Shown in pieces: positions 1 to 46,809 of a DNA stretch of 46,809 nucleotides. The notes under the pieces were generated by a model. It was given only the letters and a program-made list of their open reading frames with translations, was not told where the DNA came from and ran no database searches. Position 1 is the stretch's first letter. Every line of letters starts with the position of its first letter. The translations under genes were made by a program, and so were the position numbers. Source of the stretch: an uncultured Candidatus Saccharibacteria bacterium (lineage in GTDB: Bacteria; Patescibacteriota; Minisyncoccia; UBA6257; GWB1-50-10); contig CAYISE010000003.1 of NCBI GenBank assembly GCA_964366055.1, positions 1-46,809 on the forward strand. The letters are read 5' to 3'.

Positions 1-171
1 TTTACCTCTGAAAAGGGTTTTTGGCTTGGTCCGCCGCTTGAGCGGCGGCAAAAACTCTTTTCAGCAGCGAGCTCTGCCACTGGAAGCAGAGCGAAGCGGG
101 GTTAAAATTTTCTGTTTCGCAATTCAAAGTCAGAAAAACATAAAAAACCCGGAAAACTCGGAAAAGCTGAT

Positions 172-212
172 AAACCCGATAAACCTGAAAATGTTGAAAA
201 ACCCGATAAACC
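172..212. repeat. Two direct copies of AAACCCGATAAACC (172-185 and 199-212), 27 bp apart, with a degenerate third copy AAAACCCGGAAAAC at 144-157
   Basis: Read directly from the sequence. Lies in an A-rich non-coding stretch at the window edge. Confidence 0.6.
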
Positions 213-309
213 CGGTAATGCGATGAATCCTACATTCCTTGACAAAAAAGTGTGAAACATGTGAAACACTATCTTTTTTAGACAACCGGGTAGTGCGATG
301 AATCCTACA
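212..309. repeat. Direct repeat pair CCGGTAATGCGATGAATCCTACA (212-234) and CCGGGTAGTGCGATGAATCCTACA (286-309), each followed by GTGAAACA-type motifs
   Basis: Read directly. There are two copies about 74 bp apart in a non-coding region upstream of yraN. Confidence 0.6.
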
Positions 310-330
310 CTTTCACTTTTTTAGTGTAAA

Positions 331-360
331 AAATGTTTCGTGTGAAACATTTTTATTTTG
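331..360 (+). terminator. AT-rich hairpin AAATGTTTC-GTGT-GAAACATTT followed by TTATTTTG (intrinsic-terminator-like)
   Basis: 9-bp stem, 4-nt loop and a T-rich tail on the + strand, just upstream of the yraN -10 box (TATAAT 373-378). Confidence 0.4.
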
Positions 361-388
361 TTAATTTGGGGGTATAATTTGTATAAAT

Positions 389-760
389 ATGACCCAAAAG
401 TATAAATTAGGGCAGGAGGGAGAGAATTTTGCGACTGAATATATGAAGGAGAATGATTATAGGATTCTTGAGAGGAATAAACGTGAGAAGTGGGGCGAGC
501 TGGATATTGTGGCTATGGCGCCAGACAAAACACTGGTTTTTGTGGAGGTAAAAACGATGGAAGCCGGCGGCGAGAATTTTTTGAGGCCGGAAGACCAGAT
601 GTCGGGGGCAAAAATCAGGAAATTCAAGCGGGCGGCCTCACTCTACGCGGGGATACATCAGGAGCTGGTCAATGATAAAAAAGGATGGCGGCTGGACTTA
701 ATCGCGCTTGAAAAAAATAATGACGGATCATTCCTGACCCGCCACTACGAAAATATATAA
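389..760 (+). CDS. yraN: YraN family (UPF0102) endonuclease-like protein
   Basis: 123 aa. The GELDIVA...LVFVEVKT core and the C-terminal R(L)DLIAL motif are typical of the YraN/UPF0102 restriction-endonuclease-like fold. Confidence 0.8.
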   Translation: MTQKYKLGQEGENFATEYMKENDYRILERNKREKWGELDIVAMAPDKTLVFVEVKTMEAGGENFLRPEDQMSGAKIRKFKRAASLYAGIHQELVNDKKGWRLDLIALEKNNDGSFLTRHYENI

Positions 761-768
761 CATCTGAA

Positions 769-792
769 GGTGGTATAATTAATTATACCACC
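769..792. repeat. Perfect 24-bp palindrome GGTGGTATAATTAATTATACCACC (copy 1 of 2)
   Basis: Self-complementary on reading. Sits between convergent yraN and the TrpR-like gene. Contains TGGTATAAT (extended -10-like) on both strands. Confidence 0.9.
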
Positions 793-815
793 CAGTGATT
801 ATATTCCGATTAAGA

Positions 816-1199
816 TTAAGTCCGACGGAGCCGACGCACATGTTCCGCCGGCGACATCAGAAACGGTATCTCGTTTCCACTTCTCCGTTTCCGCATTTTA
901 TCGTGACCATATTTTCGATGGACCCGCGGAGTTCTTTTTAGATTGTGTTTCACGAAGCTGATAGTGACCCTGGTTACATCCAATGCCTCGCCGATTTTCC
1001 GGTAACTGAAACCCCGTTCCAAAAGAAGCGATATCAGAAGGCGTTTCTCAATAAGAATTATCTCTGATGGGGTAAGGAACCTTTCCATGTTGGCGAGAAA
1101 AACCGTTTCGGATCCCGATTTTCCGATTGTTTTCCAAAAGGGTCTCCAGGCCGCTTCGCGCAACTCTTGAGCGATATGTTTCTTATTAACGCGTGTCAT
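816..1199 (-). CDS. TrpR/YerC-YecD-like helix-turn-helix protein (paralogue A)
   Basis: 127 aa. The EIILIEKRLLISLLLERGFSYRKIGEALDVTRVTISFVKHNL region resembles the Trp-repressor-like HTH family. Clearly paralogous to ORF 16727-17104. Confidence 0.7.
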   Translation of the reverse strand: MTRVNKKHIAQELREAAWRPFWKTIGKSGSETVFLANMERFLTPSEIILIEKRLLISLLLERGFSYRKIGEALDVTRVTISFVKHNLKRTPRVHRKYGHDKMRKRRSGNEIPFLMSPAEHVRRLRRT

Positions 1200-1205
1200 A
1201 AGGGG

Positions 1206-1214
1206 ATTATATCA
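1206..1214 (-). promoter_or_regulatory. Extended -10 box TGATATAAT located 6 nt upstream of the ATG at 1199 (leaderless-type arrangement)
   Basis: The reverse complement of 1206-1214 is TGATATAAT. The 6-nt gap is CCCCTT, then ATG. No Shine-Dalgarno is possible. Confidence 0.5.
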
Positions 1215-1215
1215 T

Positions 1216-1238
1216 GGTGGTATAATTAATTATACCAC
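1216..1238. repeat. Palindrome GGTGGTATAATTAATTATACCAC (copy 2 of 2, 23 of 24 nt identical to 769-792)
   Basis: Read directly. Sits between the divergent TrpR-like gene and nusA. Confidence 0.9.
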
Positions 1239-1354
1239 TCGCCAGTTTCGGTTTAATCAATGCTTGCTTTTTGTCGGGTCTTTGTTGTATACTAACCAAG
1301 TAAATGCCGCTCCTTGAGAGCGGCTGTATTACAAAAATTAAAAGAATCAACGGG

Positions 1355-2557
1355 ATGGACTTAAAAACATTAGCGAGCGCGGTGGAGCAGATTGCCGCCG
1401 AAAAAGGAATTTCCGCCGAAAAAGTATTGGACGCGATTGAGGCCTCCATCGCCGCCGCCTACAAAAAAGAATATCGCAAACGCTCGGAGATTATCCGCGC
1501 AAAGTTTGATTTGAAAACGGGGGATATCCGGTTCTTCCAAGTGAAAATCGCGGTGGACCCGTCCCAAGTCAGAATTGTGAACGAAGCTGAAGTGGAAGAA
1601 CTGGCGCTGGCATCGGAGGAAAAAGACGAACTGCCGCGCTACAATCCCGACCGCCACATTTTCTTGGATGAGGCGCGGAAGATAAAGCCGGAGGCGCAGC
1701 CGGATGAAGAAATTGAATTCGCGTTGGAGACGCAGGCCGACTTCGGCCGCATCGCGGCCCAAACCGCGAAGCAGGTGATTTTGCAGAATATCCGCGAAGC
1801 GGAGCGCTCCTCCATTAAAGACGAGTTCGCCGACAAAGAGGGGATGATTTTGAGCGGCGTGGTCCAGCGTTTTGACCGCGGCAATGTGTTTGTAAATTTA
1901 GGCCGGGCGGTCGGCATTATGTATCCCAACGAAAGCATCCCGGGCGAACGCTATCGCATCGGCGACCGGATGCGCTTCTACATTCTGGCCGTTCAGGACG
2001 ACGCCCGCCGGCCGGGCATCGTGCTTTCCCGCTCGCACCCGAATTTCGTGGCTAAACTTTTTGAACTGGAGGTGCCGGAAATTGCCGATGGCACGGTGGA
2101 AATCAAAGAAATCGCCCGCGAAGCCGGAAACCGCACGAAAATCGCGGTCGCTTCCAAAGAAGACGGCGTGGACCCGGTGGGTTCGGCGGTCGGCCAGCGC
2201 GGCACGCGCGTGATGGCGGTGACGAACGAATTAGGGAACGAAAAGATTGACATTATTGAATGGTCCGAAGACCCGTCTAAATTCATAGGCAATGCCATTT
2301 CGCCGGCTAAGGCGAAATTGGTGGAGATTCTGGAACGGCGCGAGGCGCGGGTGCTTGTTTCCGAAGACCAGTTGAGTTTGGCCATCGGCAAAGGCGGCCA
2401 GAACGTCCGCCTGGCGGCGAAATTGACCGGATGGAAGATTGACGTGCGCTCGCAGTCCAATCCGGAGGCGGTGCAGGAGGGCGGCGTGGCGGCGGCGGAA
2501 GAAGATGGAGAGGGTTTAAATCCGGAAGAAAAATCAGAAGAAAAATCAGAGGATTAA
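1355..2557 (+). CDS. nusA: Transcription termination/antitermination factor NusA
   Basis: The N-terminal domain begins MDLKTLASAVEQIAAEKGIS and is followed by S1 and two KH regions (GQRGTRV..., AIGKGGQNVRLA). The ATG at 1355 is preferred over the longer track ORF from 1304. Confidence 0.93.
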   Translation: MDLKTLASAVEQIAAEKGISAEKVLDAIEASIAAAYKKEYRKRSEIIRAKFDLKTGDIRFFQVKIAVDPSQVRIVNEAEVEELALASEEKDELPRYNPDRHIFLDEARKIKPEAQPDEEIEFALETQADFGRIAAQTAKQVILQNIREAERSSIKDEFADKEGMILSGVVQRFDRGNVFVNLGRAVGIMYPNESIPGERYRIGDRMRFYILAVQDDARRPGIVLSRSHPNFVAKLFELEVPEIADGTVEIKEIAREAGNRTKIAVASKEDGVDPVGSAVGQRGTRVMAVTNELGNEKIDIIEWSEDPSKFIGNAISPAKAKLVEILERREARVLVSEDQLSLAIGKGGQNVRLAAKLTGWKIDVRSQSNPEAVQEGGVAAAEEDGEGLNPEEKSEEKSED

Positions 2558-2607
2558 GAGTTAGGGACACGAGAAATTTCTTCTCTCGCTCGCAAAACCT
2601 CCACGCG

Positions 2608-2700
2608 GAGACCTAACGCACCGGGAAAAAGTGTGCGCTCCGGGCCGCTAGGCCAATTCTTACCCGCTTTTTCCCAGTGCGCCAGGTCTCTCTGATTTTT
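2608..2700 (+). terminator. Long imperfect hairpin (24-nt arms 2608-2631 / 2667-2690, 21 of 24 paired) followed by TCTGATTTTT
   Basis: The arms are GAGACCTAACGCACCGGGAAAAAG and CTTTTTCCCAGTGCGCCAGGTCTC. The 35-nt apical region contains a GGCC-GCTA-GGCC mini-hairpin. Lies downstream of nusA. Confidence 0.4.
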
Positions 2701-2833
2701 ACTAGTTCAAGGAGAGATATCTCATTGGTGTTTTTGGAATTAAAAACGAGAGTTACTTCAGGAAACACAGGCGGAAATTATTTTATTTCCAAAAATTTGA
2801 GAGAAAACTGGTTTACATCCATAATTGAGGTTG

Positions 2834-4270
2834 ATGGAAAATAATTTCAAAAACAAAAAAGTTCTGGTGATGGGTCTGGGTCTTTTGGGCGGGGGGATTG
2901 CGACGACGAAGTGGCTCGTGAAGCGCGGCGCGAAGGTGCTCGTGACCGATTTGCGTTCCCGCGAACAACTTAAAGATTCAATCAAGCAATTGGGAGTCGC
3001 CGCGAAGAAGGTGAGGTTTGTTTTGGGCGAACATCGCGAGGCCGACTTCAAAAATAATGACATTATCATGGTGAATCCCGCCGTGCCGCGCGAGAGCAAA
3101 TTCTTGGCCATCGCGAAAAAACGCAAAAAATTATTGGTGAACGACGCGCGGATTTTCTTTGACAGCATTCCCAATCCCGTGGTGGCGGTGACGGGGACGC
3201 GCGGAAAAACCACCACCGTGAATTGGATCGCGCATTTTTTGAAACCGAAATACTCGCGGGCAATCGCGGCCGGAAACTCCTCGGCGGTGGCTCTTTTGGC
3301 CCTGGCGGACAACTTAAAAGGCAAGGAGAATCCGGCGGTGATTGAACTTTCATCGTGGCAACTGGAACTCTTGCCCGGCAGTCGCCGCGCGCCGGAGGTG
3401 GCCGTTATCACGAATATCTATCCCGACCATCTGAATCGCTATAAATCTTTAGGGGATTACGCGCTCGCGAAGGCGAATATTTTTAAAGGACAGAATAAGA
3501 ATCAGAAATTAATTTTGAACGCGGATAATCCTTGGGCTGATTTTTTTCTGAAACAGCGTCCGCGAGCCCATATTTTCTTCTTCTCAAAAAAGCCGCTGTC
3601 TAAAAATCGGAATGGAGTATTTATAAAAAACCGCTCCGTTTATTTCAAAAACGGAAGGTGGACGGAAAAAGTTATCTCCGAAAAAATACCGGGAGAATTT
3701 TCATCCCGCGGCGAGCATAATCTGGAAAATCTCCTGGTCTCGCTTCTCGCCAGCCACTTGATGGGTATGGAGTGGGCGGCGCTCGCGAAAAATATAAAGA
3801 CCCTGCCGGATATCTTGTATCGCGAGCAGATTATTTTAAAAAAGAAAAACCTGACGGTGGTGAATGATTCCACGGCGACCTCGCCGGACGCGGTTATCGC
3901 GGCGGTGAAACGTTTCGCGCCGCAGGGGGACACCATCTTAATCACGGGCGGGACGGACAAAAATCTGCCGTTTAACGCGTGGGCGAGGGCGATAAAACAA
4001 CATTTAAAACCAAACCAGATTTATTTTCTGAACGGTAGCGCCACCAAGAAAATGATTGCCGCGCTCGGAAAAGTCGGATGTTTTAAGAAAGAACCGCCAT
4101 GGATTTTTGAGGACCTGGCGGGAATTTTGCTTTTTGTAAAAGCGGGCATTAATTCCAAAAAAGACACGATTGTTGTCTTCTCGCCCGGCGCGGCCAGTTT
4201 TGAGAAGTTCAAGAACGAATTTGACCGCGGCGAAAAATTTTCAAAGTATGCGAGGGAAATTTTCGGTTGA
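2834..4270 (+). CDS. murD: UDP-N-acetylmuramoylalanine--D-glutamate ligase MurD
   Basis: N-terminal Rossmann motif VLVMGLGLLGGG, the Mur ligase P-loop AVTGTRGKTTT, and C-terminal Mur ligase features. The ATG at 2834 is preferred; the track ORF starts at TTG 2825. Confidence 0.9.
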   Translation: MENNFKNKKVLVMGLGLLGGGIATTKWLVKRGAKVLVTDLRSREQLKDSIKQLGVAAKKVRFVLGEHREADFKNNDIIMVNPAVPRESKFLAIAKKRKKLLVNDARIFFDSIPNPVVAVTGTRGKTTTVNWIAHFLKPKYSRAIAAGNSSAVALLALADNLKGKENPAVIELSSWQLELLPGSRRAPEVAVITNIYPDHLNRYKSLGDYALAKANIFKGQNKNQKLILNADNPWADFFLKQRPRAHIFFFSKKPLSKNRNGVFIKNRSVYFKNGRWTEKVISEKIPGEFSSRGEHNLENLLVSLLASHLMGMEWAALAKNIKTLPDILYREQIILKKKNLTVVNDSTATSPDAVIAAVKRFAPQGDTILITGGTDKNLPFNAWARAIKQHLKPNQIYFLNGSATKKMIAALGKVGCFKKEPPWIFEDLAGILLFVKAGINSKKDTIVVFSPGAASFEKFKNEFDRGEKFSKYAREIFG

Positions 4271-4332
4271 CCAGGTAGTGAAAACTCGATTGCGGCTTAT
4301 CGCCGACAGGCGATCGAGTTTCTACTACCTGG
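4271..4332. other. 62-nt compound hairpin immediately after the murD stop
   Basis: The 18-bp outer stem pairs CCAGGTAGTGAAAACTCG with CGAGTTTCTACTACCTGG (2 mismatches). There is a 10-nt bulge and an inner stem ATCGCC-GACA-GGCGAT. No T-tract on either strand. Confidence 0.6.
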
Positions 4333-4410
4333 TTGACTTCGTTTGAGTTTGAGAATATATTTCACCTGAATAAACTGTTCGTTTACATTCAATAATATAA
4401 AGGGAGTTCT

Positions 4411-4710
4411 ATGCCAACCATGCGAGAATTTCAAAAGAAATTGTCCGATTTAAATGTCCACGAACTCGGAGAAGAAATATATTTGAAGAGTTTGTGCGAG
4501 TTGGGATTGGAATTTTATGTAAACCGCCCCAGCGAGCTTGGGGAGGCCTTTCACCTTAGGGGTTCTATCAATGGAAGGATCGCAGAAGTTCTCGGCGTTG
4601 CCGATACTGAATTCATATCGGAGAACATGCGCGATATCCTTGACGCCCTCAATGAAGGGCGCAGCGTAGAAACCATTTCTCGGATGTTCACCGGCGCGCC
4701 GGTCTACTAG
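4411..4710 (+). CDS. Hypothetical small protein (99 aa)
   Basis: Clean ORF preceded by AAGGGAG 6 nt upstream of the ATG. No family recognised. Confidence 0.5.
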   Translation: MPTMREFQKKLSDLNVHELGEEIYLKSLCELGLEFYVNRPSELGEAFHLRGSINGRIAEVLGVADTEFISENMRDILDALNEGRSVETISRMFTGAPVY

Positions 4711-4715
4711 GAGAA

Positions 4716-5174
4716 TTATTCATCCGCTTTCACCTTCAGTTTTTTGGATTTGTTCCGATTCATCTTCGGCATTCTGATATTCAGGATGCCGTTTTTTAAT
4801 GTCGCCGTGGAATTTTCCGGGTCCACCTCCTGCGGCAGAATAATGGAACGGGAAAAAGTCCCCCAAAATAACTCCTGGTAAAAATAATCCTTTTCTTTCA
4901 CCTCCTCTTTCCGTTCGCGCTCGCCCCGGATGGTCACTGATTCGTTTGTGATGTTTATCTCCAAATTCTCGTCCTTCACGCCCGCCACCGTAGATTGGAT
5001 GATTATGTAATCACCGTCCTGAAAAACGTCCACCGTGAGCGTGCCCTCGCCCTCCTCCCAATCCTTGGTTTTTCCCGAGGAGACATTCAAAAGGGGCGCC
5101 GGCTCGGTTTTTAATTTGGCCAATTCCACGAATATGTCCCGTTTCGGTTCCCCATTTTTATTTTCCCCGAACAT
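4716..5174 (-). CDS. Hsp20/alpha-crystallin family small heat-shock protein
   Basis: Alpha-crystallin domain signature: VDVFQDGDYIIIQSTVAGVK...LEINITNESVTIRGER...FSRSIILPQEVD...ATLKNGILNIRMPK. Confidence 0.9.
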   Translation of the reverse strand: MFGENKNGEPKRDIFVELAKLKTEPAPLLNVSSGKTKDWEEGEGTLTVDVFQDGDYIIIQSTVAGVKDENLEINITNESVTIRGERERKEEVKEKDYFYQELFWGTFSRSIILPQEVDPENSTATLKNGILNIRMPKMNRNKSKKLKVKADE

Positions 5175-5180
5175 ACTTTT

Positions 5181-5189
5181 ATTATATCA
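5181..5189 (-). promoter_or_regulatory. Extended -10 box TGATATAAT 6 nt upstream of the hsp20 ATG (leaderless-type arrangement)
   Basis: The reverse complement of 5181-5189 is TGATATAAT. The gap is AAAAGT, then ATG at 5174. This is the same 9-mer and spacing as at 1206-1214. Confidence 0.5.
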
Positions 5190-5193
5190 CGGA

Positions 5194-5886
5194 CTAGGAG
5201 ATTGATTTTAGTTTGGAGAAATCCTTGAAGATGAAAAAAGCGATGAAGACGAGGAAGATTGACGGATAAAGCAAACTCGCGTCCCCAAATTCGTAGATGA
5301 GATAATTGAAGGCGAAATGAATTACGGAAGCGATTGCGAGACCCAGAAAAATCCGGGATTTTAATTTGTTGATTCTCCGTCCGATAGCCCAGTAATATCC
5401 CGTGAAGGCGGAGGCCAATCCGTGGAGCAGGGTGGCGCCGATGAATCGGAAACCCAGCGTGCTCACAGTCGCGAGGATATTATTCATGCTTAAAAAATCC
5501 ATTTTGTCGCCCATAATAAAAATGTTTTCAATGGTAGCGAAACCCATGGCGGCGACAATGGCGTAAATCATCGCGTCCACCGGCTCGTCAAAGGCCGGCT
5601 CTTTGTTTACGCTCCAGTAGGCCGAGAAGAATTTAAAAACCTCCTCAATGAGCGCGAGACCGAGAATCAAAAGAAGAAAAGCGTGCAGGGGCCCGGCGAC
5701 GAATTTCTGGAAAATGAGCTGGAGGGCCAGTACCGGAACGCTCGCGAGCGCCCCGGCGCAGAAGGTGTAAATAATCAATTTTTTCGGTTCGGGATGAAGG
5801 TCCTCTTTGAGAAAGAAAATAAGCCAGAGAATGGAAGGCAGAAAGGCCAGAACCAAAACTAAAAGAAAATTTAAAGCGGCTACCAT
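5194..5886 (-). CDS. PrsW-family intramembrane protease-like protein
   Basis: Polytopic membrane protein with LIEEVFKF (EExxK), GFATIEN and LLHGLASAF motifs, characteristic of PrsW-type proteases. Confidence 0.7.
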   Translation of the reverse strand: MVAALNFLLVLVLAFLPSILWLIFFLKEDLHPEPKKLIIYTFCAGALASVPVLALQLIFQKFVAGPLHAFLLLILGLALIEEVFKFFSAYWSVNKEPAFDEPVDAMIYAIVAAMGFATIENIFIMGDKMDFLSMNNILATVSTLGFRFIGATLLHGLASAFTGYYWAIGRRINKLKSRIFLGLAIASVIHFAFNYLIYEFGDASLLYPSIFLVFIAFFIFKDFSKLKSIS

Positions 5887-8036
5887 GTTTCCACGATGAG
5901 AAGTTTCTTGTCTTCAATCGGCAGATGTTCGTAAACGGCCTCGGTAATGAAGGGCATAAACGGATGAAGCATTTTGAGCGATTCCTTGAGGGTGTAAGCG
6001 AGAATTTTTTGGGTGCCGGCCGTTAGTTTGTCGTTCCGGATTTGTTTCTTTGATTCTTCAATATACCGGTCGCAGAATTCATGCCAGAAAAAATTGTAAA
6101 GGAGGCGGAGCGTCTTGCTCAACTCAAAATTCCCTATCATCTTCTCCGTCTGCTTCTTCATTTTGGCCAAAGATTTCAGAATTTTTCTGTCCGCCGCCGT
6201 TTGATATTTGATATTTGATATTTGTTTGTCATTTGGAATTTGGAATTTGGAATTTGCAGTTTGCTCAATAACAAATCGGCTCGCGTTCCAGATTTTGTTC
6301 GCGAATTTCCGGCCAGCGATGACTGCCGCCTCGTCCCACCGGATATCCTGGCCCGTGGCCTGCCAGATTATTCCGAAACGAGTGGCGTCCGCGCCGAATT
6401 GATTGATATAATTCAGGGGGTCCAGTCCCGTGCCCAAACTCTTAGACATTCTTTTTCCGTCTTTCGTGAGAATCGTGCCGTTGATGAAGACATCGGTAAA
6501 GGGAGCTTTTTTCTGAAACTCCAGGCCGGAGAAAATCATCCGGGCAACCCACAAATTCAAAATATCGCGGGCGGTTACCAGCGTGTTGCCGGGATAGTAA
6601 TTTTTCAAATCCTCTTTGGAGAGGCCGGCGAAGGGCCAGAGAGCGGAGGAGAACCAAGTGTCTAACACATCTTCCGATTGGATATATTTCGCGTCGCAGT
6701 TTTTGCATTTTGGCTCGGTAAGCGACACTGCCATCTCCTCGCATTTTTCAATTTCTTTCTCACGCCCTTTGCGGGGGGCGCATTTTGGTTCATGAAACCA
6801 AACCGGGAGTCGATGACCCCACCAAATCTGGCGGGAGATGGACCAGTCGCGGATGTTTTCCGTCCAGTCCAGATAGGTCTTTTTGAAATTTTTTGGCCGG
6901 ATTTTGACTTTTCCGAACTTCACGGCGCTTTTCGCGAGCGCGCCCAATTTATCCATCTTCAAAAACCATTGGTTTGATGGGATGGGCTCAATTGTCGCGC
7001 CGCAACGGTAGCATTTTGCGAGGCGGTTTTTATACGCTTCTTCTTTCACCAAAAACCCCGTCTCTTTCAAGTCGCTCACGATTTTTTCCCGGGCCTCGGT
7101 AACCTTGAGTCCGGCGTATTGGCCGGCCGCCGGAGTCATTCTGGCGCGTTCGTCAATCACCTGAACCGTTTCCAGTTTGTGCCGCTGGCCGATTTCAAAA
7201 TCCAGAATGTCGTGAGCCGGCGTAACCTTCACCGCGCCCGTACCGAATTTGGGGTCAATGGCCGCGTCGCTCACAATAGGGATTTCCCGATTTTGGATCG
7301 GAAGTGTTACTTTCTTTCCGATGAGGTGTTTGTATCTTTTATCGCTGGGATTTACCGCGACGGCGGTATCACCCAGCATTGTTTCGGGTCTCGTCGTTGC
7401 CACCGTAATCTCTGGGCTGTAGCGGATGTACCAGAGTTTGGTCTCGGCGTCGCTATATTCCAGTTCCAGTTCGGACAAGTTCGTGCCGCAACGCGGGCCC
7501 CAATTCACGGTGCGGAGGCCGCGGTAAAGCCAGCCCTTCTCGTAATAATGGATGAAGGTTTTTAAGACATCGCGGCTGTATTCGGGGTCCATTGTGAAGC
7601 GGTTGCGGGACCAGTCGGCCGAGGCGGCGAATTTTTTGAGCTGGTTCAAAATCGCGTCGCCGGATTTCTGTTTCCACTCCCAGACCTTTTCAATGAATTT
7701 TTCACGGCCGAGTTCAAAGCGGGAGGTATTTTGTTTGCGCAATTCTTTTTCCACGACATATTGCGTCGCGATGCCGGCGTGGTCGGTGCCGGGCAGCCAG
7801 AGCGTTTTAAAACCTTTCATCCGGTGATAGCGGATTAAAATGTCCTGGATGGTGTTATTCAGGGCGTGACCCATATGAAGCGTCCCCGTCACATTCGGCA
7901 GGGGCATATAAACGATGTAATTTTTACTGCGCTTGCCCGGGAGATTATCTGGATTGAAATAACCCGATTTGAGCCAAGTTTCATAGATTTTATCTTCAAC
8001 CAGTTTAGGATCGTATCGGGAGTTGAGCATCTCCAT
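5880..8036 (-). CDS. valS: Valine--tRNA ligase (short form, 718 aa)
   Basis: Class I HIGH (PNVTGTLHMGHA) and KMSKS (KRMSKSLGT) motifs, plus the CP1 editing region TTRPETMLGDTAVAV. Ends right after the anticodon-binding domain. Overlaps the PrsW-like gene by 7 nt. Confidence 0.93.
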   Translation of the reverse strand: MEMLNSRYDPKLVEDKIYETWLKSGYFNPDNLPGKRSKNYIVYMPLPNVTGTLHMGHALNNTIQDILIRYHRMKGFKTLWLPGTDHAGIATQYVVEKELRKQNTSRFELGREKFIEKVWEWKQKSGDAILNQLKKFAASADWSRNRFTMDPEYSRDVLKTFIHYYEKGWLYRGLRTVNWGPRCGTNLSELELEYSDAETKLWYIRYSPEITVATTRPETMLGDTAVAVNPSDKRYKHLIGKKVTLPIQNREIPIVSDAAIDPKFGTGAVKVTPAHDILDFEIGQRHKLETVQVIDERARMTPAAGQYAGLKVTEAREKIVSDLKETGFLVKEEAYKNRLAKCYRCGATIEPIPSNQWFLKMDKLGALAKSAVKFGKVKIRPKNFKKTYLDWTENIRDWSISRQIWWGHRLPVWFHEPKCAPRKGREKEIEKCEEMAVSLTEPKCKNCDAKYIQSEDVLDTWFSSALWPFAGLSKEDLKNYYPGNTLVTARDILNLWVARMIFSGLEFQKKAPFTDVFINGTILTKDGKRMSKSLGTGLDPLNYINQFGADATRFGIIWQATGQDIRWDEAAVIAGRKFANKIWNASRFVIEQTANSKFQIPNDKQISNIKYQTAADRKILKSLAKMKKQTEKMIGNFELSKTLRLLYNFFWHEFCDRYIEESKKQIRNDKLTAGTQKILAYTLKESLKMLHPFMPFITEAVYEHLPIEDKKLLIVETW
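6200..6266. repeat. Heptanucleotide tandem repeats inside valS: (TTTGATA)x3, TTTGTTT, GTCA, (TTTGGAA)x3, TTTGCAG, TTTGCTC
   Basis: Read directly on the + strand. In frame on the - strand, encoding ...ANSKFQIPNDKQISNIKYQ.... Confidence 0.9.
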
Positions 8037-8039
8037 TTA

Positions 8040-9086
8040 TTATAAATTCAAATTCGCCTGGGCGCGAATTGCGCGCCTTTTTCTCTTTAGATTCTGAATA
8101 TACGCCGCGGCGGCAATCATGGTGGCGTTGTCGGTATTGAAGTCCATCGGCGGGACGAGGAAGTTCCGATTTATTTTCCTCGTTTCGTTTCCGAGCGTTT
8201 CTCTCAAAAACGCGTTGGCCGCGACGCCGCCGGAGAGAATCACCGATTTTGTATCGTATTCTTTAGCCGCCCGAATGGTTTTTGCAACCAGCACATCCAC
8301 GACCGCTTTTTGAAAACTCGCCGCGATATCGGCCTTATCGGTCCTGGGATTGTCGCGGAGATAATAGAGCACCGAGGTTTTGAGTCCCGAAAAACTGAAG
8401 TCGTAATTTTTATCGTGAATCATCGGCCGCGGGAATTTAACCGCCTCGCCATCGCCTTGAGCAGCTAACTTTTGGATCTCCGGCCCACCAGGGTAGGGAA
8501 GATTGAGCATCTTCGCCACTTTATCAAAGGCCTCGCCCGCGGCATCATCCCGTGTTTCACCGATTTTTTTCCATTTGGTGAAAGACGGCACATACAAAAG
8601 AATCGTGTGTCCACCAGAAACAATGAGCGCAATAGCGGGGAAGGTATTTTTAATTTGTAGTTTGTAGCGAGTAGTAAGTAGAAAGCTATATAAATGTCCC
8701 TCCAGATGATTTACCCCGATTAAAGGAATTTTCGGAAAGATTTTTTTCTTGAGTTCTTTCGCGAAATTCACGCCAGTCCAAAGAGCCGGTTCCAGCCCCG
8801 GCCCGACTGTGACCGCGATTAAATCAATTTTAGGGAAGTTCAACTTCCCTAGGGAAGTTGAACTTCCTGATATTTTTTTAAAAATTATCGGTAAATTTTT
8901 CAGGTGTTCCCGTTTCGCGATGCTCGGCACCACGCCGCCGAAGGGCCGATGAACGGCAATTTGGGAGGAGACCAGATTTTTCAGAACCTTGAACATCGGC
9001 TGGCGGAGCCCGCCCCCCGCCTCCACGAGAGCGAGGGCAGTTTCATCGCAGGAGGTCTCAATGGCGAGAATCTTCATAAATGGCAT
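8040..9086 (-). CDS. tsaD: tRNA N6-adenosine threonylcarbamoyltransferase TsaD (Kae1/Gcp family)
   Basis: ILAIETSCDETA N-terminus, GVNHLEGHL metal-binding motif, and C-terminal SGGVAAN. An alternative ATG lies at 9077. Confidence 0.93.
   Translation of the reverse strand: MPFMKILAIETSCDETALALVEAGGGLRQPMFKVLKNLVSSQIAVHRPFGGVVPSIAKREHLKNLPIIFKKISGSSTSLGKLNFPKIDLIAVTVGPGLEPALWTGVNFAKELKKKIFPKIPLIGVNHLEGHLYSFLLTTRYKLQIKNTFPAIALIVSGGHTILLYVPSFTKWKKIGETRDDAAGEAFDKVAKMLNLPYPGGPEIQKLAAQGDGEAVKFPRPMIHDKNYDFSFSGLKTSVLYYLRDNPRTDKADIAASFQKAVVDVLVAKTIRAAKEYDTKSVILSGGVAANAFLRETLGNETRKINRNFLVPPMDFNTDNATMIAAAAYIQNLKRKRRAIRAQANLNL
8654..8681. repeat. Heptanucleotide repeats inside tsaD: TTTGTAG TTTGTAG CGAGTAG TAAGTAG
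   Basis: Read directly. In frame on the - strand, encoding ...LLTTRYKLQIKN.... Confidence 0.85.
8831..8868. repeat. Nested/tandem palindromic element inside tsaD: TAGGGAAGTTCAACTTCCC + TAGGGAAGTTGAACTTCCT
   Basis: Each 19-nt half is a near-perfect palindrome, and the whole 38 nt is symmetric about CTAG. Translated in frame as ...SGSSTSLGKLNFP.... Confidence 0.9.
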
Positions 9087-9141
9087 TGTAATTTATATTT
9101 CTTTGTTTTACGAGAGGATTTTTATTGTGTATACTTGAATT

Positions 9142-9543
9142 ATGATTTCGCCTCTATTCGTTTTCAGCGATATCGGCATCTTGATTTTGAGAGTCGTCCT
9201 GGGTTTGATTTTGATTATTCACGGTTGGCCGAAAATAAAAAACATTAAGAACACCGCGGAATGGATGAAGCAAACTTTCAAGCCCGGAATTTTTTGGGCG
9301 GCGGTCGTTTCGCTGACTGAATTCGTCGGCGGTCTTTTTTTGGTTTTCGGATTCCTCACGCAAATTGTCGCGCTTATCGTCGCGCTTCAGTTCCTGGTGA
9401 TTTTGTTCGCCATGAATTTCAGAAAGGGATTCGTCGGCGGTTACGAGTTTGACCTCCTTATTCTGGCTTCGGCCATAGCCCTAATTGTCCTGGGCGGCGG
9501 GCAATACGGATTGGACAATTTCTTCGGCCTTTTGCTTTACTAG
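9142..9543 (+). CDS. DoxX family membrane protein
   Basis: 133 aa with four predicted TM segments. ILRVVLGLILIIHGWPKI is typical of DoxX. Confidence 0.7.
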   Translation: MISPLFVFSDIGILILRVVLGLILIIHGWPKIKNIKNTAEWMKQTFKPGIFWAAVVSLTEFVGGLFLVFGFLTQIVALIVALQFLVILFAMNFRKGFVGGYEFDLLILASAIALIVLGGGQYGLDNFFGLLLY

Positions 9544-9559
9544 TTCTAACTTCATTATT

Positions 9560-11059
9560 ATGATCCGGCTTTGGGAAATAATACCGGGCGCTCTGGCTTG
9601 GACGACCCTCTTGGGCTTCATTTTTTTATCCTGGCGCTTGCCCGCGGCGGTGGTCGTCATCATTCTTCTTTACGACCTTTATTGGTTTCTGAAACTCTTT
9701 TATCTTTTCTTTCATCTCCGAGTGTCGTTTATGAAAATGCGCGCCAATTTGAAACTGGATTGGCTGGCGAGGATAAAATCGGAAAAATCCGGCGCGTGGG
9801 AGAAGATTCATCACTTGGTAATTTTCCCGATGTTCCGCGAATCCTATGAAGTGGTCAGAGAAAGTTTTTTGAGCTTGGCGGAGAGCAATTATCCCAAAGA
9901 AAAATTTTTCGTGGTTTTGGCGACCGAAGAAAAAGGCGGGGAGGAGGACCGGCAAACCGCCGCGATGATAAAGGAAGAATTCGGCTCCCTGTTCAAGGAT
10001 TTTAGCGGGACCGTTCACCCGGCCGGCCTTCCGAATGAATTGCCGGGTAAGGGTTCCAACGAGGCCTGGGCGGGCCGGGAGGCGCAAAGAAAAATTATTG
10101 ACCCGTCGTCGGGCGTGCCCCATGAAGACATTTTGGTTTCGGTTTTTGATATTGATACGCGCACCGGCCCGGATTATTTTGGAATTCTGACTCATGCGTT
10201 TTTGAGCGCGCCGCATCCCCAACACTCCAGTTACCAGCCTGTCCCGATTTACATAAATAACATCCGCGAGGCGCCGTTCTTCGCCCGCTTGGCCGGCTTT
10301 TCCTCCACCTTCTGGCAATTGATGCAGGAGGCCCGGCCGGAGCAATTAGTGACCTTCTCTTCTCATAGTATGCCTTTCCGGGCGCTCACCGAAATCGGAT
10401 TTTGGGAAACGGATCTGGTCTCGGAGGATTCCCGGATTTTTTTTCAGTGTCTCGTCCATTATAACGGCGATTGGCGGACGGAACCTCTTCTCTATCCGGT
10501 TTATATGGACGCCGTCACGGGAAGAAATTTTTTCACGGCCCTTAAAAATCTTTACAAGCAGCAGCGGCGATGGGCCTGGGGCGCGGAAAACCTGGCCCGT
10601 CTGGCCGGGGACTTTTCTCTCAATAAAGAAATCCCGGGGCGGGTGAAACGATTCTGGCGCTGGGTGCTTTTTGACGGATTTTATTCCTGGTCCACCAGTT
10701 CCTTTATCATCTTTTTTTTCGGCTGGCTGCCGAATATCTTGGGGAATGAGGCCTTTCGCGCTTCGGTCTTGTCTTATAATCTGCCGCGGCTCACCGGCTG
10801 GATATTGAACTTAAGTTCGGTGGGCGTACTCGCCCTGGCTTTTTTGAGCATCGTTATTCTTCAACCAAAGATGAAGGGTTTCAAAAAAAGATATTATGTT
10901 TTTTACCTCCTGCAGTGGGTTCTTACCCCCTTCACTTTTCTGATTTTTAGCGCCCTGCCGGCCCTGGATGCCCAAACGCGATTGATGTTAAGCGGCCGAT
11001 TCCGTTTGGGTTTCTGGAGAACCCCGAAAGTAAGAATCAACGTCGCCCAAAATGGTTGA
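9560..11059 (+). CDS. Membrane-embedded family 2 glycosyltransferase (processive, cellulose/chitin-synthase-like)
   Basis: Has VFDIDT (DxD-like), SEDSR (ED) and QQRRWAWG (QxxRW) motifs, flanked by N- and C-terminal TM bundles. The ATG at 9560 is preferred, because the track start at 9485 overlaps the DoxX gene. Confidence 0.75.
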   Translation: MIRLWEIIPGALAWTTLLGFIFLSWRLPAAVVVIILLYDLYWFLKLFYLFFHLRVSFMKMRANLKLDWLARIKSEKSGAWEKIHHLVIFPMFRESYEVVRESFLSLAESNYPKEKFFVVLATEEKGGEEDRQTAAMIKEEFGSLFKDFSGTVHPAGLPNELPGKGSNEAWAGREAQRKIIDPSSGVPHEDILVSVFDIDTRTGPDYFGILTHAFLSAPHPQHSSYQPVPIYINNIREAPFFARLAGFSSTFWQLMQEARPEQLVTFSSHSMPFRALTEIGFWETDLVSEDSRIFFQCLVHYNGDWRTEPLLYPVYMDAVTGRNFFTALKNLYKQQRRWAWGAENLARLAGDFSLNKEIPGRVKRFWRWVLFDGFYSWSTSSFIIFFFGWLPNILGNEAFRASVLSYNLPRLTGWILNLSSVGVLALAFLSIVILQPKMKGFKKRYYVFYLLQWVLTPFTFLIFSALPALDAQTRLMLSGRFRLGFWRTPKVRINVAQNG

Positions 11060-11585
11060 GTATCTGACCCAAGCCGTGGTTTTGAATTACCGCCCGCAGA
11101 GAGAGAATGACCGGCTGGTGGATTTATACACCAAAGATTTCGGCCGGCTTGAGGCGAAAGTGATCGGGGGTCGGCGCATTCTTTCCAAACTCGCGCCGCA
11201 TCTGGACTGGTTCAATTTGGTGACGGTGCGTCTCGTGGAAAAAAATCAGTTCACTGTCACCGATGTTTTGACCAAGGAAAGATTCGGCCGGGAACGACGC
11301 AATCCCGGGTTTTATCCCTCCGCCCTCAAAATTTTTTCTTTGGTACGGACCCTGATCCCACTGGCCGCGCCCGATTTGCATCTTTGGCATTTTTTGGTGA
11401 CGGGTCTTAAAGAATCGGGTGGGAACGTCGGCACTCTCTTGAAAATTTTCGGCTACGACCCCGAACATGCTTCCTGCGACACCTGCCGCAAGCGCCCAGT
11501 CGCGGCTTTCCGCGCCAAGGACCAGTCATTTTTCTGCCACGACTGCGGTTTCAAAGCCGGAGCGGTTGAGCTAATATATTTTTAA
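11052..11585 (+). CDS. recO: DNA repair protein RecO (short, 177 aa)
   Basis: N-terminal OB-fold region AVVLNYRPQRENDRLVDLYTKDFGRL and a C-terminal Cys cluster CDTC...CHDC. Overlaps the upstream gene by 8 nt. Confidence 0.75.
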   Translation: MVEYLTQAVVLNYRPQRENDRLVDLYTKDFGRLEAKVIGGRRILSKLAPHLDWFNLVTVRLVEKNQFTVTDVLTKERFGRERRNPGFYPSALKIFSLVRTLIPLAAPDLHLWHFLVTGLKESGGNVGTLLKIFGYDPEHASCDTCRKRPVAAFRAKDQSFFCHDCGFKAGAVELIYF

Positions 11586-11659
11586 TTGTAAGAAATCACA
11601 GGAAGATGTAAAACATTATCCACAATTCAAAGAATCTCCAAGTGCTATAATTAAGAGCA

Positions 11660-12718
11660 ATGACAAACGACAACTTCTATCCCGGTCAAGCGCCGGGTCA
11701 GCCGCTCGGCACGGGTGAGGGAGAGTCGCCGCTCGCGAAGCCCGTCGTGCCCAATGCGGATGTGCGCACGATGGGCTCCGACCTCGGGTCCATTAATACC
11801 GGAGCCTCCGCGCCGAAGCCCTACGCGCCGCCGGTAAGCGCTCCGGAAAATATTCCGCTGGCTCCAACGGCCCCTACCGCTCCGGTACCGAGTCAATCTT
11901 TCCAAATCCCCCAAATGGACGCGGCGGGCGAATCCAAGAAGGCCGCTCCTAAAAAAAGCAGTAAGGGAATTTTTACCGCCCTTATCGTTTTCATTGTCGT
12001 AATCGGACTGGCGGCTCTCGGTTATTTCGTAATTTATCCGATATTCTTCGCGGCGCCCGCTGAAATCGCGCCAGCGCCGGCGACCCCCGTTCTTCCGGCT
12101 CCAACTCCGGCCGCGGCAACCGCGCCCAATGAGCCAACCCCAATCACTGGCGCTCCCGCTCCCGCTCTTCCCCACATCTCCCTCTTTACCACGCCTCCCG
12201 ATACCACTACCGTAACCACGGATAGCGGGCTTTCCGTTTTAGCTTTGAACACTTCGGCCGCGCCCGGTCTTTCAGAAATCGTGTATAAGGATTCCGCTGG
12301 CAATCTGGTTAAGTTCACCGACATTTTGAAATCCGCCACGGGATTGGATTTATCCTCAAATCAGGTCTTGGCAACGGCCTTTGACGACCAAACCGCCGCG
12401 GGATTGGTTTATACCGACAGCAACGGTAACCGCTGGCTCGGATTTACCGCTCAACTTATGAGCGGTTCAGACCGGCAAAACGCAAGCGCGGCCTTTGAAC
12501 AATCCTTTGAGGCAGTCGGTGATTACAGCGGACTTTTCTCAAGCAATCCGGGAACGGCCCAGACCTGGAAAGCCGGCCAAATCGCGGGCGTGACCGATAA
12601 TCGCTATCTTCTCTTTGGCAACGCCGGTTTCGCGCTTGATTACGGCTGGACGGGCAATAAGTTAATAATAGTTACTTCCTACAGCGGCTTTAAAGAAGCG
12701 GCGAAACGGCTTCAATAA
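11660..12718 (+). CDS. Hypothetical single-pass membrane protein with Pro/Ala-rich regions
   Basis: 352 aa with a low-complexity P/A-rich N-terminus, one TM (FTALIVFIVVIGLAALGYFVIYPIFF) and a structured C-terminal domain. No family recognised. Confidence 0.6.
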   Translation: MTNDNFYPGQAPGQPLGTGEGESPLAKPVVPNADVRTMGSDLGSINTGASAPKPYAPPVSAPENIPLAPTAPTAPVPSQSFQIPQMDAAGESKKAAPKKSSKGIFTALIVFIVVIGLAALGYFVIYPIFFAAPAEIAPAPATPVLPAPTPAAATAPNEPTPITGAPAPALPHISLFTTPPDTTTVTTDSGLSVLALNTSAAPGLSEIVYKDSAGNLVKFTDILKSATGLDLSSNQVLATAFDDQTAAGLVYTDSNGNRWLGFTAQLMSGSDRQNASAAFEQSFEAVGDYSGLFSSNPGTAQTWKAGQIAGVTDNRYLLFGNAGFALDYGWTGNKLIIVTSYSGFKEAAKRLQ

Positions 12719-12733
12719 TTAACTTGTTGACAC

Positions 12734-12763
12734 AAACCCGCCTCATCAGCGGGTTTATTTTTT
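12734..12763 (+). terminator. Rho-independent terminator AAACCCGC-CTCATCA-GCGGGTTT + ATTTTTT
   Basis: 8-bp GC-containing stem, 7-nt loop and T-tract, 16 nt after the stop at 12718. Confidence 0.8.
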
Positions 12764-12793
12764 AAAAACAGAATTTACAAAAATGATACACAC

Positions 12794-12979
12794 CGGTAAC
12801 ACCTCATATTCTGCCGCAGTGTCTTGCGGAAGCTCTCGGAGGCATTCGGAGCTTGGTTTCCGAGCGAAGCGAGGAATCCGAATGCCGAGAGCGCAGCGGG
12901 CGGTTGCCGCTGGAGAAACTGAACCGCGGTTCCGCAAGATACTGCGGGAGAATACTTGGAGAAGGAGAGAATGTTACCG
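12794..12979 (+). ncRNA. Unclassified, highly structured RNA candidate (about 190 nt) or long structured leader
   Basis: GC-rich island in AT-rich intergenic DNA with short overlapping ORFs on both strands. Helices read by eye: 12794-12801/12972-12979 (8 bp); 12807-12829/12932-12954 (23 positions: 21 Watson-Crick pairs, 1 G-U, 1 mismatch); 12832-12850/12877-12892 (8+8 bp with an AGG bulge); hairpin 12894-12899/12907-12912. The loop of that hairpin (GCGGTT, 12900-12905) can pair with AACCGC 12922-12927, which would form a pseudoknot. I could not assign a family. Confidence 0.5.
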
Positions 12980-13022
12980 ATATGCCATGCCGGTACAAGG
13001 ATGTGCAAAAACAAACAAATTA

Positions 13023-13031
13023 TGATAGAAT
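13023..13031 (+). promoter_or_regulatory. Extended -10-like box TGATAGAAT 7 nt upstream of the ATG at 13039
   Basis: Read directly. There is no Shine-Dalgarno between the box and the ATG. Confidence 0.4.
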
Positions 13032-13038
13032 CCCTCGT

Positions 13039-13371
13039 ATGAGAAATGAGGATTTAAAGGAAATAAAGGAAAAATTAATCTCTGAAAAGACAAAAATAGA
13101 GAGGAATCTGTCTAAACTTAAGGAGGAGCTGGACTTCGGAGACGACGTTGACCACAACGAGGAGGAGACCGACGAGACGGAAGAAATGGGGACATATTTA
13201 AGCGTTAAGAAAACCCAGGACGCCCGCCTCCAACAAATCAATAAAGCGATTGAAAAGATAAAAAACGGCGCCTACGGCCTCTGTGAAAAGTGCGGCGGCC
13301 CGATTGAGCAGAGAATCCTGGATATAGACCCCGAATCGTTCTACTGTAAGGAGTGCAAGCGCGGACTTTAA
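13039..13371 (+). CDS. DksA/TraR family C4-type zinc-finger protein
   Basis: 110 aa with an acidic coiled-coil N-terminus and the motif CEKCGGPIEQRILDIDPESFYCKECK. The track ORF from 12853 extends into the structured non-coding island and was trimmed to the ATG at 13039. Confidence 0.8.
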   Translation: MRNEDLKEIKEKLISEKTKIERNLSKLKEELDFGDDVDHNEEETDETEEMGTYLSVKKTQDARLQQINKAIEKIKNGAYGLCEKCGGPIEQRILDIDPESFYCKECKRGL

Positions 13372-13373
13372 AA

Positions 13374-14912
13374 ATGCGGACGGTTCCCAAGTTATATTCC
13401 GCGGAACTGGACGGTATCAGCGCGGAACTCATTGAGGTGGAGGCCGACTTAAATGTCGGCCTTCATTCATTCAACATTGTGGGGCTGGCCGACAAAGCGC
13501 TCAACGAAGCGAAAGAAAGGGTGAACTCCGCCATAAAAAATTCCGGCATTAAACCGCCGACCAAAGAAAACCGGCGCGTCACCGTGAATCTCGCGCCAGC
13601 CGACGTGAAGAAAATTGGTTCGCGTTTTGACCTGCCGATCGCGCTCGCCTATCTCCTCGCGAGCGACCAATTGAAGGCCTTTGAAACGGGCGATAAGATA
13701 TTCATCGGCGAACTTTCTTTGGACGGCTCCTTGCGGCCGGTAGCCGGCGCTTTGAACATCGCGCTGATGGCCGAGAGAAAAAAATTCAAGGAAATTTTCC
13801 TGCCGGCCGAAAATGCCGCCGAGGTCGCAGTCCTGAACGAAGTGCGGGTGATTCCGGTTAAAAATCTGAAAGAAATTATTGAACATCTGGAGGGAATAAA
13901 AATCATCCCGCCCCGGATTAAAACCGAGATGAGCCCCGGCTACGCCGAGACCTCGGTGAGAATCGGAGAGATAAAGGGCCAGGCGGCGGCCAAACGGGCG
14001 CTCGTGATTGCCGCCAGCGGCGGACACAACCTCCTTTTCTCCGGCCCGCCGGGCACGGGGAAAACTATGCTCGCCCAGGCGATTAATTCCATCCTCCCGC
14101 CGCCCTCTTTGGAGGAGGCGATTGAGATTACGGAAATTTACAGCGCCGCCGGACTCCTTAATTCTTCCAACTCGTTCATCAACTGCCGGCCGTTTCGGGC
14201 ACCGCATCACAACGCCTCGCTCACCGCCGTCATCGGGGGCGGCTCCATCCCGAAGCCGGGTGAAATCAGTTTGGCCCATCGCGGCGTTCTTTTTTTGGAT
14301 GAAATCCCGGAGTTCCATCGGGATGTGCTGGAGGGCCTGCGGCAACCGCTTGAGGCCGGCTCCGTTTCCATCGCGCGGGCCCGAAAAGCTCTTACCTTCC
14401 CGGCCAGATTTATGCTCGTCGCCGCCATGAATCCCTGCCCCTGCGGCTACTTCGGCGACCCGGAAAAAGAGTGCCGCTGCACGGCCAACGAGGTTTTTCG
14501 ATACCACAAAAAAATGTCCGGTCCGTTGCTGGACCGGATTGATATCCAGCTGGAAGTGCCCCGCGTTTCGGTCATTGAACTTCGGGAAGAAAAAAGCGAC
14601 GCGGGTGAAAAAACCCACAAAGAAAATATAAAAATCGCTCGCCAAATCCAGCGCGAGCGCTTCAAAAAGAACGGTTTTAAAATATTCACCAACGCCGAAA
14701 TGTCCTCCCGGCAAACGGATCAGATAATAAAACTGGAAGACGACGCGGAAAAATTCCTGAAAGAAACGCTGGAGAAAAATTTCATCTCCGCCCGCGGCTA
14801 CTATCGCATCTTGAAAGTATCCCAGACCATCGCCGACTTGGATGCGACGCCGAAAATAAAAATAGAACACCTGGCGGAGGCGTTTCAATACAGATTGAAA
14901 ATGGGAGAATAA
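13374..14912 (+). CDS. comM: YifB/ComM family Mg-chelatase-like AAA+ ATPase
   Basis: Lon-like N-terminal domain, Walker A GPPGTGKTMLA, Walker B GVLFLDEIPEF, and the Cys cluster NPCPCGYFGDPEKECRC. The ATG at 13374 directly follows the upstream stop. Confidence 0.9.
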   Translation: MRTVPKLYSAELDGISAELIEVEADLNVGLHSFNIVGLADKALNEAKERVNSAIKNSGIKPPTKENRRVTVNLAPADVKKIGSRFDLPIALAYLLASDQLKAFETGDKIFIGELSLDGSLRPVAGALNIALMAERKKFKEIFLPAENAAEVAVLNEVRVIPVKNLKEIIEHLEGIKIIPPRIKTEMSPGYAETSVRIGEIKGQAAAKRALVIAASGGHNLLFSGPPGTGKTMLAQAINSILPPPSLEEAIEITEIYSAAGLLNSSNSFINCRPFRAPHHNASLTAVIGGGSIPKPGEISLAHRGVLFLDEIPEFHRDVLEGLRQPLEAGSVSIARARKALTFPARFMLVAAMNPCPCGYFGDPEKECRCTANEVFRYHKKMSGPLLDRIDIQLEVPRVSVIELREEKSDAGEKTHKENIKIARQIQRERFKKNGFKIFTNAEMSSRQTDQIIKLEDDAEKFLKETLEKNFISARGYYRILKVSQTIADLDATPKIKIEHLAEAFQYRLKMGE

Positions 14913-14920
14913 GTCGGTGG

Positions 14921-15613
14921 CTACTTGCTCACCGCGAACGGGTTTTTCGCGCCGTAGACCTCAAAATGAAGATGGCAGCCGGTCGGTCCGTGAGTATTTC
15001 CCGTGCTTCCCATTACGCCGATTTCTCCACCGCGATTCACATAATCGCCAACCCTGACAATGGCCTTATCCAAATGAGCGTAACGGGTCTTCGTGCCGTT
15101 CGGATGTTCCAAAAGAACAAATATCCCGTAGCCATCATTCCAACCGCTTGAACCGTCGCCGAAATTCTCATCCGCCACCACCAGTCCTTCCGCCGCCGCG
15201 TGAACCGAGGCGCCGCATTGATTGGCAATATCCACCGCGTTGTAATTGTGAAGTTCTCCCCAATTCCAGCCGATAGCCGGCAAAGCGAAATAGTTCTTCA
15301 GGTCGGGCAGGTTCGCGCCCGCGGAAGGGAGTTGAACCCGGGAAGCCAAATCGGTTTTGACGTTGCCCTTCTTTTCTTTGTATTTAAAATTGCTTAGGGG
15401 ATCGGAGGCGCCTGCGATGGCGCTGTTTTCTATAAAAAAGTTCCCGCCGTTGCCGCCCGAATTGCCGTTTCCCGGATAAACAACATCTCCCCGAAAGGAG
15501 GATTGTTCTGCCTCCGATTTTCCGACGGGGCCGCCCGAGTTCCAAATAATCGGCTTGGCATAGACCTCAATTCTTTGCCAAGACCAAAAACCCAGCGCGT
15601 TGAAGCCGAGCAA
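14921..15613 (-). CDS. M23 family (LytM-like) peptidoglycan metallopeptidase
   Basis: Has HNYNAVDI, GYGIFVLLEHPNGTKTRYAHL and GSTGNTHGPTGCHLHFEV motifs. The only canonical start in frame is TTG at 15613, inside the predicted N-terminal TM segment, so the start is uncertain. Confidence 0.85.
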   Translation of the reverse strand: MLGFNALGFWSWQRIEVYAKPIIWNSGGPVGKSEAEQSSFRGDVVYPGNGNSGGNGGNFFIENSAIAGASDPLSNFKYKEKKGNVKTDLASRVQLPSAGANLPDLKNYFALPAIGWNWGELHNYNAVDIANQCGASVHAAAEGLVVADENFGDGSSGWNDGYGIFVLLEHPNGTKTRYAHLDKAIVRVGDYVNRGGEIGVMGSTGNTHGPTGCHLHFEVYGAKNPFAVSK

Positions 15614-15861
15614 CGCGATGACAAAAAGGAGCGACCAGAAACTGGTCGTCTGAAATGCCCTCTTAAAAAGGGGCTTTATTTGGACTAGAATCGTACTGAT
15701 GGATTCATTATACCAAAAATCCGACGCATTTCAATATCTTGTGCCAACGAAGTATGCCAGCAATATACCATGCGCTAGAACAGCGTCTCTGATTTCGCCC
15801 GAAAACACTTCCTCTTTTTGAGGGATGAGAGGGCGGAGCAAGGGGGGTGCAAATAAAAAAG

Positions 15862-16674
15862 ATGACTACCAGAAAAAGTTTAGGTCAGAATTTTTTGACC
15901 AATAAAAATAAAATAAGGGAGATTGTGGCGGCGCTCGGACTTGAGGGGAACGAGACGGTGATAGAAATTGGGCCGGGACACGGGGAACTGACGAGAGAGC
16001 TAATTAAGACGCCTCTTGCGCGATTCATAGCAATAGAGAAAGATCCCGCGTTGGCGGTCTCACTCAAGAGAAATTTCCAATTATCAATTTCCAATTTCCA
16101 AACTCCAAAAATTGAAATAATGGAGGGTGATGCTTTAAAAATACTTCCCTCGTTGATTGAAAATTGTAAATTGAAAATTGAAAATTACAAGGTAGTTGGC
16201 AATATCCCTTTCTATATCACGGGATTTCTCTTAAGAGTATTGAGCGAGCTAGAACCAAAACCTGAGAGAATCGTTTTAACGGTCCAAAAGGAGGTGGCGG
16301 CGAGAATCGCCGCCCGGCCGCCCAAGATGAACCTGCTCGCCGCGAGCGTTCAGTTCTGGGCCGAACCGGAGATAACGGGAATTATTCCCAAAAGCGATTT
16401 TTCGCCCCAACCTAAGGTGGATTCGGCGATTTTAAAAATCACCCCGAAGAAAACGGGCGCGAAACCGGAAAATTATTATCCCCTCATTAAAACGCTTTTC
16501 AAACAGCCGCGCAAAACGATTCTCAATAATCTTCTCGCGGGATACGCCATACCAAAGGAAAAATTGATAAAAATCCTTGAATTAGCGAATATCAACCCAA
16601 ACGACAGACCTCAAAATCTTGGCTTAAATAACTTTTTTAATTTTCTCCATCGCCTAGAAACCGGTTCCGACTAA
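15862..16674 (+). CDS. rsmA: 16S rRNA (adenine1518/1519-N6) dimethyltransferase RsmA/KsgA
   Basis: LGQNFL motif, SAM-binding VIEIGPGHGELT, and GNIPFYIT. The ATG at 15862 is preferred over GTG at 15847. Confidence 0.9.
   Translation: MTTRKSLGQNFLTNKNKIREIVAALGLEGNETVIEIGPGHGELTRELIKTPLARFIAIEKDPALAVSLKRNFQLSISNFQTPKIEIMEGDALKILPSLIENCKLKIENYKVVGNIPFYITGFLLRVLSELEPKPERIVLTVQKEVAARIAARPPKMNLLAASVQFWAEPEITGIIPKSDFSPQPKVDSAILKITPKKTGAKPENYYPLIKTLFKQPRKTILNNLLAGYAIPKEKLIKILELANINPNDRPQNLGLNNFFNFLHRLETGSD
16072..16106. repeat. Heptanucleotide repeats inside rsmA: AATTTCC AATTATC AATTTCC AATTTCC AAACTCC
   Basis: Read directly. In frame, encoding ...NFQLSISNFQTPK.... Confidence 0.85.
16156..16190. 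repeat. Heptanucleotide repeats inside rsmA: ATTGAAA ATTGTAA ATTGAAA ATTGAAA ATTACAA
   Basis: Read directly. In frame, encoding ...LIENCKLKIENYK.... Confidence 0.85.
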
Positions 16675-16679
16675 TAACT

Positions 16680-16699
16680 CACTTCAATTGATTGAAGTG
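16680..16699. repeat. Inverted repeat CACTTCAAT-TG-ATTGAAGTG (copy 1 of 2)
   Basis: 9-bp arms with a 2-nt centre, 28 nt upstream of the paralogue B start. Followed by TGATATAAT at 16703-16711. Confidence 0.85.
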
Positions 16700-16726
16700 A
16701 TTTGATATAATAAAAACGATTTATAT

Positions 16727-17104
16727 ATGGTTCGGGTCAATAAAAAATATTTGGGAGAAGAACTGCGGAACGCGGCTTGGCGGCATTTTTTGGAAGTGGT
16801 AAAAAGTTCCGAATCGGAGAAGACCCTGGTGGAAAACCTGCACAAGTTTTTGACCGATGCCGAAACAATAATGGTTGAAAAACGGCTTACGATTCCGATT
16901 CTTCTAGAACGCGGCTTAAGTTATGCGGCGATCGGCAAAACGATAGATGTCAGCCCAGGCACGATCAGTTTCGTAAAACACAATCTCGTGAGAAAACCAG
17001 TAGTGCGCCGCAAATACAGCTCAAGCATGACCCGCAAACCCAAAGAGAAACCGTTTTTTATTCCGTCGCGCGCGGAACACGGTCGGCGATTTCATCGGAT
17101 ATAA
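16727..17104 (+). CDS. TrpR/YerC-YecD-like helix-turn-helix protein (paralogue B)
   Basis: 125 aa. Collinear with ORF 816-1199 (MxRVNKK...ELRxAAWR...EKRLxIxxLLERGxSYxxIGxxxDVxxxTISFVKHNL...RKY). Confidence 0.7.
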   Translation: MVRVNKKYLGEELRNAAWRHFLEVVKSSESEKTLVENLHKFLTDAETIMVEKRLTIPILLERGLSYAAIGKTIDVSPGTISFVKHNLVRKPVVRRKYSSSMTRKPKEKPFFIPSRAEHGRRFHRI

Positions 17105-17156
17105 ACATAAAAACGGGGATATTAATAAAACACCGGTAATGCTGGCGTTACAAGCC

Positions 17157-17182
17157 GGGCACTTCAGTTGATTGAAGTGCCC
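17157..17182. repeat. Inverted repeat GGGCACTTCA-GTTGAT-TGAAGTGCCC (copy 2 of 2; shares the CACTTCA/TGAAGTG arms with 16680-16699)
   Basis: 10-bp arms. Located 53 nt after the paralogue B stop and about 150 nt upstream of the VirB4 operon. Confidence 0.85.
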
Positions 17183-17328
17183 AGAATTAAAATGATTCCG
17201 ACAAAACTGCTTTTGTTCGCTCTAAAATTCTCATTTTCCATTCCTATTAGAATCACCAAATCATGCGATCGGCTTTAAATGTTGTATACTGATGTTATGC
17301 CCCGCAATAAAAGGGTGTGTTTGCTTGT

Positions 17329-18123
17329 ATGAAAAAACGGAGAATAATTTCCGCCGCCGTTGTATTAAGCGGGCTGGCTCTTTTTTTGGTGATAATCAAC
17401 TGGCCCGATAAAAACGCTCAAAAATCGGCGGCGGGGAGCGTTTCAAACCGAGCCGGCGATGCCTCGGGGCTGGAATTTCAAGTCAACCGAGACCGCAATT
17501 TGGTAACGAACCCGGCCGCCGCGGAGAAAAAAGCGGCCAGCTCCGATAATTTAACCGACCGGCTGGCCCAAAATTTGTCGCAAAACATTCTTCAGATGAA
17601 CAACAGCTTCAATTCGGGACAGGGCACCTCAACCGTGAAACTCCCCTCGCCGGATTCCTTGACCAGCATGATTGGACAATCTATAGGCGGGCAAAGTATT
17701 CAGTTTCCGACCTTCAGTGAAAAGGATATTCGGCTCAATCCCGATAATTCCACTGACGCCCAACTCGCCTATATCAAGACGCTGGGAGAAATAACTAAAA
17801 AGAACTTCGCCGGTTTTAACACACCCGTTCTGACCATCCTGAATAATTTTTTTGAGCAGAATAATTCCGAGGCGCTCGCCAAGTATGTGGCTATCGCGGG
17901 AAATCAAATTAATGACCTTCTCGCGCTTAAGGTGCCGACCCAACTTTCCGCCTGGCACCTCCAAAATCTGAATCTGTGGGAAAAGAAATTAGCGGTCTAC
18001 AAAGCCATTCTGGATTTGAACGCCGACCCGCTCAAGGCCGCCTTGGCGATTCAGGAAGTTAACGGCATCGGACAGGAAAACGAGAGTATTCAAAAAGTGT
18101 TAAATGATTTCGCGAAGAAATGA
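17329..18123 (+). CDS. Hypothetical N-terminally anchored protein (first gene of the VirB4-type operon)
   Basis: MKKRRIISAAVVLSGLALFLVII signal/anchor followed by a mostly helical domain. A TATACT box lies at 17284-17289. The stop overlaps the next start (ATGA). No family recognised. Confidence 0.6.
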   Translation: MKKRRIISAAVVLSGLALFLVIINWPDKNAQKSAAGSVSNRAGDASGLEFQVNRDRNLVTNPAAAEKKAASSDNLTDRLAQNLSQNILQMNNSFNSGQGTSTVKLPSPDSLTSMIGQSIGGQSIQFPTFSEKDIRLNPDNSTDAQLAYIKTLGEITKKNFAGFNTPVLTILNNFFEQNNSEALAKYVAIAGNQINDLLALKVPTQLSAWHLQNLNLWEKKLAVYKAILDLNADPLKAALAIQEVNGIGQENESIQKVLNDFAKK

Positions 18124-19664
18124 TAAATACAAATCAAAAATTTATCAGAGCGGTTTTCGCGGGCGCGCTCGCAGTGATTATGATTATTCAAATCTACCCC
18201 ACCACAACCGCATACGCCGGCATACCTTTTTCTCCTGTTGATGTTGTCACCGACCCTGTCCACACGGCATTAACTGCGGGTGGTTGGGTAGCGGAGGCCG
18301 GTCGTTTCATTTGGGACAAGATTTTAAGTGTGGCGCTCCAGGCCCTGAAAAAACGGCTTTTGGACACCATGACCGACCAGATAGTGGGGTGGATCAACGG
18401 GGGCGGGAAACCCAAGTTCACTACCGATTTTGGGAGCGTATTCACGGATGCCGCCGACGCGGCGGTCGGCGATGTCCTTCAGCAATATGCCAGCACGAAA
18501 GCCCTCTGCCAGCCCTTCGCTTTTAACATTCAGCTCCAGCTTCAAAAACCAGCGCCGCTCTCCCAGCAAGTGACTTGCTCCCTGACCAGCGTGATAAGCA
18601 ATTTTAAGGCCTACCGCGATAATTTTGAAAATGGCGGCTGGCTCGGCTATCAGGAACTTTTGAAACCCCAGAACAACCAATGGGGCGCGGAGATTATCAC
18701 CCAGGACGAGATATTAAACCGCACCGCCCGGAAAACCAGCGAAAATGTTCTCCGACAACAGATAAATGTCGGCTTTAACAGCGAGGAATGTACGGGCGGA
18801 TGGGATGTATTTGATAAAAGAACAAGAGCTCCATTTAAAGCGGCTAATGGCGAACTGGGTTATAGGCATCAGCCCCCCGATCCTGACCATTCCCGTGCCC
18901 CGAACGACCCGCCACCCACACCGGATCCAACCAATCCAAATCTTGAATACGTATGCGCTAAGGCCACAGTTACTACGCCGGGCGGACTTCTTGCCGAAGG
19001 TTTAAAAAAATCCACTTATAAAGAATTTGATCTGGTCATCAATTCAACGGACTTAACTAATTCTCTCGCGATTATCGCCGACGCGGCCTTCAATAGACTT
19101 ATCAGCGCGGGTGTTAAGGGGCTTAAGGATATATTCAACCCAGCCAACCCGCCAACCACCGTGCCGCAAGACCTAAGGGACGCGGACAGGAGCTATCGGG
19201 ATACCCAAAGTCAGATTACCCGCGACACCTATCTCTCCCAATTAAACCCCGCCAAGGAGGCCGCCCGCTCGGCCCAATCCACGCTTACTCTCGCTTCCGA
19301 AACCAATCAAACCGTGATTGACACGGCTAATGAACTGCTGACTTGCAACGCTAATCCGACCGACCTCACATTCGCTCAAAACGCGATAAGTGTGGCGAAT
19401 TCAACCGAACAAACCATAATCAAAAAGTCCGAGGAGGTTGAATCGGCTATTACGACTCTGGACAACTTCATTTCAAGCGTGGGACGTTGCGCGGACATTA
19501 GCTGTCTCTCACAGATAAATCAGCAGAATATGAATAAAGCCATCAGCGCCGCGACCGGTTTGAACATTGAGGCGAATAACCTTCTTCTTGGCGCTCAAAA
19601 CACCCTGACCGAAATTCAAAAACGCAAGATGAGCAACAATTGCCCCGTTTCAAACACGCCGTAA
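18120..19664 (+). CDS. Hypothetical large exported/anchored protein (514 aa)
   Basis: N-terminal TM, a Pro-rich insert (PPDPDHSRAPNDPPPTPDPTNP) and a C-terminal helical region. Translationally coupled to both neighbours. No family recognised. Confidence 0.6.
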   Translation: MINTNQKFIRAVFAGALAVIMIIQIYPTTTAYAGIPFSPVDVVTDPVHTALTAGGWVAEAGRFIWDKILSVALQALKKRLLDTMTDQIVGWINGGGKPKFTTDFGSVFTDAADAAVGDVLQQYASTKALCQPFAFNIQLQLQKPAPLSQQVTCSLTSVISNFKAYRDNFENGGWLGYQELLKPQNNQWGAEIITQDEILNRTARKTSENVLRQQINVGFNSEECTGGWDVFDKRTRAPFKAANGELGYRHQPPDPDHSRAPNDPPPTPDPTNPNLEYVCAKATVTTPGGLLAEGLKKSTYKEFDLVINSTDLTNSLAIIADAAFNRLISAGVKGLKDIFNPANPPTTVPQDLRDADRSYRDTQSQITRDTYLSQLNPAKEAARSAQSTLTLASETNQTVIDTANELLTCNANPTDLTFAQNAISVANSTEQTIIKKSEEVESAITTLDNFISSVGRCADISCLSQINQQNMNKAISAATGLNIEANNLLLGAQNTLTEIQKRKMSNNCPVSNTP

Positions 19665-21172
19665 TGGAAAAAATAATCCGAAATAAAAAGTTCATTCTGT
19701 TAATTATCTCGGGGGGCTTGCTCGGGCTCGTTCTCTTTCTCATTCCTCATTCCGCCGAAGCCGGCCTTTTCAGCATAGACGGCATTGCCGCGAGCGTGGT
19801 CACTTTCGCTTTCAAGATAATCGCCTCTATTTTTAATTTCATTTTCGGTTTTTTCTTTATGCTGGCGGGATGGCTGGTCACCATCGCCTTAACGTTAAAC
19901 AGTCAGATTCTCATGGATTCAAACGCGCTGGTGAAAATCGGCTGGACCATCACTCGCGACGTGGCTAACTTGGGCTTCGTCCTGATTATGATTATTATGG
20001 CGGTCGCGACCATCGTCCGTTATGGAAAATACAGCGTTCAGAAGCTGCTTCCACTTTTAATCGGCGCCGCCATTCTGGTCAATTTCAGTTTAACCATCGC
20101 CGGCGTTCTGATAAAATTCTCCGATATCGTTTCCGCCACATTTACGGAAAAACTGAATGCCGGCAACATCACCGACGCCCTGGCCGGCGCCTTCAGCCCC
20201 CAGCGTCTGCTTCTGAAGGACACGGAGAATTTGTCGCCGCCCGACCCCGCCGAGCAGGGCGGCAGCTTCGGCGGTTTTTCCTCCGCGGTTCTGGTCAGCA
20301 TCTCCGGACTTGTTTTTAACGTTGTCTTTTTAGCCATAGCCACTTTTTCAATGGCTGCGGTCGCGCTGATGCTTCTCTATCGGTATATAGCTCTGTCAAT
20401 CCTGCTGATTCTCGCGCCGCTCGCGTGGCTTTTCTGGGTCTTCCCGGATTTGCAAAATCTTTTCCACGATTGGTGGGGAAAGTTCATAAAATGGACCTTC
20501 TTTTTGCCGGCCACCACCTTCTTCCTTTATTTGGCCGTGCAGGCGGCCAGCGCGCTGAAAGACAGTAAAATGTTTCTGGGGAGTATTTTTACCACCAGCG
20601 GTTTAGCTGAAGTTATGGCGCAAGGCGCGCAGATGATAGTCCTGACCGGCTTGCTTTTGGGCGGGCTCATCGCGGCCCAAAAAATTGGTGTCGCGGGAGC
20701 GGCGGGGGCGATGAAGCTGGCGGAGAAAGCCGGTCGGGGGGCCAGAAAGGGATTAGGCACTTACGCTCAAAACAAATCAGCGAGAGCAACGGCGGTATTA
20801 TTAAATACTCCTCCTCTTAGAGCGGCAAGATTGGGAGTAATAAGAGCTGGCCGTAAACTTAAGGGTGTGGGTGCCACATCTGGACCAATAGCCAAATTTT
20901 TCTCCAGACCGCTAAGGAGCGCCGGGAGAGGACTTGAGGGAACCGGAGGAAAGGTGAGTGGTTTTGCAAGTAAAAAAAGGCAACCCGCCAGTCTTTTTGG
21001 TTCGGTGTTAAAGGGCGTCTATTCATCAGTATCCGGGAAAAGACAATGGCAATGCGGCACATGCGGTACCGTTGTGGGCCCGAGTAAAAACCCTCCGTCA
21101 AAGTGTCCAAATCATACGTGTCAAACTAACGTAGCGGGGTCCGGCGTTAATCTTTCATGGAGGACTCTTTAA
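19664..21172 (+). CDS. VirB6/TrbL-like polytopic membrane protein with a basic tail and C-terminal zinc ribbon
   Basis: At least 6 predicted TM segments and operon context with VirB3/VirB4-like genes. The tail is rich in K/R/G/A and ends in CGTCG...CPNHTC. The ATG at 19664 overlaps the upstream stop (TAATG). Confidence 0.55.
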   Translation: MEKIIRNKKFILLIISGGLLGLVLFLIPHSAEAGLFSIDGIAASVVTFAFKIIASIFNFIFGFFFMLAGWLVTIALTLNSQILMDSNALVKIGWTITRDVANLGFVLIMIIMAVATIVRYGKYSVQKLLPLLIGAAILVNFSLTIAGVLIKFSDIVSATFTEKLNAGNITDALAGAFSPQRLLLKDTENLSPPDPAEQGGSFGGFSSAVLVSISGLVFNVVFLAIATFSMAAVALMLLYRYIALSILLILAPLAWLFWVFPDLQNLFHDWWGKFIKWTFFLPATTFFLYLAVQAASALKDSKMFLGSIFTTSGLAEVMAQGAQMIVLTGLLLGGLIAAQKIGVAGAAGAMKLAEKAGRGARKGLGTYAQNKSARATAVLLNTPPLRAARLGVIRAGRKLKGVGATSGPIAKFFSRPLRSAGRGLEGTGGKVSGFASKKRQPASLFGSVLKGVYSSVSGKRQWQCGTCGTVVGPSKNPPSKCPNHTCQTNVAGSGVNLSWRTL

Positions 21173-21192
21173 GTGTTTAAAAATAAATCATT

Positions 21193-22125
21193 ATGATTGT
21201 GATAAAAAACGAACAACAGGTAATTGGGGCTTATGAAAAATTACCGCCCAAAATTCAAGAAGCCATTGATGCAATTTCGAACCTTGAGATAATTCAAAAA
21301 ATATCAAGGAAATACAAATTAAGCGGGGACGACGGGGAAACTCTTGAGATGTTCACCGGATTTACTCTTTTGGGTTTTATCCGCCCCAAGAATCTCTTGG
21401 ATGAGGTGGCGCCAATTCTTGAGGTTAAAGAACAAACCTTAGTTGAAATATTAAAAGAAATAAATCGAGAAATATTTTTGCCCCTCCACGATGATTTCCA
21501 AGTTCTCTACCAATCTCAAACATCGTCTTGGGAAACTAACGAGGAAGAACAAGAAACTAATCTTAGAATAAAGATTTTCGAGGGGGGGAGGAATGAAAAA
21601 AAATCATCCACCGAAACAAAAGTGATAGAAATAAATGAGTTGGGGTTGGGAAAAGAAGAACGCGGAGAAGAAAAATCAGTTCCAATCAGTTCCAACGCCC
21701 CCTTCATCCTTCACGAGGAAAAGAGCGCGGGGACCGTGGCGGGGGGAAGAAAATCAATTTTGAAAAGTATTGCCATCCCGCTCGGCTTCTTCAAATCAAA
21801 AAACCAATTATCATCTCAACCGGCTAAACCAATAAGAGTGGAGATTGAAATACCTAAAAGCGAGAAGCGGGTGGTAAATTACAGCGAGTTAAGAAGCTCG
21901 CTCTCGCCCTTTGAGAATCAGGATTTTATCAATATTGGGAGTATCAATGAACAAAAAACTTCCGCAATCATTCCAGAAATTCCTAAACCCGTGGAACCGG
22001 CGCCCGCGCCTAAAATTCCGGAAAAACCGGCGGCGCCGGAGGAAAAATCGGAAATCCTGGGCACGATTAAAAAACCCGAACCGAAAATAGAAGGAAACAC
22101 GATAGATTTAAGTCCCATAAAATGA
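21193..22125 (+). CDS. Hypothetical protein (310 aa) with an acidic middle and a Pro-rich C-terminus
   Basis: Clean ORF in the operon. No family recognised. Confidence 0.55.
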   Translation: MIVIKNEQQVIGAYEKLPPKIQEAIDAISNLEIIQKISRKYKLSGDDGETLEMFTGFTLLGFIRPKNLLDEVAPILEVKEQTLVEILKEINREIFLPLHDDFQVLYQSQTSSWETNEEEQETNLRIKIFEGGRNEKKSSTETKVIEINELGLGKEERGEEKSVPISSNAPFILHEEKSAGTVAGGRKSILKSIAIPLGFFKSKNQLSSQPAKPIRVEIEIPKSEKRVVNYSELRSSLSPFENQDFINIGSINEQKTSAIIPEIPKPVEPAPAPKIPEKPAAPEEKSEILGTIKKPEPKIEGNTIDLSPIK

Positions 22126-22601
22126 ATTTTCAGGTTCCCCAATTCATAGAGCAGAAGCCGAAAATCGTCGGGTTTTTGACCCTGTTTCAATTTCTGTATC
22201 TGGCCGGCGTCGCTCTGCTCGGATACGTTTCCTTTTACGTCTTCAATTTCTTTCTGGCTCTCATAATAACCGTGTTCGCCGGTCTCGTCGGCCTCGCCCT
22301 CGCCTTCGTAAAAATCAACGGCCAGGAGTTCCCCCGAATCGTCATAGCGGTTTTCAGCTACCTGTGGAATCCCAAAATCTACGTCTGGCAAAGGCAAACG
22401 CTTCAGTCCTCCGTAAATATCAAAGAGATGGAGAATTTGAGAAATAAGATGGGCCTCCAAGAAAAATTAAAATCCGTCGCCTTAAACATCACTACCGGAA
22501 AATTTTTCAGCCGGAAACAAAAAGCGGGGGATGAAGAAAAATACGAAACGGTGGTTTTCCTCACGGGCGAGCGAAAAACCGCCAAGCGGGTGGACTACTG
22601 A
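22122..22601 (+). CDS. PrgI-family (VirB3-like) membrane protein
   Basis: FQVPQFIEQKPKIVGFLTLFQFLYLAG followed by two TM segments matches the Gram-positive PrgI/VirB3-like pattern. Lies immediately upstream of the VirB4-like genes. Confidence 0.6.
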   Translation: MNFQVPQFIEQKPKIVGFLTLFQFLYLAGVALLGYVSFYVFNFFLALIITVFAGLVGLALAFVKINGQEFPRIVIAVFSYLWNPKIYVWQRQTLQSSVNIKEMENLRNKMGLQEKLKSVALNITTGKFFSRKQKAGDEEKYETVVFLTGERKTAKRVDY

Positions 22602-22633
22602 ATAATTTTATAATTTTGTAATACAATAACCAC

Positions 22634-23269
22634 ATGGCTGACATTCCAAAACCATCTCAACAATTCGTCCCGATAAAAGAGATTAAAAACGGGATTCTTT
22701 ATCTGAAAAATGGCGGTCTCCGTCAGTTGTTGATTGTGAGCGGGATTAACTTTGAACTGAAATCCGAAACCGAGCAAAATTTGATTTTGGGCGGCTTTCA
22801 GAATTTCCTGAACGCGCTGGACTTCTCCGTCCAGTTCTTCATCCACTCCCGAAAAGTGAACGTGGACGGATACCTCGCGAAGATGGGGGAGCGGAAAACC
22901 GAGGAATCAAACGAGCTCCTGAAAATCCAAATTGACGAATACATAAATTTCATCCGGAGCTTTGTGGACCAGAACGCCATCATCAGCAAAACATTCTTCG
23001 CGGTCGTTCCCTACGACCCCGCGGGTTTGCCGACCGCCACTAAGGGGTTTTTGGGACTTTTCAAAAAGAGCGCGCCCACGACCGAAAAAAATCTCACCGA
23101 AAAAGACAATTTGGAACAGCTCCAGCACCGCGTGGAACAAGTTACGGAGGGGCTGAACCAAATCGGCCTCCGGGCCGCCCCGCTCGGGAACGAGGAGACC
23201 ACGGAACTGTTTTATAATTTGTATAATCCGCAATTGGTTGATAAAAAAACTTTAAATATAGCCAAATAA
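22634..23269 (+). CDS. virB4: VirB4-like ATPase, N-terminal domain encoded as a separate ORF
   Basis: QFVPIKEIKNGILYLKNGGLRQLLIVSGINFELKSETEQ resembles the N-terminus of Gram-positive VirB4/TraE/PrgJ proteins. Ends with TAA TAA. Confidence 0.6.
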   Translation: MADIPKPSQQFVPIKEIKNGILYLKNGGLRQLLIVSGINFELKSETEQNLILGGFQNFLNALDFSVQFFIHSRKVNVDGYLAKMGERKTEESNELLKIQIDEYINFIRSFVDQNAIISKTFFAVVPYDPAGLPTATKGFLGLFKKSAPTTEKNLTEKDNLEQLQHRVEQVTEGLNQIGLRAAPLGNEETTELFYNLYNPQLVDKKTLNIAK

Positions 23270-23273
23270 TAAA

Positions 23274-25031
23274 ATGGATATCAAAATTCCCAAAGCGTAC
23301 AAGCCCGGTGCGGAAGATGTTCCGAACATCATCGCGCCCGCCGGATTGGATATCAACAGCAATTATCTAAAAATCGGGGATTATTACACGAAAACCTTCT
23401 TCGTTTTCACCTACCCTCGCTATCTCTCCTCCAGCTGGTTTTCTTCCGTCATCAATCTACCGGAGATGATGGATATTTCCATTTTTATTCATCCGATGGA
23501 CACCGCGCTCGCGCTCCGAAATCTCCGCAAAAAAGTGGCCCAGATAGAGGCGGAGGTCAGCGAAAAAGAGGAGAAGGGAATCGTCCGGGACCCGGTGCTG
23601 GAAACCGCCTATCAGGATGTGGAGTCATTGAGAGACGCGCTTCAGCAGGCGAGGGAAAAACTTTTTGAGGTCGGTATTTATTACACCCTCTACAGCCAAA
23701 CCCAGGAAGAACTAGCGAGAATGGAAGACCGGGTGACCAACCTTTTGGAAAGCCGGCTGGTTTATGTGAAACCCGCCCTCTTCAAACAAAAGGAGGGGCT
23801 GACCTCGGTTTTCCCTCTGGGGAAAGACGAATTGGAAATTAAAACCCCCCTGAACACCGGTCCGGCCTCCTCCATCTTCCCCTTCGTCTCGCCGGACCTT
23901 TCCTCGGAAAACGGAATAATGTTCGGCATCAACATGCACAACAACGGTCTGATAATCTTTGACCGATTTTCGCTGGAAAACGCCAATATGGTTGTCTTCG
24001 CCAAGGCCGGCGCCGGCAAATCCTACGCCATCAAACTCCAAATTTTAAGGTCTCTGATGACGGGAACCAACATAATTGTGATTGACCCGGAAAACGAGTA
24101 TCAAAATCTCGCCAATGCCATCGGTGGCAGTTATTTCAAAATCTCGCTCACCTCCCAAAGCCACGTCAATCCCTTTGACATCCCGATTATGCCGGAGGGG
24201 GAGGAGCCGGCCGACGTTTTTAAGTCCCACATTTTGAATCTCACCGGTCTCGTGAAACTGATGCTCGGGGAAATCAAACCCGAAGAAGAGGCGCTCCTGG
24301 ACCGGGCCATTACCGAGACCTACGCCTCGCGCGACATCACCGCCGAGAACTTCGGTTCCATTAAAGAATTGAATCCGCCGCGATTGGAGGACCTGCAGGT
24401 GATTTTAGAAAACACGGAGGGGGGACGAACGCTCGCCCAGCGGCTGGATAAGTTCACCCACGGCTCCTACGCGGGCTTCACCAACGCGCCCACGAACGTG
24501 GATATCAAGAACCGCCTGATTGTTTTCTCCATCCGCGACCTGGAGGAAGAACTCCGTCCCATCGCGATGTACATCGTCCTGAACTTCGTTTGGAGCATGG
24601 TCCGTTCCGAATTAAAGCGGCGCCTGCTGGTGATAGACGAGGCGTGGTGGATGATGAAATACAAGGACTCCGCCTCTTTCCTTTTCGGTTTGGTCAAAAG
24701 GTGCCGCAAATATTATCTGGGGGTTACCACCATCACCCAGGACGTGGACGATTTCATAAAATCCGAGTACGGCCGGCCAATTATCACCAACTCCTCCATG
24801 CAGATACTTATGAAGCAGTCCCCATCAAGTATAGAAACCGTTTCCAAGGCCTTTGACCTGACCGACGGAGAAAAGACCTTTCTATTGGAGGCCGGCGTGG
24901 GCGAGGGACTTTTCTTCGCGGGCCTGAAGCATGTCGCCGTCAAAGTGATTGCCTCCTACACCGAGGACCAGATTATCACCACCAACCCCGAACAGATGTT
25001 GGAGATAAAAGGATTAAAAGAGGGAAAATGA
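23274..25031 (+). CDS. virB4: VirB4-like ATPase, C-terminal NTPase part
   Basis: Walker A VVFAKAGAGKSY, Walker B RRLLVIDEAWWMM, and ITQDVDDF. The two ORFs total 796 aa, which is the length of a full VirB4. Confidence 0.8.
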   Translation: MDIKIPKAYKPGAEDVPNIIAPAGLDINSNYLKIGDYYTKTFFVFTYPRYLSSSWFSSVINLPEMMDISIFIHPMDTALALRNLRKKVAQIEAEVSEKEEKGIVRDPVLETAYQDVESLRDALQQAREKLFEVGIYYTLYSQTQEELARMEDRVTNLLESRLVYVKPALFKQKEGLTSVFPLGKDELEIKTPLNTGPASSIFPFVSPDLSSENGIMFGINMHNNGLIIFDRFSLENANMVVFAKAGAGKSYAIKLQILRSLMTGTNIIVIDPENEYQNLANAIGGSYFKISLTSQSHVNPFDIPIMPEGEEPADVFKSHILNLTGLVKLMLGEIKPEEEALLDRAITETYASRDITAENFGSIKELNPPRLEDLQVILENTEGGRTLAQRLDKFTHGSYAGFTNAPTNVDIKNRLIVFSIRDLEEELRPIAMYIVLNFVWSMVRSELKRRLLVIDEAWWMMKYKDSASFLFGLVKRCRKYYLGVTTITQDVDDFIKSEYGRPIITNSSMQILMKQSPSSIETVSKAFDLTDGEKTFLLEAGVGEGLFFAGLKHVAVKVIASYTEDQIITTNPEQMLEIKGLKEGK

Positions 25032-25369
25032 ACAAATATAAAAAAATAGGCGAGGCGGAAATGATTATCGGGATAGGTTTATCCTTTCTGGTTTATTTTT
25101 TCTGTTTTCTTTTAGATTTTACAGGAATCGGGGCGGTGATCACGCCATTTATAGAAAGCTTTTTCACCTTCGGGACATGGCTGTTTTTCAAAAACAAGGG
25201 CGACCCCTTCGCCAACAGGGTTGGCGCGAATATCGCCCAATATGCCGCGAATTTGATTCCCTTCATACCGTCAATCGTGATTGCTTTTATAACCAAGGTT
25301 TATATCCATAATCATCCCAAAACCCTCGCCGCGGCGGGAAAGGTCGCGGGCGCGGCGACAAAAATATAA
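25028..25369 (+). CDS. Hypothetical small polytopic membrane protein (113 aa)
   Basis: Three hydrophobic segments. ATGA overlap with virB4. Confidence 0.5.
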   Translation: MNKYKKIGEAEMIIGIGLSFLVYFFCFLLDFTGIGAVITPFIESFFTFGTWLFFKNKGDPFANRVGANIAQYAANLIPFIPSIVIAFITKVYIHNHPKTLAAAGKVAGAATKI

Positions 25370-25370
25370 A

Positions 25371-26054
25371 ATGAATATTTTAAAGATTATTGCCTGCGGA
25401 GGACTGGTTATGACGCTGGTTTTTATCCCACTTAAATCCGTGGCTCAAACAACCGTCAATCCGCTCATCATCACCTGGCAAGCCAATAATTACTTTCCCG
25501 CCGACTACAATGGCAAGGCGCTTGTGACCCCCAACACTCTCGTTATCGCCTCGGCGGAATTAGTCCAGAACGGCAAGCTCGCGGACATCACCGGGGCCGA
25601 CATCCGCTGGTATGTGGGCAATGAGCTGGCGGCGAGCGGCGCGGGTTTCAAGACCCTGTCCTTTTCCGCCCAACAGCGGCCGACAGGTTATCAGGCGCTC
25701 CGGGTTTCAATAAAATCCGGCAACAGCTCATTTGAAAATTCAATCCAAATTCCGATCTCCCAGCCGAACGTGGTGATAAGCATTCCTTCTCTGGGAAAAA
25801 CGGCGAAAGCGGGAAGCCAGATTACCCTTCAAGCTATTCCCTTCTTCTTCAACGCCGACTCCCTCCGGTATCTCACATTTGACTGGCAGATAAACAACCG
25901 GAGAGTGACCGGCGAGGGGAATAAAGTCACTGTGAAGGTGGGGACGCCACAGTCGGTTTATCAAAATTCAATTCCGGTTTCGGTGACGGTCCAGAATTCC
26001 GATAATCCCTATGAATTCAACAAGGGTTTTATAATGCTGTCCATAATCCAATGA
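25371..26054 (+). CDS. Hypothetical secreted protein with two beta-rich repeats
   Basis: Signal peptide (...IPLKSVAQT) followed by two similar roughly 90-aa segments. No family recognised. Confidence 0.55.
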   Translation: MNILKIIACGGLVMTLVFIPLKSVAQTTVNPLIITWQANNYFPADYNGKALVTPNTLVIASAELVQNGKLADITGADIRWYVGNELAASGAGFKTLSFSAQQRPTGYQALRVSIKSGNSSFENSIQIPISQPNVVISIPSLGKTAKAGSQITLQAIPFFFNADSLRYLTFDWQINNRRVTGEGNKVTVKVGTPQSVYQNSIPVSVTVQNSDNPYEFNKGFIMLSIIQ

Positions 26055-27751
26055 AATTCGGAAAAATAATCCTGCTGTTTTCAATTCTCGGCTTTTTGTT
26101 TTTCTCGGCCGGAGAATTTTACGCCCGTGCGGCGGAATCGAAGCCAATCGTGAATGTGGATTTTCCGTGCCCGAGCGGTTTGGGTTTGGGAGATTGCCAG
26201 CCGACCACCGACATCCCGAGTTATCTCAACAACCTCTATAAATTCGCGGTCGGAATCGCGGGACTCCTGGCTTTGGGAATGATTGTCGCGGGCGGGGTCT
26301 ATTACACCGTCTCGGCCGGCAGCGGCGACAAACAGCGGGAGGCGAAGAGTATGATTACCTCCGCCCTTTTGGGCGTGGCGCTTCTTTTGGGGTCTTATCT
26401 GGTTTTAAACACCGTTAATCCGCAAATCACCACGTTAAAATTACCGGAATTAGAAAATATAACCGCCACCTCAAATCTAGCCGCCGAGGGCGTTCAGACA
26501 ACACCAAATGAGTGCGTAGACCCCTCGGATAAAACGTTTAATAGCATTCCATCTTATCCTCGCAACACAAGCACGGAAAACTGCGCCTATCGCAAAATGA
26601 TAATCAAGGATTCTATTTCAATCAGCAGTGATTTTGATCTTTTCTATGACGAAGGCGAAACTATCCCCGCCGGGGCGACCATCTGGCAATATCCGTATTT
26701 CATCGGCCAAAGCGTCGTACTCTTTAACGGACTCCCCGGTAACGTCAGTCAAATGGCCGGTTCCTCCCACGCGCAATGCTTGATTTACGCTTACAGAAAA
26801 CCCAACACCCCCAACACCCCTAAAGAGGAGCCGGTATTCATAGACCTCAAACCATTTCTAAGACTTTGCGCGCCACGCCAGCAATCCTTTAATGTAGCCC
26901 AAGCAACCTGTAATGACTGGACCTTTGAGGGTGTAAAAATAGGTGACCCACCAAGCGCAAAAGACATACGCCCGGTGCATGTGGACGCGAACTTCAACTG
27001 GAGCGATCCGGCGGTACGCCCCACGCGTACTGTTAATACCGCCACCACCAGAGACCCGGAAATTGAGGCAACACGTGACGGGATAGTAGATCCTAGCGTA
27101 AGGACGGCTATAACACAGTCGTCCATCACATTGCTTATCAATCCACCTGGCGTGACAGGTGTAGTATATAAAACGAAGAAATGGACATGCTACAACACTA
27201 CCTCTCCCGCCCCCGGGATTACTATCGGCGATGATTTGACACCCATTACAGATTCGGAAGCGCTCTTAATGGAGGGGGATGAGGGGAAGGGGGGCCAGAA
27301 GATTCTTTGGCCATCCTCCAATCCCAATCTTAAAATCGCTGTGGATGCCCTCAAAAACATCGCATCGCCGCTTGGGTATACCGTTACCGTTAACTCCGCC
27401 TATCGTCCCACGGCATACCAAGCGCACCTATATGAATTGAATGAACTTTGGAACAAATTGAGAGGCACGTTTCCCGCCGCTGCTTCCCCCGAAGCAGCGC
27501 TCAAAGATAAAATATATAATCACATGACAAATCACGCCCTTAGGACGGACGGTCAACAGGTTGTGGCAAGACCGGGAACATCGCCGCATGAAACGGGAAT
27601 CGGGGTTGACCTCTGTGTAACAAAGGGAGGCGGAGGATGTATCAAAGAATTAGATGGAATTAACGATTTATTAAGAACAAATAGAATTAATCTCCGATGG
27701 CAAAAAATCCAGTACGATGAGATTCACTTTAACTATTACACTTGGCCATAA
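26051..27751 (+). CDS. Fusion protein: T4SS-pilin-like (VirB2/TrbC-like) N-terminal domain plus C-terminal M15/VanY-like zinc peptidase domain
   Basis: The N-terminus has a signal peptide, then IPSYLNNLYKFAVGIAGLLALGMIVAGGVYYTVSAGSGDKQREAKSMITSALLGVALLLGSYLVLNTVNP, which is the CPR T4SS-pilin pattern. The C-terminus has NSAYRP, SPHETGIGVDL and DEIHFNY, matching LAS/M15 metallopeptidase motifs. Confidence 0.65.
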   Translation: MKFGKIILLFSILGFLFFSAGEFYARAAESKPIVNVDFPCPSGLGLGDCQPTTDIPSYLNNLYKFAVGIAGLLALGMIVAGGVYYTVSAGSGDKQREAKSMITSALLGVALLLGSYLVLNTVNPQITTLKLPELENITATSNLAAEGVQTTPNECVDPSDKTFNSIPSYPRNTSTENCAYRKMIIKDSISISSDFDLFYDEGETIPAGATIWQYPYFIGQSVVLFNGLPGNVSQMAGSSHAQCLIYAYRKPNTPNTPKEEPVFIDLKPFLRLCAPRQQSFNVAQATCNDWTFEGVKIGDPPSAKDIRPVHVDANFNWSDPAVRPTRTVNTATTRDPEIEATRDGIVDPSVRTAITQSSITLLINPPGVTGVVYKTKKWTCYNTTSPAPGITIGDDLTPITDSEALLMEGDEGKGGQKILWPSSNPNLKIAVDALKNIASPLGYTVTVNSAYRPTAYQAHLYELNELWNKLRGTFPAAASPEAALKDKIYNHMTNHALRTDGQQVVARPGTSPHETGIGVDLCVTKGGGGCIKELDGINDLLRTNRINLRWQKIQYDEIHFNYYTWP

Positions 27752-27757
27752 ACATCC

Positions 27758-28945
27758 ATGAAACCCTTCATCAAAATCGGCTTAATCATTTTTATCCTAA
27801 TCGTCGCGGGCCTGATTGTTTATTTTGTCTGGTCGGCTTTGGTGGCGCCTCCGCCGGAAATTCCGGCGCCTCCCGTGTCAAACGTGTCAAATCTCCCGAC
27901 CGCGCCATTAGAAGGAGAGGGGGAAATCAATCAACTCCCGGGCGAACCCAGTCCAACTCAAGTGATTCCCGCGCTCGCCAAAATTTCCGAGAACCCGGTC
28001 TTTGATTATTGGGTTGATTCCCAGACGCGGGAAGTTTACTATCTGAACCCCGAGGGCCAGATTTTCTCCGCCAAAAACGGCGAGGATTTACAGATTACCC
28101 AGCAGAAACTGAACGCCCCGAATTTCATTGAACTGTCGGGGAACGGCCAGCGGGTGCTGGCGGCCTTCGGCGACCCGCGCCTGCCCCAGTGGGGGATTTT
28201 TGACGTGATTGACAGGGCCTGGCGGCCTCTGCCAGATGGAATTTTGAACGCGACCTGGGGCGAGAACAGCAACACCCTCATTGGTTTCGTAAAAAACGGG
28301 AGCAATATAAATCTCTCAACCATCAACCTCTCCCAGGGCCAGCCCGTTTATAAGGTGATTGCGAAAGACCTTCGCCTCCAGGACGTAAAAATAACTTTTT
28401 CTCCCCCGAACGGCGTCATTATTCAGGAGAGGCCGTCCGTGAACTACCCGGTCCGGGTCTGGAGAATGAGTATCAAAGACCTGTCCTTCCATTCTCTTTT
28501 CTCTCCGGAAAACGGCCTCACGATAAAATTGTCCGGCGACAAGACGACCCTGCTCGCTTTTTCAAACAGTAACGGTTTCCGGATTCTAAATGCCGATACC
28601 CTGGGTCTTGTCTCCCCGGTGCCCTTTTCCACCCTGCCCGCCAAGTGCTCGCCCGACTCCGCGGTCATTTACTGCTTCGTCCCGAGCGACGATAACTTCA
28701 AAAAGGCCTCTCTGCCAGATGATTATCTTGAGCAGAAATTCTTTACCTCCGATTCTCTTTATAAAATTGACCTAATTACCGATGAGGTGGCTCCGGTCGC
28801 TATTCCTCAAAACGCGGCCCTGGGCCCGATTGACGCCAAAAACCCACTGGTAAACGGCGGAAAACTTTATTTTATAAACCAATATGACAACTCAATATAC
28901 GCGCTTAGCTTCGGGTTGGGACAAGACGGGATATTAGGCGATTAA
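27758..28945 (+). CDS. Hypothetical N-terminally anchored, beta-rich protein (395 aa)
   Basis: N-terminal TM, a Pro-rich linker and a long beta-rich domain. Last gene of the operon; its 3' end overlaps jag by 12 nt (convergent). Confidence 0.55.
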   Translation: MKPFIKIGLIIFILIVAGLIVYFVWSALVAPPPEIPAPPVSNVSNLPTAPLEGEGEINQLPGEPSPTQVIPALAKISENPVFDYWVDSQTREVYYLNPEGQIFSAKNGEDLQITQQKLNAPNFIELSGNGQRVLAAFGDPRLPQWGIFDVIDRAWRPLPDGILNATWGENSNTLIGFVKNGSNINLSTINLSQGQPVYKVIAKDLRLQDVKITFSPPNGVIIQERPSVNYPVRVWRMSIKDLSFHSLFSPENGLTIKLSGDKTTLLAFSNSNGFRILNADTLGLVSPVPFSTLPAKCSPDSAVIYCFVPSDDNFKKASLPDDYLEQKFFTSDSLYKIDLITDEVAPVAIPQNAALGPIDAKNPLVNGGKLYFINQYDNSIYALSFGLGQDGILGD

Positions 28946-29365
28946 CTGGATGACGATGTGGCGATCTTTTCCCACTCCCACGCTTTCGGTTTTTAAGTCG
29001 GGGTGAGTGGAAATCTCCACGTGAATCAGCCGGCGTTCGTAGGCATTCATGGCGGGGAGGGCCACCTCGCCTTTGGTTAAAATCGCTTTCTTCGCCGCGG
29101 CCTTCGCTAATTCAACAATTAATCGCTCTCGCTCCCGGCGGTAATAGTTAATGTCTAAAACATGGGCGGGAAGATTCTCGCGATGAGCGAACAAGCCCAC
29201 CAAATGTTCAATAGCCGGTAAAATCGTCGCCACGTTGGCGCGAATCAGTTCATCGTCCACCATCACCGATACTTTGCGGTGCTCGTCTTCCACCGTCACC
29301 TCGGCCTCCGGAAATCCCATTAGAGCGAGGAGGTTTTGAATTTTCTCTCTTAATTCCGTAGGCAT
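28934..29365 (-). CDS. jag: Jag/KhpB-like KH + R3H domain RNA-binding protein
   Basis: R3H motif YERRLIHVEIS. Conserved position downstream of yidC. Confidence 0.8.
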   Translation of the reverse strand: MPTELREKIQNLLALMGFPEAEVTVEDEHRKVSVMVDDELIRANVATILPAIEHLVGLFAHRENLPAHVLDINYYRRERERLIVELAKAAAKKAILTKGEVALPAMNAYERRLIHVEISTHPDLKTESVGVGKDRHIVIQLIA

Positions 29366-29479
29366 AGAGTCGTGGGATACTCTATACCTTCAGCGGATTT
29401 TTTTCAATCCCACGTACCAGCGGAGTATGTCAGCGAGGAGTATTATCCCTCCTTGTCTGCGGGGGCAGTTCTTTACGAC

Positions 29480-30163
29480 TCAAACACTTTCCGAAGCGGT
29501 TATTTTTTTATTGATGTAAAATTGCTGGCCGATGGAAAATAAATTTGAGACCGTCCAATAAAGACCAATGGCCGCGGGCAGATTAAACAGAACCACCACC
29601 GTGAGAATCGGCCCCGCGTACATCATGATTTTTTGATTGGCCGCCATCGGGTCCTTGGCGCTCTCCTTCTCCTGGGGGGGTTTTGAAACCATAATCATCC
29701 TGGTTTGGAGATATTGAAACAGGGCCGCCGCCACCGCCAAGAGCGCGCTTTTCTCATCCAAATTTATTAAACCCAAAAAAGACCGGCTTAAAAAGACCAG
29801 GGCGGAGATCTCCTTCGTAAAAATCCCAAAGAGCGCGATAAAAACCGGCAACTGCAAAATTATAAAGAAGATGCTGGAGAACGGGTTCACGCGGTGCTTT
29901 TTATAAAGCGCCATAAGTTCTTTGGCTTGCCGTTCCTTATTGTCCTTGTGATCCAGTTGAATTCTTTTCACGTGGGGCTGAATTTTCTGAATAATGGTCT
30001 GGTCTTTGGCGCCCTTATAAAAAATGGGGAGGAGTACCAACCGGACAAGAATCGTCAGAATGATTATCGCAAAACCAAGGTCGTGAAACGAGAGGTTTTG
30101 ATAAATAAAAACCAGGAGCCATAAAATCGGCTGATAAATGTAGGTGTTGAATAGCGCGGTCAT
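29480..30163 (-). CDS. yidC: Membrane protein insertase YidC (short Oxa1-type)
   Basis: FAIIILTILVRLVLLPI, KELMALYKKHRVNPFSS and LYWTVSNLFSIGQQ motifs. Confidence 0.92.
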   Translation of the reverse strand: MTALFNTYIYQPILWLLVFIYQNLSFHDLGFAIIILTILVRLVLLPIFYKGAKDQTIIQKIQPHVKRIQLDHKDNKERQAKELMALYKKHRVNPFSSIFFIILQLPVFIALFGIFTKEISALVFLSRSFLGLINLDEKSALLAVAAALFQYLQTRMIMVSKPPQEKESAKDPMAANQKIMMYAGPILTVVVLFNLPAAIGLYWTVSNLFSIGQQFYINKKITASESV

Positions 30164-30390
30164 TTTAAAATATGCTTCTTTAACTCGGCGAAGCCCAGTT
30201 TTTCCGTTGGTGGCTTGGCAATCACCAAAAAACTGCTCCCGGTTTTCTTTGAGACGGGGAGTAGGATTGACCGAATCCTTCTTTTTAAAAGATTGCGCTC
30301 GGTCGCCTTTTTAAATATCTCTTTGCCTACAATAACCGTCACGGGTCTGTTTTTGCGGTTGATGGACCTGGTTTTTATTATAAAACGCAC
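30160..30390 (-). CDS. rnpA: Ribonuclease P protein component RnpA (very short, 76 aa, GTG start)
   Basis: ATERNLLKRRIRSIL motif. Sits between rpmH and yidC. Overlaps yidC by 4 nt. Confidence 0.75.
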   Translation of the reverse strand: MRFIIKTRSINRKNRPVTVIVGKEIFKKATERNLLKRRIRSILLPVSKKTGSSFLVIAKPPTEKLGFAELKKHILK

Positions 30391-30391
30391 C

Positions 30392-30529
30392 TTAAACCGA
30401 GAGTTTTTTTCTGCTCCTTTGCCGGCGCCTCCGTAGAATGCTTCTTCCTCCCGGCGTGCGACTGCGTTTCAAAAAACCGTGCGTCCGGCCGCGTTTTCTT
30501 TTCTTTGATTGATACGTTCTTTTGGGCAT
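30392..30529 (-). CDS. rpmH: 50S ribosomal protein L34
   Basis: Not in the ORF track because it is under 60 aa. My translation of the - strand gives [45 protein letters not shown], followed by a stop. Confidence 0.93.
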
Positions 30530-30640
30530 TTAGGAGAATTATAAGCCGAGCCGATTTAAATGTCCATTATCAACAAGCCGTGCACAGTTAAATAACAAAA
30601 GACCGCTGGACGCCATTTGGCAATTTGAAAAAATCTCCCT

Positions 30641-32026
30641 ATGATTAACCGAGGAATGGATACCAATCAACTTTGGCAAGCGGTTTTAGGAGAAATTGAA
30701 TTACAAATTTCACGGCCGAATTTCCTAACCTGGCTGAAAAACAGTCAGTTGTTGGAAAGGAATGAAAAAGAGGGCGTGGTCTTGGTTGGCCTCCCGAATA
30801 ATTTCGCGAAAGAATGGGTTAGGGGGCGTTACCATAAAATAATTCTTGACTCCCTAAGAAACATGGACGGTTCCATTAAAAACGTTGATTATGCGGTTTC
30901 CAATCAAAATATAATTCCTCCCTCTCCCAAAAAACACAGCGGAGTCCGAACCAAAGAAGAAAAATCCCAGTCCTCGCTGATTGAGCTTGAGATTGACCCG
31001 AAAACCAATCTCAATCCTAAATATCTTTTCGGTTCTTTTATCGTGGGTTCTTCAAATGAGATGGCCTACGCCGCCGCCCAGGCGGTGATAAAAGATGTCG
31101 GGAAAAAATACAACCCCCTGTTTGTTTACGGTGGAGTGGGTCTTGGGAAAACCCATCTTATCCAGGCCACCGGCAACGAGATAGCCAACCGGTATAAAAA
31201 ATTGGTCAGTATCCTATATGTGTCTTCGGAAAAATTCATCAACGACGTGGTTTGGGCGGTGAGAAATAAAAGAATGGATGATGTTAAAAGGAGGTATCGC
31301 GACATAGATGTGCTGATTGTTGACGATATTCAATTTATCGGGGGAAAGCCCACCACCGAGCAGGAGTTTTTCTACACCTTCAATACTCTCTATGAGAACA
31401 ACAAACAAATCATCATCTCGTCAGACCGGCCGCCGACTGCCATCCCGATTCTTGAGGAGCGGCTCCGCTCAAGATTTGAGGGCGGAATGATAGTGGATAT
31501 TTCTTACCCCGACTATGAGATGCGTCTCGCCATATTAAAAACAAAGGCGCAGAATAGCGGCGTCTTTATTGAGGTGGGGATTTTGGAACAAATTGCCGCC
31601 CGGGTTCAGAAAAATGTCCGGGAATTGGAGGGGGTCTTGAACAAGGTGATTTTTTACGAGCAGTATAAGAGTGAGAAAATAAACAACAAAAAACTTGACG
31701 AGATAATCAATGAGGTGGTCCGGGTTTCTCCAAAAAACATCACCGCGAACGACATCGTAAAAACGGTGGCTGATTTTTTTGAGGTGCCGACCACCGACAT
31801 GAGCGACCGCAGCCGCAAGCAGGGAGTGGTGGAGCCCCGTCAAATCGCGATGTATTTAATGAGGGATATTTTAAAACTCTCTTATCCTCATATCGGCGAA
31901 AAATTAGGAAAAAGAGACCACACCACCGCCATTCACGCCTGCGAGAAAATAAAAAGGGAGGCGAATCAGAATCCGGGCTTAAACCAAAAAATTATGCTGA
32001 TAAAAGAGAGGTTGTATAAGATGTAG
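30641..32026 (+). CDS. dnaA: Chromosomal replication initiator DnaA
   Basis: Walker A GGVGLGKTHL, VLIVDDIQF, and the C-terminal DNA-binding region KLGKRDHTTAIHA. An alternative ATG lies at 30656. Confidence 0.95.
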   Translation: MINRGMDTNQLWQAVLGEIELQISRPNFLTWLKNSQLLERNEKEGVVLVGLPNNFAKEWVRGRYHKIILDSLRNMDGSIKNVDYAVSNQNIIPPSPKKHSGVRTKEEKSQSSLIELEIDPKTNLNPKYLFGSFIVGSSNEMAYAAAQAVIKDVGKKYNPLFVYGGVGLGKTHLIQATGNEIANRYKKLVSILYVSSEKFINDVVWAVRNKRMDDVKRRYRDIDVLIVDDIQFIGGKPTTEQEFFYTFNTLYENNKQIIISSDRPPTAIPILEERLRSRFEGGMIVDISYPDYEMRLAILKTKAQNSGVFIEVGILEQIAARVQKNVRELEGVLNKVIFYEQYKSEKINNKKLDEIINEVVRVSPKNITANDIVKTVADFFEVPTTDMSDRSRKQGVVEPRQIAMYLMRDILKLSYPHIGEKLGKRDHTTAIHACEKIKREANQNPGLNQKIMLIKERLYKM

Positions 32027-32188
32027 GGAAGTTGGGGAAAAGAATGGAATATTTTCAAATATCATTAAAAATAATCAGGATGCCATCACCAGCTTACCAA
32101 CACTCCGCGCACTCCGTTACGAGCATAAAACAATGGCTTCAAATGATAAATTTAGAAAACGAGAATTATTAACACTACTACTATTACT

Positions 32189-33298
32189 ATGAATTTAATT
32201 ATACTAAGAACTAACTTACTAGACGGGCTCGGTTCCGTGGAACGGGCGATTAGCGAAAATACGAACCTGGCGATTTTAAAAAATGTTCTCATTAAAATTC
32301 AGGAGGGTAAGATTAATCTTATTTCAACCAATTTGGAACTGGCGATAGAATCCGCCGTTTCGGGCAAGGTGATTGAAAAAGGCGAGATTACCGTGCCGTT
32401 CGCGATATTTAATTCCATCATCAGAAATCTGAACACCGAGCGGGTAACTCTTGAGGAAAAGAATAAAAAGCTCGTTATCAGCGCCGATAATTACGAGGCC
32501 TCCATTCATGGTCAGGACCCGAAAGAGTTCCCGATTATTCCGTCAATTTCCAACAAGGACGCATGCTTAAAAATAAACGTCGGTGATTTTAAAGATGCTC
32601 TGGGAAGCGTTATTATCGCCGCCCAATATTCGGATATCCGGCCGGAAATAAGCGGCGTGTATTTTCACTGCTTTCCGGGAGACGGATTGACCCTGGCCGC
32701 CACCGACGGCTTTCGTCTGTCGGAGAGAAGAATAATCCAGAAGCAAACCGAGTCAAGCGCGGGAGATATTTCCATAATCGTTCCTTTAAAAACTGCGAGC
32801 GAACTTATGAGAATGTTTAACAATGACGAGGAGATGGAAATGCGCGTTGACCCCAACCAAGTTCTGTTTAACACCCAGGACAAGAAGATAATCTCCCGTC
32901 TCATTGACGGAACCTTTCCGGATTATCAGGATGTGATTCCAAAACAAACTCCCAACGAAGTCCTTCTTGATAGAGACGAATTGATTAACGCGCTTAAGCT
33001 CGCTAGCGCCTTTGCCGGCCGAGCCAATGACGTGAGTATGCGGGTGAGCGACAATAAAAAATTTCTGGAGGTTTATTCCGCTGACAGCGTCCTGGGAGAG
33101 AATTGCTATCGGGTGCCGGTAAAACTAAGAGGAGATAAATTTTCCATGATTTTTAACTGGCGTTATTTACTGGACGGTCTCAAAATTTATAAAAACAGCG
33201 AAATTACTCTTGGGGTAAATTCGTCGGACCGGCCAGTGGTGATTAGGGACCAAAACGAGCCGCGGCAGGTCTATGTGGTGATGCCGATTAAGAGCTAA
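32189..33298 (+). CDS. dnaN: DNA polymerase III beta sliding clamp
   Basis: 369 aa with the typical N-terminus and three-domain length. Immediately downstream of dnaA. Confidence 0.92.
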   Translation: MNLIILRTNLLDGLGSVERAISENTNLAILKNVLIKIQEGKINLISTNLELAIESAVSGKVIEKGEITVPFAIFNSIIRNLNTERVTLEEKNKKLVISADNYEASIHGQDPKEFPIIPSISNKDACLKINVGDFKDALGSVIIAAQYSDIRPEISGVYFHCFPGDGLTLAATDGFRLSERRIIQKQTESSAGDISIIVPLKTASELMRMFNNDEEMEMRVDPNQVLFNTQDKKIISRLIDGTFPDYQDVIPKQTPNEVLLDRDELINALKLASAFAGRANDVSMRVSDNKKFLEVYSADSVLGENCYRVPVKLRGDKFSMIFNWRYLLDGLKIYKNSEITLGVNSSDRPVVIRDQNEPRQVYVVMPIKS

Positions 33299-35387
33299 CC
33301 CAATTCATCACCCCGTCTTCCCAATTCATAAACTGCGGGTCGTCCGCGGGATTTTGGGGCGCGGACCCAAGAGGGTCGTCCTTATTTACATAATACAAAA
33401 GGGAGTGGATTGGCGGCGTGGATTGGCCGTTTAACATCGGTTTATTTACCGGGACCGCCGGTTCGGGACTATTAAAAATCTCGGTTGGATATTTTGATAT
33501 TATTTGATTCAGGAAGGCGCTCCAAATAGGCACGGCGGCCAAAATACTGGTGCCCCGCCTTTGCATGGGAGTGTTATCGTTGTTTCCGGCCCAAACCCCA
33601 ACCACCAGAGAGGGAGTGTAGCCCATTGCCCAGGCGTCCCGGTAGTCATTAGTCGTTCCGGTCTTGAGGGCCACGTCGCGATTCGGAAAGACGGTCATGC
33701 TCAAGCTGTTTTGAAAAAGACCCGCCCGCAATTCTTTATCAGAGAGAATTTTGTTGATTATTCTCGGGTATTGGGGATCAATTACCCAACTGGCATTATC
33801 ATGGTATGTTTTGAGAATGTTTCCGTGACTGTCGTCCACCTCCAGAACTAACGTCTGTTCGTGCGCTACTCCTTCTTGAGATAGGGTGGCGTAGGCGTTT
33901 ACTAAGTCAACGAGTTTCACCTCTCCGCCGCCCAAGACGAGCGATAGACCGTAGCGCCACGGCTCATTCAGGGTGGTGATGCCGAAGCGATGCGCGTTGG
34001 CCAGAACGCTTTTTAATCCCACTAAGTAGAGCGTCTTTACCGCCGGTACGTTTACGGATTGAGCCAGCGCCCGTTCCATTGAGATGAGTCCCTGGAACGG
34101 TTCAAAATCCTGGGGGTGGAAACACTCGGTTGAATTGCCAAATATCGGCGCCGTCGGGCAGTTGGGATTATTGGATACGAATTCAGTCGGGACATCAAAA
34201 ATCATCGTCTGGGGCGGATAGCCCCTTTGGAAGGCGGTCATATATACGAAGGGCTTCAGCGCGGAGCCGGGCTGACGCAATCCCTGAACCGCTACGTTAA
34301 AGTTTCCGCCGTTATCCATATCAAAATAATCCCTTGATCCGACCAGCGCTAGAATCTGGCCGGTCTTGGGGTCCTGGGCCACCAAGGCCGCGTTCTTCCC
34401 GTCATAAAGGGTTGTATTTCTATCGGCCCCCTCTCTAATCGCCTTTTCCGCGATTTGTTGCATGGGCCAATCCAGAGTGGTAGTGACCCTTAGGCCGCCG
34501 CTCGTTACCATTTCCTCCCCGTAATTATTAACGAGATATTCTTTAACCATCAGAGAAAAGTGGGGGGCTTTTATTGTTCCGAGTGATGGCGGGGCGAATT
34601 TTATTTTTTCTTTTTTAGCGTCGTCTCTTTCTTTTTGACTGATTTTTTTCAGGTCGTACAAGCGATCCAGGACATAATTTTTCCGGGAGAAAAGATCGTC
34701 GGTATGATTTCCCCACGGCGAATAATAACTTGGCGCTTTCGGGAGGCCCGCGAGGAGAGCGGCCTCCGCCCAATCCAACCCCTTGGCCGGTTTGTTAAAA
34801 AAGGTCTGACTCGCGGCCTCAATGCCGTAGGCGTTTGACCCGTAGGGGATTTGATTAAGATAAAGGGCAAAAATCTCTTCCTTGGAGTATTTTGATTCCA
34901 GCTCAATCGCCAGAACTAACTCTTTGAGTTTCCGGGTTATGGTTTTTTCGCCGGAAAGAAAAACGTTTCGAGCGAGCTGCTGGGTAATGGTAGAGCCGCC
35001 TTGAGAGAAACTCATTGTTTTTATATTCACCCATAAAGCCCGAAGAATCCCTCGCCAGTCAAAAGCGGGCCGGGTGTAAAAATTGGCGTCCTCCGCCGCC
35101 AGAGTGGCCTGTTTTAATTCATCCGAGATATCCTCAAAGGGAATAATCGTTCTCTTTTCCTCCCCGTGAATTTCATAGAGAAGAATCTGGCCGGTTCGGT
35201 CGTATATTTTGGTTGATTGGTTGATTTGGCGGGTCTCAAATTGTTCCGGGGAGGGCAGGTCCCGAATCATTACCACGGCGTAAATTATCCCCAAAGCTAA
35301 GAGCCCCACCGCAATAATGGAACCGATTAAAAGAGAAGAAATTAAAAAATGTTTCCGTTTTCTTTTTGATTTTTTTATCACGGTCAT
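33288..35387 (-). CDS. Class A penicillin-binding protein (GT51 transglycosylase + transpeptidase)
   Basis: GT51 motifs EDANFY and GGSTITQQLARN; transpeptidase motifs SALKPF and KTGTTND. N-terminal TM. Confidence 0.92.
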   Translation of the reverse strand: MTVIKKSKRKRKHFLISSLLIGSIIAVGLLALGIIYAVVMIRDLPSPEQFETRQINQSTKIYDRTGQILLYEIHGEEKRTIIPFEDISDELKQATLAAEDANFYTRPAFDWRGILRALWVNIKTMSFSQGGSTITQQLARNVFLSGEKTITRKLKELVLAIELESKYSKEEIFALYLNQIPYGSNAYGIEAASQTFFNKPAKGLDWAEAALLAGLPKAPSYYSPWGNHTDDLFSRKNYVLDRLYDLKKISQKERDDAKKEKIKFAPPSLGTIKAPHFSLMVKEYLVNNYGEEMVTSGGLRVTTTLDWPMQQIAEKAIREGADRNTTLYDGKNAALVAQDPKTGQILALVGSRDYFDMDNGGNFNVAVQGLRQPGSALKPFVYMTAFQRGYPPQTMIFDVPTEFVSNNPNCPTAPIFGNSTECFHPQDFEPFQGLISMERALAQSVNVPAVKTLYLVGLKSVLANAHRFGITTLNEPWRYGLSLVLGGGEVKLVDLVNAYATLSQEGVAHEQTLVLEVDDSHGNILKTYHDNASWVIDPQYPRIINKILSDKELRAGLFQNSLSMTVFPNRDVALKTGTTNDYRDAWAMGYTPSLVVGVWAGNNDNTPMQRRGTSILAAVPIWSAFLNQIISKYPTEIFNSPEPAVPVNKPMLNGQSTPPIHSLLYYVNKDDPLGSAPQNPADDPQFMNWEDGVMNWVSS

Positions 35388-35486
35388 TCAATTTTATAAT
35401 TTACCGGGTTTTAGGGCAAACCCCCGCACCTAATACGGCTAGCGCTTTGGCCGGAGTATCAATCCTCATTGGGTGTGTGGGCAAAT

Positions 35487-35520
35487 CAAAACCCCAACGG
35501 GGATTCCCGGCGGGGTTTTG
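35487..35520 (-). terminator. Hairpin CAAAACCCC...GGGGTTTTG followed by ATTT on the - strand
   Basis: 8-9-bp stem with an inner CGGG/CCCG mini-stem, 12 nt downstream of the stop at 35532. Confidence 0.55.
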
Positions 35521-35531
35521 AAATAAAGAAT

Positions 35532-35723
35532 CTATAACTCGTTCTCGCCCGGCGCCTCAATATTGCCGTCTGACCCAAAACCCTCTTCATCCCCGGCGGT
35601 TTCATTGGGGTCAGCGCTTGGCCCGCTATCTTCTTTGGGAAGAAACGATGGTTCATTCTCATCCGGGTTCCCGTCCTCGTCAGAAAGATTAAACAAGCGC
35701 GGTTCTAGTTCTGTAATAACCAT
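35532..35723 (-). CDS. Hypothetical small highly acidic protein (63 aa)
   Basis: The ORF has its own promoter-like elements (35782-35809) and a terminator-like hairpin. The low-complexity D/E/G/P composition makes coding status uncertain. Confidence 0.4.
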   Translation of the reverse strand: MVITELEPRLFNLSDEDGNPDENEPSFLPKEDSGPSADPNETAGDEEGFGSDGNIEAPGENEL

Positions 35724-35781
35724 TATTTTTCTTTAAATAAGCGACCTTTCTTTCTGGTTCAATTCGATTTTAATAGGGGAT

Positions 35782-35809
35782 AGTATAAAGGACGGCTTTC
35801 AAATGTCAA
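35782..35809 (-). promoter_or_regulatory. Sigma70-like promoter on the - strand: TTGACA (35809-35804), 16-nt spacer, TATACT (35787-35782)
   Basis: Read directly. Lies just downstream of the ruvC stop and upstream of the small acidic ORF. Confidence 0.55.
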
Positions 35810-35814
35810 TCCCA

Positions 35815-36288
35815 TTACCATTCAATCTGGTTTGACGCCGCTATGGCTATGGCCAGCGCGTCGGTCTCGTCGTCTATCAGCCCCGTTGTTTTTATATTCA
35901 GAAACAGTCCCGCCATTTTAGCGACGGCTTTTTTATCGGCCCGGCCGTTCCCCGTGACCGCTAATTTAACGGAGGAGGGAGAAAGCTGAACCAATTTAGG
36001 GCCGCGGGCGGCCACGATTTTAAGAATTAAACCGCGCGCTTGGGCCACAAAAATGCCGGTCTTTTTGTTTTTGGAGAGAAAAATCTTTTCCAGCCCCACC
36101 ACTTCCGGCTTGGCCTTTCTAATCAATTTCTCCAGATTTTTTTCCAGAGCTAAAAGCTGCGTTCCAAAATCGGCCCGCGGCGGGATTTTAATCAAACCAC
36201 TCTCCAAATATCTGAATTCCCCCCCTTCCTTTTTGATTAAGCCATAACCCACTCTCACGTTTCCCGGGTCAATTCCCAAAATAATCAT
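35815..36288 (-). CDS. ruvC: Crossover junction endodeoxyribonuclease RuvC
   Basis: MIILGIDPGNVRVGYG N-terminus and C-terminal DETDALAIA. Confidence 0.92.
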   Translation of the reverse strand: MIILGIDPGNVRVGYGLIKKEGGEFRYLESGLIKIPPRADFGTQLLALEKNLEKLIRKAKPEVVGLEKIFLSKNKKTGIFVAQARGLILKIVAARGPKLVQLSPSSVKLAVTGNGRADKKAVAKMAGLFLNIKTTGLIDDETDALAIAIAASNQIEW

Positions 36289-37442
36289 ATCTCCTCGCGG
36301 AATCCCCGGGACGGAATGAGTTTAAAATTCAGCGGCAAGGTAAAGGAGAACGCGGCGCCGCGCCCCAATTGGGATTCAACGTCAATTTTTCCGCCGTGGC
36401 GCTCAACGATATTTTTCGTTATATAAAGACCCAAGCCGCTCCCGTTAACTTCCGTTTGGGTCGCATTTGAGCCCCGATAAAACTTCTGGAACATCTTTGT
36501 GATATCTTCCTGGGATATGCCCACGCCGGTATCCCGGATGTCCACTCTCACGAAGTCCGGATTGGAAGCCGAGCCGATTCCGATTGATATCTCGCCATTT
36601 TTAATGTTGTATTTTACGCCGTTGTCTATTAAATTAGCGAGGGCCATACCCAGGAGTTCCCGGTCTATCCGGACCGGGTACCGCTCGGCGCCGGGGACGA
36701 AATTTATTTTTATCCCGTATTCTTTCGCCACCGGCTCGGCTTGCTGAACAATGGTTCGGATGAAATCCGTCAGGTCAACGTCCTCAAGGGTAAAACCGAA
36801 ACGCCCCCCTTCAATTCGGGCCGCGCTCAATAGGTCGTTCACGATTTTAAGCGAATGTTCGGCGAGCCGCCAACCCTCCTTGGCTAAATTTGCCGCCTCT
36901 TTTATATCAGGATTCCCGTTTTCCAGAATTTTGTTCAGACCCTCAAAAGACCAGTTCAGGGCCGTGAGCGGCGACCGCAGTTGATGGGCGGCGATGGAAA
37001 TAAATTCGGTCTTTGATTCCAGGATATTTTTCTCCCGGGTCATATCCGTCACCAGTTTCAAAAAACCGGTTACCTCGTTCTTATCGTTTATGATTCTATT
37101 TAAAACCGTCCGAAGTTCCAGATGGGGATTTTCCAAGGTGAGGTCAATAATCTGGGGCCAGCCGCCGCCGGAAATAGCGGTCATCGCGGGGGCCAAAGAC
37201 GGGAAGACAACCTCCGTGAGCAATTTAAGCCGGGGATTTTGCAAGAAAGCGGGCTCAACACATTGACCCAAAACCTCCCCGGCTTTCAGACCGAGAATTT
37301 CCTCGGCCGCCCGGTTCATTCTCAAAATTCTGAAATTGGTATCGTAAATAACCACCCCGTCGCGGATATTTTGAATCACCGTTTCCAGTTCCGCGTCTCC
37401 GACTCCATTTCCAAATTTAAAAATCTTAAATAAGTTGAACAT
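36285..37442 (-). CDS. PAS-domain sensor histidine kinase (soluble, no TM)
   Basis: PAS region, H-box AAHQLRSPLT, N-box NLIDNGVKY, and G-boxes DTGVGI / GSGLGL. ATGA overlap with ruvC. No response regulator anywhere in the window. Confidence 0.9.
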   Translation of the reverse strand: MFNLFKIFKFGNGVGDAELETVIQNIRDGVVIYDTNFRILRMNRAAEEILGLKAGEVLGQCVEPAFLQNPRLKLLTEVVFPSLAPAMTAISGGGWPQIIDLTLENPHLELRTVLNRIINDKNEVTGFLKLVTDMTREKNILESKTEFISIAAHQLRSPLTALNWSFEGLNKILENGNPDIKEAANLAKEGWRLAEHSLKIVNDLLSAARIEGGRFGFTLEDVDLTDFIRTIVQQAEPVAKEYGIKINFVPGAERYPVRIDRELLGMALANLIDNGVKYNIKNGEISIGIGSASNPDFVRVDIRDTGVGISQEDITKMFQKFYRGSNATQTEVNGSGLGLYITKNIVERHGGKIDVESQLGRGAAFSFTLPLNFKLIPSRGFREEI

Positions 37443-37446
37443 TTTT

Positions 37447-37571
37447 ATCCCGTTAGAGACAGGATGCGCTTAAAAAGCGCATCCGTGATGTATCGCTTGG
37501 TTTGATTATTCTAGCCTGTTTGTTATTCACATTGCTCATAATCTTCAAGGTTTGGTTGTCTCTAACGGGAT
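37447..37571. repeat. 15-bp perfect inverted repeat ATCCCGTTAGAGACA (37447-37461) / TGTCTCTAACGGGAT (37557-37571) enclosing a 9-bp hairpin GGATGCGCT-TAAAA-AGCGCATCC (37462-37484)
   Basis: Read directly. The right arm covers the last polA codons and its stop. The left arm ends 4 nt (AAAA) from the kinase ATG. Confidence 0.85.
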
Positions 37572-39958
37572 GAATATTTTTGGAGCGACCCCCAGCGCTT
37601 GCCGGTCTTGACCTCCGCTGTAAGCGGCACGGCCAGGGGATAGATTTCTTCCATTAATTTCTTTATGAGGGGTACGGTTTCCATAAGAATATCATCTTGA
37701 ATTTCGAAGAGCAATTCATCGTGAATGGTGAGAATCAATCTGGCTTGGCTGTTGAACCAGCCGCGCTCCTTGAGTTTCTCAAGGGAGTTTATCATCGCCA
37801 TTTTGATGATATCCGCGCCCAAACTCTGAAGAGGCATATTGATGGCCGCTCGCTCTATTTCGCCAATCATTTTTGGGTGCTGGACGCCGGTCCAAAACCA
37901 GCGCCGGCGCCCGTTTAAATTCTCCACATAGCCGCGGGATACCGCTTCCGCTTTAATTTTATCCTGCCATTTTTTTATCTTCGGGAATTCAAGGTAGTAC
38001 TCGTCAATGAATTTTTTTGCCTCCCCCAGATTTACGCCAGCCGATTGGCTGAAAGCGCGCGGCCCCATGCCGTAGACGACGCCGAAGTTCAGAGTTTTTC
38101 CGAGACGCCTTTCCGGAAGAGCAACCCCATTGAGAGGGATTTTCAGAACGCGGGAGGCGGTGAGCGCGTGAATGTCCTGATTTTCTTCAAATGCCCTAAG
38201 AAGTTTTTCTTCCAGCGTCAGATGAGCGAGAAGCCGCAATTCCAGCTGGGCGTAGTCAAAAGAGGCGAAGGAAAAACCGGGAGCGGCGACGAAAGTGTCG
38301 CGCAAATCCTTCGCCCACTCGGATTCCTGGGGGATGTTCTGAAGATTGGGTTTTTCGGAGGCCAGACGTCCCGTGGCGGTGCCGGTCTGGATGAAATTTG
38401 TCCTGATTCTTTTATCGGCGTCCCGGAACTGAAGCAGCGGCTCCGCGTAGGTGGATTTTATTTTGAATGTTTCCCGGTAAGAAAGAATTGCCGGGATAAT
38501 CGGATGAGCGTCTTTCAGGGAGAGAAGCACCTCCTCGGCGGTGGAGCGCCGGCCGGCGCTCGTTCTTTTATTTTTCACCGGTCTTATTTTCATTCTTTCA
38601 AAAATCACCTCGGCTACCTGCCGGGGCGAGTTGATATTGAAGGGGCCGCCCGCCATTGAATAAATCTTTTTAGTGAGTTCGGAAATTTTTTCGCTCATCC
38701 GGGCGCCGAGTTTTTCCAGCATTTCTCCGTCCGATTGGATGCCCCAGATTTCCAGCCAGGCGAGCGCCGGGATAAGCGGCATCTCTATTTTATAAAAAAC
38801 GTTTTCCAGCCCATCTCTTTTAATTCGGTGCTCCAACTCGTAGAAAAGGCGTTTCATCGTCTCCTGGCTTGTTTCCTCGGCGCCGCTCTTTAAAAACTTC
38901 TGAATTAAAATCTCCGGCGCGAAATCGGTTTCCTCGGAATTTAAAAGCCAGCCCGCCACCCCCAGGTCAAATAAATTGGAGGGAATTTCCTTTTTGTTTT
39001 TTATCATTCTCTTGATAATCGGTTTCCAGTCCCAAGCTACCCCAATTTCCCGTTCAAAGGTGAACGATTCTTGATTTAGGGTTCCCCCTTTTATTTCCCC
39101 GCCGTTCATCCGGCGAATGATGCTTTCAAAACCGAGTTTTTCAAGATAAGGAATAAGCGTTTCCCGTTTGAATCCGGTATATTCTATCTCGCCCGCCCCC
39201 GCTTTTAAGGGGACGTCGCAGTTAATGGTCGCGAGTTTTTTGGAAAAAAGCGCCTCTTTTTTAAAGGGCAGGATTTTTTTGGCCGCCGGGTCTTCAGCCG
39301 GCATTTTTTTAAAAATGTCTTCCAGAGCGCCGTATTTTTTGAGAAAATTTTCCGCCGTTTTGGGACCGATGCCTCTCACGCCCGGGATGTTGTCGGAGGC
39401 GTCGCCCACCAGGCCTTTATAATCCGTCATTTGGTCGGGTCTCAATCCGTAGCGCCCCATCACGGCTTTTTCATCGTAAAGCGCGGTTTCACCGACCCCC
39501 CTTTTCGGTGTCTGGACGACTACTTTTTCGCCTTCCACCAATTGAAGAGTGTCCAGGTCGCCCGTGAGAATCACTATTTGACGCCCGGGGTCTTTTTTGA
39601 ATTTCTTTACGAAAGTGCCGATGATATCATCCGCCTCAAAACCCGGTTTTTCAAAATAATTGATGTGAAATTTATTGAAGAGATTATGCGCCTCAATGAT
39701 TTGGCTGATAAGTTCATCCGGCGCCTTGGGCCGGTGGGCCTTGTAGCCCTCAAACATTTCTTTGCGGAAGGTCGGCTCGGGCCGGTCAAAGGCCGCCGCG
39801 ACATAGTCGGGTTTTTGTTCCTTGAGAACCTTTAAAAGGGCGCCGGCTAAACCGTAAAGGGCGCCCGTCGGCTGACCGTTTTTCGCGGTGAGGGGCGGCA
39901 GGGCGTGAAACGCCCGATGAATCAGAGAATTGGCGTCTATGAGTAAAAGTTTTTTCAT
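37562..39958 (-). CDS. polA: DNA polymerase I
   Basis: 5'-nuclease domain (LLLIDANSLIHRAFHA) and polymerase motifs (DYAQLELRLLAH, RRLGKTLNFGVVYG, IHDELLFE). The ATG at 39958 overlaps the tsaE stop (ATGA). The longer track ORF to 40057 would overlap tsaE. Confidence 0.93.
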   Translation of the reverse strand: MKKLLLIDANSLIHRAFHALPPLTAKNGQPTGALYGLAGALLKVLKEQKPDYVAAAFDRPEPTFRKEMFEGYKAHRPKAPDELISQIIEAHNLFNKFHINYFEKPGFEADDIIGTFVKKFKKDPGRQIVILTGDLDTLQLVEGEKVVVQTPKRGVGETALYDEKAVMGRYGLRPDQMTDYKGLVGDASDNIPGVRGIGPKTAENFLKKYGALEDIFKKMPAEDPAAKKILPFKKEALFSKKLATINCDVPLKAGAGEIEYTGFKRETLIPYLEKLGFESIIRRMNGGEIKGGTLNQESFTFEREIGVAWDWKPIIKRMIKNKKEIPSNLFDLGVAGWLLNSEETDFAPEILIQKFLKSGAEETSQETMKRLFYELEHRIKRDGLENVFYKIEMPLIPALAWLEIWGIQSDGEMLEKLGARMSEKISELTKKIYSMAGGPFNINSPRQVAEVIFERMKIRPVKNKRTSAGRRSTAEEVLLSLKDAHPIIPAILSYRETFKIKSTYAEPLLQFRDADKRIRTNFIQTGTATGRLASEKPNLQNIPQESEWAKDLRDTFVAAPGFSFASFDYAQLELRLLAHLTLEEKLLRAFEENQDIHALTASRVLKIPLNGVALPERRLGKTLNFGVVYGMGPRAFSQSAGVNLGEAKKFIDEYYLEFPKIKKWQDKIKAEAVSRGYVENLNGRRRWFWTGVQHPKMIGEIERAAINMPLQSLGADIIKMAMINSLEKLKERGWFNSQARLILTIHDELLFEIQDDILMETVPLIKKLMEEIYPLAVPLTAEVKTGKRWGSLQKYSSR

Positions 39959-40404
39959 ATTTTGAATTTTATCACCCGTTCGTTTTCTTTTCGGCCGTGC
40001 CGGAATTCCAGCCACCGCGTTTTCTTCGGTAGCGCCTTTTTTATTCTCTCCCCCCACTCTATCAGAACGATGCTTCGGGGCAGGGAAAGGATTTTTTTGA
40101 ATCCAAGCGGCTCAAGTTCGCTCAGTTTTTTTATCCGATAGGCGTCCATATGAAAGAAATGTTTGTAGCGAATAGTTTGTAGTTTGTAGTGCCGGAAAAT
40201 CAGAAACGTCGGGCTGGTGATTTTGTTTTTTAATTTTAATCCCTCGGCAAAGCCCTGAATGAAGGTGGTTTTGCCGCCGCCCAGGTTTCCTTCAAGAGCG
40301 ACTACAACAGCATTCCCGTTTTTGGTCTTCAGAACTTCTTTCGCTAGAAGTTCGCCCAGTTTTTTCGTCTCAAGCGGGGAGTAAGTGATAACTTTCATCC
40401 CCAA
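39955..40404 (-). CDS. tsaE: tRNA threonylcarbamoyladenosine biosynthesis ATPase TsaE
   Basis: P-loop GNLGGGKTTF, SPTF and HMDAYR motifs. Confidence 0.88.
   Translation of the reverse strand: MGMKVITYSPLETKKLGELLAKEVLKTKNGNAVVVALEGNLGGGKTTFIQGFAEGLKLKNKITSPTFLIFRHYKLQTIRYKHFFHMDAYRIKKLSELEPLGFKKILSLPRSIVLIEWGERIKKALPKKTRWLEFRHGRKENERVIKFKI
40162..40189. repeat. Heptanucleotide repeats inside tsaE: TTTGTAG CGAATAG TTTGTAG TTTGTAG
   Basis: Read directly. In frame on the - strand, encoding ...RHYKLQTIRYKH.... Same unit as in tsaD. Confidence 0.85.
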
Positions 40405-40406
40405 TC

Positions 40407-41408
40407 TTAAATTAGTTTCTTGTCGCGGGGAATCTTCAAGTGCTCATAGGCGAGCGGGGTCGCGATTCGGCCCAGCGGTGAGCGATGCAATAAGCCCAGT
40501 TTCATCAAGAATGGTTCATAAACACCCTCAATGGTTTCCATTTCCTCATTCAGGCCCGCGGCGAGGGTCTTCAAACCCACTGGCCCGCCATTGAACTTTT
40601 TTATGATAATTCTCAAAAGTTCCCGGTCGGTTTCCTCAAGCCCCAGTTCGTCAACGTCCAGCATTTCCAGGATTTTATGAATGGTCTCCTCATCTATGTT
40701 TTTTTGCTGGTACACTTGGGCGTAATCCCGGGCGCGTTTCAGGAGACGATTGGCCGTCCGCGGCGTAAAGCGCGAAGCCCGGGCGAGTTTCGCCACCGCC
40801 TCTTTTGTAATTTTCACGCCCAGGATTTGCGCCGACCGCCCGATAATTTTCTCAATGTCCTCGGGTTGATAGTAGTCCAGACGGAAAGTGGCGCCGAAGC
40901 GGGAACGGAGCGGCGCGGAAAGAGGGCTGATTCTCGTCGTCGCGCCGATTACCGTGAAGGGCGGCAAATCCAAACTGAAGGTTTTGGCCGAAGGACCCTT
41001 GCCCACGATCAGGTGCAGTTTGCGGCTCTCAAGCGCGGGATACAGAATTTCTTCCACCAGTTTGTTGATGCGATGGATTTCGTCAATGAAAAGAATCTCG
41101 TTGGGTTCCAGATTGCTTAAGATGGCGGCGATGTCGCCCGCCCGCTCAAGCGCGGGACCGGAGGTGGAGCGCACATTCACATTCATCTCTTTGCCCACGA
41201 TGTAGGCGAGGGTGGTTTTTCCCAAACCGGCTTGGCCGTAAAAAAGAAGATGGTCGGCGGTTTCGTTGCGGCCCTTCGCCGCGTCAATGATAAGCCGCAG
41301 ATTGGTTTTTACTTTTTCCTGGCCGATGTAATCCTCCCAGCGGCCGGGCCTTAACAGAAGCTCCAGGTTTTTTTCCTCGTTATTGGTTTTTTTTATCTCT
41401 TTTTCCAT
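40407..41408 (-). CDS. ruvB: Holliday junction branch migration ATPase RuvB
   Basis: Walker A GQAGLGKTTLA, Walker B LFIDEIHR, and sensor regions. TATAAA lies 6 nt upstream of the ATG. Confidence 0.95.
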   Translation of the reverse strand: MEKEIKKTNNEEKNLELLLRPGRWEDYIGQEKVKTNLRLIIDAAKGRNETADHLLFYGQAGLGKTTLAYIVGKEMNVNVRSTSGPALERAGDIAAILSNLEPNEILFIDEIHRINKLVEEILYPALESRKLHLIVGKGPSAKTFSLDLPPFTVIGATTRISPLSAPLRSRFGATFRLDYYQPEDIEKIIGRSAQILGVKITKEAVAKLARASRFTPRTANRLLKRARDYAQVYQQKNIDEETIHKILEMLDVDELGLEETDRELLRIIIKKFNGGPVGLKTLAAGLNEEMETIEGVYEPFLMKLGLLHRSPLGRIATPLAYEHLKIPRDKKLI

Positions 41409-41420
41409 ATTTTCTTTATA

Positions 41421-41449
41421 TTGACATTTAAAACTATTTATGCTAGTAT
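41421..41449 (+). promoter_or_regulatory. Near-consensus sigma70-type promoter: TTGACA (41421-41426), 17-nt spacer, TG-C-TAGTAT (extended -10, 41441-41449)
   Basis: Read directly. It points into the ruvB-pilB intergenic region, where there is no + strand CDS. Confidence 0.6.
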
Positions 41450-41456
41450 GGTTTAG

Positions 41457-41590
41457 AATTTTAATGAGAGACCTGTGGGCACCGAGAGTTTTCCTAGCCC
41501 CGGATCACCTGGTTTCGGCTGGGTGACTCCTCGGAAAATTTTTAAACGCCTTCTCAAACCCGGCGAACTGCCCACAGATCTTTCGTTGGA
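41457..41590 (+). ncRNA. Candidate small structured RNA (about 130 nt) downstream of the 41421 promoter
   Basis: Closing helix CCTGTGGGCA (41472-41481) / TGCCCACAG (41569-41577); CCGAG (41482-41486) / CTCGG (41530-41534); inner hairpin TCACCTGG-TTTCGG-CTGGGTGA with two G-U pairs that only work on the + strand. The 66-aa track ORF here shows no coding features. Family unknown, ends approximate. Confidence 0.4.
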
Positions 41591-41601
41591 ATTTCTCCTT
41601 C

Positions 41602-43308
41602 CTATGCCGGCCAAACGATTTGGCCGGTTAATCGTTCCACCTCCTCAAAACTCGTTACGCCCGCGAATATTTTAAGAAGCCCGTCCTCTTGCATCGTAAC
41701 CATTCCCTGTTTCCCGGCCAGATTTTTTAGTTGTATCTCGGTCGGGTTTTGGTAAATCGCCGCTTCAATCTCCTCGTCAATCAAAAGCAGTTCAAAAATG
41801 GAGGTGCGCCCCCTATAGCCCAGGCGGCCGCATTTGTCGCAACCCTTCGCCTCAAAAATTTCGTATTTCCCGTAGTCGCTTTTCTTGACTCGGGCGGGGA
41901 GAGCGGCAATGAATTTTCTGATTTTATCTTCCAATCCCGCGTCTGTTTTTTTCCGAGTCCGGCACTCCGGGCAGAGCCGGCGCACCAGCCGCTGGGCGAT
42001 GATTAAGTTCAATGCCGGCCCCAGGATATTGGTCTGGATTTCCAGGTCCAGGAGCCGCGGAATGGCGCCCACGGCATCGTTCGTATGAAGAGTTGAGAAG
42101 ACGATATGGCCGGTCAGCGAGGCGTTTAAGGCGATTTCGGCTGTTTCTTTGTCGCGGATTTCGCCCACCAGAATGACGTTCGGGTCCTGCCGTAGGATGG
42201 AGCGCAAACCCGAGGCGAAGGTGTAACCGGCGCCCGGGTCCACCTGGGTCTGGGAAATACCGGGCAGGTGATATTCAATCGGGTCCTCCACGGTGATGAT
42301 TTTTATCTCCGGCCGGGTCACCCTCTTCAAGAAAGCGTAGAGCGTCGTCGTCTTGCCAGAACCGGTGGGGCCGGTATTCAGAATGAGACCATTGGGTTTT
42401 TTAATTTCTTTTTCCACAATCGCGAGGTCGTCGGCGCGCCAGCCCAGGTCTTCCAGATTCACCTTAAGCGAGGCCGGGTCCAAAAGCCGGAGCACGGCCG
42501 TCTCCCCGTATTCCGAGGGGATGAGCGAGGTTCGGATTTCAATGGAGCGGTCTTTCAAAGAAATCGTGAAGCGGCCGTCTTGTGGCTGGTTTTGGAGATT
42601 CAGTTTCAGATTGGAAAGAAGCTTGACGCGGGTGATGACGGATTTGTAGACGGTCCGGTTAAATTCGGAAAAAACGGTGTGGAGCAAACCGTCAATCCGC
42701 AAACGCAAATCGCCGGCCTTCTCGGTGGGTTCCAGATGAATGTCGGAGGCGCCGAGGGCCATCGCGCCGCTCAAAATAATTTCCAAAATCTGGGAAGTGT
42801 AGGGACCCTTGAAATCCTGAATGCTTTTCGTGAGATCATCCAGGCATTTGATGATACTTTGGGTCTCGTGAAGTTTGGCTTCGTCAATGTTCACACTGCC
42901 GCTGATGTCTTTCAGAGGCACGATGTATTGGTAGTAGTCCCAGGCGTGTTTCAAACCGGAGAGAGAACCCACCACCACCTTAACTTCGTATTTCTTTTTG
43001 AGCTCCTCAATTATTTTTTTTGCTCTCGGTTCTATCGGGTCAAAAGCGGCCACGATGAGCGTCTTCCTCACGAGTTGCAGGGGGACGAGAAGAGCCACTC
43101 GGGCTTCTTCCTCGGGAACGAGCATCATCGCTTTGATTTCGGAGGGCACCTTGGCGGAAATGAGGTTCAGATAATCCAGGCCGTATTTTTCGGCCCGCCT
43201 TTGAGCGTCTTTTTCCTCCGCCTCCCGCCTCTGTTTCTGAAGTTGCTCCGCCAGGTCTTTTGATTTGAGCATTAATTTAATTCTATCTTGTTTGGGGCTC
43301 GGCTTCAA
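41602..43308 (-). CDS. pilB: PilB/GspE-family secretion ATPase (type IV pilus / type II secretion)
   Basis: Walker A GPTGSGKTTTLYA, Asp box, Walker B ILVGEIRD, His box, and the tetracysteine motif CPEC...CDKC. The track start is TTG at 43308; an alternative ATG lies at 43272. Confidence 0.92.
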   Translation of the reverse strand: MKPSPKQDRIKLMLKSKDLAEQLQKQRREAEEKDAQRRAEKYGLDYLNLISAKVPSEIKAMMLVPEEEARVALLVPLQLVRKTLIVAAFDPIEPRAKKIIEELKKKYEVKVVVGSLSGLKHAWDYYQYIVPLKDISGSVNIDEAKLHETQSIIKCLDDLTKSIQDFKGPYTSQILEIILSGAMALGASDIHLEPTEKAGDLRLRIDGLLHTVFSEFNRTVYKSVITRVKLLSNLKLNLQNQPQDGRFTISLKDRSIEIRTSLIPSEYGETAVLRLLDPASLKVNLEDLGWRADDLAIVEKEIKKPNGLILNTGPTGSGKTTTLYAFLKRVTRPEIKIITVEDPIEYHLPGISQTQVDPGAGYTFASGLRSILRQDPNVILVGEIRDKETAEIALNASLTGHIVFSTLHTNDAVGAIPRLLDLEIQTNILGPALNLIIAQRLVRRLCPECRTRKKTDAGLEDKIRKFIAALPARVKKSDYGKYEIFEAKGCDKCGRLGYRGRTSIFELLLIDEEIEAAIYQNPTEIQLKNLAGKQGMVTMQEDGLLKIFAGVTSFEEVERLTGQIVWPA

Positions 43309-43399
43309 TGTTTTATACTAGTGCGCATTGATCTTACCTTTTGCTGGAAGAAACGAACCATTGGTGCCGCGAGATATACGCCGAGATCGTCTTCGTCCC

Positions 43400-43428
43400 T
43401 TGACTCAATAATCCAAAACAGATAAAAT
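43400..43428 (+). promoter_or_regulatory. Sigma70-like promoter for rpsT: TTGACT, 17-nt spacer, TAAAAT
   Basis: Read directly. The ATG lies 12 nt after the -10 box. Confidence 0.55.
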
Positions 43429-43440
43429 GGGATCACTCAA

Positions 43441-43698
43441 ATGCCAATCACGAAGTCGGCCGAAAAAGCGCTCCGTCAGAATTTGCGCCGCCACGGGCTC
43501 AATCTGGAACGCAAGAAAAAAATGCATGCGACCTTGAAACATTTTAAAAAACTGGTGGCCGCCGGCAAACCCGATGAAGCCAAAAAATATCTGCCCCAGG
43601 TCTATAAAACCCTGGATAAAACAACCAAGGTGGGATTGATCAAACGCGGCAAAGCCGACCGGCTGAAGTCCCGCCTGTCAAAAAAACTGCCAAAATAG
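43441..43698 (+). CDS. rpsT: 30S ribosomal protein S20
   Basis: 85 aa and basic, with the PITKSAEKALRQNLRR N-terminus typical of S20. Confidence 0.92.
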   Translation: MPITKSAEKALRQNLRRHGLNLERKKKMHATLKHFKKLVAAGKPDEAKKYLPQVYKTLDKTTKVGLIKRGKADRLKSRLSKKLPK

Positions 43699-43721
43699 AC
43701 AGTTTCTCTGAATTTAATATC

Positions 43722-43761
43722 TTACTATCCCATCAAGACGATCGTCTTAATGGGATAGTAA
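43722..43761. terminator. 40-nt hairpin TTACTATCCCAT-C-AAGAC-GATC-GTCTT-A-ATGGGATAGTAA between convergent rpsT and holA
   Basis: 12-bp outer stem plus a 5-6-bp inner stem. Followed by AAAAAC on the + strand. May act as a bidirectional terminator. Confidence 0.55.
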
Positions 43762-43777
43762 AAACAATTACGAGCAA

Positions 43778-44584
43778 TTACGGTAGTACAAAATCCAGAA
43801 GCGCCTCTTCATAATCCAGATTGCCGCTCTTGATGACGATGTCATAATCGGCCATTCTCACCAATTCTTTCCCTTTAGCCAGAAAGGCCAGTGAATTGAA
43901 AATGTGAGCCGGCTCTTTTTTTTGAAGCAGAAGACACTCCAATAATTTCGCCTTTTGAATCCAATCCCGCGACCACATAATTTGCTTGGCTGTTTCAAAA
44001 ACCTCGTCCTGGGGAGCGTAAGCAATGACGCTCTTCAAATCGTCGGACTTTATCGGTTCGGATAAACCCAAGAGAGAAATTTTGTTTAATTCGTTTATAA
44101 TCACCCAGCTTCGTTCCGCCGCCGCGGCGAAATAATCCAACAGAAAAATCCAGGCCTCTTTTTCAAAATGAAGTCCCCGTACTGCCGTTTCCCTTTTTAC
44201 GAAAAGTTCCAAGAACTGGCCTTCCAATTCCCCGAAGAAGTCCTTTTTGACCGGTGATTCTGTCAAAAACTCAAAGGCCTTCAGCGGGTTTTTCGCGTCG
44301 GAAATCATAATAAAAACGCGCGGGGTCTCCAGATTGGATTTTAAAATTTTTACCCATTCTTTCTCCGCGACCGCTCCGCTTTCTTTTATCACCAGCACCT
44401 TGGAATCAACAAACATTGAGGGCTGGTTCAAAAAGTCCCGGGCTTTAATCCAACCCTCCGGCTCTTCCGCCAAATCAAAAACCGCGAGGTCCGTCATGGA
44501 ACGTTTCTTTTTATATTCGGCGATTGAAGAATTCAGCCCCTTATTCCGCCGGTATGAGTCCGGCCCGTAGAAATAATATAACAC
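43778..44584 (-). CDS. holA: DNA polymerase III delta subunit (HolA)-like, short (268 aa)
   Basis: N-terminus YYFYGPDSY plus conserved neighbourhood with rpsT (adjacent, oppositely oriented; here convergent). Sequence similarity was judged by eye only. Confidence 0.6.
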   Translation of the reverse strand: MLYYFYGPDSYRRNKGLNSSIAEYKKKRSMTDLAVFDLAEEPEGWIKARDFLNQPSMFVDSKVLVIKESGAVAEKEWVKILKSNLETPRVFIMISDAKNPLKAFEFLTESPVKKDFFGELEGQFLELFVKRETAVRGLHFEKEAWIFLLDYFAAAAERSWVIINELNKISLLGLSEPIKSDDLKSVIAYAPQDEVFETAKQIMWSRDWIQKAKLLECLLLQKKEPAHIFNSLAFLAKGKELVRMADYDIVIKSGNLDYEEALLDFVLP

Positions 44585-44609
44585 GATGGATTTTTAAATT
44601 TTATAATTT

Positions 44610-45491
44610 TTAAACTTGGCAGTGCGGACAAAAATGCGCCGAGCGTTGGCTAATCTTGATTCTCTTGATTTTTCTGCCGCAACGCCGGCACGCCTCGCCC
44701 TCCCTATGATAAACCTGATGCCGGGTTTGGTAAAAACCGCGCCGGCCCGAGGGAACACGGTAGTCGTCCACCGAGGAGCCACGGAGTTTAATGGCGTTCT
44801 TTAAGACCAACCGGAGGGAGTTATAAAGTCGCCAAAGCTCGGATTTGTTTAGACCCTGAATCGGCCTCAAGGGATGAAGGCGGGCCTGCCACAGGGATTC
44901 ATCCGCATAGATATTGCCCACTCCGCTTAGAAAATTCTGGTCCAGTAAGACCGGTTTTATTTTTCCTCTTCTATTTTTAAAAAGTTCACGGAATTTGGAA
45001 AAGGTGAAACCCGGAGCAATCGGCTCCGGACCCAGTTCTTTCAACTCCGGCATACTCAAAATTTCTTTTTCGGGACCCAAAATCAATTTCGCGAATCTCC
45101 TCAAATCCGAGAGCGCGAGCATTTCACCGCCGTTCAGAAAAAAGATCAGGCGGATGAAGCGGTTTTTCTCATCCCCCAGCGGACTTTTGCGCTCTGCCGG
45201 TATCCACTCACCGCGCTTTGAATTTTCCCGCCAGCGGCCGACCAAAAAATGGCCGGTCATTTTCTGGTGCGCGAGCATTATGTATCCGCCCGAGAGATAA
45301 AAGAGAATATTTTTGCCTTTCCTCCCGACCGAAAGGATTTTCCGGCTGAGAATCATTCTCTTAAAATTCTTCTCGCCCTTCGGCTCTTTGAAATACTTGG
45401 GCCAGTCAGTCCAGATGTCTTTTATAATCCAACCCCTCACTTTTTTATTAAGATGGGTCGCGGTGGTGTGAACCTCGGGAAGTTCCGGCAT
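44610..45491 (-). CDS. mutM: Formamidopyrimidine-DNA glycosylase (Fpg/MutM)
   Basis: MPELPEV catalytic N-terminus, H2TH region, and C-terminal zinc finger CRRCGRKI...CPHCQ. Confidence 0.9.
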   Translation of the reverse strand: MPELPEVHTTATHLNKKVRGWIIKDIWTDWPKYFKEPKGEKNFKRMILSRKILSVGRKGKNILFYLSGGYIMLAHQKMTGHFLVGRWRENSKRGEWIPAERKSPLGDEKNRFIRLIFFLNGGEMLALSDLRRFAKLILGPEKEILSMPELKELGPEPIAPGFTFSKFRELFKNRRGKIKPVLLDQNFLSGVGNIYADESLWQARLHPLRPIQGLNKSELWRLYNSLRLVLKNAIKLRGSSVDDYRVPSGRRGFYQTRHQVYHREGEACRRCGRKIKRIKISQRSAHFCPHCQV

Positions 45492-45506
45492 TCTAGATAT
45501 CGTAGC

Positions 45507-45543
45507 AAAAAATATACCGCGGCCAAAATTTCTTGGTCGCGGT
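45507..45543 (-). terminator. Rho-independent terminator on the - strand: ACCGCGACCAA-GAAATT-TTGGCCGCGGT + ATATTTTTT
   Basis: 11-bp stem (one G-U) followed by a T-tract. Lies downstream of the lipoprotein gene and only 16 nt upstream of the mutM ATG. Confidence 0.7.
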
Positions 45544-45547
45544 CAAT

Positions 45548-45570
45548 ATTAGGAAGTCGGACTTCCTAAT
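45548..45570. repeat. Palindrome ATTAGGAAGTC-G-GACTTCCTAAT
   Basis: 11-bp arms. Its core TAGGAAGT/ACTTCCTA resembles the in-frame tsaD element at 8831-8868. Confidence 0.85.
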
Positions 45571-45573
45571 ACA

Positions 45574-46389
45574 TTAGTAGCGTCTAATGCTACTGGGAAT
45601 CAGAAGAACCTGCTGGGCGCGCGGGCCATCTGGGCTGATATAAAACTCAATTGGGTCCGCATATCCCACAAATCTCCCTCGGTCAATGAAGATGGCTTGG
45701 CGGATAATCCTCCCGGAGCGATACATATCAAAGGTGGTGCTCCGGTAGATGCCACCGGGTTTTACGACGGCATCGGCATTGGAAACGCTAAGTCCAAGAA
45801 GGTCCGAGATTCTCCCCTTCGTTCTGCTTTCGCGAACGATAAAATCAAACAACGTCCCGTTGATTATCTCAACGACATTGGTTGATTTAGTCGCAATCCT
45901 AGGAATGTTCACCTCCTTGTCCATTCCTAGATCGGGTTGCGGATAGGGCGACACATGGGAAGAATAACCTCGCCAGCCCCCGTCCAGAAAGAAGATTTGG
46001 TTCACCAGCCATACGGTGGGCTGATCTCTCCGGATTTCCAAAACTCTTTGGGCAACCCCGACAAGATTTACGTGATCCTTGTCAGTGAAAGCCCTGATAG
46101 TAACCGGCAATTGAGACCAATCAAACTCAACGTGCCAGGAATCATGAATTGATCCACTTGGCTCAATATTGAAAGTGGAATTAAGAATCGCCACTTCAAA
46201 ATAGAATGGGGTGGGGTTCCCAATCATAACACTCGTTGCCGGGCCGAGATCCAGTCCGGTGACGGAATTGATGATGTCCCCCAAAAATTCCGCGCCACCG
46301 GAGGAGCGGATGGTTATTCCCATCGGGGAGCAACCAAAAAGGGTAGTTGCAAAGAAACCAAGAATAGCAAGAGACAGATTCTTTTTCAT
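45574..46389 (-). CDS. Hypothetical lipoprotein (271 aa)
   Basis: Signal peptide with the lipobox LFGC, and GAAGGGAG 7 nt upstream of the ATG. No family recognised. Confidence 0.65.
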   Translation of the reverse strand: MKKNLSLAILGFFATTLFGCSPMGITIRSSGGAEFLGDIINSVTGLDLGPATSVMIGNPTPFYFEVAILNSTFNIEPSGSIHDSWHVEFDWSQLPVTIRAFTDKDHVNLVGVAQRVLEIRRDQPTVWLVNQIFFLDGGWRGYSSHVSPYPQPDLGMDKEVNIPRIATKSTNVVEIINGTLFDFIVRESRTKGRISDLLGLSVSNADAVVKPGGIYRSTTFDMYRSGRIIRQAIFIDRGRFVGYADPIEFYISPDGPRAQQVLLIPSSIRRY

Positions 46390-46437
46390 AAGATACTCCC
46401 TTCATGATAGTTTTTTGTTATTTAGTTTACTGTTCTC

Positions 46438-46466
46438 ATTATACTACCAAATAGTATATTTGTCAA
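46438..46466 (-). promoter_or_regulatory. Consensus sigma70 promoter on the - strand: TTGACA (46466-46461), 17-nt spacer, TATAAT (46443-46438)
   Basis: Read directly. Lies about 45 nt upstream of the lipoprotein ATG. Confidence 0.7.
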
Positions 46467-46503
46467 ATACAAAACTCATCTCATAATCTCTCACTTCCTA
46501 ACG

Positions 46504-46562
46504 CTTAACAAACATAACGATCGTTAGAATTGTTAAGTTCTTACGGAATTGAACTCCGTAAG
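46504..46562. other. Two tandem hairpins: CTTAACAA...TAAC-GATC-GTTA...TTGTTAAG (46504-46537) and CTTACGGA-ATTGAAC-TCCGTAAG (46540-46562)
   Basis: Read directly, in the divergent lipoprotein/ruvA intergenic region. Confidence 0.6.
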
Positions 46563-46644
46563 ATTTAGAACGCTTCAATCAGGGAATTTGATAGCGTGTT
46601 TTCGGAGGAAAGGATTTCTTCTATAATGAAGGTGATCAAATTTT

Positions 46645-46809
46645 ATGATTCACACTTTGTCGGGAAGAATTACGGAACGGAGCGACGGCTATGTCGTGGT
46701 GGAGACGGGCGGCATCGGCTTCAAGGTTTTTACCAACGCGAGAGCGGCCGCCGGCGCGCCGGCGGGCGGGGCGGTGAGAATTTTTTCTCATCTTTACGTC
46801 CGGGAGGAT
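46645..46809 (+). CDS. ruvA: Holliday junction DNA helicase RuvA (5' partial, runs off the window)
   Basis: Not in the ORF track. My translation is MIHTLSGRITERSDGYVVVETGGIGFKVFTNARAAAGAPAGGAVRIFSHLYVRED, matching the RuvA OB-fold N-terminus. TATAAT lies at 46622-46627 and AAGGTGA 9 nt upstream of the ATG. Confidence 0.85.
   Translation, partial: MIHTLSGRITERSDGYVVVETGGIGFKVFTNARAAAGAPAGGAVRIFSHLYVRED

What the first reader, a model, noticed from the sequence alone, without database searches (positions are those of the whole stretch)
6200..6266. AT-rich heptanucleotide tandem repeats embedded in frame in valS (first of six tracts in four essential genes)
Seen: the + strand reads (TTTGATA)x3 TTTGTTT GTCA (TTTGGAA)x3 TTTGCAG TTTGCTC. 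On the coding (-) strand it is translated without interruption as ...EQTANSKFQIPNDKQISNIKYQTAAD.... This lies in a variable loop after the conserved ANKIWNASRFV segment. Related 7-nt-periodic tracts sit in frame in tsaD (8654-8681), rsmA (16072-16106, 16156-16190) and tsaE (40162-40189). In each case they occupy positions that correspond to variable loops of the protein family. The sense strand always carries A-rich units (AAATTCC, AATATCA, CTACAAA, ATTGAAA). A 7-nt unit is not a multiple of 3. Gain or loss of one unit by slippage would therefore frameshift an essential gene, while three units (21 nt) restore the frame. Inference: this is not ordinary coding sequence. Possible explanations are in-frame insertion of a short repeat element, a DNA-level signal (uptake, recombination or nucleoid site) tolerated in loops, or slippage-prone contingency tracts.
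Basis: partly seen in the sequence, partly recalled or inferred. Interest (0 to 1): 0.65.

Follow-up and report, generated by a model that had tools for sequence, protein, structure and literature searches.

The report
In-frame 7-base repeats in Patescibacteria genes
Short tandem repeats with a 7-base unit sit in frame inside surface loops of valS, tsaD, rsmA and tsaE in an uncultivated groundwater bacterium; they belong to a clade-wide set of old, nucleotide-level repeats, a coding-region form of the unexplained heptanucleotide repeats already known from other bacteria.

Summary
All six tracts are at the stated coordinates. Period-7 tracts number 5 against 0.10 expected from codon-block shuffles, and no other period from 8 to 12 occurs.

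The window comes from a Hainich groundwater Patescibacteria genome (Jorgensenbacteria-like). In 785 kb from relatives, lag 7, 14 and 21 repeats dominate (74, 63 and 48 hits, against 9–31 for neighbouring lags). An outgroup has only 7 lag-7 hits in 525 kb.

Most arrays lie inside genes, with the A-rich, G-poor strand as sense strand (46:8), and in length-variable loops.

The arrays are not private to this genome. Homologous arrays of the same length occur in relatives:
- valS: CAAA cores 35/36 identical, against 43% identity at third codon positions gene-wide
- rsmA: 34/36 nt identical at 56% protein identity
- tsaE

Synonymous codons keep the 7-nt phase (P from <5e-5 to 0.017).

The unit heptamers are not over-represented as single copies, the units differ between genes, and no element boundaries exist. 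This argues against an uptake signal, an inserted mobile element or a contingency locus.

Best reading: these are heptanucleotide microsatellite arrays that arose and are homogenised by slipped-strand copying. Selection lets through only frame-preserving, stop-free, hydrophilic outcomes. This is a new variant of a known kind.

The parts
6200..6266 (-). valS composite heptanucleotide array. Sense strand = 6 units nnnCAAA + 4-nt partial (CAAA) + 3 units nnnCAAA. It includes perfect blocks (AAATTCC)x3 and (AATATCA)x3 and encodes EQTANSKFQIPNDKQISNIKYQT.
5880..8036 (-). valS (valine-tRNA ligase, 718 aa). The array lies between the catalytic domain and the anticodon-binding domain, at residues ~591-613.
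8654..8681 (-). tsaD array. Sense strand CTACTTA CTACTCG CTACAAA CTACAAA, encoding ..LLTTRYKLQ..
8040..9086 (-). tsaD (348 aa), the host gene. The array is in a length-variable loop that carries other heptamer arrays in L046, L014, L011 and L035.
16072..16106 (+). rsmA array 1, (AATTTCC)-type, 5 units, encoding NFQLSISNFQTP. Present with the same unit in a subset of homologues (NFQFPISNFQ...).
16156..16190 (+). rsmA array 2, (ATTGAAA)-type, 5 units, encoding IENCKLKIENYK. Units 2 and 5, where TGA would fall in frame, are the variant units (TGT, TAC). It is inverted relative to array 1 (30 nt, 87% complementary).
15847..16674 (+). rsmA / ksgA (275 aa), host gene.
40162..40189 (-). tsaE array. 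Sense strand CTACAAA CTACAAA CTATTCG CTACAAA, encoding HYKLQTIRYK. Homologous 4-unit arrays are present in L208 and L209.
39955..40404 (-). tsaE (149 aa), host gene.

Best explanation
The tracts are heptanucleotide microsatellite arrays, the 7-nt class of long simple-sequence repeats. They are embedded in tolerant surface loops of housekeeping genes in a Patescibacteria (Jorgensenbacteria-like) genome.

Proposed mechanism:
1. Slipped-strand mispairing in a 7-nt register (also 14 and 21 nt) acts on short proto-repeats in loop-coding DNA. In valS the proto-repeat is AAA-TTC-CAA-A, the conserved K-F-Q codons.
2. This creates adjacent units and then keeps re-copying them, giving concerted evolution.
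3. The host genes are needed, so only some outcomes survive: those that keep the frame (copying without length change, net multiples of 3 nt, or 21-nt steps), contain no in-frame stop, and encode benign hydrophilic peptides.
4. That filter explains the A-rich, G-poor sense strand, the loop locations and the variant units exactly where a stop would arise.
5. Every position of a 7-nt unit is read in all three codon positions along the array. A homogenised array therefore has no truly silent sites, so the arrays persist and are conserved at nucleotide level across species.

On this reading they have no dedicated function. They are a mutational signature that shapes loop evolution and imposes a frameshift hazard.

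Shown: the periodicity, clade-wide enrichment, gene and loop location, strand bias, age, and nucleotide-level conservation. Inferred: slippage or transient misalignment as the generating and homogenising process, and the absence of function.
For: (1) Period 7 is special.
- Window: 5 tracts against 0.10 expected.
- Relatives (785 kb), equal-stringency lag scan: lag 7 = 74, lag 14 = 63, lag 21 = 48, against lag 8 = 31, lag 13 = 9, lag 15 = 22, lag 20 = 13, lag 22 = 9. The outgroup (525 kb) has lag 7 = 7.
- TRF score >=40: period 7 gives 31 against 0 in the outgroup.

(2) Location and orientation. Of 74 arrays, 56 are wholly in genes, 8 partly, and 10 intergenic, with a coding fraction of 0.91. 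Sense-strand A>T in 46 against 8. Array composition is A 0.48, G 0.10, against a gene background of A 0.31, G 0.22.

(3) Units are diverse, so there is no single motif, and they are not over-represented as singletons.

(4) In situ seeding. The valS array unit AAATTCC equals the K-F-Q codons. L009 has K-F-E at that position and its array is (AAATTCG)n.

(5) Coding filter. In rsmA array 2 the only variant units are those where TGA would be in frame.

(6) Age and length-preserving change. L202 (same synteny, ValRS 67% identical) has the same 6 + partial + 3 unit architecture and the same length. CAAA cores are 35/36 identical, variable trinucleotides 15/27, and gene-wide third positions 43%. The window has homogenised TTC x3 and TAT x3 where L202 is heterogeneous. 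L009 shows a concerted core change to GAAA.
- rsmA array 2 is 34/36 nt identical in L205 at 56% protein identity, with diverged flanks. L206 has a concerted G->C version.
- tsaE arrays are homologous in L208 and L209.

(7) Conservation beyond the protein. Same-codon use at identical residues is 73/94 inside arrays against 45.8 expected. The lag-7 phase of synonymous codons is significant.

(8) Concerted evolution at the 21-nt register. Two adjacent 7-aa copies in RsmA co-vary across 118 homologues: 2.23 identical against 1.37 (sd 0.07) for shuffled partners, and 0.3-0.7 at other offsets. TsaE homologues differ by exactly one 7-aa copy (YKIQNF against YKIQNTRYKIQNF).

(9) Literature. Heptanucleotide units are reported as the most abundant long-SSR class in many prokaryotes, with a polymerase-slippage explanation proposed (Mrazek et al. 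2007, as summarised in PMC4679880 and PMC4692102).
Against: - Why 7 nt rather than 6 or 8 is not explained by anything tested here.
- In tsaE the relatives' arrays look like slow point-mutational decay rather than active homogenisation.
- A single-unit slip is a frameshift, so stepwise growth inside a required gene needs either 21-nt events, compensated indels, or copying without length change. None of these was observed directly.
- The same or similar units recur within a genome more than between genomes (10 pairs against 3.95, p = 0.007). Examples are CTACAAA with a shared CTAYTCG variant in both tsaD and tsaE, and CTACTCA at four sites in L046 tsaD and folD.
- Exact 31-mers of rsmA array 2 are 40-80 times deeper than their flanks in the source metagenome and occur in at least one non-rsmA context.
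- These last two points fit copy-paste between loci, or a sequence-specific factor, better than purely local slippage.
- The near-perfect conservation of the CAAA cores could also reflect selection on the nucleic acid.
- The pooled codon test uses comparisons that are not independent.
Confidence: 0.58

Rival explanations
1. Copy-paste origin. Array cassettes of about 21-35 nt are spread between loci, and perhaps between co-occurring genomes, by ectopic gene conversion, templated repair or a very small mobile element. Local slippage then plays only a secondary role.
For: - tsaD and tsaE share CTACAAA plus the variant CTAYTCG (18/21 nt alignable).
- In L208 and L209 the third tsaE unit is CTACCCA, and the window changed three clustered bases towards the tsaD variant.
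- L046 has CTACTCA arrays at four sites in tsaD and folD.
- Within-genome unit sharing is 10 pairs against 3.95, p = 0.007.
- Exact 31-mers of 16155-16186 reach k-mer depth 430-500 against 6-10 for the flanks. Contigs of depth 242 and 38 end in them, and one context is not rsmA (MDSTSTE|IENCKLK...). Array 1, with its variant unit, is found exactly in a different 4.2-kb contig.
- (AAATTCC)>=3 occurs in more than 120 metagenome contigs, in many unrelated genes.
Against: - There are no conserved flanks, inverted ends or duplications around the arrays.
- Orthologous arrays have identical length and position in relatives, which implies vertical inheritance.
- The valS units match the local conserved codons, KFQ or KFE.
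- Units that are stop-free in all frames, such as AAATTCC, are few. Recurrence can therefore be convergent, and the metagenome scan was seeded with that unit.
- Convergence on TGT at an in-frame TGA has a chance of about 1 in 8 per pair.
- The exact rsmA array is not in IMG/VR and occurs in only one of 207 loci, an rsmA orthologue.
Confidence: 0.15
2. The arrays are nucleic-acid-level functional elements kept by selection. They could be register-7 binding sites on mRNA or ssDNA for an OB-fold or cold-shock-type protein, or unstructured A-rich mRNA segments that tune translation or decay.
For: - Nucleotide-level conservation exceeds protein constraint: CAAA cores 35/36, rsmA 34/36 nt, same-codon 73 against 45.8.
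- Orientation is tied to the transcribed strand, 46:8.
- The sense strand is G-poor, and the tract RNA shows no more structure than shuffles (z -0.23 and -0.52).
- B. subtilis CspB binds heptamer repeats, one protein per heptamer (as reviewed in PMC4679880).
Against: - No common motif is shared across genes (cores are CAAA, CTAC, CAA, GAAA).
- L009 and L206 show concerted changes of the core itself.
- The closest sampled relatives lack arrays at the same loops (L002, L003, L068). L068 has none in 22 kb.
- Array 1 of rsmA is absent in L204 and L205 while array 2 is kept, and complementarity between the two is not preserved in L206.
- There is no Rfam family in the window.
- Strand bias and conservation are both predicted by the coding filter alone.
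Confidence: 0.12
3. Ordinary protein-level selection. The loops encode short structural repeats (7-aa hairpin or linker motifs rich in K, N, Q, I), and the DNA periodicity merely follows from the peptide and codon bias.
For: - The RsmA and TsaE loop peptides are conserved across the clade with fixed length ([IL]xN.KLK[IL]xNYK and YK.x...YK.F).
- The loops are modelled with pLDDT 81-85 and include a short helix.
Against: - Synonymous resampling shows the lag-7 phase is far above what the peptides and codon usage give.
- Same-codon excess persists after correcting per amino acid.
- The ValRS loop is hypervariable in sequence and length (15-32 aa) across 60 homologues.
- Intergenic arrays of the same kind exist at about 2.6 times higher density.
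Confidence: 0.07
4. Contingency (phase-variable) loci. Unit gain or loss switches the genes off and on.
For: The repeats are non-triplet and lie inside ORFs. One-unit slippage would shift the frame (direct from the sequence).
Against: - The hosts are single-copy housekeeping genes (ValRS, the t6A machinery).
- The tracts are mid-gene and only 3-5 units long.
- They are conserved between species at the same length.
- No indel variants appear in contigs of four runs. One contig from a second sample spans 6132-6337 with no difference.
Confidence: 0.03

Closest known systems
Long simple-sequence repeats with heptanucleotide units in prokaryotic genomes (Mrazek, Guo & Shah 2007, as cited in PMC4679880 and PMC4692102)
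   Same: Head-to-tail 7-nt units, typically a few copies. There are many different units per genome. Period 7 is favoured over neighbouring periods, and abundance is lineage-specific. A polymerase-slippage origin has been proposed.
   Different: That work reports non-triplet long SSRs mainly outside genes. Here about three quarters of the arrays lie inside genes, in frame, in housekeeping enzymes. They are conserved between species at nucleotide level. I found no description of this in Patescibacteria.
Cyanobacterial short tandemly repeated repetitive (STRR) heptamers (Calothrix/Nostoc/Anabaena; cited in PMC4692102)
   Same: Tandem heptanucleotides dispersed at many loci. Function has been unknown for decades. 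Contigs that look cyanobacterial in my metagenome scan carry STRR-like units (TGACCAA) alongside AAATTCC arrays.
   Different: STRRs are defined by a few specific units and are reported as mostly intergenic. The units here are different, A-rich and coding.
TAACTGA repeats of Beggiatoaceae (PMC4679880) and GGGNATC G-quadruplex repeats of Xanthomonas/Nostoc (PMC4692102)
   Same: Heptamer direct repeats of 2-6 or about 4 units, spread over the genome and transcribed. Their origin is unexplained.
   Different: Each of those has one dominant unit per genome, lies next to genes (upstream of starts or after stops), and is under-represented within ORFs. A regulatory or G4 role has been proposed. Here there are many units, they are G-poor (so no G4), and they sit inside ORFs.
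Rickettsia palindromic elements inserted in frame in genes (Ogata et al. 2000; from my own knowledge)
   Same: Repetitive DNA tolerated in frame in surface loops of essential proteins.
   Different: RPEs are 100-150-bp mobile palindromes with a conserved sequence and clear presence/absence. The arrays here have no conserved ends, are 28-67 nt of 7-nt units, and are vertically inherited.
Phase-variable contingency loci (tetra- to heptanucleotide SSRs in Haemophilus/Neisseria; e.g. PMC2651432)
   Same: Non-triplet SSRs inside ORFs, whose slippage shifts the frame.
   Different: Contingency tracts are long, hypervariable between strains, near the 5' ends of genes, and in surface or restriction genes. 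Here the tracts are short, stable, mid-gene and in core translation-related genes.

Membership tests
Heptanucleotide long SSR (microsatellite) arrays | Head-to-tail copies of a 7-nt unit, at least 3 copies, beyond chance | tested here: met
   TRF and run scans. 5 tracts against 0.10 expected in shuffles.
Heptanucleotide long SSR (microsatellite) arrays | Genome- or lineage-wide excess of period 7 over neighbouring periods, with many different units | tested here: met
   Lag 7/14/21 = 74/63/48 against 9-31 for neighbouring lags in 785 kb of relatives; outgroup lag 7 = 7. 36 different unit necklaces in 42 arrays.
Heptanucleotide long SSR (microsatellite) arrays | Copy-number change by slippage | tested here: inconclusive
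   No indel variants in Logan contigs, but contigs hide rare variants and depth is 3-10x. Between species, length is conserved while units are homogenised. 7-aa copy gain or loss occurs among TsaE homologues.
Contingency / phase-variable locus | Long hypervariable tract that switches a dispensable, usually surface-related gene | tested here: not met
   3-5 units, mid-gene, in valS/tsaD/tsaE/rsmA. Same length in other species.
DNA uptake / Chi / KOPS-type dispersed signal | One conserved oligomer, strongly over-represented as dispersed single copies | tested here: not met
   Unit heptamers occur outside arrays at Markov-2 expectation. Units differ between genes.
In-frame mobile repeat element (RPE/MITE-like) | Conserved element ends or inverted termini, target duplications, and clean filled/empty sites | tested here: not met
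   Flanks of 26 in-ORF (AAATTCC)n arrays are unrelated. Orthologous arrays have the same architecture in relatives. The sequence between the two inverted rsmA arrays is conserved KsgA core (GDALK), not an insert.
Cyanobacterial STRR | Specific units (CCCCAGT, TTGGTCA, CAACAGT) in heterocystous cyanobacteria, mostly intergenic | tested here: not met
   The host is Patescibacteria. The units are different and coding.
Known structured RNA | Match to an Rfam covariance model, or significant folding | tested here: not met
   No Rfam hit in the window. Fold z-scores are -0.23 and -0.52.

The most novel reading that the evidence does not exclude
The arrays are not passive slippage debris. They are the visible product of a dedicated, register-7 nucleic-acid process that is shared by many uncultivated bacteria. 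This could be a replication or repair enzyme property that copies in 7-nt steps without changing length, or a protein that binds mRNA or ssDNA one heptamer at a time. That process actively maintains, and perhaps spreads, identical cassettes between genes and co-occurring genomes. This would explain the near-perfect core conservation, the within-genome sharing of units, the very deep exact 31-mers in the community, and the inverted array pairs.
Probability: 0.15. Interest if true: 0.8.

Novelty: new variant of a known kind. Interest (0 to 1): 0.55.

Why it matters
Heptanucleotide tandem repeats have been noted in bacteria since 1990 (STRRs). In 2007 they were reported as the most abundant long-SSR class. 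Neither their origin nor the preference for 7 nt has been explained.

Arrays that sit inside required genes are a natural experiment. Selection forbids frame changes, so what remains shows how the arrays evolve: unit homogenisation without length change, 21-nt steps, and stop-avoiding variant units.

The arrays also show:
- that non-triplet microsatellites can persist for long evolutionary times inside aminoacyl-tRNA synthetase and t6A genes;
- that they are a source of the lineage-specific loop insertions typical of Patescibacteria proteins;
- that they cause local assembly breaks, because Logan contigs end at the tracts.

Practically, the codon-independent 7-nt phase could be used as a marker when annotating or binning these genomes.

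Tried and rejected
- Chance or composition: rejected by shuffles.
- By-product of the peptide: rejected by synonymous resampling and the per-amino-acid codon test.
- Uptake or Chi-like signal: rejected, because singleton counts are as expected.
- RNA hairpin between the two inverted rsmA arrays: the arms are 87% complementary, but the fold is no better than shuffles. Array 1 is missing in L204 and L205, and complementarity is not kept in L206.
- Structured RNA family: none found.
- Unit-number polymorphism: only Logan contigs of low depth were available. No indels were seen, and contigs break at the tracts. This is weak evidence.
- Search for close strains: the nearest ValRS is only 78% identical, so recent events could not be dated.
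- Search for the exact rsmA array in IMG/VR: no match.
- Shared imperfect 24-mers between loci as a test of copy-paste: dominated by the seeded AAATTCC set, so not informative. An apparent valS-like match in L198 proved to be an intergenic array of an unrelated genome.
It was replaced by direct DNA comparisons.
- Literature searches for heptanucleotide repeats or SSRs in Patescibacteria/CPR found nothing relevant.
Full report
**1. What is there**

The + strand at 6200-6266 reads (TTTGATA)x3, TTTG, TTTGTCA, (TTTGGAA)x3, TTTGCAG, TTTGCTC. On the coding (-) strand this is six units of the form nnnCAAA, a 4-nt partial unit, and three more units. It is translated without interruption as EQTANSKFQIPNDKQISNIKYQT inside a 718-aa ORF.

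TRF reports two perfect period-7 arrays here. It reports further period-7 arrays at 16072-16101, 16156-16186 and 40173-40190. The tract at 8654-8681 is visible directly.

Pfam confirms the hosts as ValRS, TsaD, RsmA/KsgA and TsaE. The contig comes from a 0.1-µm-filter Hainich groundwater metagenome. Its closest ValRS relatives are Patescibacteria MAGs labelled Minisyncoccia or Jorgensenbacteria, none closer than 78%.

**2. More than chance, and a DNA-level property**

- Perfect runs of at least 2.5 units: four for period 7, and none or one for every other period from 2 to 12.
- Three-copy tracts with at most 2 mismatches: five for period 7 against 0.10 in 200 local codon-block shuffles, and none for periods 8-12.
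- Holding each peptide fixed and redrawing synonymous codons from the window's own usage gives far fewer lag-7 matches than observed in all five tracts (P from <5e-5 to 0.017).

The repeat is therefore written in the DNA and is not implied by the protein.

**3. It is a clade-wide phenomenon**

In 785 kb around valS from about 50 Patescibacteria genomes, an equal-stringency scan (at least 12 of 14 matches) gives these counts:

| Lag | 7 | 14 | 21 | 8 | 13 | 15 | 20 | 22 |
|---|---|---|---|---|---|---|---|---|
| Hits | 74 | 63 | 48 | 31 | 9 | 22 | 13 | 9 |

The 525 kb of Thermotogae and Spirochaete outgroup loci have 7 hits at lag 7. TRF at score >=40 gives 31 period-7 arrays against 0 in the outgroup.

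The window's density (0.107 per kb) is typical of the clade (0.089 per kb). Density varies between genomes (chi-square p = 0.008), and the closest relative with 22 kb of sequence has none.

Using greedy ORF calls (coding fraction 0.91):
- 56 of 74 arrays are wholly inside genes, 8 overlap gene ends and 10 are intergenic. Arrays are about 2.6 times denser outside genes, but most are coding.
- The sense strand is A-rich in 46 arrays against 8.
- Array composition is A 0.48 and G 0.10, against a gene background of 0.31 and 0.22.
- Units are diverse: 36 necklaces in 42 arrays, often of the form CAAAnnn.

**4. Where in the proteins**

- ValRS: the tract is 9 residues longer than the corresponding segment of Thermus ValRS (1GAX), just after the ANKIWNA helix. 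In an AlphaFold model (mean pLDDT 89.8) it is coil plus a short helix between helices 570-593 and 614-635, with pLDDT 81-85. Among 60 homologues this loop ranges from 15 to 32 residues.
- RsmA: the two arrays flank the conserved GDALK strand. They are +1 and +4 residues relative to B. subtilis KsgA.
- TsaE: the array is in the hairpin before HxDxYR, +3 residues against B. subtilis.
- TsaD: heptamer arrays with different units occupy the same three or four length-variable loops in different lineages.

**5. The arrays are old and conserved at nucleotide level**

*valS.* L202 has the same gene order and a ValRS 67% identical. Its valS loop has identical length and architecture (6 units + 4-nt partial + 3 units). 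The CAAA cores are identical at 35 of 36 positions and the variable trinucleotides at 15 of 27. Gene-wide third codon positions are only 43% identical. The window has three identical TTC units and three identical TAT units where L202 is heterogeneous. L203 has TTCCAAA/ATCCAAA in the other block. L009 has (AAATTCG)n with GAAA cores.

*rsmA.* Array 2 is 34/36 nt identical in L205 (56% protein identity) and nearly so in L204 (same sample, 55%). The immediately adjacent codons have diverged at synonymous sites. L206 has the concerted variant (ATTCAAA)n and a perfect (AATTTCC)x4.4 in loop 1.

*tsaE.* L208 (82% identical) and L209 carry homologous four-unit arrays.

*Codon test.* At residues identical between species, the same codon is used in 73 of 94 array positions against 45.8 expected from per-amino-acid rates in the rest of the same genes. 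These comparisons are not independent.

**6. Signs of the generating and filtering processes**

- Seeding: the valS unit AAATTCC is the conserved K-F-Q codon string (AAA TTC CAA; Thermus has GFQ). L009 has K-F-E and an AAATTCG array.
- Stop avoidance: (ATTGAAA)n would put TGA in frame at every third unit. Units 2 and 5 are the only variant units (TGT and TAC).
- 21-nt register: across 118 RsmA homologues, the seven residues before GNIPYY and the seven before those co-vary within proteins. The mean is 2.23 identical, against 1.37 ± 0.07 with shuffled partners and 0.3-0.7 at offsets 5, 6, 8 and 9. Examples are PKAYGLK|PKAYKIV and TNNKKLI|TNNYKLI.
- TsaE homologues differ by exactly one 7-aa copy.

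Together these fit slipped-strand copying in 7, 14 and 21-nt registers, with selection passing only frame-preserving, stop-free, hydrophilic products. Each unit position is read in all three codon positions along an array, so a homogenised array has no silent sites. This can account for the nucleotide-level conservation without a separate function. This last step is inference.

**7. Rivals**

- *Dispersed DNA signal.* Excluded. The unit heptamers occur outside arrays at Markov-2 expectation, and there is no common motif.
- *Contingency locus.* Very unlikely, given housekeeping genes, mid-gene location, 3-5 units, interspecies conservation, and no indel variants in contigs of four runs.
- *Inserted element.* Not supported. 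There are no ends or flanks, and the DNA between the two inverted rsmA arrays is conserved KsgA core.
- *Protein-only selection.* Contradicted.

Two rivals remain open.

(a) *Copy-paste between loci.*
- tsaD and tsaE share CTACAAA plus the variant CTAYTCG.
- L046 has CTACTCA arrays at four sites in tsaD and folD.
- Similar units recur within genomes more than between them (p = 0.007).
- Exact 31-mers of rsmA array 2 have k-mer depth 430-500 against 6-10 for their flanks. They occur in another species' rsmA and in at least one other context.

(b) *Selection on the nucleic acid.* Conceivable are register-7 binding by a Csp-type protein, or an unstructured A-rich mRNA segment. The absence of arrays in the closest relatives and the concerted changes of the cores argue against it.

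**8. Wider context**

- In low- and mid-GC contigs the array lies in frame in ValRS, IleRS, AlaRS, MetRS, PGK, Mur ligases, RecJ, MnmA, a P-type ATPase, an NRPS, UbiD, MoeA and others.
- AAATTCC is the sense strand about 30 times against 6.
- These contigs carry many more heptamer arrays of other units: lag 7 = 100, 44 and 51 in the three GC classes, against at most 21 for other lags except 14.
- In high-GC soil contigs the arrays form intergenic inverted pairs.

The literature I could search reports heptanucleotide repeats as the most abundant long SSRs in many prokaryotes, mostly intergenic, with slippage proposed. It contains nothing on Patescibacteria.

**9. Verdict**

The tracts are a coding-region, conserved form of the known but unexplained heptanucleotide-repeat phenomenon, so a new variant of a known kind. 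The reason for the 7-nt register, and whether cassettes move between loci, remain open.

Noticed in passing
window 8831-8867 (- strand, inside tsaD loop 1): A 19-nt unit that is itself a palindrome (GGAAGTT-C/G-AACTTCC + CTA) is duplicated in tandem (1.9 copies, 94%). It is read in two different frames as GSSTSL|GKLNFP. This loop is about 9 residues longer than in L068 and L003. It is another non-triplet tandem duplication sitting in frame in a loop.
   Followed up: partly
window 16155-16186, runs X1-X4: Exact 31-mers of rsmA array 2 have k-mer depth 430-500 (summed table depth above 2,500) against 6-10 for the flanking rsmA sequence. Contigs of depth 242 and 38 end in it. The flanks include another species' rsmA (..VANLPYYIAS) and a different context (MDSTSTE|IENCKLKIEN). 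Array 1 (16072-16101), with its variant unit, is found exactly in a different 4.2-kb contig.
   Followed up: partly
L163, L179, L131, L182, L196, L157, L094, L174, L125 (high-GC metagenome contigs): AT-rich heptamer arrays occur as inverted pairs, (GGAATTT)n - 15-30 nt - (AAATTCC)n, often with a conserved CACGCATTCC junction, in genomes of 64-69% GC. L125 has several such pairs, each with its own unit (GATGGTT, CAACTGA, TTATGAG). These are hairpins whose stems are built of 7-nt repeats. Organism and role are unknown.
   Followed up: no
window 16072-16101 vs 16157-16186; L046 9847-9947; L003 3347-3417: Inverted pairs of heptamer arrays also occur in the Patescibacteria loci. The two rsmA arrays are 30 nt and 87% complementary, 55 nt apart, around conserved coding sequence. 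L046 and L003 have intergenic inverted array pairs next to valS/tsaD.
   Followed up: partly
P0121-P0240 (RsmA homologues), residues -14..-1 before GNIPYY: A clade-wide 7-aa tandem duplication whose two copies co-vary within each protein (for example PKAYGLK|PKAYKIV, VTNYGLR|VTNYKLI). TsaE shows the same kind of 7-aa copy (YKIQNTR|YKIQNF), which is present or absent among homologues.
   Followed up: yes
window 143-221 and 251-268: Near the window start there is an imperfect 9-nt/27-nt periodic repeat (AAAACCCGG / GATAAACCC, 2.9 copies of 27 nt). It is followed by TGTGAAACA x2, upstream of the ORF at 389-760.
   Followed up: no
L184 9880-13380 (-): An IleRS-like ORF of 1,167 aa has a complete histidine-phosphatase (His_Phos_1) domain inserted between the two halves of the catalytic domain. 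It also carries an in-frame (AAATTCC) array after the anticodon-binding domain.
   Followed up: no
L097 3198-3336; L106 7353-7538; L090 3713-3788: Much longer heptamer arrays (10-25 units, for example GTTTGGA/GTTTGGG and AAATCCC/AAATTCT with higher-order periodicity) occur in low-GC metagenome contigs. Some sit at contig ends, which suggests assembly breaks.
   Followed up: no
window 25076-25113 (+), in ORF 25028-25369: A T-rich 7/14-nt periodic tract (GGTTTATTTTTTCT-like, 73-83% matches) lies near the N-terminus of a 113-aa ORF. It is one of the few arrays whose sense strand is T-rich, possibly a membrane segment.
   Followed up: no
window 5900-6600, runs X1-X4: Logan contigs of the source genome end at the heptamer tracts (contig ends at 6227, 6236 and 6257). 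Many unrelated contigs match 6213-6255 at 90% or more (summed depth above 100 against 3-7). TTTGGAA-type arrays are therefore common in the community and fragment assemblies.
   Followed up: partly

Follow-up and report, generated by a model that had tools for sequence, protein, structure and literature searches.

A block of eleven translationally coupled genes (17329–28945, designated g1–g11) in the 46.8-kb stretch of DNA analysed here (the window) forms one conserved, origin-proximal module. It very probably encodes the chromosomal T4SS of a Paceibacteria/Minisyncoccia (Parcubacteria, Jorgensenbacteria-like) cell, of a Patescibacteria-specific lineage derived from monoderm MPF_FATA conjugation machinery. 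Five products are recognisable as T4SS parts: a probable VirB6-like protein (g3, by way of its orthologues), a PrgI/VirB3 protein (g5), a VirB4 split over two ORFs (g6 and g7) and a VirB2-type pilin (g10). The other six (g1, g2, g4, g8, g9 and g11) are constant partners without a Pfam match. The system itself is already known, and matches that of Quinonero-Coronel et al. (2025; PMC12102498), where the same architecture and context are found in 2,417 of 3,035 Patescibacteria genomes. Its published features are a chromosomal, origin-proximal and relaxase-less locus with TrsD+VirB4, PrgI, VirB6 and a VirB2-like pilin (PMC12102498, PMC10633639). The idea that this T4SS had gone unrecognised does not hold; its chromosomal, origin-proximal and relaxase-less nature and proposals of host contact, import or effector delivery are all in print (PMC12102498, PMC10633639, PMC12857230, PMC11665869). 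What is new is the set of six conserved unnamed partners, the propeller of g11, the size of the g2 family (over 4,800 clusters at 50% identity), and the fusion of the only pilin to a wall peptidase in about half of the orthologues.

ORF calls on the window give eleven tightly coupled ORFs on the + strand, running in a single direction with junctions, from g1 to g11, of −4, −1, +20, −4, +32, +4, −4, +1, −4 and +6 nt. Upstream lie ksgA and an HTH gene. Downstream, the end of g11 (28945) overlaps the convergent jag/R3H gene (28934–29365, − strand) by 12 nt, and beyond jag come yidC, rnpA, rpmH, dnaA and dnaN. The block ends 1.7 kb from where dnaA starts; it is chromosomal and origin-proximal, and its GC equals that of the flanks. 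An earlier note on this DNA, written from the sequence alone, had described the co-directional operon of 11 ORFs with its coordinates and the 12-nt jag overlap; the calls and junction lengths bear out both.

The motor ATPase is g7 (23274–25031, + strand), which carries the middle and C-terminal P-loop domains of a VirB4 of the monoderm MPF_FATA/CD1110 type. It scores 373 bits against NCBIfam NF045971 (cut-off 325) and 99 bits against P-loop_TraG, and the previously noted Walker A (AGAGKS) and Walker B (LLVIDEAWW) motifs both fall within it. The VirB4 N-terminal domain is a separate TrsD-like ORF, g6 (22634–23269, + strand), 4 nt upstream. In profile searches g6 matches NCBIfam TrsD at 5e-8 and the N-terminus of VirB4_plasma (residues 104–220) at 4e-9, and also the N-terminus of VirB4_CagE. 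Profiles therefore confirm the suggestion of a VirB4 in two ORFs, but a TrsD+VirB4 arrangement of this kind is already known. In relatives further off (loci L056, L057, L059, L060, L065, L072, L073, L075 and L076), g6 and g7 are fused in a single ORF of ~716–803 aa. The g7 protein is 57–88% identical to its counterparts in 80 Patescibacteria genome loci, and at most 35% identical to the VirB4 of any plasmid. By these pairwise identities, rather than a phylogenetic tree, it appears to cluster with Patescibacteria VirB4s.

Such a locus could in principle be the decayed remnant of an integrative conjugative element, left after loss of the relaxase, coupling protein and integrase. Its VirB4 family is otherwise typical of conjugative elements in Firmicutes, Actinobacteria and Mollicutes, and a VirB4 gene in two ORFs could resemble decay. 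However, the split is kept across ~60 loci and g6 matches the TrsD family, which shows that it is not a frameshift. For the comparison of gene neighbourhoods, we searched with profile HMMs for the eleven families in 35 species-level Paceibacteria/Minisyncoccia genomes with sufficient flank. Seven families, g2, g3 and g4 among them, are present in 35/35 loci, three (g1, g9 and g11) in 34/35 and g8 in 28/35. The gene order is colinear, with intact ORFs, in 31/35, and the site between ksgA and jag-yidC-dnaA-dnaN is kept at VirB4 identities of 57–88%. Families present in 28–35 of the 35 genomes, together with this colinear order, indicate that the block is vertically inherited, and we regard a decayed element as extremely improbable.

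Signs of mobility are also missing. There is no tRNA in the window and no att-like repeat flanking the block, and Pfam searches found no relaxase, T4CP or integrase domain in any long ORF of the 46.8 kb. Queried by tblastn, pCF10 genes including PcfC and PcfG have no match in the window or in the 80 loci, and IMG/VR holds no relative of the block. VirB7, VirB9, VirB10 and VirB11 have no profile match in the window. The only T2SSE-family ATPase there (41602–43308), 12.6 kb from the block, is PilB/GspE-like, as judged from its 568 aa and MshEN domain. The earlier note's reading of a resident machine rather than a conjugative element is upheld by the fixed gene order, the GC and the absence of mobility genes and att repeats. 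Its list of absences (VirD4, VirB11, relaxase, integrase, tRNA and repeats) stands for the 46.8-kb window, but ‘no coupling protein’ is a statement about the locus: VirD4 is common elsewhere in Patescibacteria genomes, with 5,713 homologues in 2,918 genomes, of which only 148 lie near virB4 (PMC12102498).

Three proteins are candidates for a membrane platform. The polytopic g3 (19664–21172, + strand) has ~8 TM helices and a hydrophilic, Cys4-containing C-terminus. The window protein itself has no Pfam match; TrbL (PF04610) is matched by 2/26 orthologues (2.4e-7) and TrbL_4 by 1/26. With matches in 2–3 of 26 orthologues and ~8 predicted helices, g3 is a probable VirB6/TrbL-like protein, as initially assigned. 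The PrgI/VirB3-like assignment of g5 (22122–22601, + strand; two TM helices) is well founded: the protein scores 26.5 bits against Pfam PrgI, just below the gathering threshold of 27, and 22/22 orthologues match PrgI, the best at 9.4e-11. A match of g5 to TraL is weak. The third candidate, g8 (25028–25369, + strand), is a small membrane protein with 2–3 TM helices, conserved residues E11, D30, P78, P81 and N95, and an HNHP motif; neither g8 nor its orthologues match Pfam.

The pilin gene g10 (26051–27751, + strand) encodes a VirB2-type pilin fused to a C-terminal zinc peptidase of the VanY/M15B type. The protein has a signal peptide, two TM helices, a pilin domain at aa 56–113 and a Cys-containing middle region. 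It scores 32.6 bits against T4SS_pilin (PF18895; threshold 26.6), in agreement with the domain first proposed from its sequence. A profile check for VanY/Peptidase_M15, also proposed at that stage, found Pfam VanY at aa 427–523 (31.9 bits, threshold 25). The zinc-peptidase motif ARPGTSPH513ETGIGVD520 ... E557-I-H559 has its first part aligned with the LdcB/DacB motif. The distal motif of LdcB is E-x-x-H; with E557 before H559, the Glu-His spacing of g10 is one residue off it. With the profile threshold exceeded and both the zinc ligands S-x-H-x-x-G-x-x-x-D and the distal His present, the C-terminus is a predicted member of peptidase family M15B (VanY/LdcB).

Among g10 orthologues, 29/30 have the pilin domain and 4/30 match TrbC/VirB2 (PF04956). 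Nearly every locus has one pilin-domain ORF, and g10 is the sole VirB2-type pilin of the window locus. Zinc-peptidase motifs of the form H..G...D ... HxH or E.H end ~30 of 58 orthologues; Peptidase_M23 and HH_signal each occur in one orthologue. The weak PDB matches of the g10 profile are all Hedgehog N-domains (19/19). About half of the orthologues have no peptidase domain, so the machine can do without one. With 440 aa added at its C-terminus, the only pilin may not fit into a canonical VirB2 helical pilus without cleavage of this extension.

The remaining partners fall outside known families; the six ORFs that the earlier note could not place, g1, g2, g4, g8, g9 and g11, have no Pfam match. 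The first, g1 (17329–18123, + strand), is a bitopic membrane protein with a TM helix at aa 6–24, a low-complexity linker and a C-terminal domain. Neither it nor its orthologues match NCBIfam either, and it is a lineage-specific subunit. An alternative start is possible at GTG 17317. The g2 protein (18120–19664, + strand; 514 aa) is exported or anchored and belongs to a very large unannotated family, with 5,688 representatives (50% identity clusters) at E<=1e-3 and 4,837 at E<=1e-10. Its conserved N-terminal domain contains Cys, three long helices form a bundle at the C-terminus, and there is no PDB match. Remote homologues (25–26% identity) likewise take up this position after ksgA. Structure searches, suggested earlier for the unplaced ORFs, were run for g2 and g11. 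The AF2 model of g2 is poor (pLDDT 64.9), confident only in helices 350–505, and finds generic helical bundles only in Foldseek.

In g11 (27758–28945, + strand), an N-terminal TM anchor and a disordered linker of ~35 aa precede an extracellular domain modelled by AF2 with pLDDT 84.6 and pTM 0.76. In Foldseek the model matches WD40, YVTN and tricorn propellers with E down to 5e-11, TM-scores of 0.5–0.6 and ~12% identity, so g11 is, on this model, a membrane-anchored seven-bladed beta-propeller. The secreted g9 (25371–26054, + strand; signal peptide) lies between g8, to whose end its start is coupled, and the pilin gene, which it overlaps at its own end. Its two halves align to each other (hhalign probability 71%, E 3.6e-5) and may be tandem copies of a single module; it has no PDB match. 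In the soluble g4 (21193–22125, + strand), a domain of ~100 aa at the N-terminus is combined with a long, disordered-looking, low-complexity tail. Neither a TM helix nor a signal peptide is predicted, and it is probably cytoplasmic. Its alignment conserves the tail motifs PFILHEE, PFGFFK.K and KRVVHYSE.RTP.SPF and an invariant C-terminal EGN.IDLR; a PDB match is absent.

The earlier suggestion that these partners replace a missing VirB7–10 scaffold measures the block against the wrong reference: its VirB4 belongs to the monoderm MPF_FATA type, a lineage that never had VirB7/9/10 (PMC12102498). The type of VirB4 instead calls for comparison with monoderm parts of the VirB8, VirB1 and adhesin types. 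No sequence match to a VirB8-like NTF2 domain was found in g1, g9 or g11, and the g11 model is a propeller, not NTF2. The six could also be envelope genes that have nothing to do with the T4SS and only happen to lie in the same origin-proximal operon as its core: none is detectably similar to any known T4SS component, and a Pontibacillus cluster, the closest monoderm counterpart found, has core genes and none of the six. We think this improbable. The six are interspersed among the core genes, not added on at one end, they share overlapping start and stop codons with these genes, and the same order persists down to a VirB4 identity of 57%. All but g4 have a signal peptide or membrane anchor, as expected for one envelope machine.

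The experimental prototype of the Patescibacteria-clade T4SS is Southlakia epibionticum SEML1_0006-0019 (PMC10633639). The clade and the block share an MPF_FATA VirB4, a separate TrsD-like ORF, PrgI/VirB3, a PF18895 pilin and probably a VirB6-like protein. Both have a Hedgehog/DD-peptidase-type wall hydrolase, neither has a relaxase or T4CP in the cluster, and both are chromosomal beside dnaA, dnaN, rnpA, rpmH and ksgA. By Tn-seq, the T4SS genes of Southlakia are essential, including pilins and the Hedgehog/DD-peptidase protein, and comEC is not (PMC10633639); a requirement of the T4SS for host-dependent (epibiotic) growth is known from this species only. Southlakia has six small stand-alone pilins, whereas the block has one pilin gene, peptidase-fused in the window and in about half of the orthologues. 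Southlakia also has separate large lysozyme/NlpC and DD-peptidase proteins, two VirB6-like proteins and a non-essential NTF2-like protein, of which last no equivalent was detected in the block. Apparent additions in the block are g1, g2, g4, g8, g9 and the g11 propeller.

Monoderm MPF_FATA systems (pCF10 Prg/Pcf, pGO1 Trs, CTn2 CD1110, Mycoplasma ICE Mbov_0395/0397) resemble the block in their CD1110-family VirB4, a TrsD-like N-terminal piece as in pGO1, PrgI, a wall hydrolase downstream of VirB4 and the lack of VirB7/9/10. The block, however, is chromosome-fixed and has no relaxase, T4CP, accessory DNA-processing genes or PrgB-type adhesin; PrgD, E, F, G, K, L and M are not detectable in it. 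A cluster on a Pontibacillus sp. ALD_SL1 megaplasmid (NZ_CP062975.1, ~351–361 kb) has two pilin-like genes that match the g10 pilin HMM (~1e-14), a PrgI-position gene matched by the g5 family HMM (2e-10), a separate TrsD-like ORF (6e-42) and a VirB4 (4e-149, 33% identity). A 1,050-aa DD-metalloendopeptidase follows VirB4, and the annotation shows no relaxase within 15 kb. It differs in that its small pilins are unfused to a peptidase, the six partners are absent and the host is a free-living Firmicute. Helicobacter ComB and archaeal Ced, which take up DNA, likewise combine a VirB4-type ATPase with a locus free of coupling protein and relaxase. ComB, however, keeps diderm VirB7–10 parts that the block does not have, and the CedB match of the block covers the P-loop only (43 bits, cut-off 700), with no CedA-like proteins identified.

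In the mechanism we propose, g3, g5 and g8 would form a membrane platform on which a VirB4 hexamer would dock, with g6 providing its N-domain in trans. VirB4 would pull g10 out of the membrane into a pilus or stalk, and the g10 peptidase domain would open the peptidoglycan of its own cell and/or of the host. The exported or anchored g1, g2, g9 and g11 would make up the wall-spanning, host-contact part, with g4 as a cytoplasmic adaptor or cargo. The system is not a conjugative one, since the locus has neither relaxase nor coupling protein. The function that we tentatively favour is that of a contact-dependent conduit taking up host macromolecules (nucleic acids), and import is a published hypothesis for Patescibacteria T4SS (PMC12102498, PMC10633639, PMC12857230, PMC11665869). 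In Paceibacterales co-cultures, T4SS pilins rank among the unknown genes with the highest expression (PMC10936435). Tubular structures, possibly T4SS pili, have been observed where a Minisyncoccota parasite that feeds on host RNA meets its host (bioRxiv 10.64898/2026.06.21.733656). Adhesion or another role is possible but rather unlikely.

Contact-dependent export of effectors or toxins at the host is a possibility that we rate on the unlikely side. Substrates would pass without a dedicated VirD4, as in Bordetella Ptl and Brucella VirB, or via a VirD4 encoded elsewhere, and g4 could be one of them: it appears mostly disordered with an invariant C-terminal motif, and T4SS substrates typically carry their signals at the C-terminus. 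The position of g4 is, however, conserved like that of structural genes (35/35), which fits a subunit better than cargo, and none of the genes linked to the locus looks like an effector. Wang et al. favour protein export, or an alternative role, because the relaxase and T4CP are missing (PMC10633639), and most Patescibacteria genomes have VirD4 homologues elsewhere (PMC12102498). Against this, Southlakia can dispense with its distant T4CP but not with its T4SS (PMC12102498).

A more speculative proposal, which we consider doubtful, starts from the fusion in g10. The pilus or stalk pilin would bear its own zinc wall peptidase, either displayed at the surface or released after the second helix. 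It would act with the exported g1, g2, g9 and the g11 propeller, none of which has a counterpart in any described T4SS, as a new extracellular module that cuts the host wall and opens a feeding channel. The N123-P124 pair after the second helix of g10, the putative release site, is invariant.

The eleven genes at 17329–28945 form a coupled, conserved and origin-proximal operon for a membrane motor of the VirB3/VirB4/VirB6 type, a pilin-peptidase and a number of proteins that are either exported or anchored. All eleven ORFs lie on the + strand, as first read, and are numbered here g1 to g11 in gene order. Successive junctions are −4, −1, +20, −4, +32, +4, −4, +1, −4 and +6 nt, and the 3′ end of g11 shares 12 nt with the convergent jag/R3H gene. 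Beyond jag/R3H come yidC, rnpA (30160–30390), rpmH (30392–30529), dnaA, dnaN and a class A PBP; on the upstream side the block is preceded by ksgA and a small gene for a Trp-repressor-like HTH protein. The remainder of the window is housekeeping in character: NusA, a MurD-like ligase, Hsp20, PrsW, a class I aminoacyl-tRNA synthetase, TsaD, RecO, a ComM-like Mg-chelatase family protein, an M23 peptidase, RuvC, RuvB, PolA, a histidine kinase, a PilB/GspE-type ATPase and Fpg.

This locus belongs to a type of T4SS that has already been published for Patescibacteria. Quinonero-Coronel et al. (2025) surveyed 3,035 Patescibacteria genomes and found the lineage in 2,417, with VirB4 proteins that form a monophyletic clade nested in MPF_FATA (PMC12102498). 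Their description includes TrsD adjoining VirB4 (1,664 cases), PrgI/VirB3 and VirB6, and VirB2-like pilins near virB4 (1,135 assemblies); relaxases are nearly absent and coupling proteins (T4CPs) seldom nearby (PMC12102498). In Paceibacteria and Microgenomatia the system sits beside dnaA, dnaN, rnpA, ksgA and rpmH, and import of DNA or other macromolecules is its proposed role (PMC12102498). Review articles regard it as a new and established kind of T4SS (PMC12857230, PMC11665869). The earlier note's inference of a resident, VirB4-centred machine was therefore correct but not novel, since the system was already in print (PMC12102498, PMC10633639). Its suggestion that the partner proteins replace a VirB7–10 scaffold is an unfit framing for a monoderm-derived system.

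Conservation was assessed by scanning one genome per GTDB species, which gave 161 VirB4 relatives. The best 80 of the 161 were taken; their VirB4s are 57–88% identical to that of the window, and they come from Minisyncoccia, Paceibacterota and Ca. Jorgensen-, Brenner-, Wolfe-, Colwell- and Harrisonbacteria. By tblastn with the window proteins, the order ksgA, g1 to g11, jag, yidC, dnaA, dnaN recurs in nearly all loci of sufficient length. Occupancy was counted with profile HMMs in the 35 loci with enough flank: g2 to g7 and g10 are present in all 35, g1, g9 and g11 in 34 and g8 in 28, with the caveat that the HMMs were built from these very loci; matches in loci where single-sequence tblastn had failed are nonetheless independent. 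Full colinearity holds in 31 of the 35, and the other four differ only by a swap of g10 and g11. Even the most distant g2 homologues (25–26% identity) lie directly after ksgA or one gene on and precede PrgI, a TraC-like/TrsD piece and VirB4, followed by a pilin gene in one of the two loci (L083).

Searches for mobility genes were negative: tblastn queries from pCF10 (its T4CP and its relaxase) and from Tn916 (its integrase) found no match in the window or the 80 loci. No VirB4 relative appeared in a scan of IMG/VR. The window has no tRNA, the block is flanked by no att-like direct repeat, and GC content shows no step at its borders. A decayed ICE was rejected on synteny, since the gene order is kept across loci. 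The neighbourhood comparison proposed in the earlier note thus came out on the side of its resident, non-conjugative reading, which is correct for a locus that is real and well supported.

Family profiles agree with the first reading of a VirB4-like ATPase, a PrgI/VirB3-like protein and a T4SS pilin. The ATPase g7 (23274–25031) belongs to the monoderm CD1110/MPF_FATA type of VirB4 (NF045971, 373 bits, cut-off 325; P-loop_TraG, 99 bits), and g6 (22634–23269) is its separately encoded N-terminal domain (TrsD, 5e-8; VirB4_plasma N-terminus, 4e-9). More distant Paceibacteria relatives (L056, L057, L059, L060, L065, L072, L073, L075 and L076) have a single g6+g7 ORF of ~716–803 aa, with the match region at ~9300–11750 or equivalent. 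Because the two are fused there, we read the two-ORF state as a conserved, lineage-specific split and not a lesion; in the window it is thus derived and clade-specific. The PrgI/VirB3 protein g5 (22122–22601) scores 26.5 bits against a threshold of 27, and 22/22 scanned orthologues match PrgI. The earlier assignment of g3 (19664–21172) as polytopic stands, with ~8 TM helices, but its VirB6 identity is solely transitive: the window protein has no family match of its own, and of 26 orthologues two reach TrbL/VirB6 and one TrbL_4. At its cytoplasmic or hydrophilic C-terminus (~21060–21150) g3 carries a zinc-ribbon-like Cys4 motif (CGTCG...CPNHTC), in place of which its orthologues have longer coiled-coil-like extensions.

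The gene g10 (26051–27751) encodes a pilin domain (PF18895, 32.6 bits against 26.6) and a VanY/M15B peptidase domain (31.9 bits against 25) whose canonical zinc motif, ARPGTSPHETGIGVD, aligns with LdcB/DacB. A pilin-domain HMM detects one pilin ORF each in the window and nearly all related loci, and a C-terminal extension is present in almost all of these ORFs. The peptidase type varies within the family: the window protein carries VanY, one orthologue has M23 and the majority have a Hedgehog-like type. LAS-type zinc-peptidase motifs (H..G...D, then HxH or E.H) end the tail in ~30 of 58 orthologues, and all 19 weak PDB matches of the g10 profile are Hedgehog N-domains. The nearest homologues span only the first 50–67% of the protein and are without the VanY module. 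From one species to another the C-terminal enzymatic domain thus behaves as a swappable cassette that is VanY-type, Hedgehog/M15A-like, M23 or absent. In Southlakia the equivalent Hedgehog/DD-peptidase is a separate 1,113-aa protein alongside six small pilins, whereas the window has its VanY domain fused to the single pilin. Pilin-peptidase fusions are not mentioned in PMC12102498. A wall hydrolase can thus be joined to the only pilin.

Six proteins have no Pfam or NCBIfam family: g1 (17329–18123), g2 (18120–19664), g4 (21193–22125), g8 (25028–25369), g9 (25371–26054) and g11 (27758–28945). Pfam scans of 79 orthologues of g1, g2, g9 and g11 and of 34 orthologues of g4 and g8 gave no shared family. 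Predicted topology is one TM anchor for g1 and g11, a signal peptide or anchor for g2, a signal peptide for g9, 2–3 TM helices for g8 and none for g4. PDB profile searches with g2, g3, g4 and g9 returned coiled-coil noise only. Since the six are invariant and interleaved in the module as it occurs in this bacterial class, they are very likely subunits.

The AlphaFold2 model of g11 is confident (pLDDT 84.6, pTM 0.76; 26-sequence alignment) and places a disordered linker between a TM helix and a seven-bladed beta-propeller; its PDB matches are generic propellers only. For g2 the model is poor in the conserved N-terminal domain and confident in a C-terminal bundle of three long helices; Foldseek matched it to generic helical bundles only. 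The g2 family is very large and unannotated, with 5,688 representatives at 50% identity (E<=1e-3), or 4,837 at E<=1e-10. An N-terminal domain of ~100 aa in g4 is followed by a disordered-looking, low-complexity tail with strongly conserved short motifs and an invariant EGN.IDLR at the extreme C-terminus. This make-up (cytoplasmic, apparently mostly disordered, with linear motifs) is unusual for a T4SS operon member, and g4 could be an adaptor or a secretion substrate. The two halves of g9 align with an hhalign probability of 71%, and the protein may be a tandem repeat.

We compared the eleven families with pCF10 PrgC–PrgM and PcfA–C using HMM and hhalign profiles; VirB4–PrgJ was the sole match, in a weak test that missed PrgI–g5. 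A closer likeness is a T4SS-like cluster beside flagellar genes on a megaplasmid of the Firmicute Pontibacillus sp. ALD_SL1 (NZ_CP062975.1, about 351–361 kb; 9000–20100 within locus L082). It has the same core order, made up of two pilin-like genes of the Mbov_0395 type, one PrgI-like gene, a separate TrsD-like ORF, a VirB4 with 33% identity to that of the window, and then a 1,050-aa DD-metalloendopeptidase. Its annotation shows no relaxase within 15 kb, and the six extra proteins are all missing. A core found there without the extras suggests that pilin, split VirB4 and peptidase are older than the Patescibacteria system and that the six proteins are Patescibacteria additions. VirB2-like pilins may therefore be ancestral to this MPF_FATA sub-branch, and not taken over from diderm systems, an origin considered possible in PMC12102498.

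Going by what is established for T4SSs, VirB4 would receive its N-domain in trans, dock on VirB3 and VirB6 and drive pilin extraction and polymerisation. The g10 peptidase domain would open peptidoglycan, g1, g2, g9 and g11 would form the wall-spanning and host-contact part, and g4 would serve as cytoplasmic adaptor or cargo. The machine may take up host macromolecules, a use to which we give somewhat less than an even chance. Effector export is rated slightly less probable, and a mainly adhesive role is also possible. Systems that lack a T4CP tend towards import or two-step export. The leaning towards uptake comes from that bias and from two reports: in Southlakia the T4SS cluster is essential and comEC is not (Wang et al., 2023; PMC10633639), and a Minisyncoccota parasite feeds on the RNA of its host and shows possible T4SS pili where the two cells meet (bioRxiv 10.64898/2026.06.21.733656).

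Few machines are known to be essential to epibiotic life, and the Patescibacteria T4SS is one of them. For its Paceibacteria version this locus supplies a parts list of eleven genes that is compact and invariant. The six family-less proteins and the pilin-peptidase fusion go beyond the literature consulted; the system itself does not. Both offer targets to structural biology and to biochemistry, the latter in the small number of Paceibacteria co-cultures that now exist. Interest in the locus is modest and lies in that fusion and in the constant unannotated subunits, including a modelled beta-propeller (g11) and a representative of thousands of unnamed sequences (g2).

The conserved origin-proximal neighbourhood exceeds the eleven genes, since a ComM-like gene (13353–14912, + strand, in the window) also lies upstream of ksgA in two distant T4SS loci, L083 and L084. 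L084 has an M23 peptidase there as well (window counterpart 14921–15613, − strand). The Trp-repressor-like HTH gene (16727–17104) is bracketed by a 20-bp near-palindrome, CACTTCA[A/G]TTGATTGAAGTG, at 16680–16699 and 17160–17179, the second copy 150 nt upstream of g1. Exactly two copies occur in the window, against a chance expectation of none. None of the 81 loci checked has the palindrome, and in no related genome does this HTH gene stand between ksgA and the T4SS operon. The two copies could be operators through which the regulator acts on the operon, paired terminators, or the trace left by a small insertion. Another gene of the Trp-repressor-like HTH kind (816–1199, − strand), 52% identical to the first, has no adjoining copy. 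One candidate for VirB11, a T2SSE-family ATPase at 41602–43308 (− strand; 568 aa, with an MshEN domain), proved PilB/GspE-like instead and is type IV pilus machinery, 12.6 kb downstream of the block.
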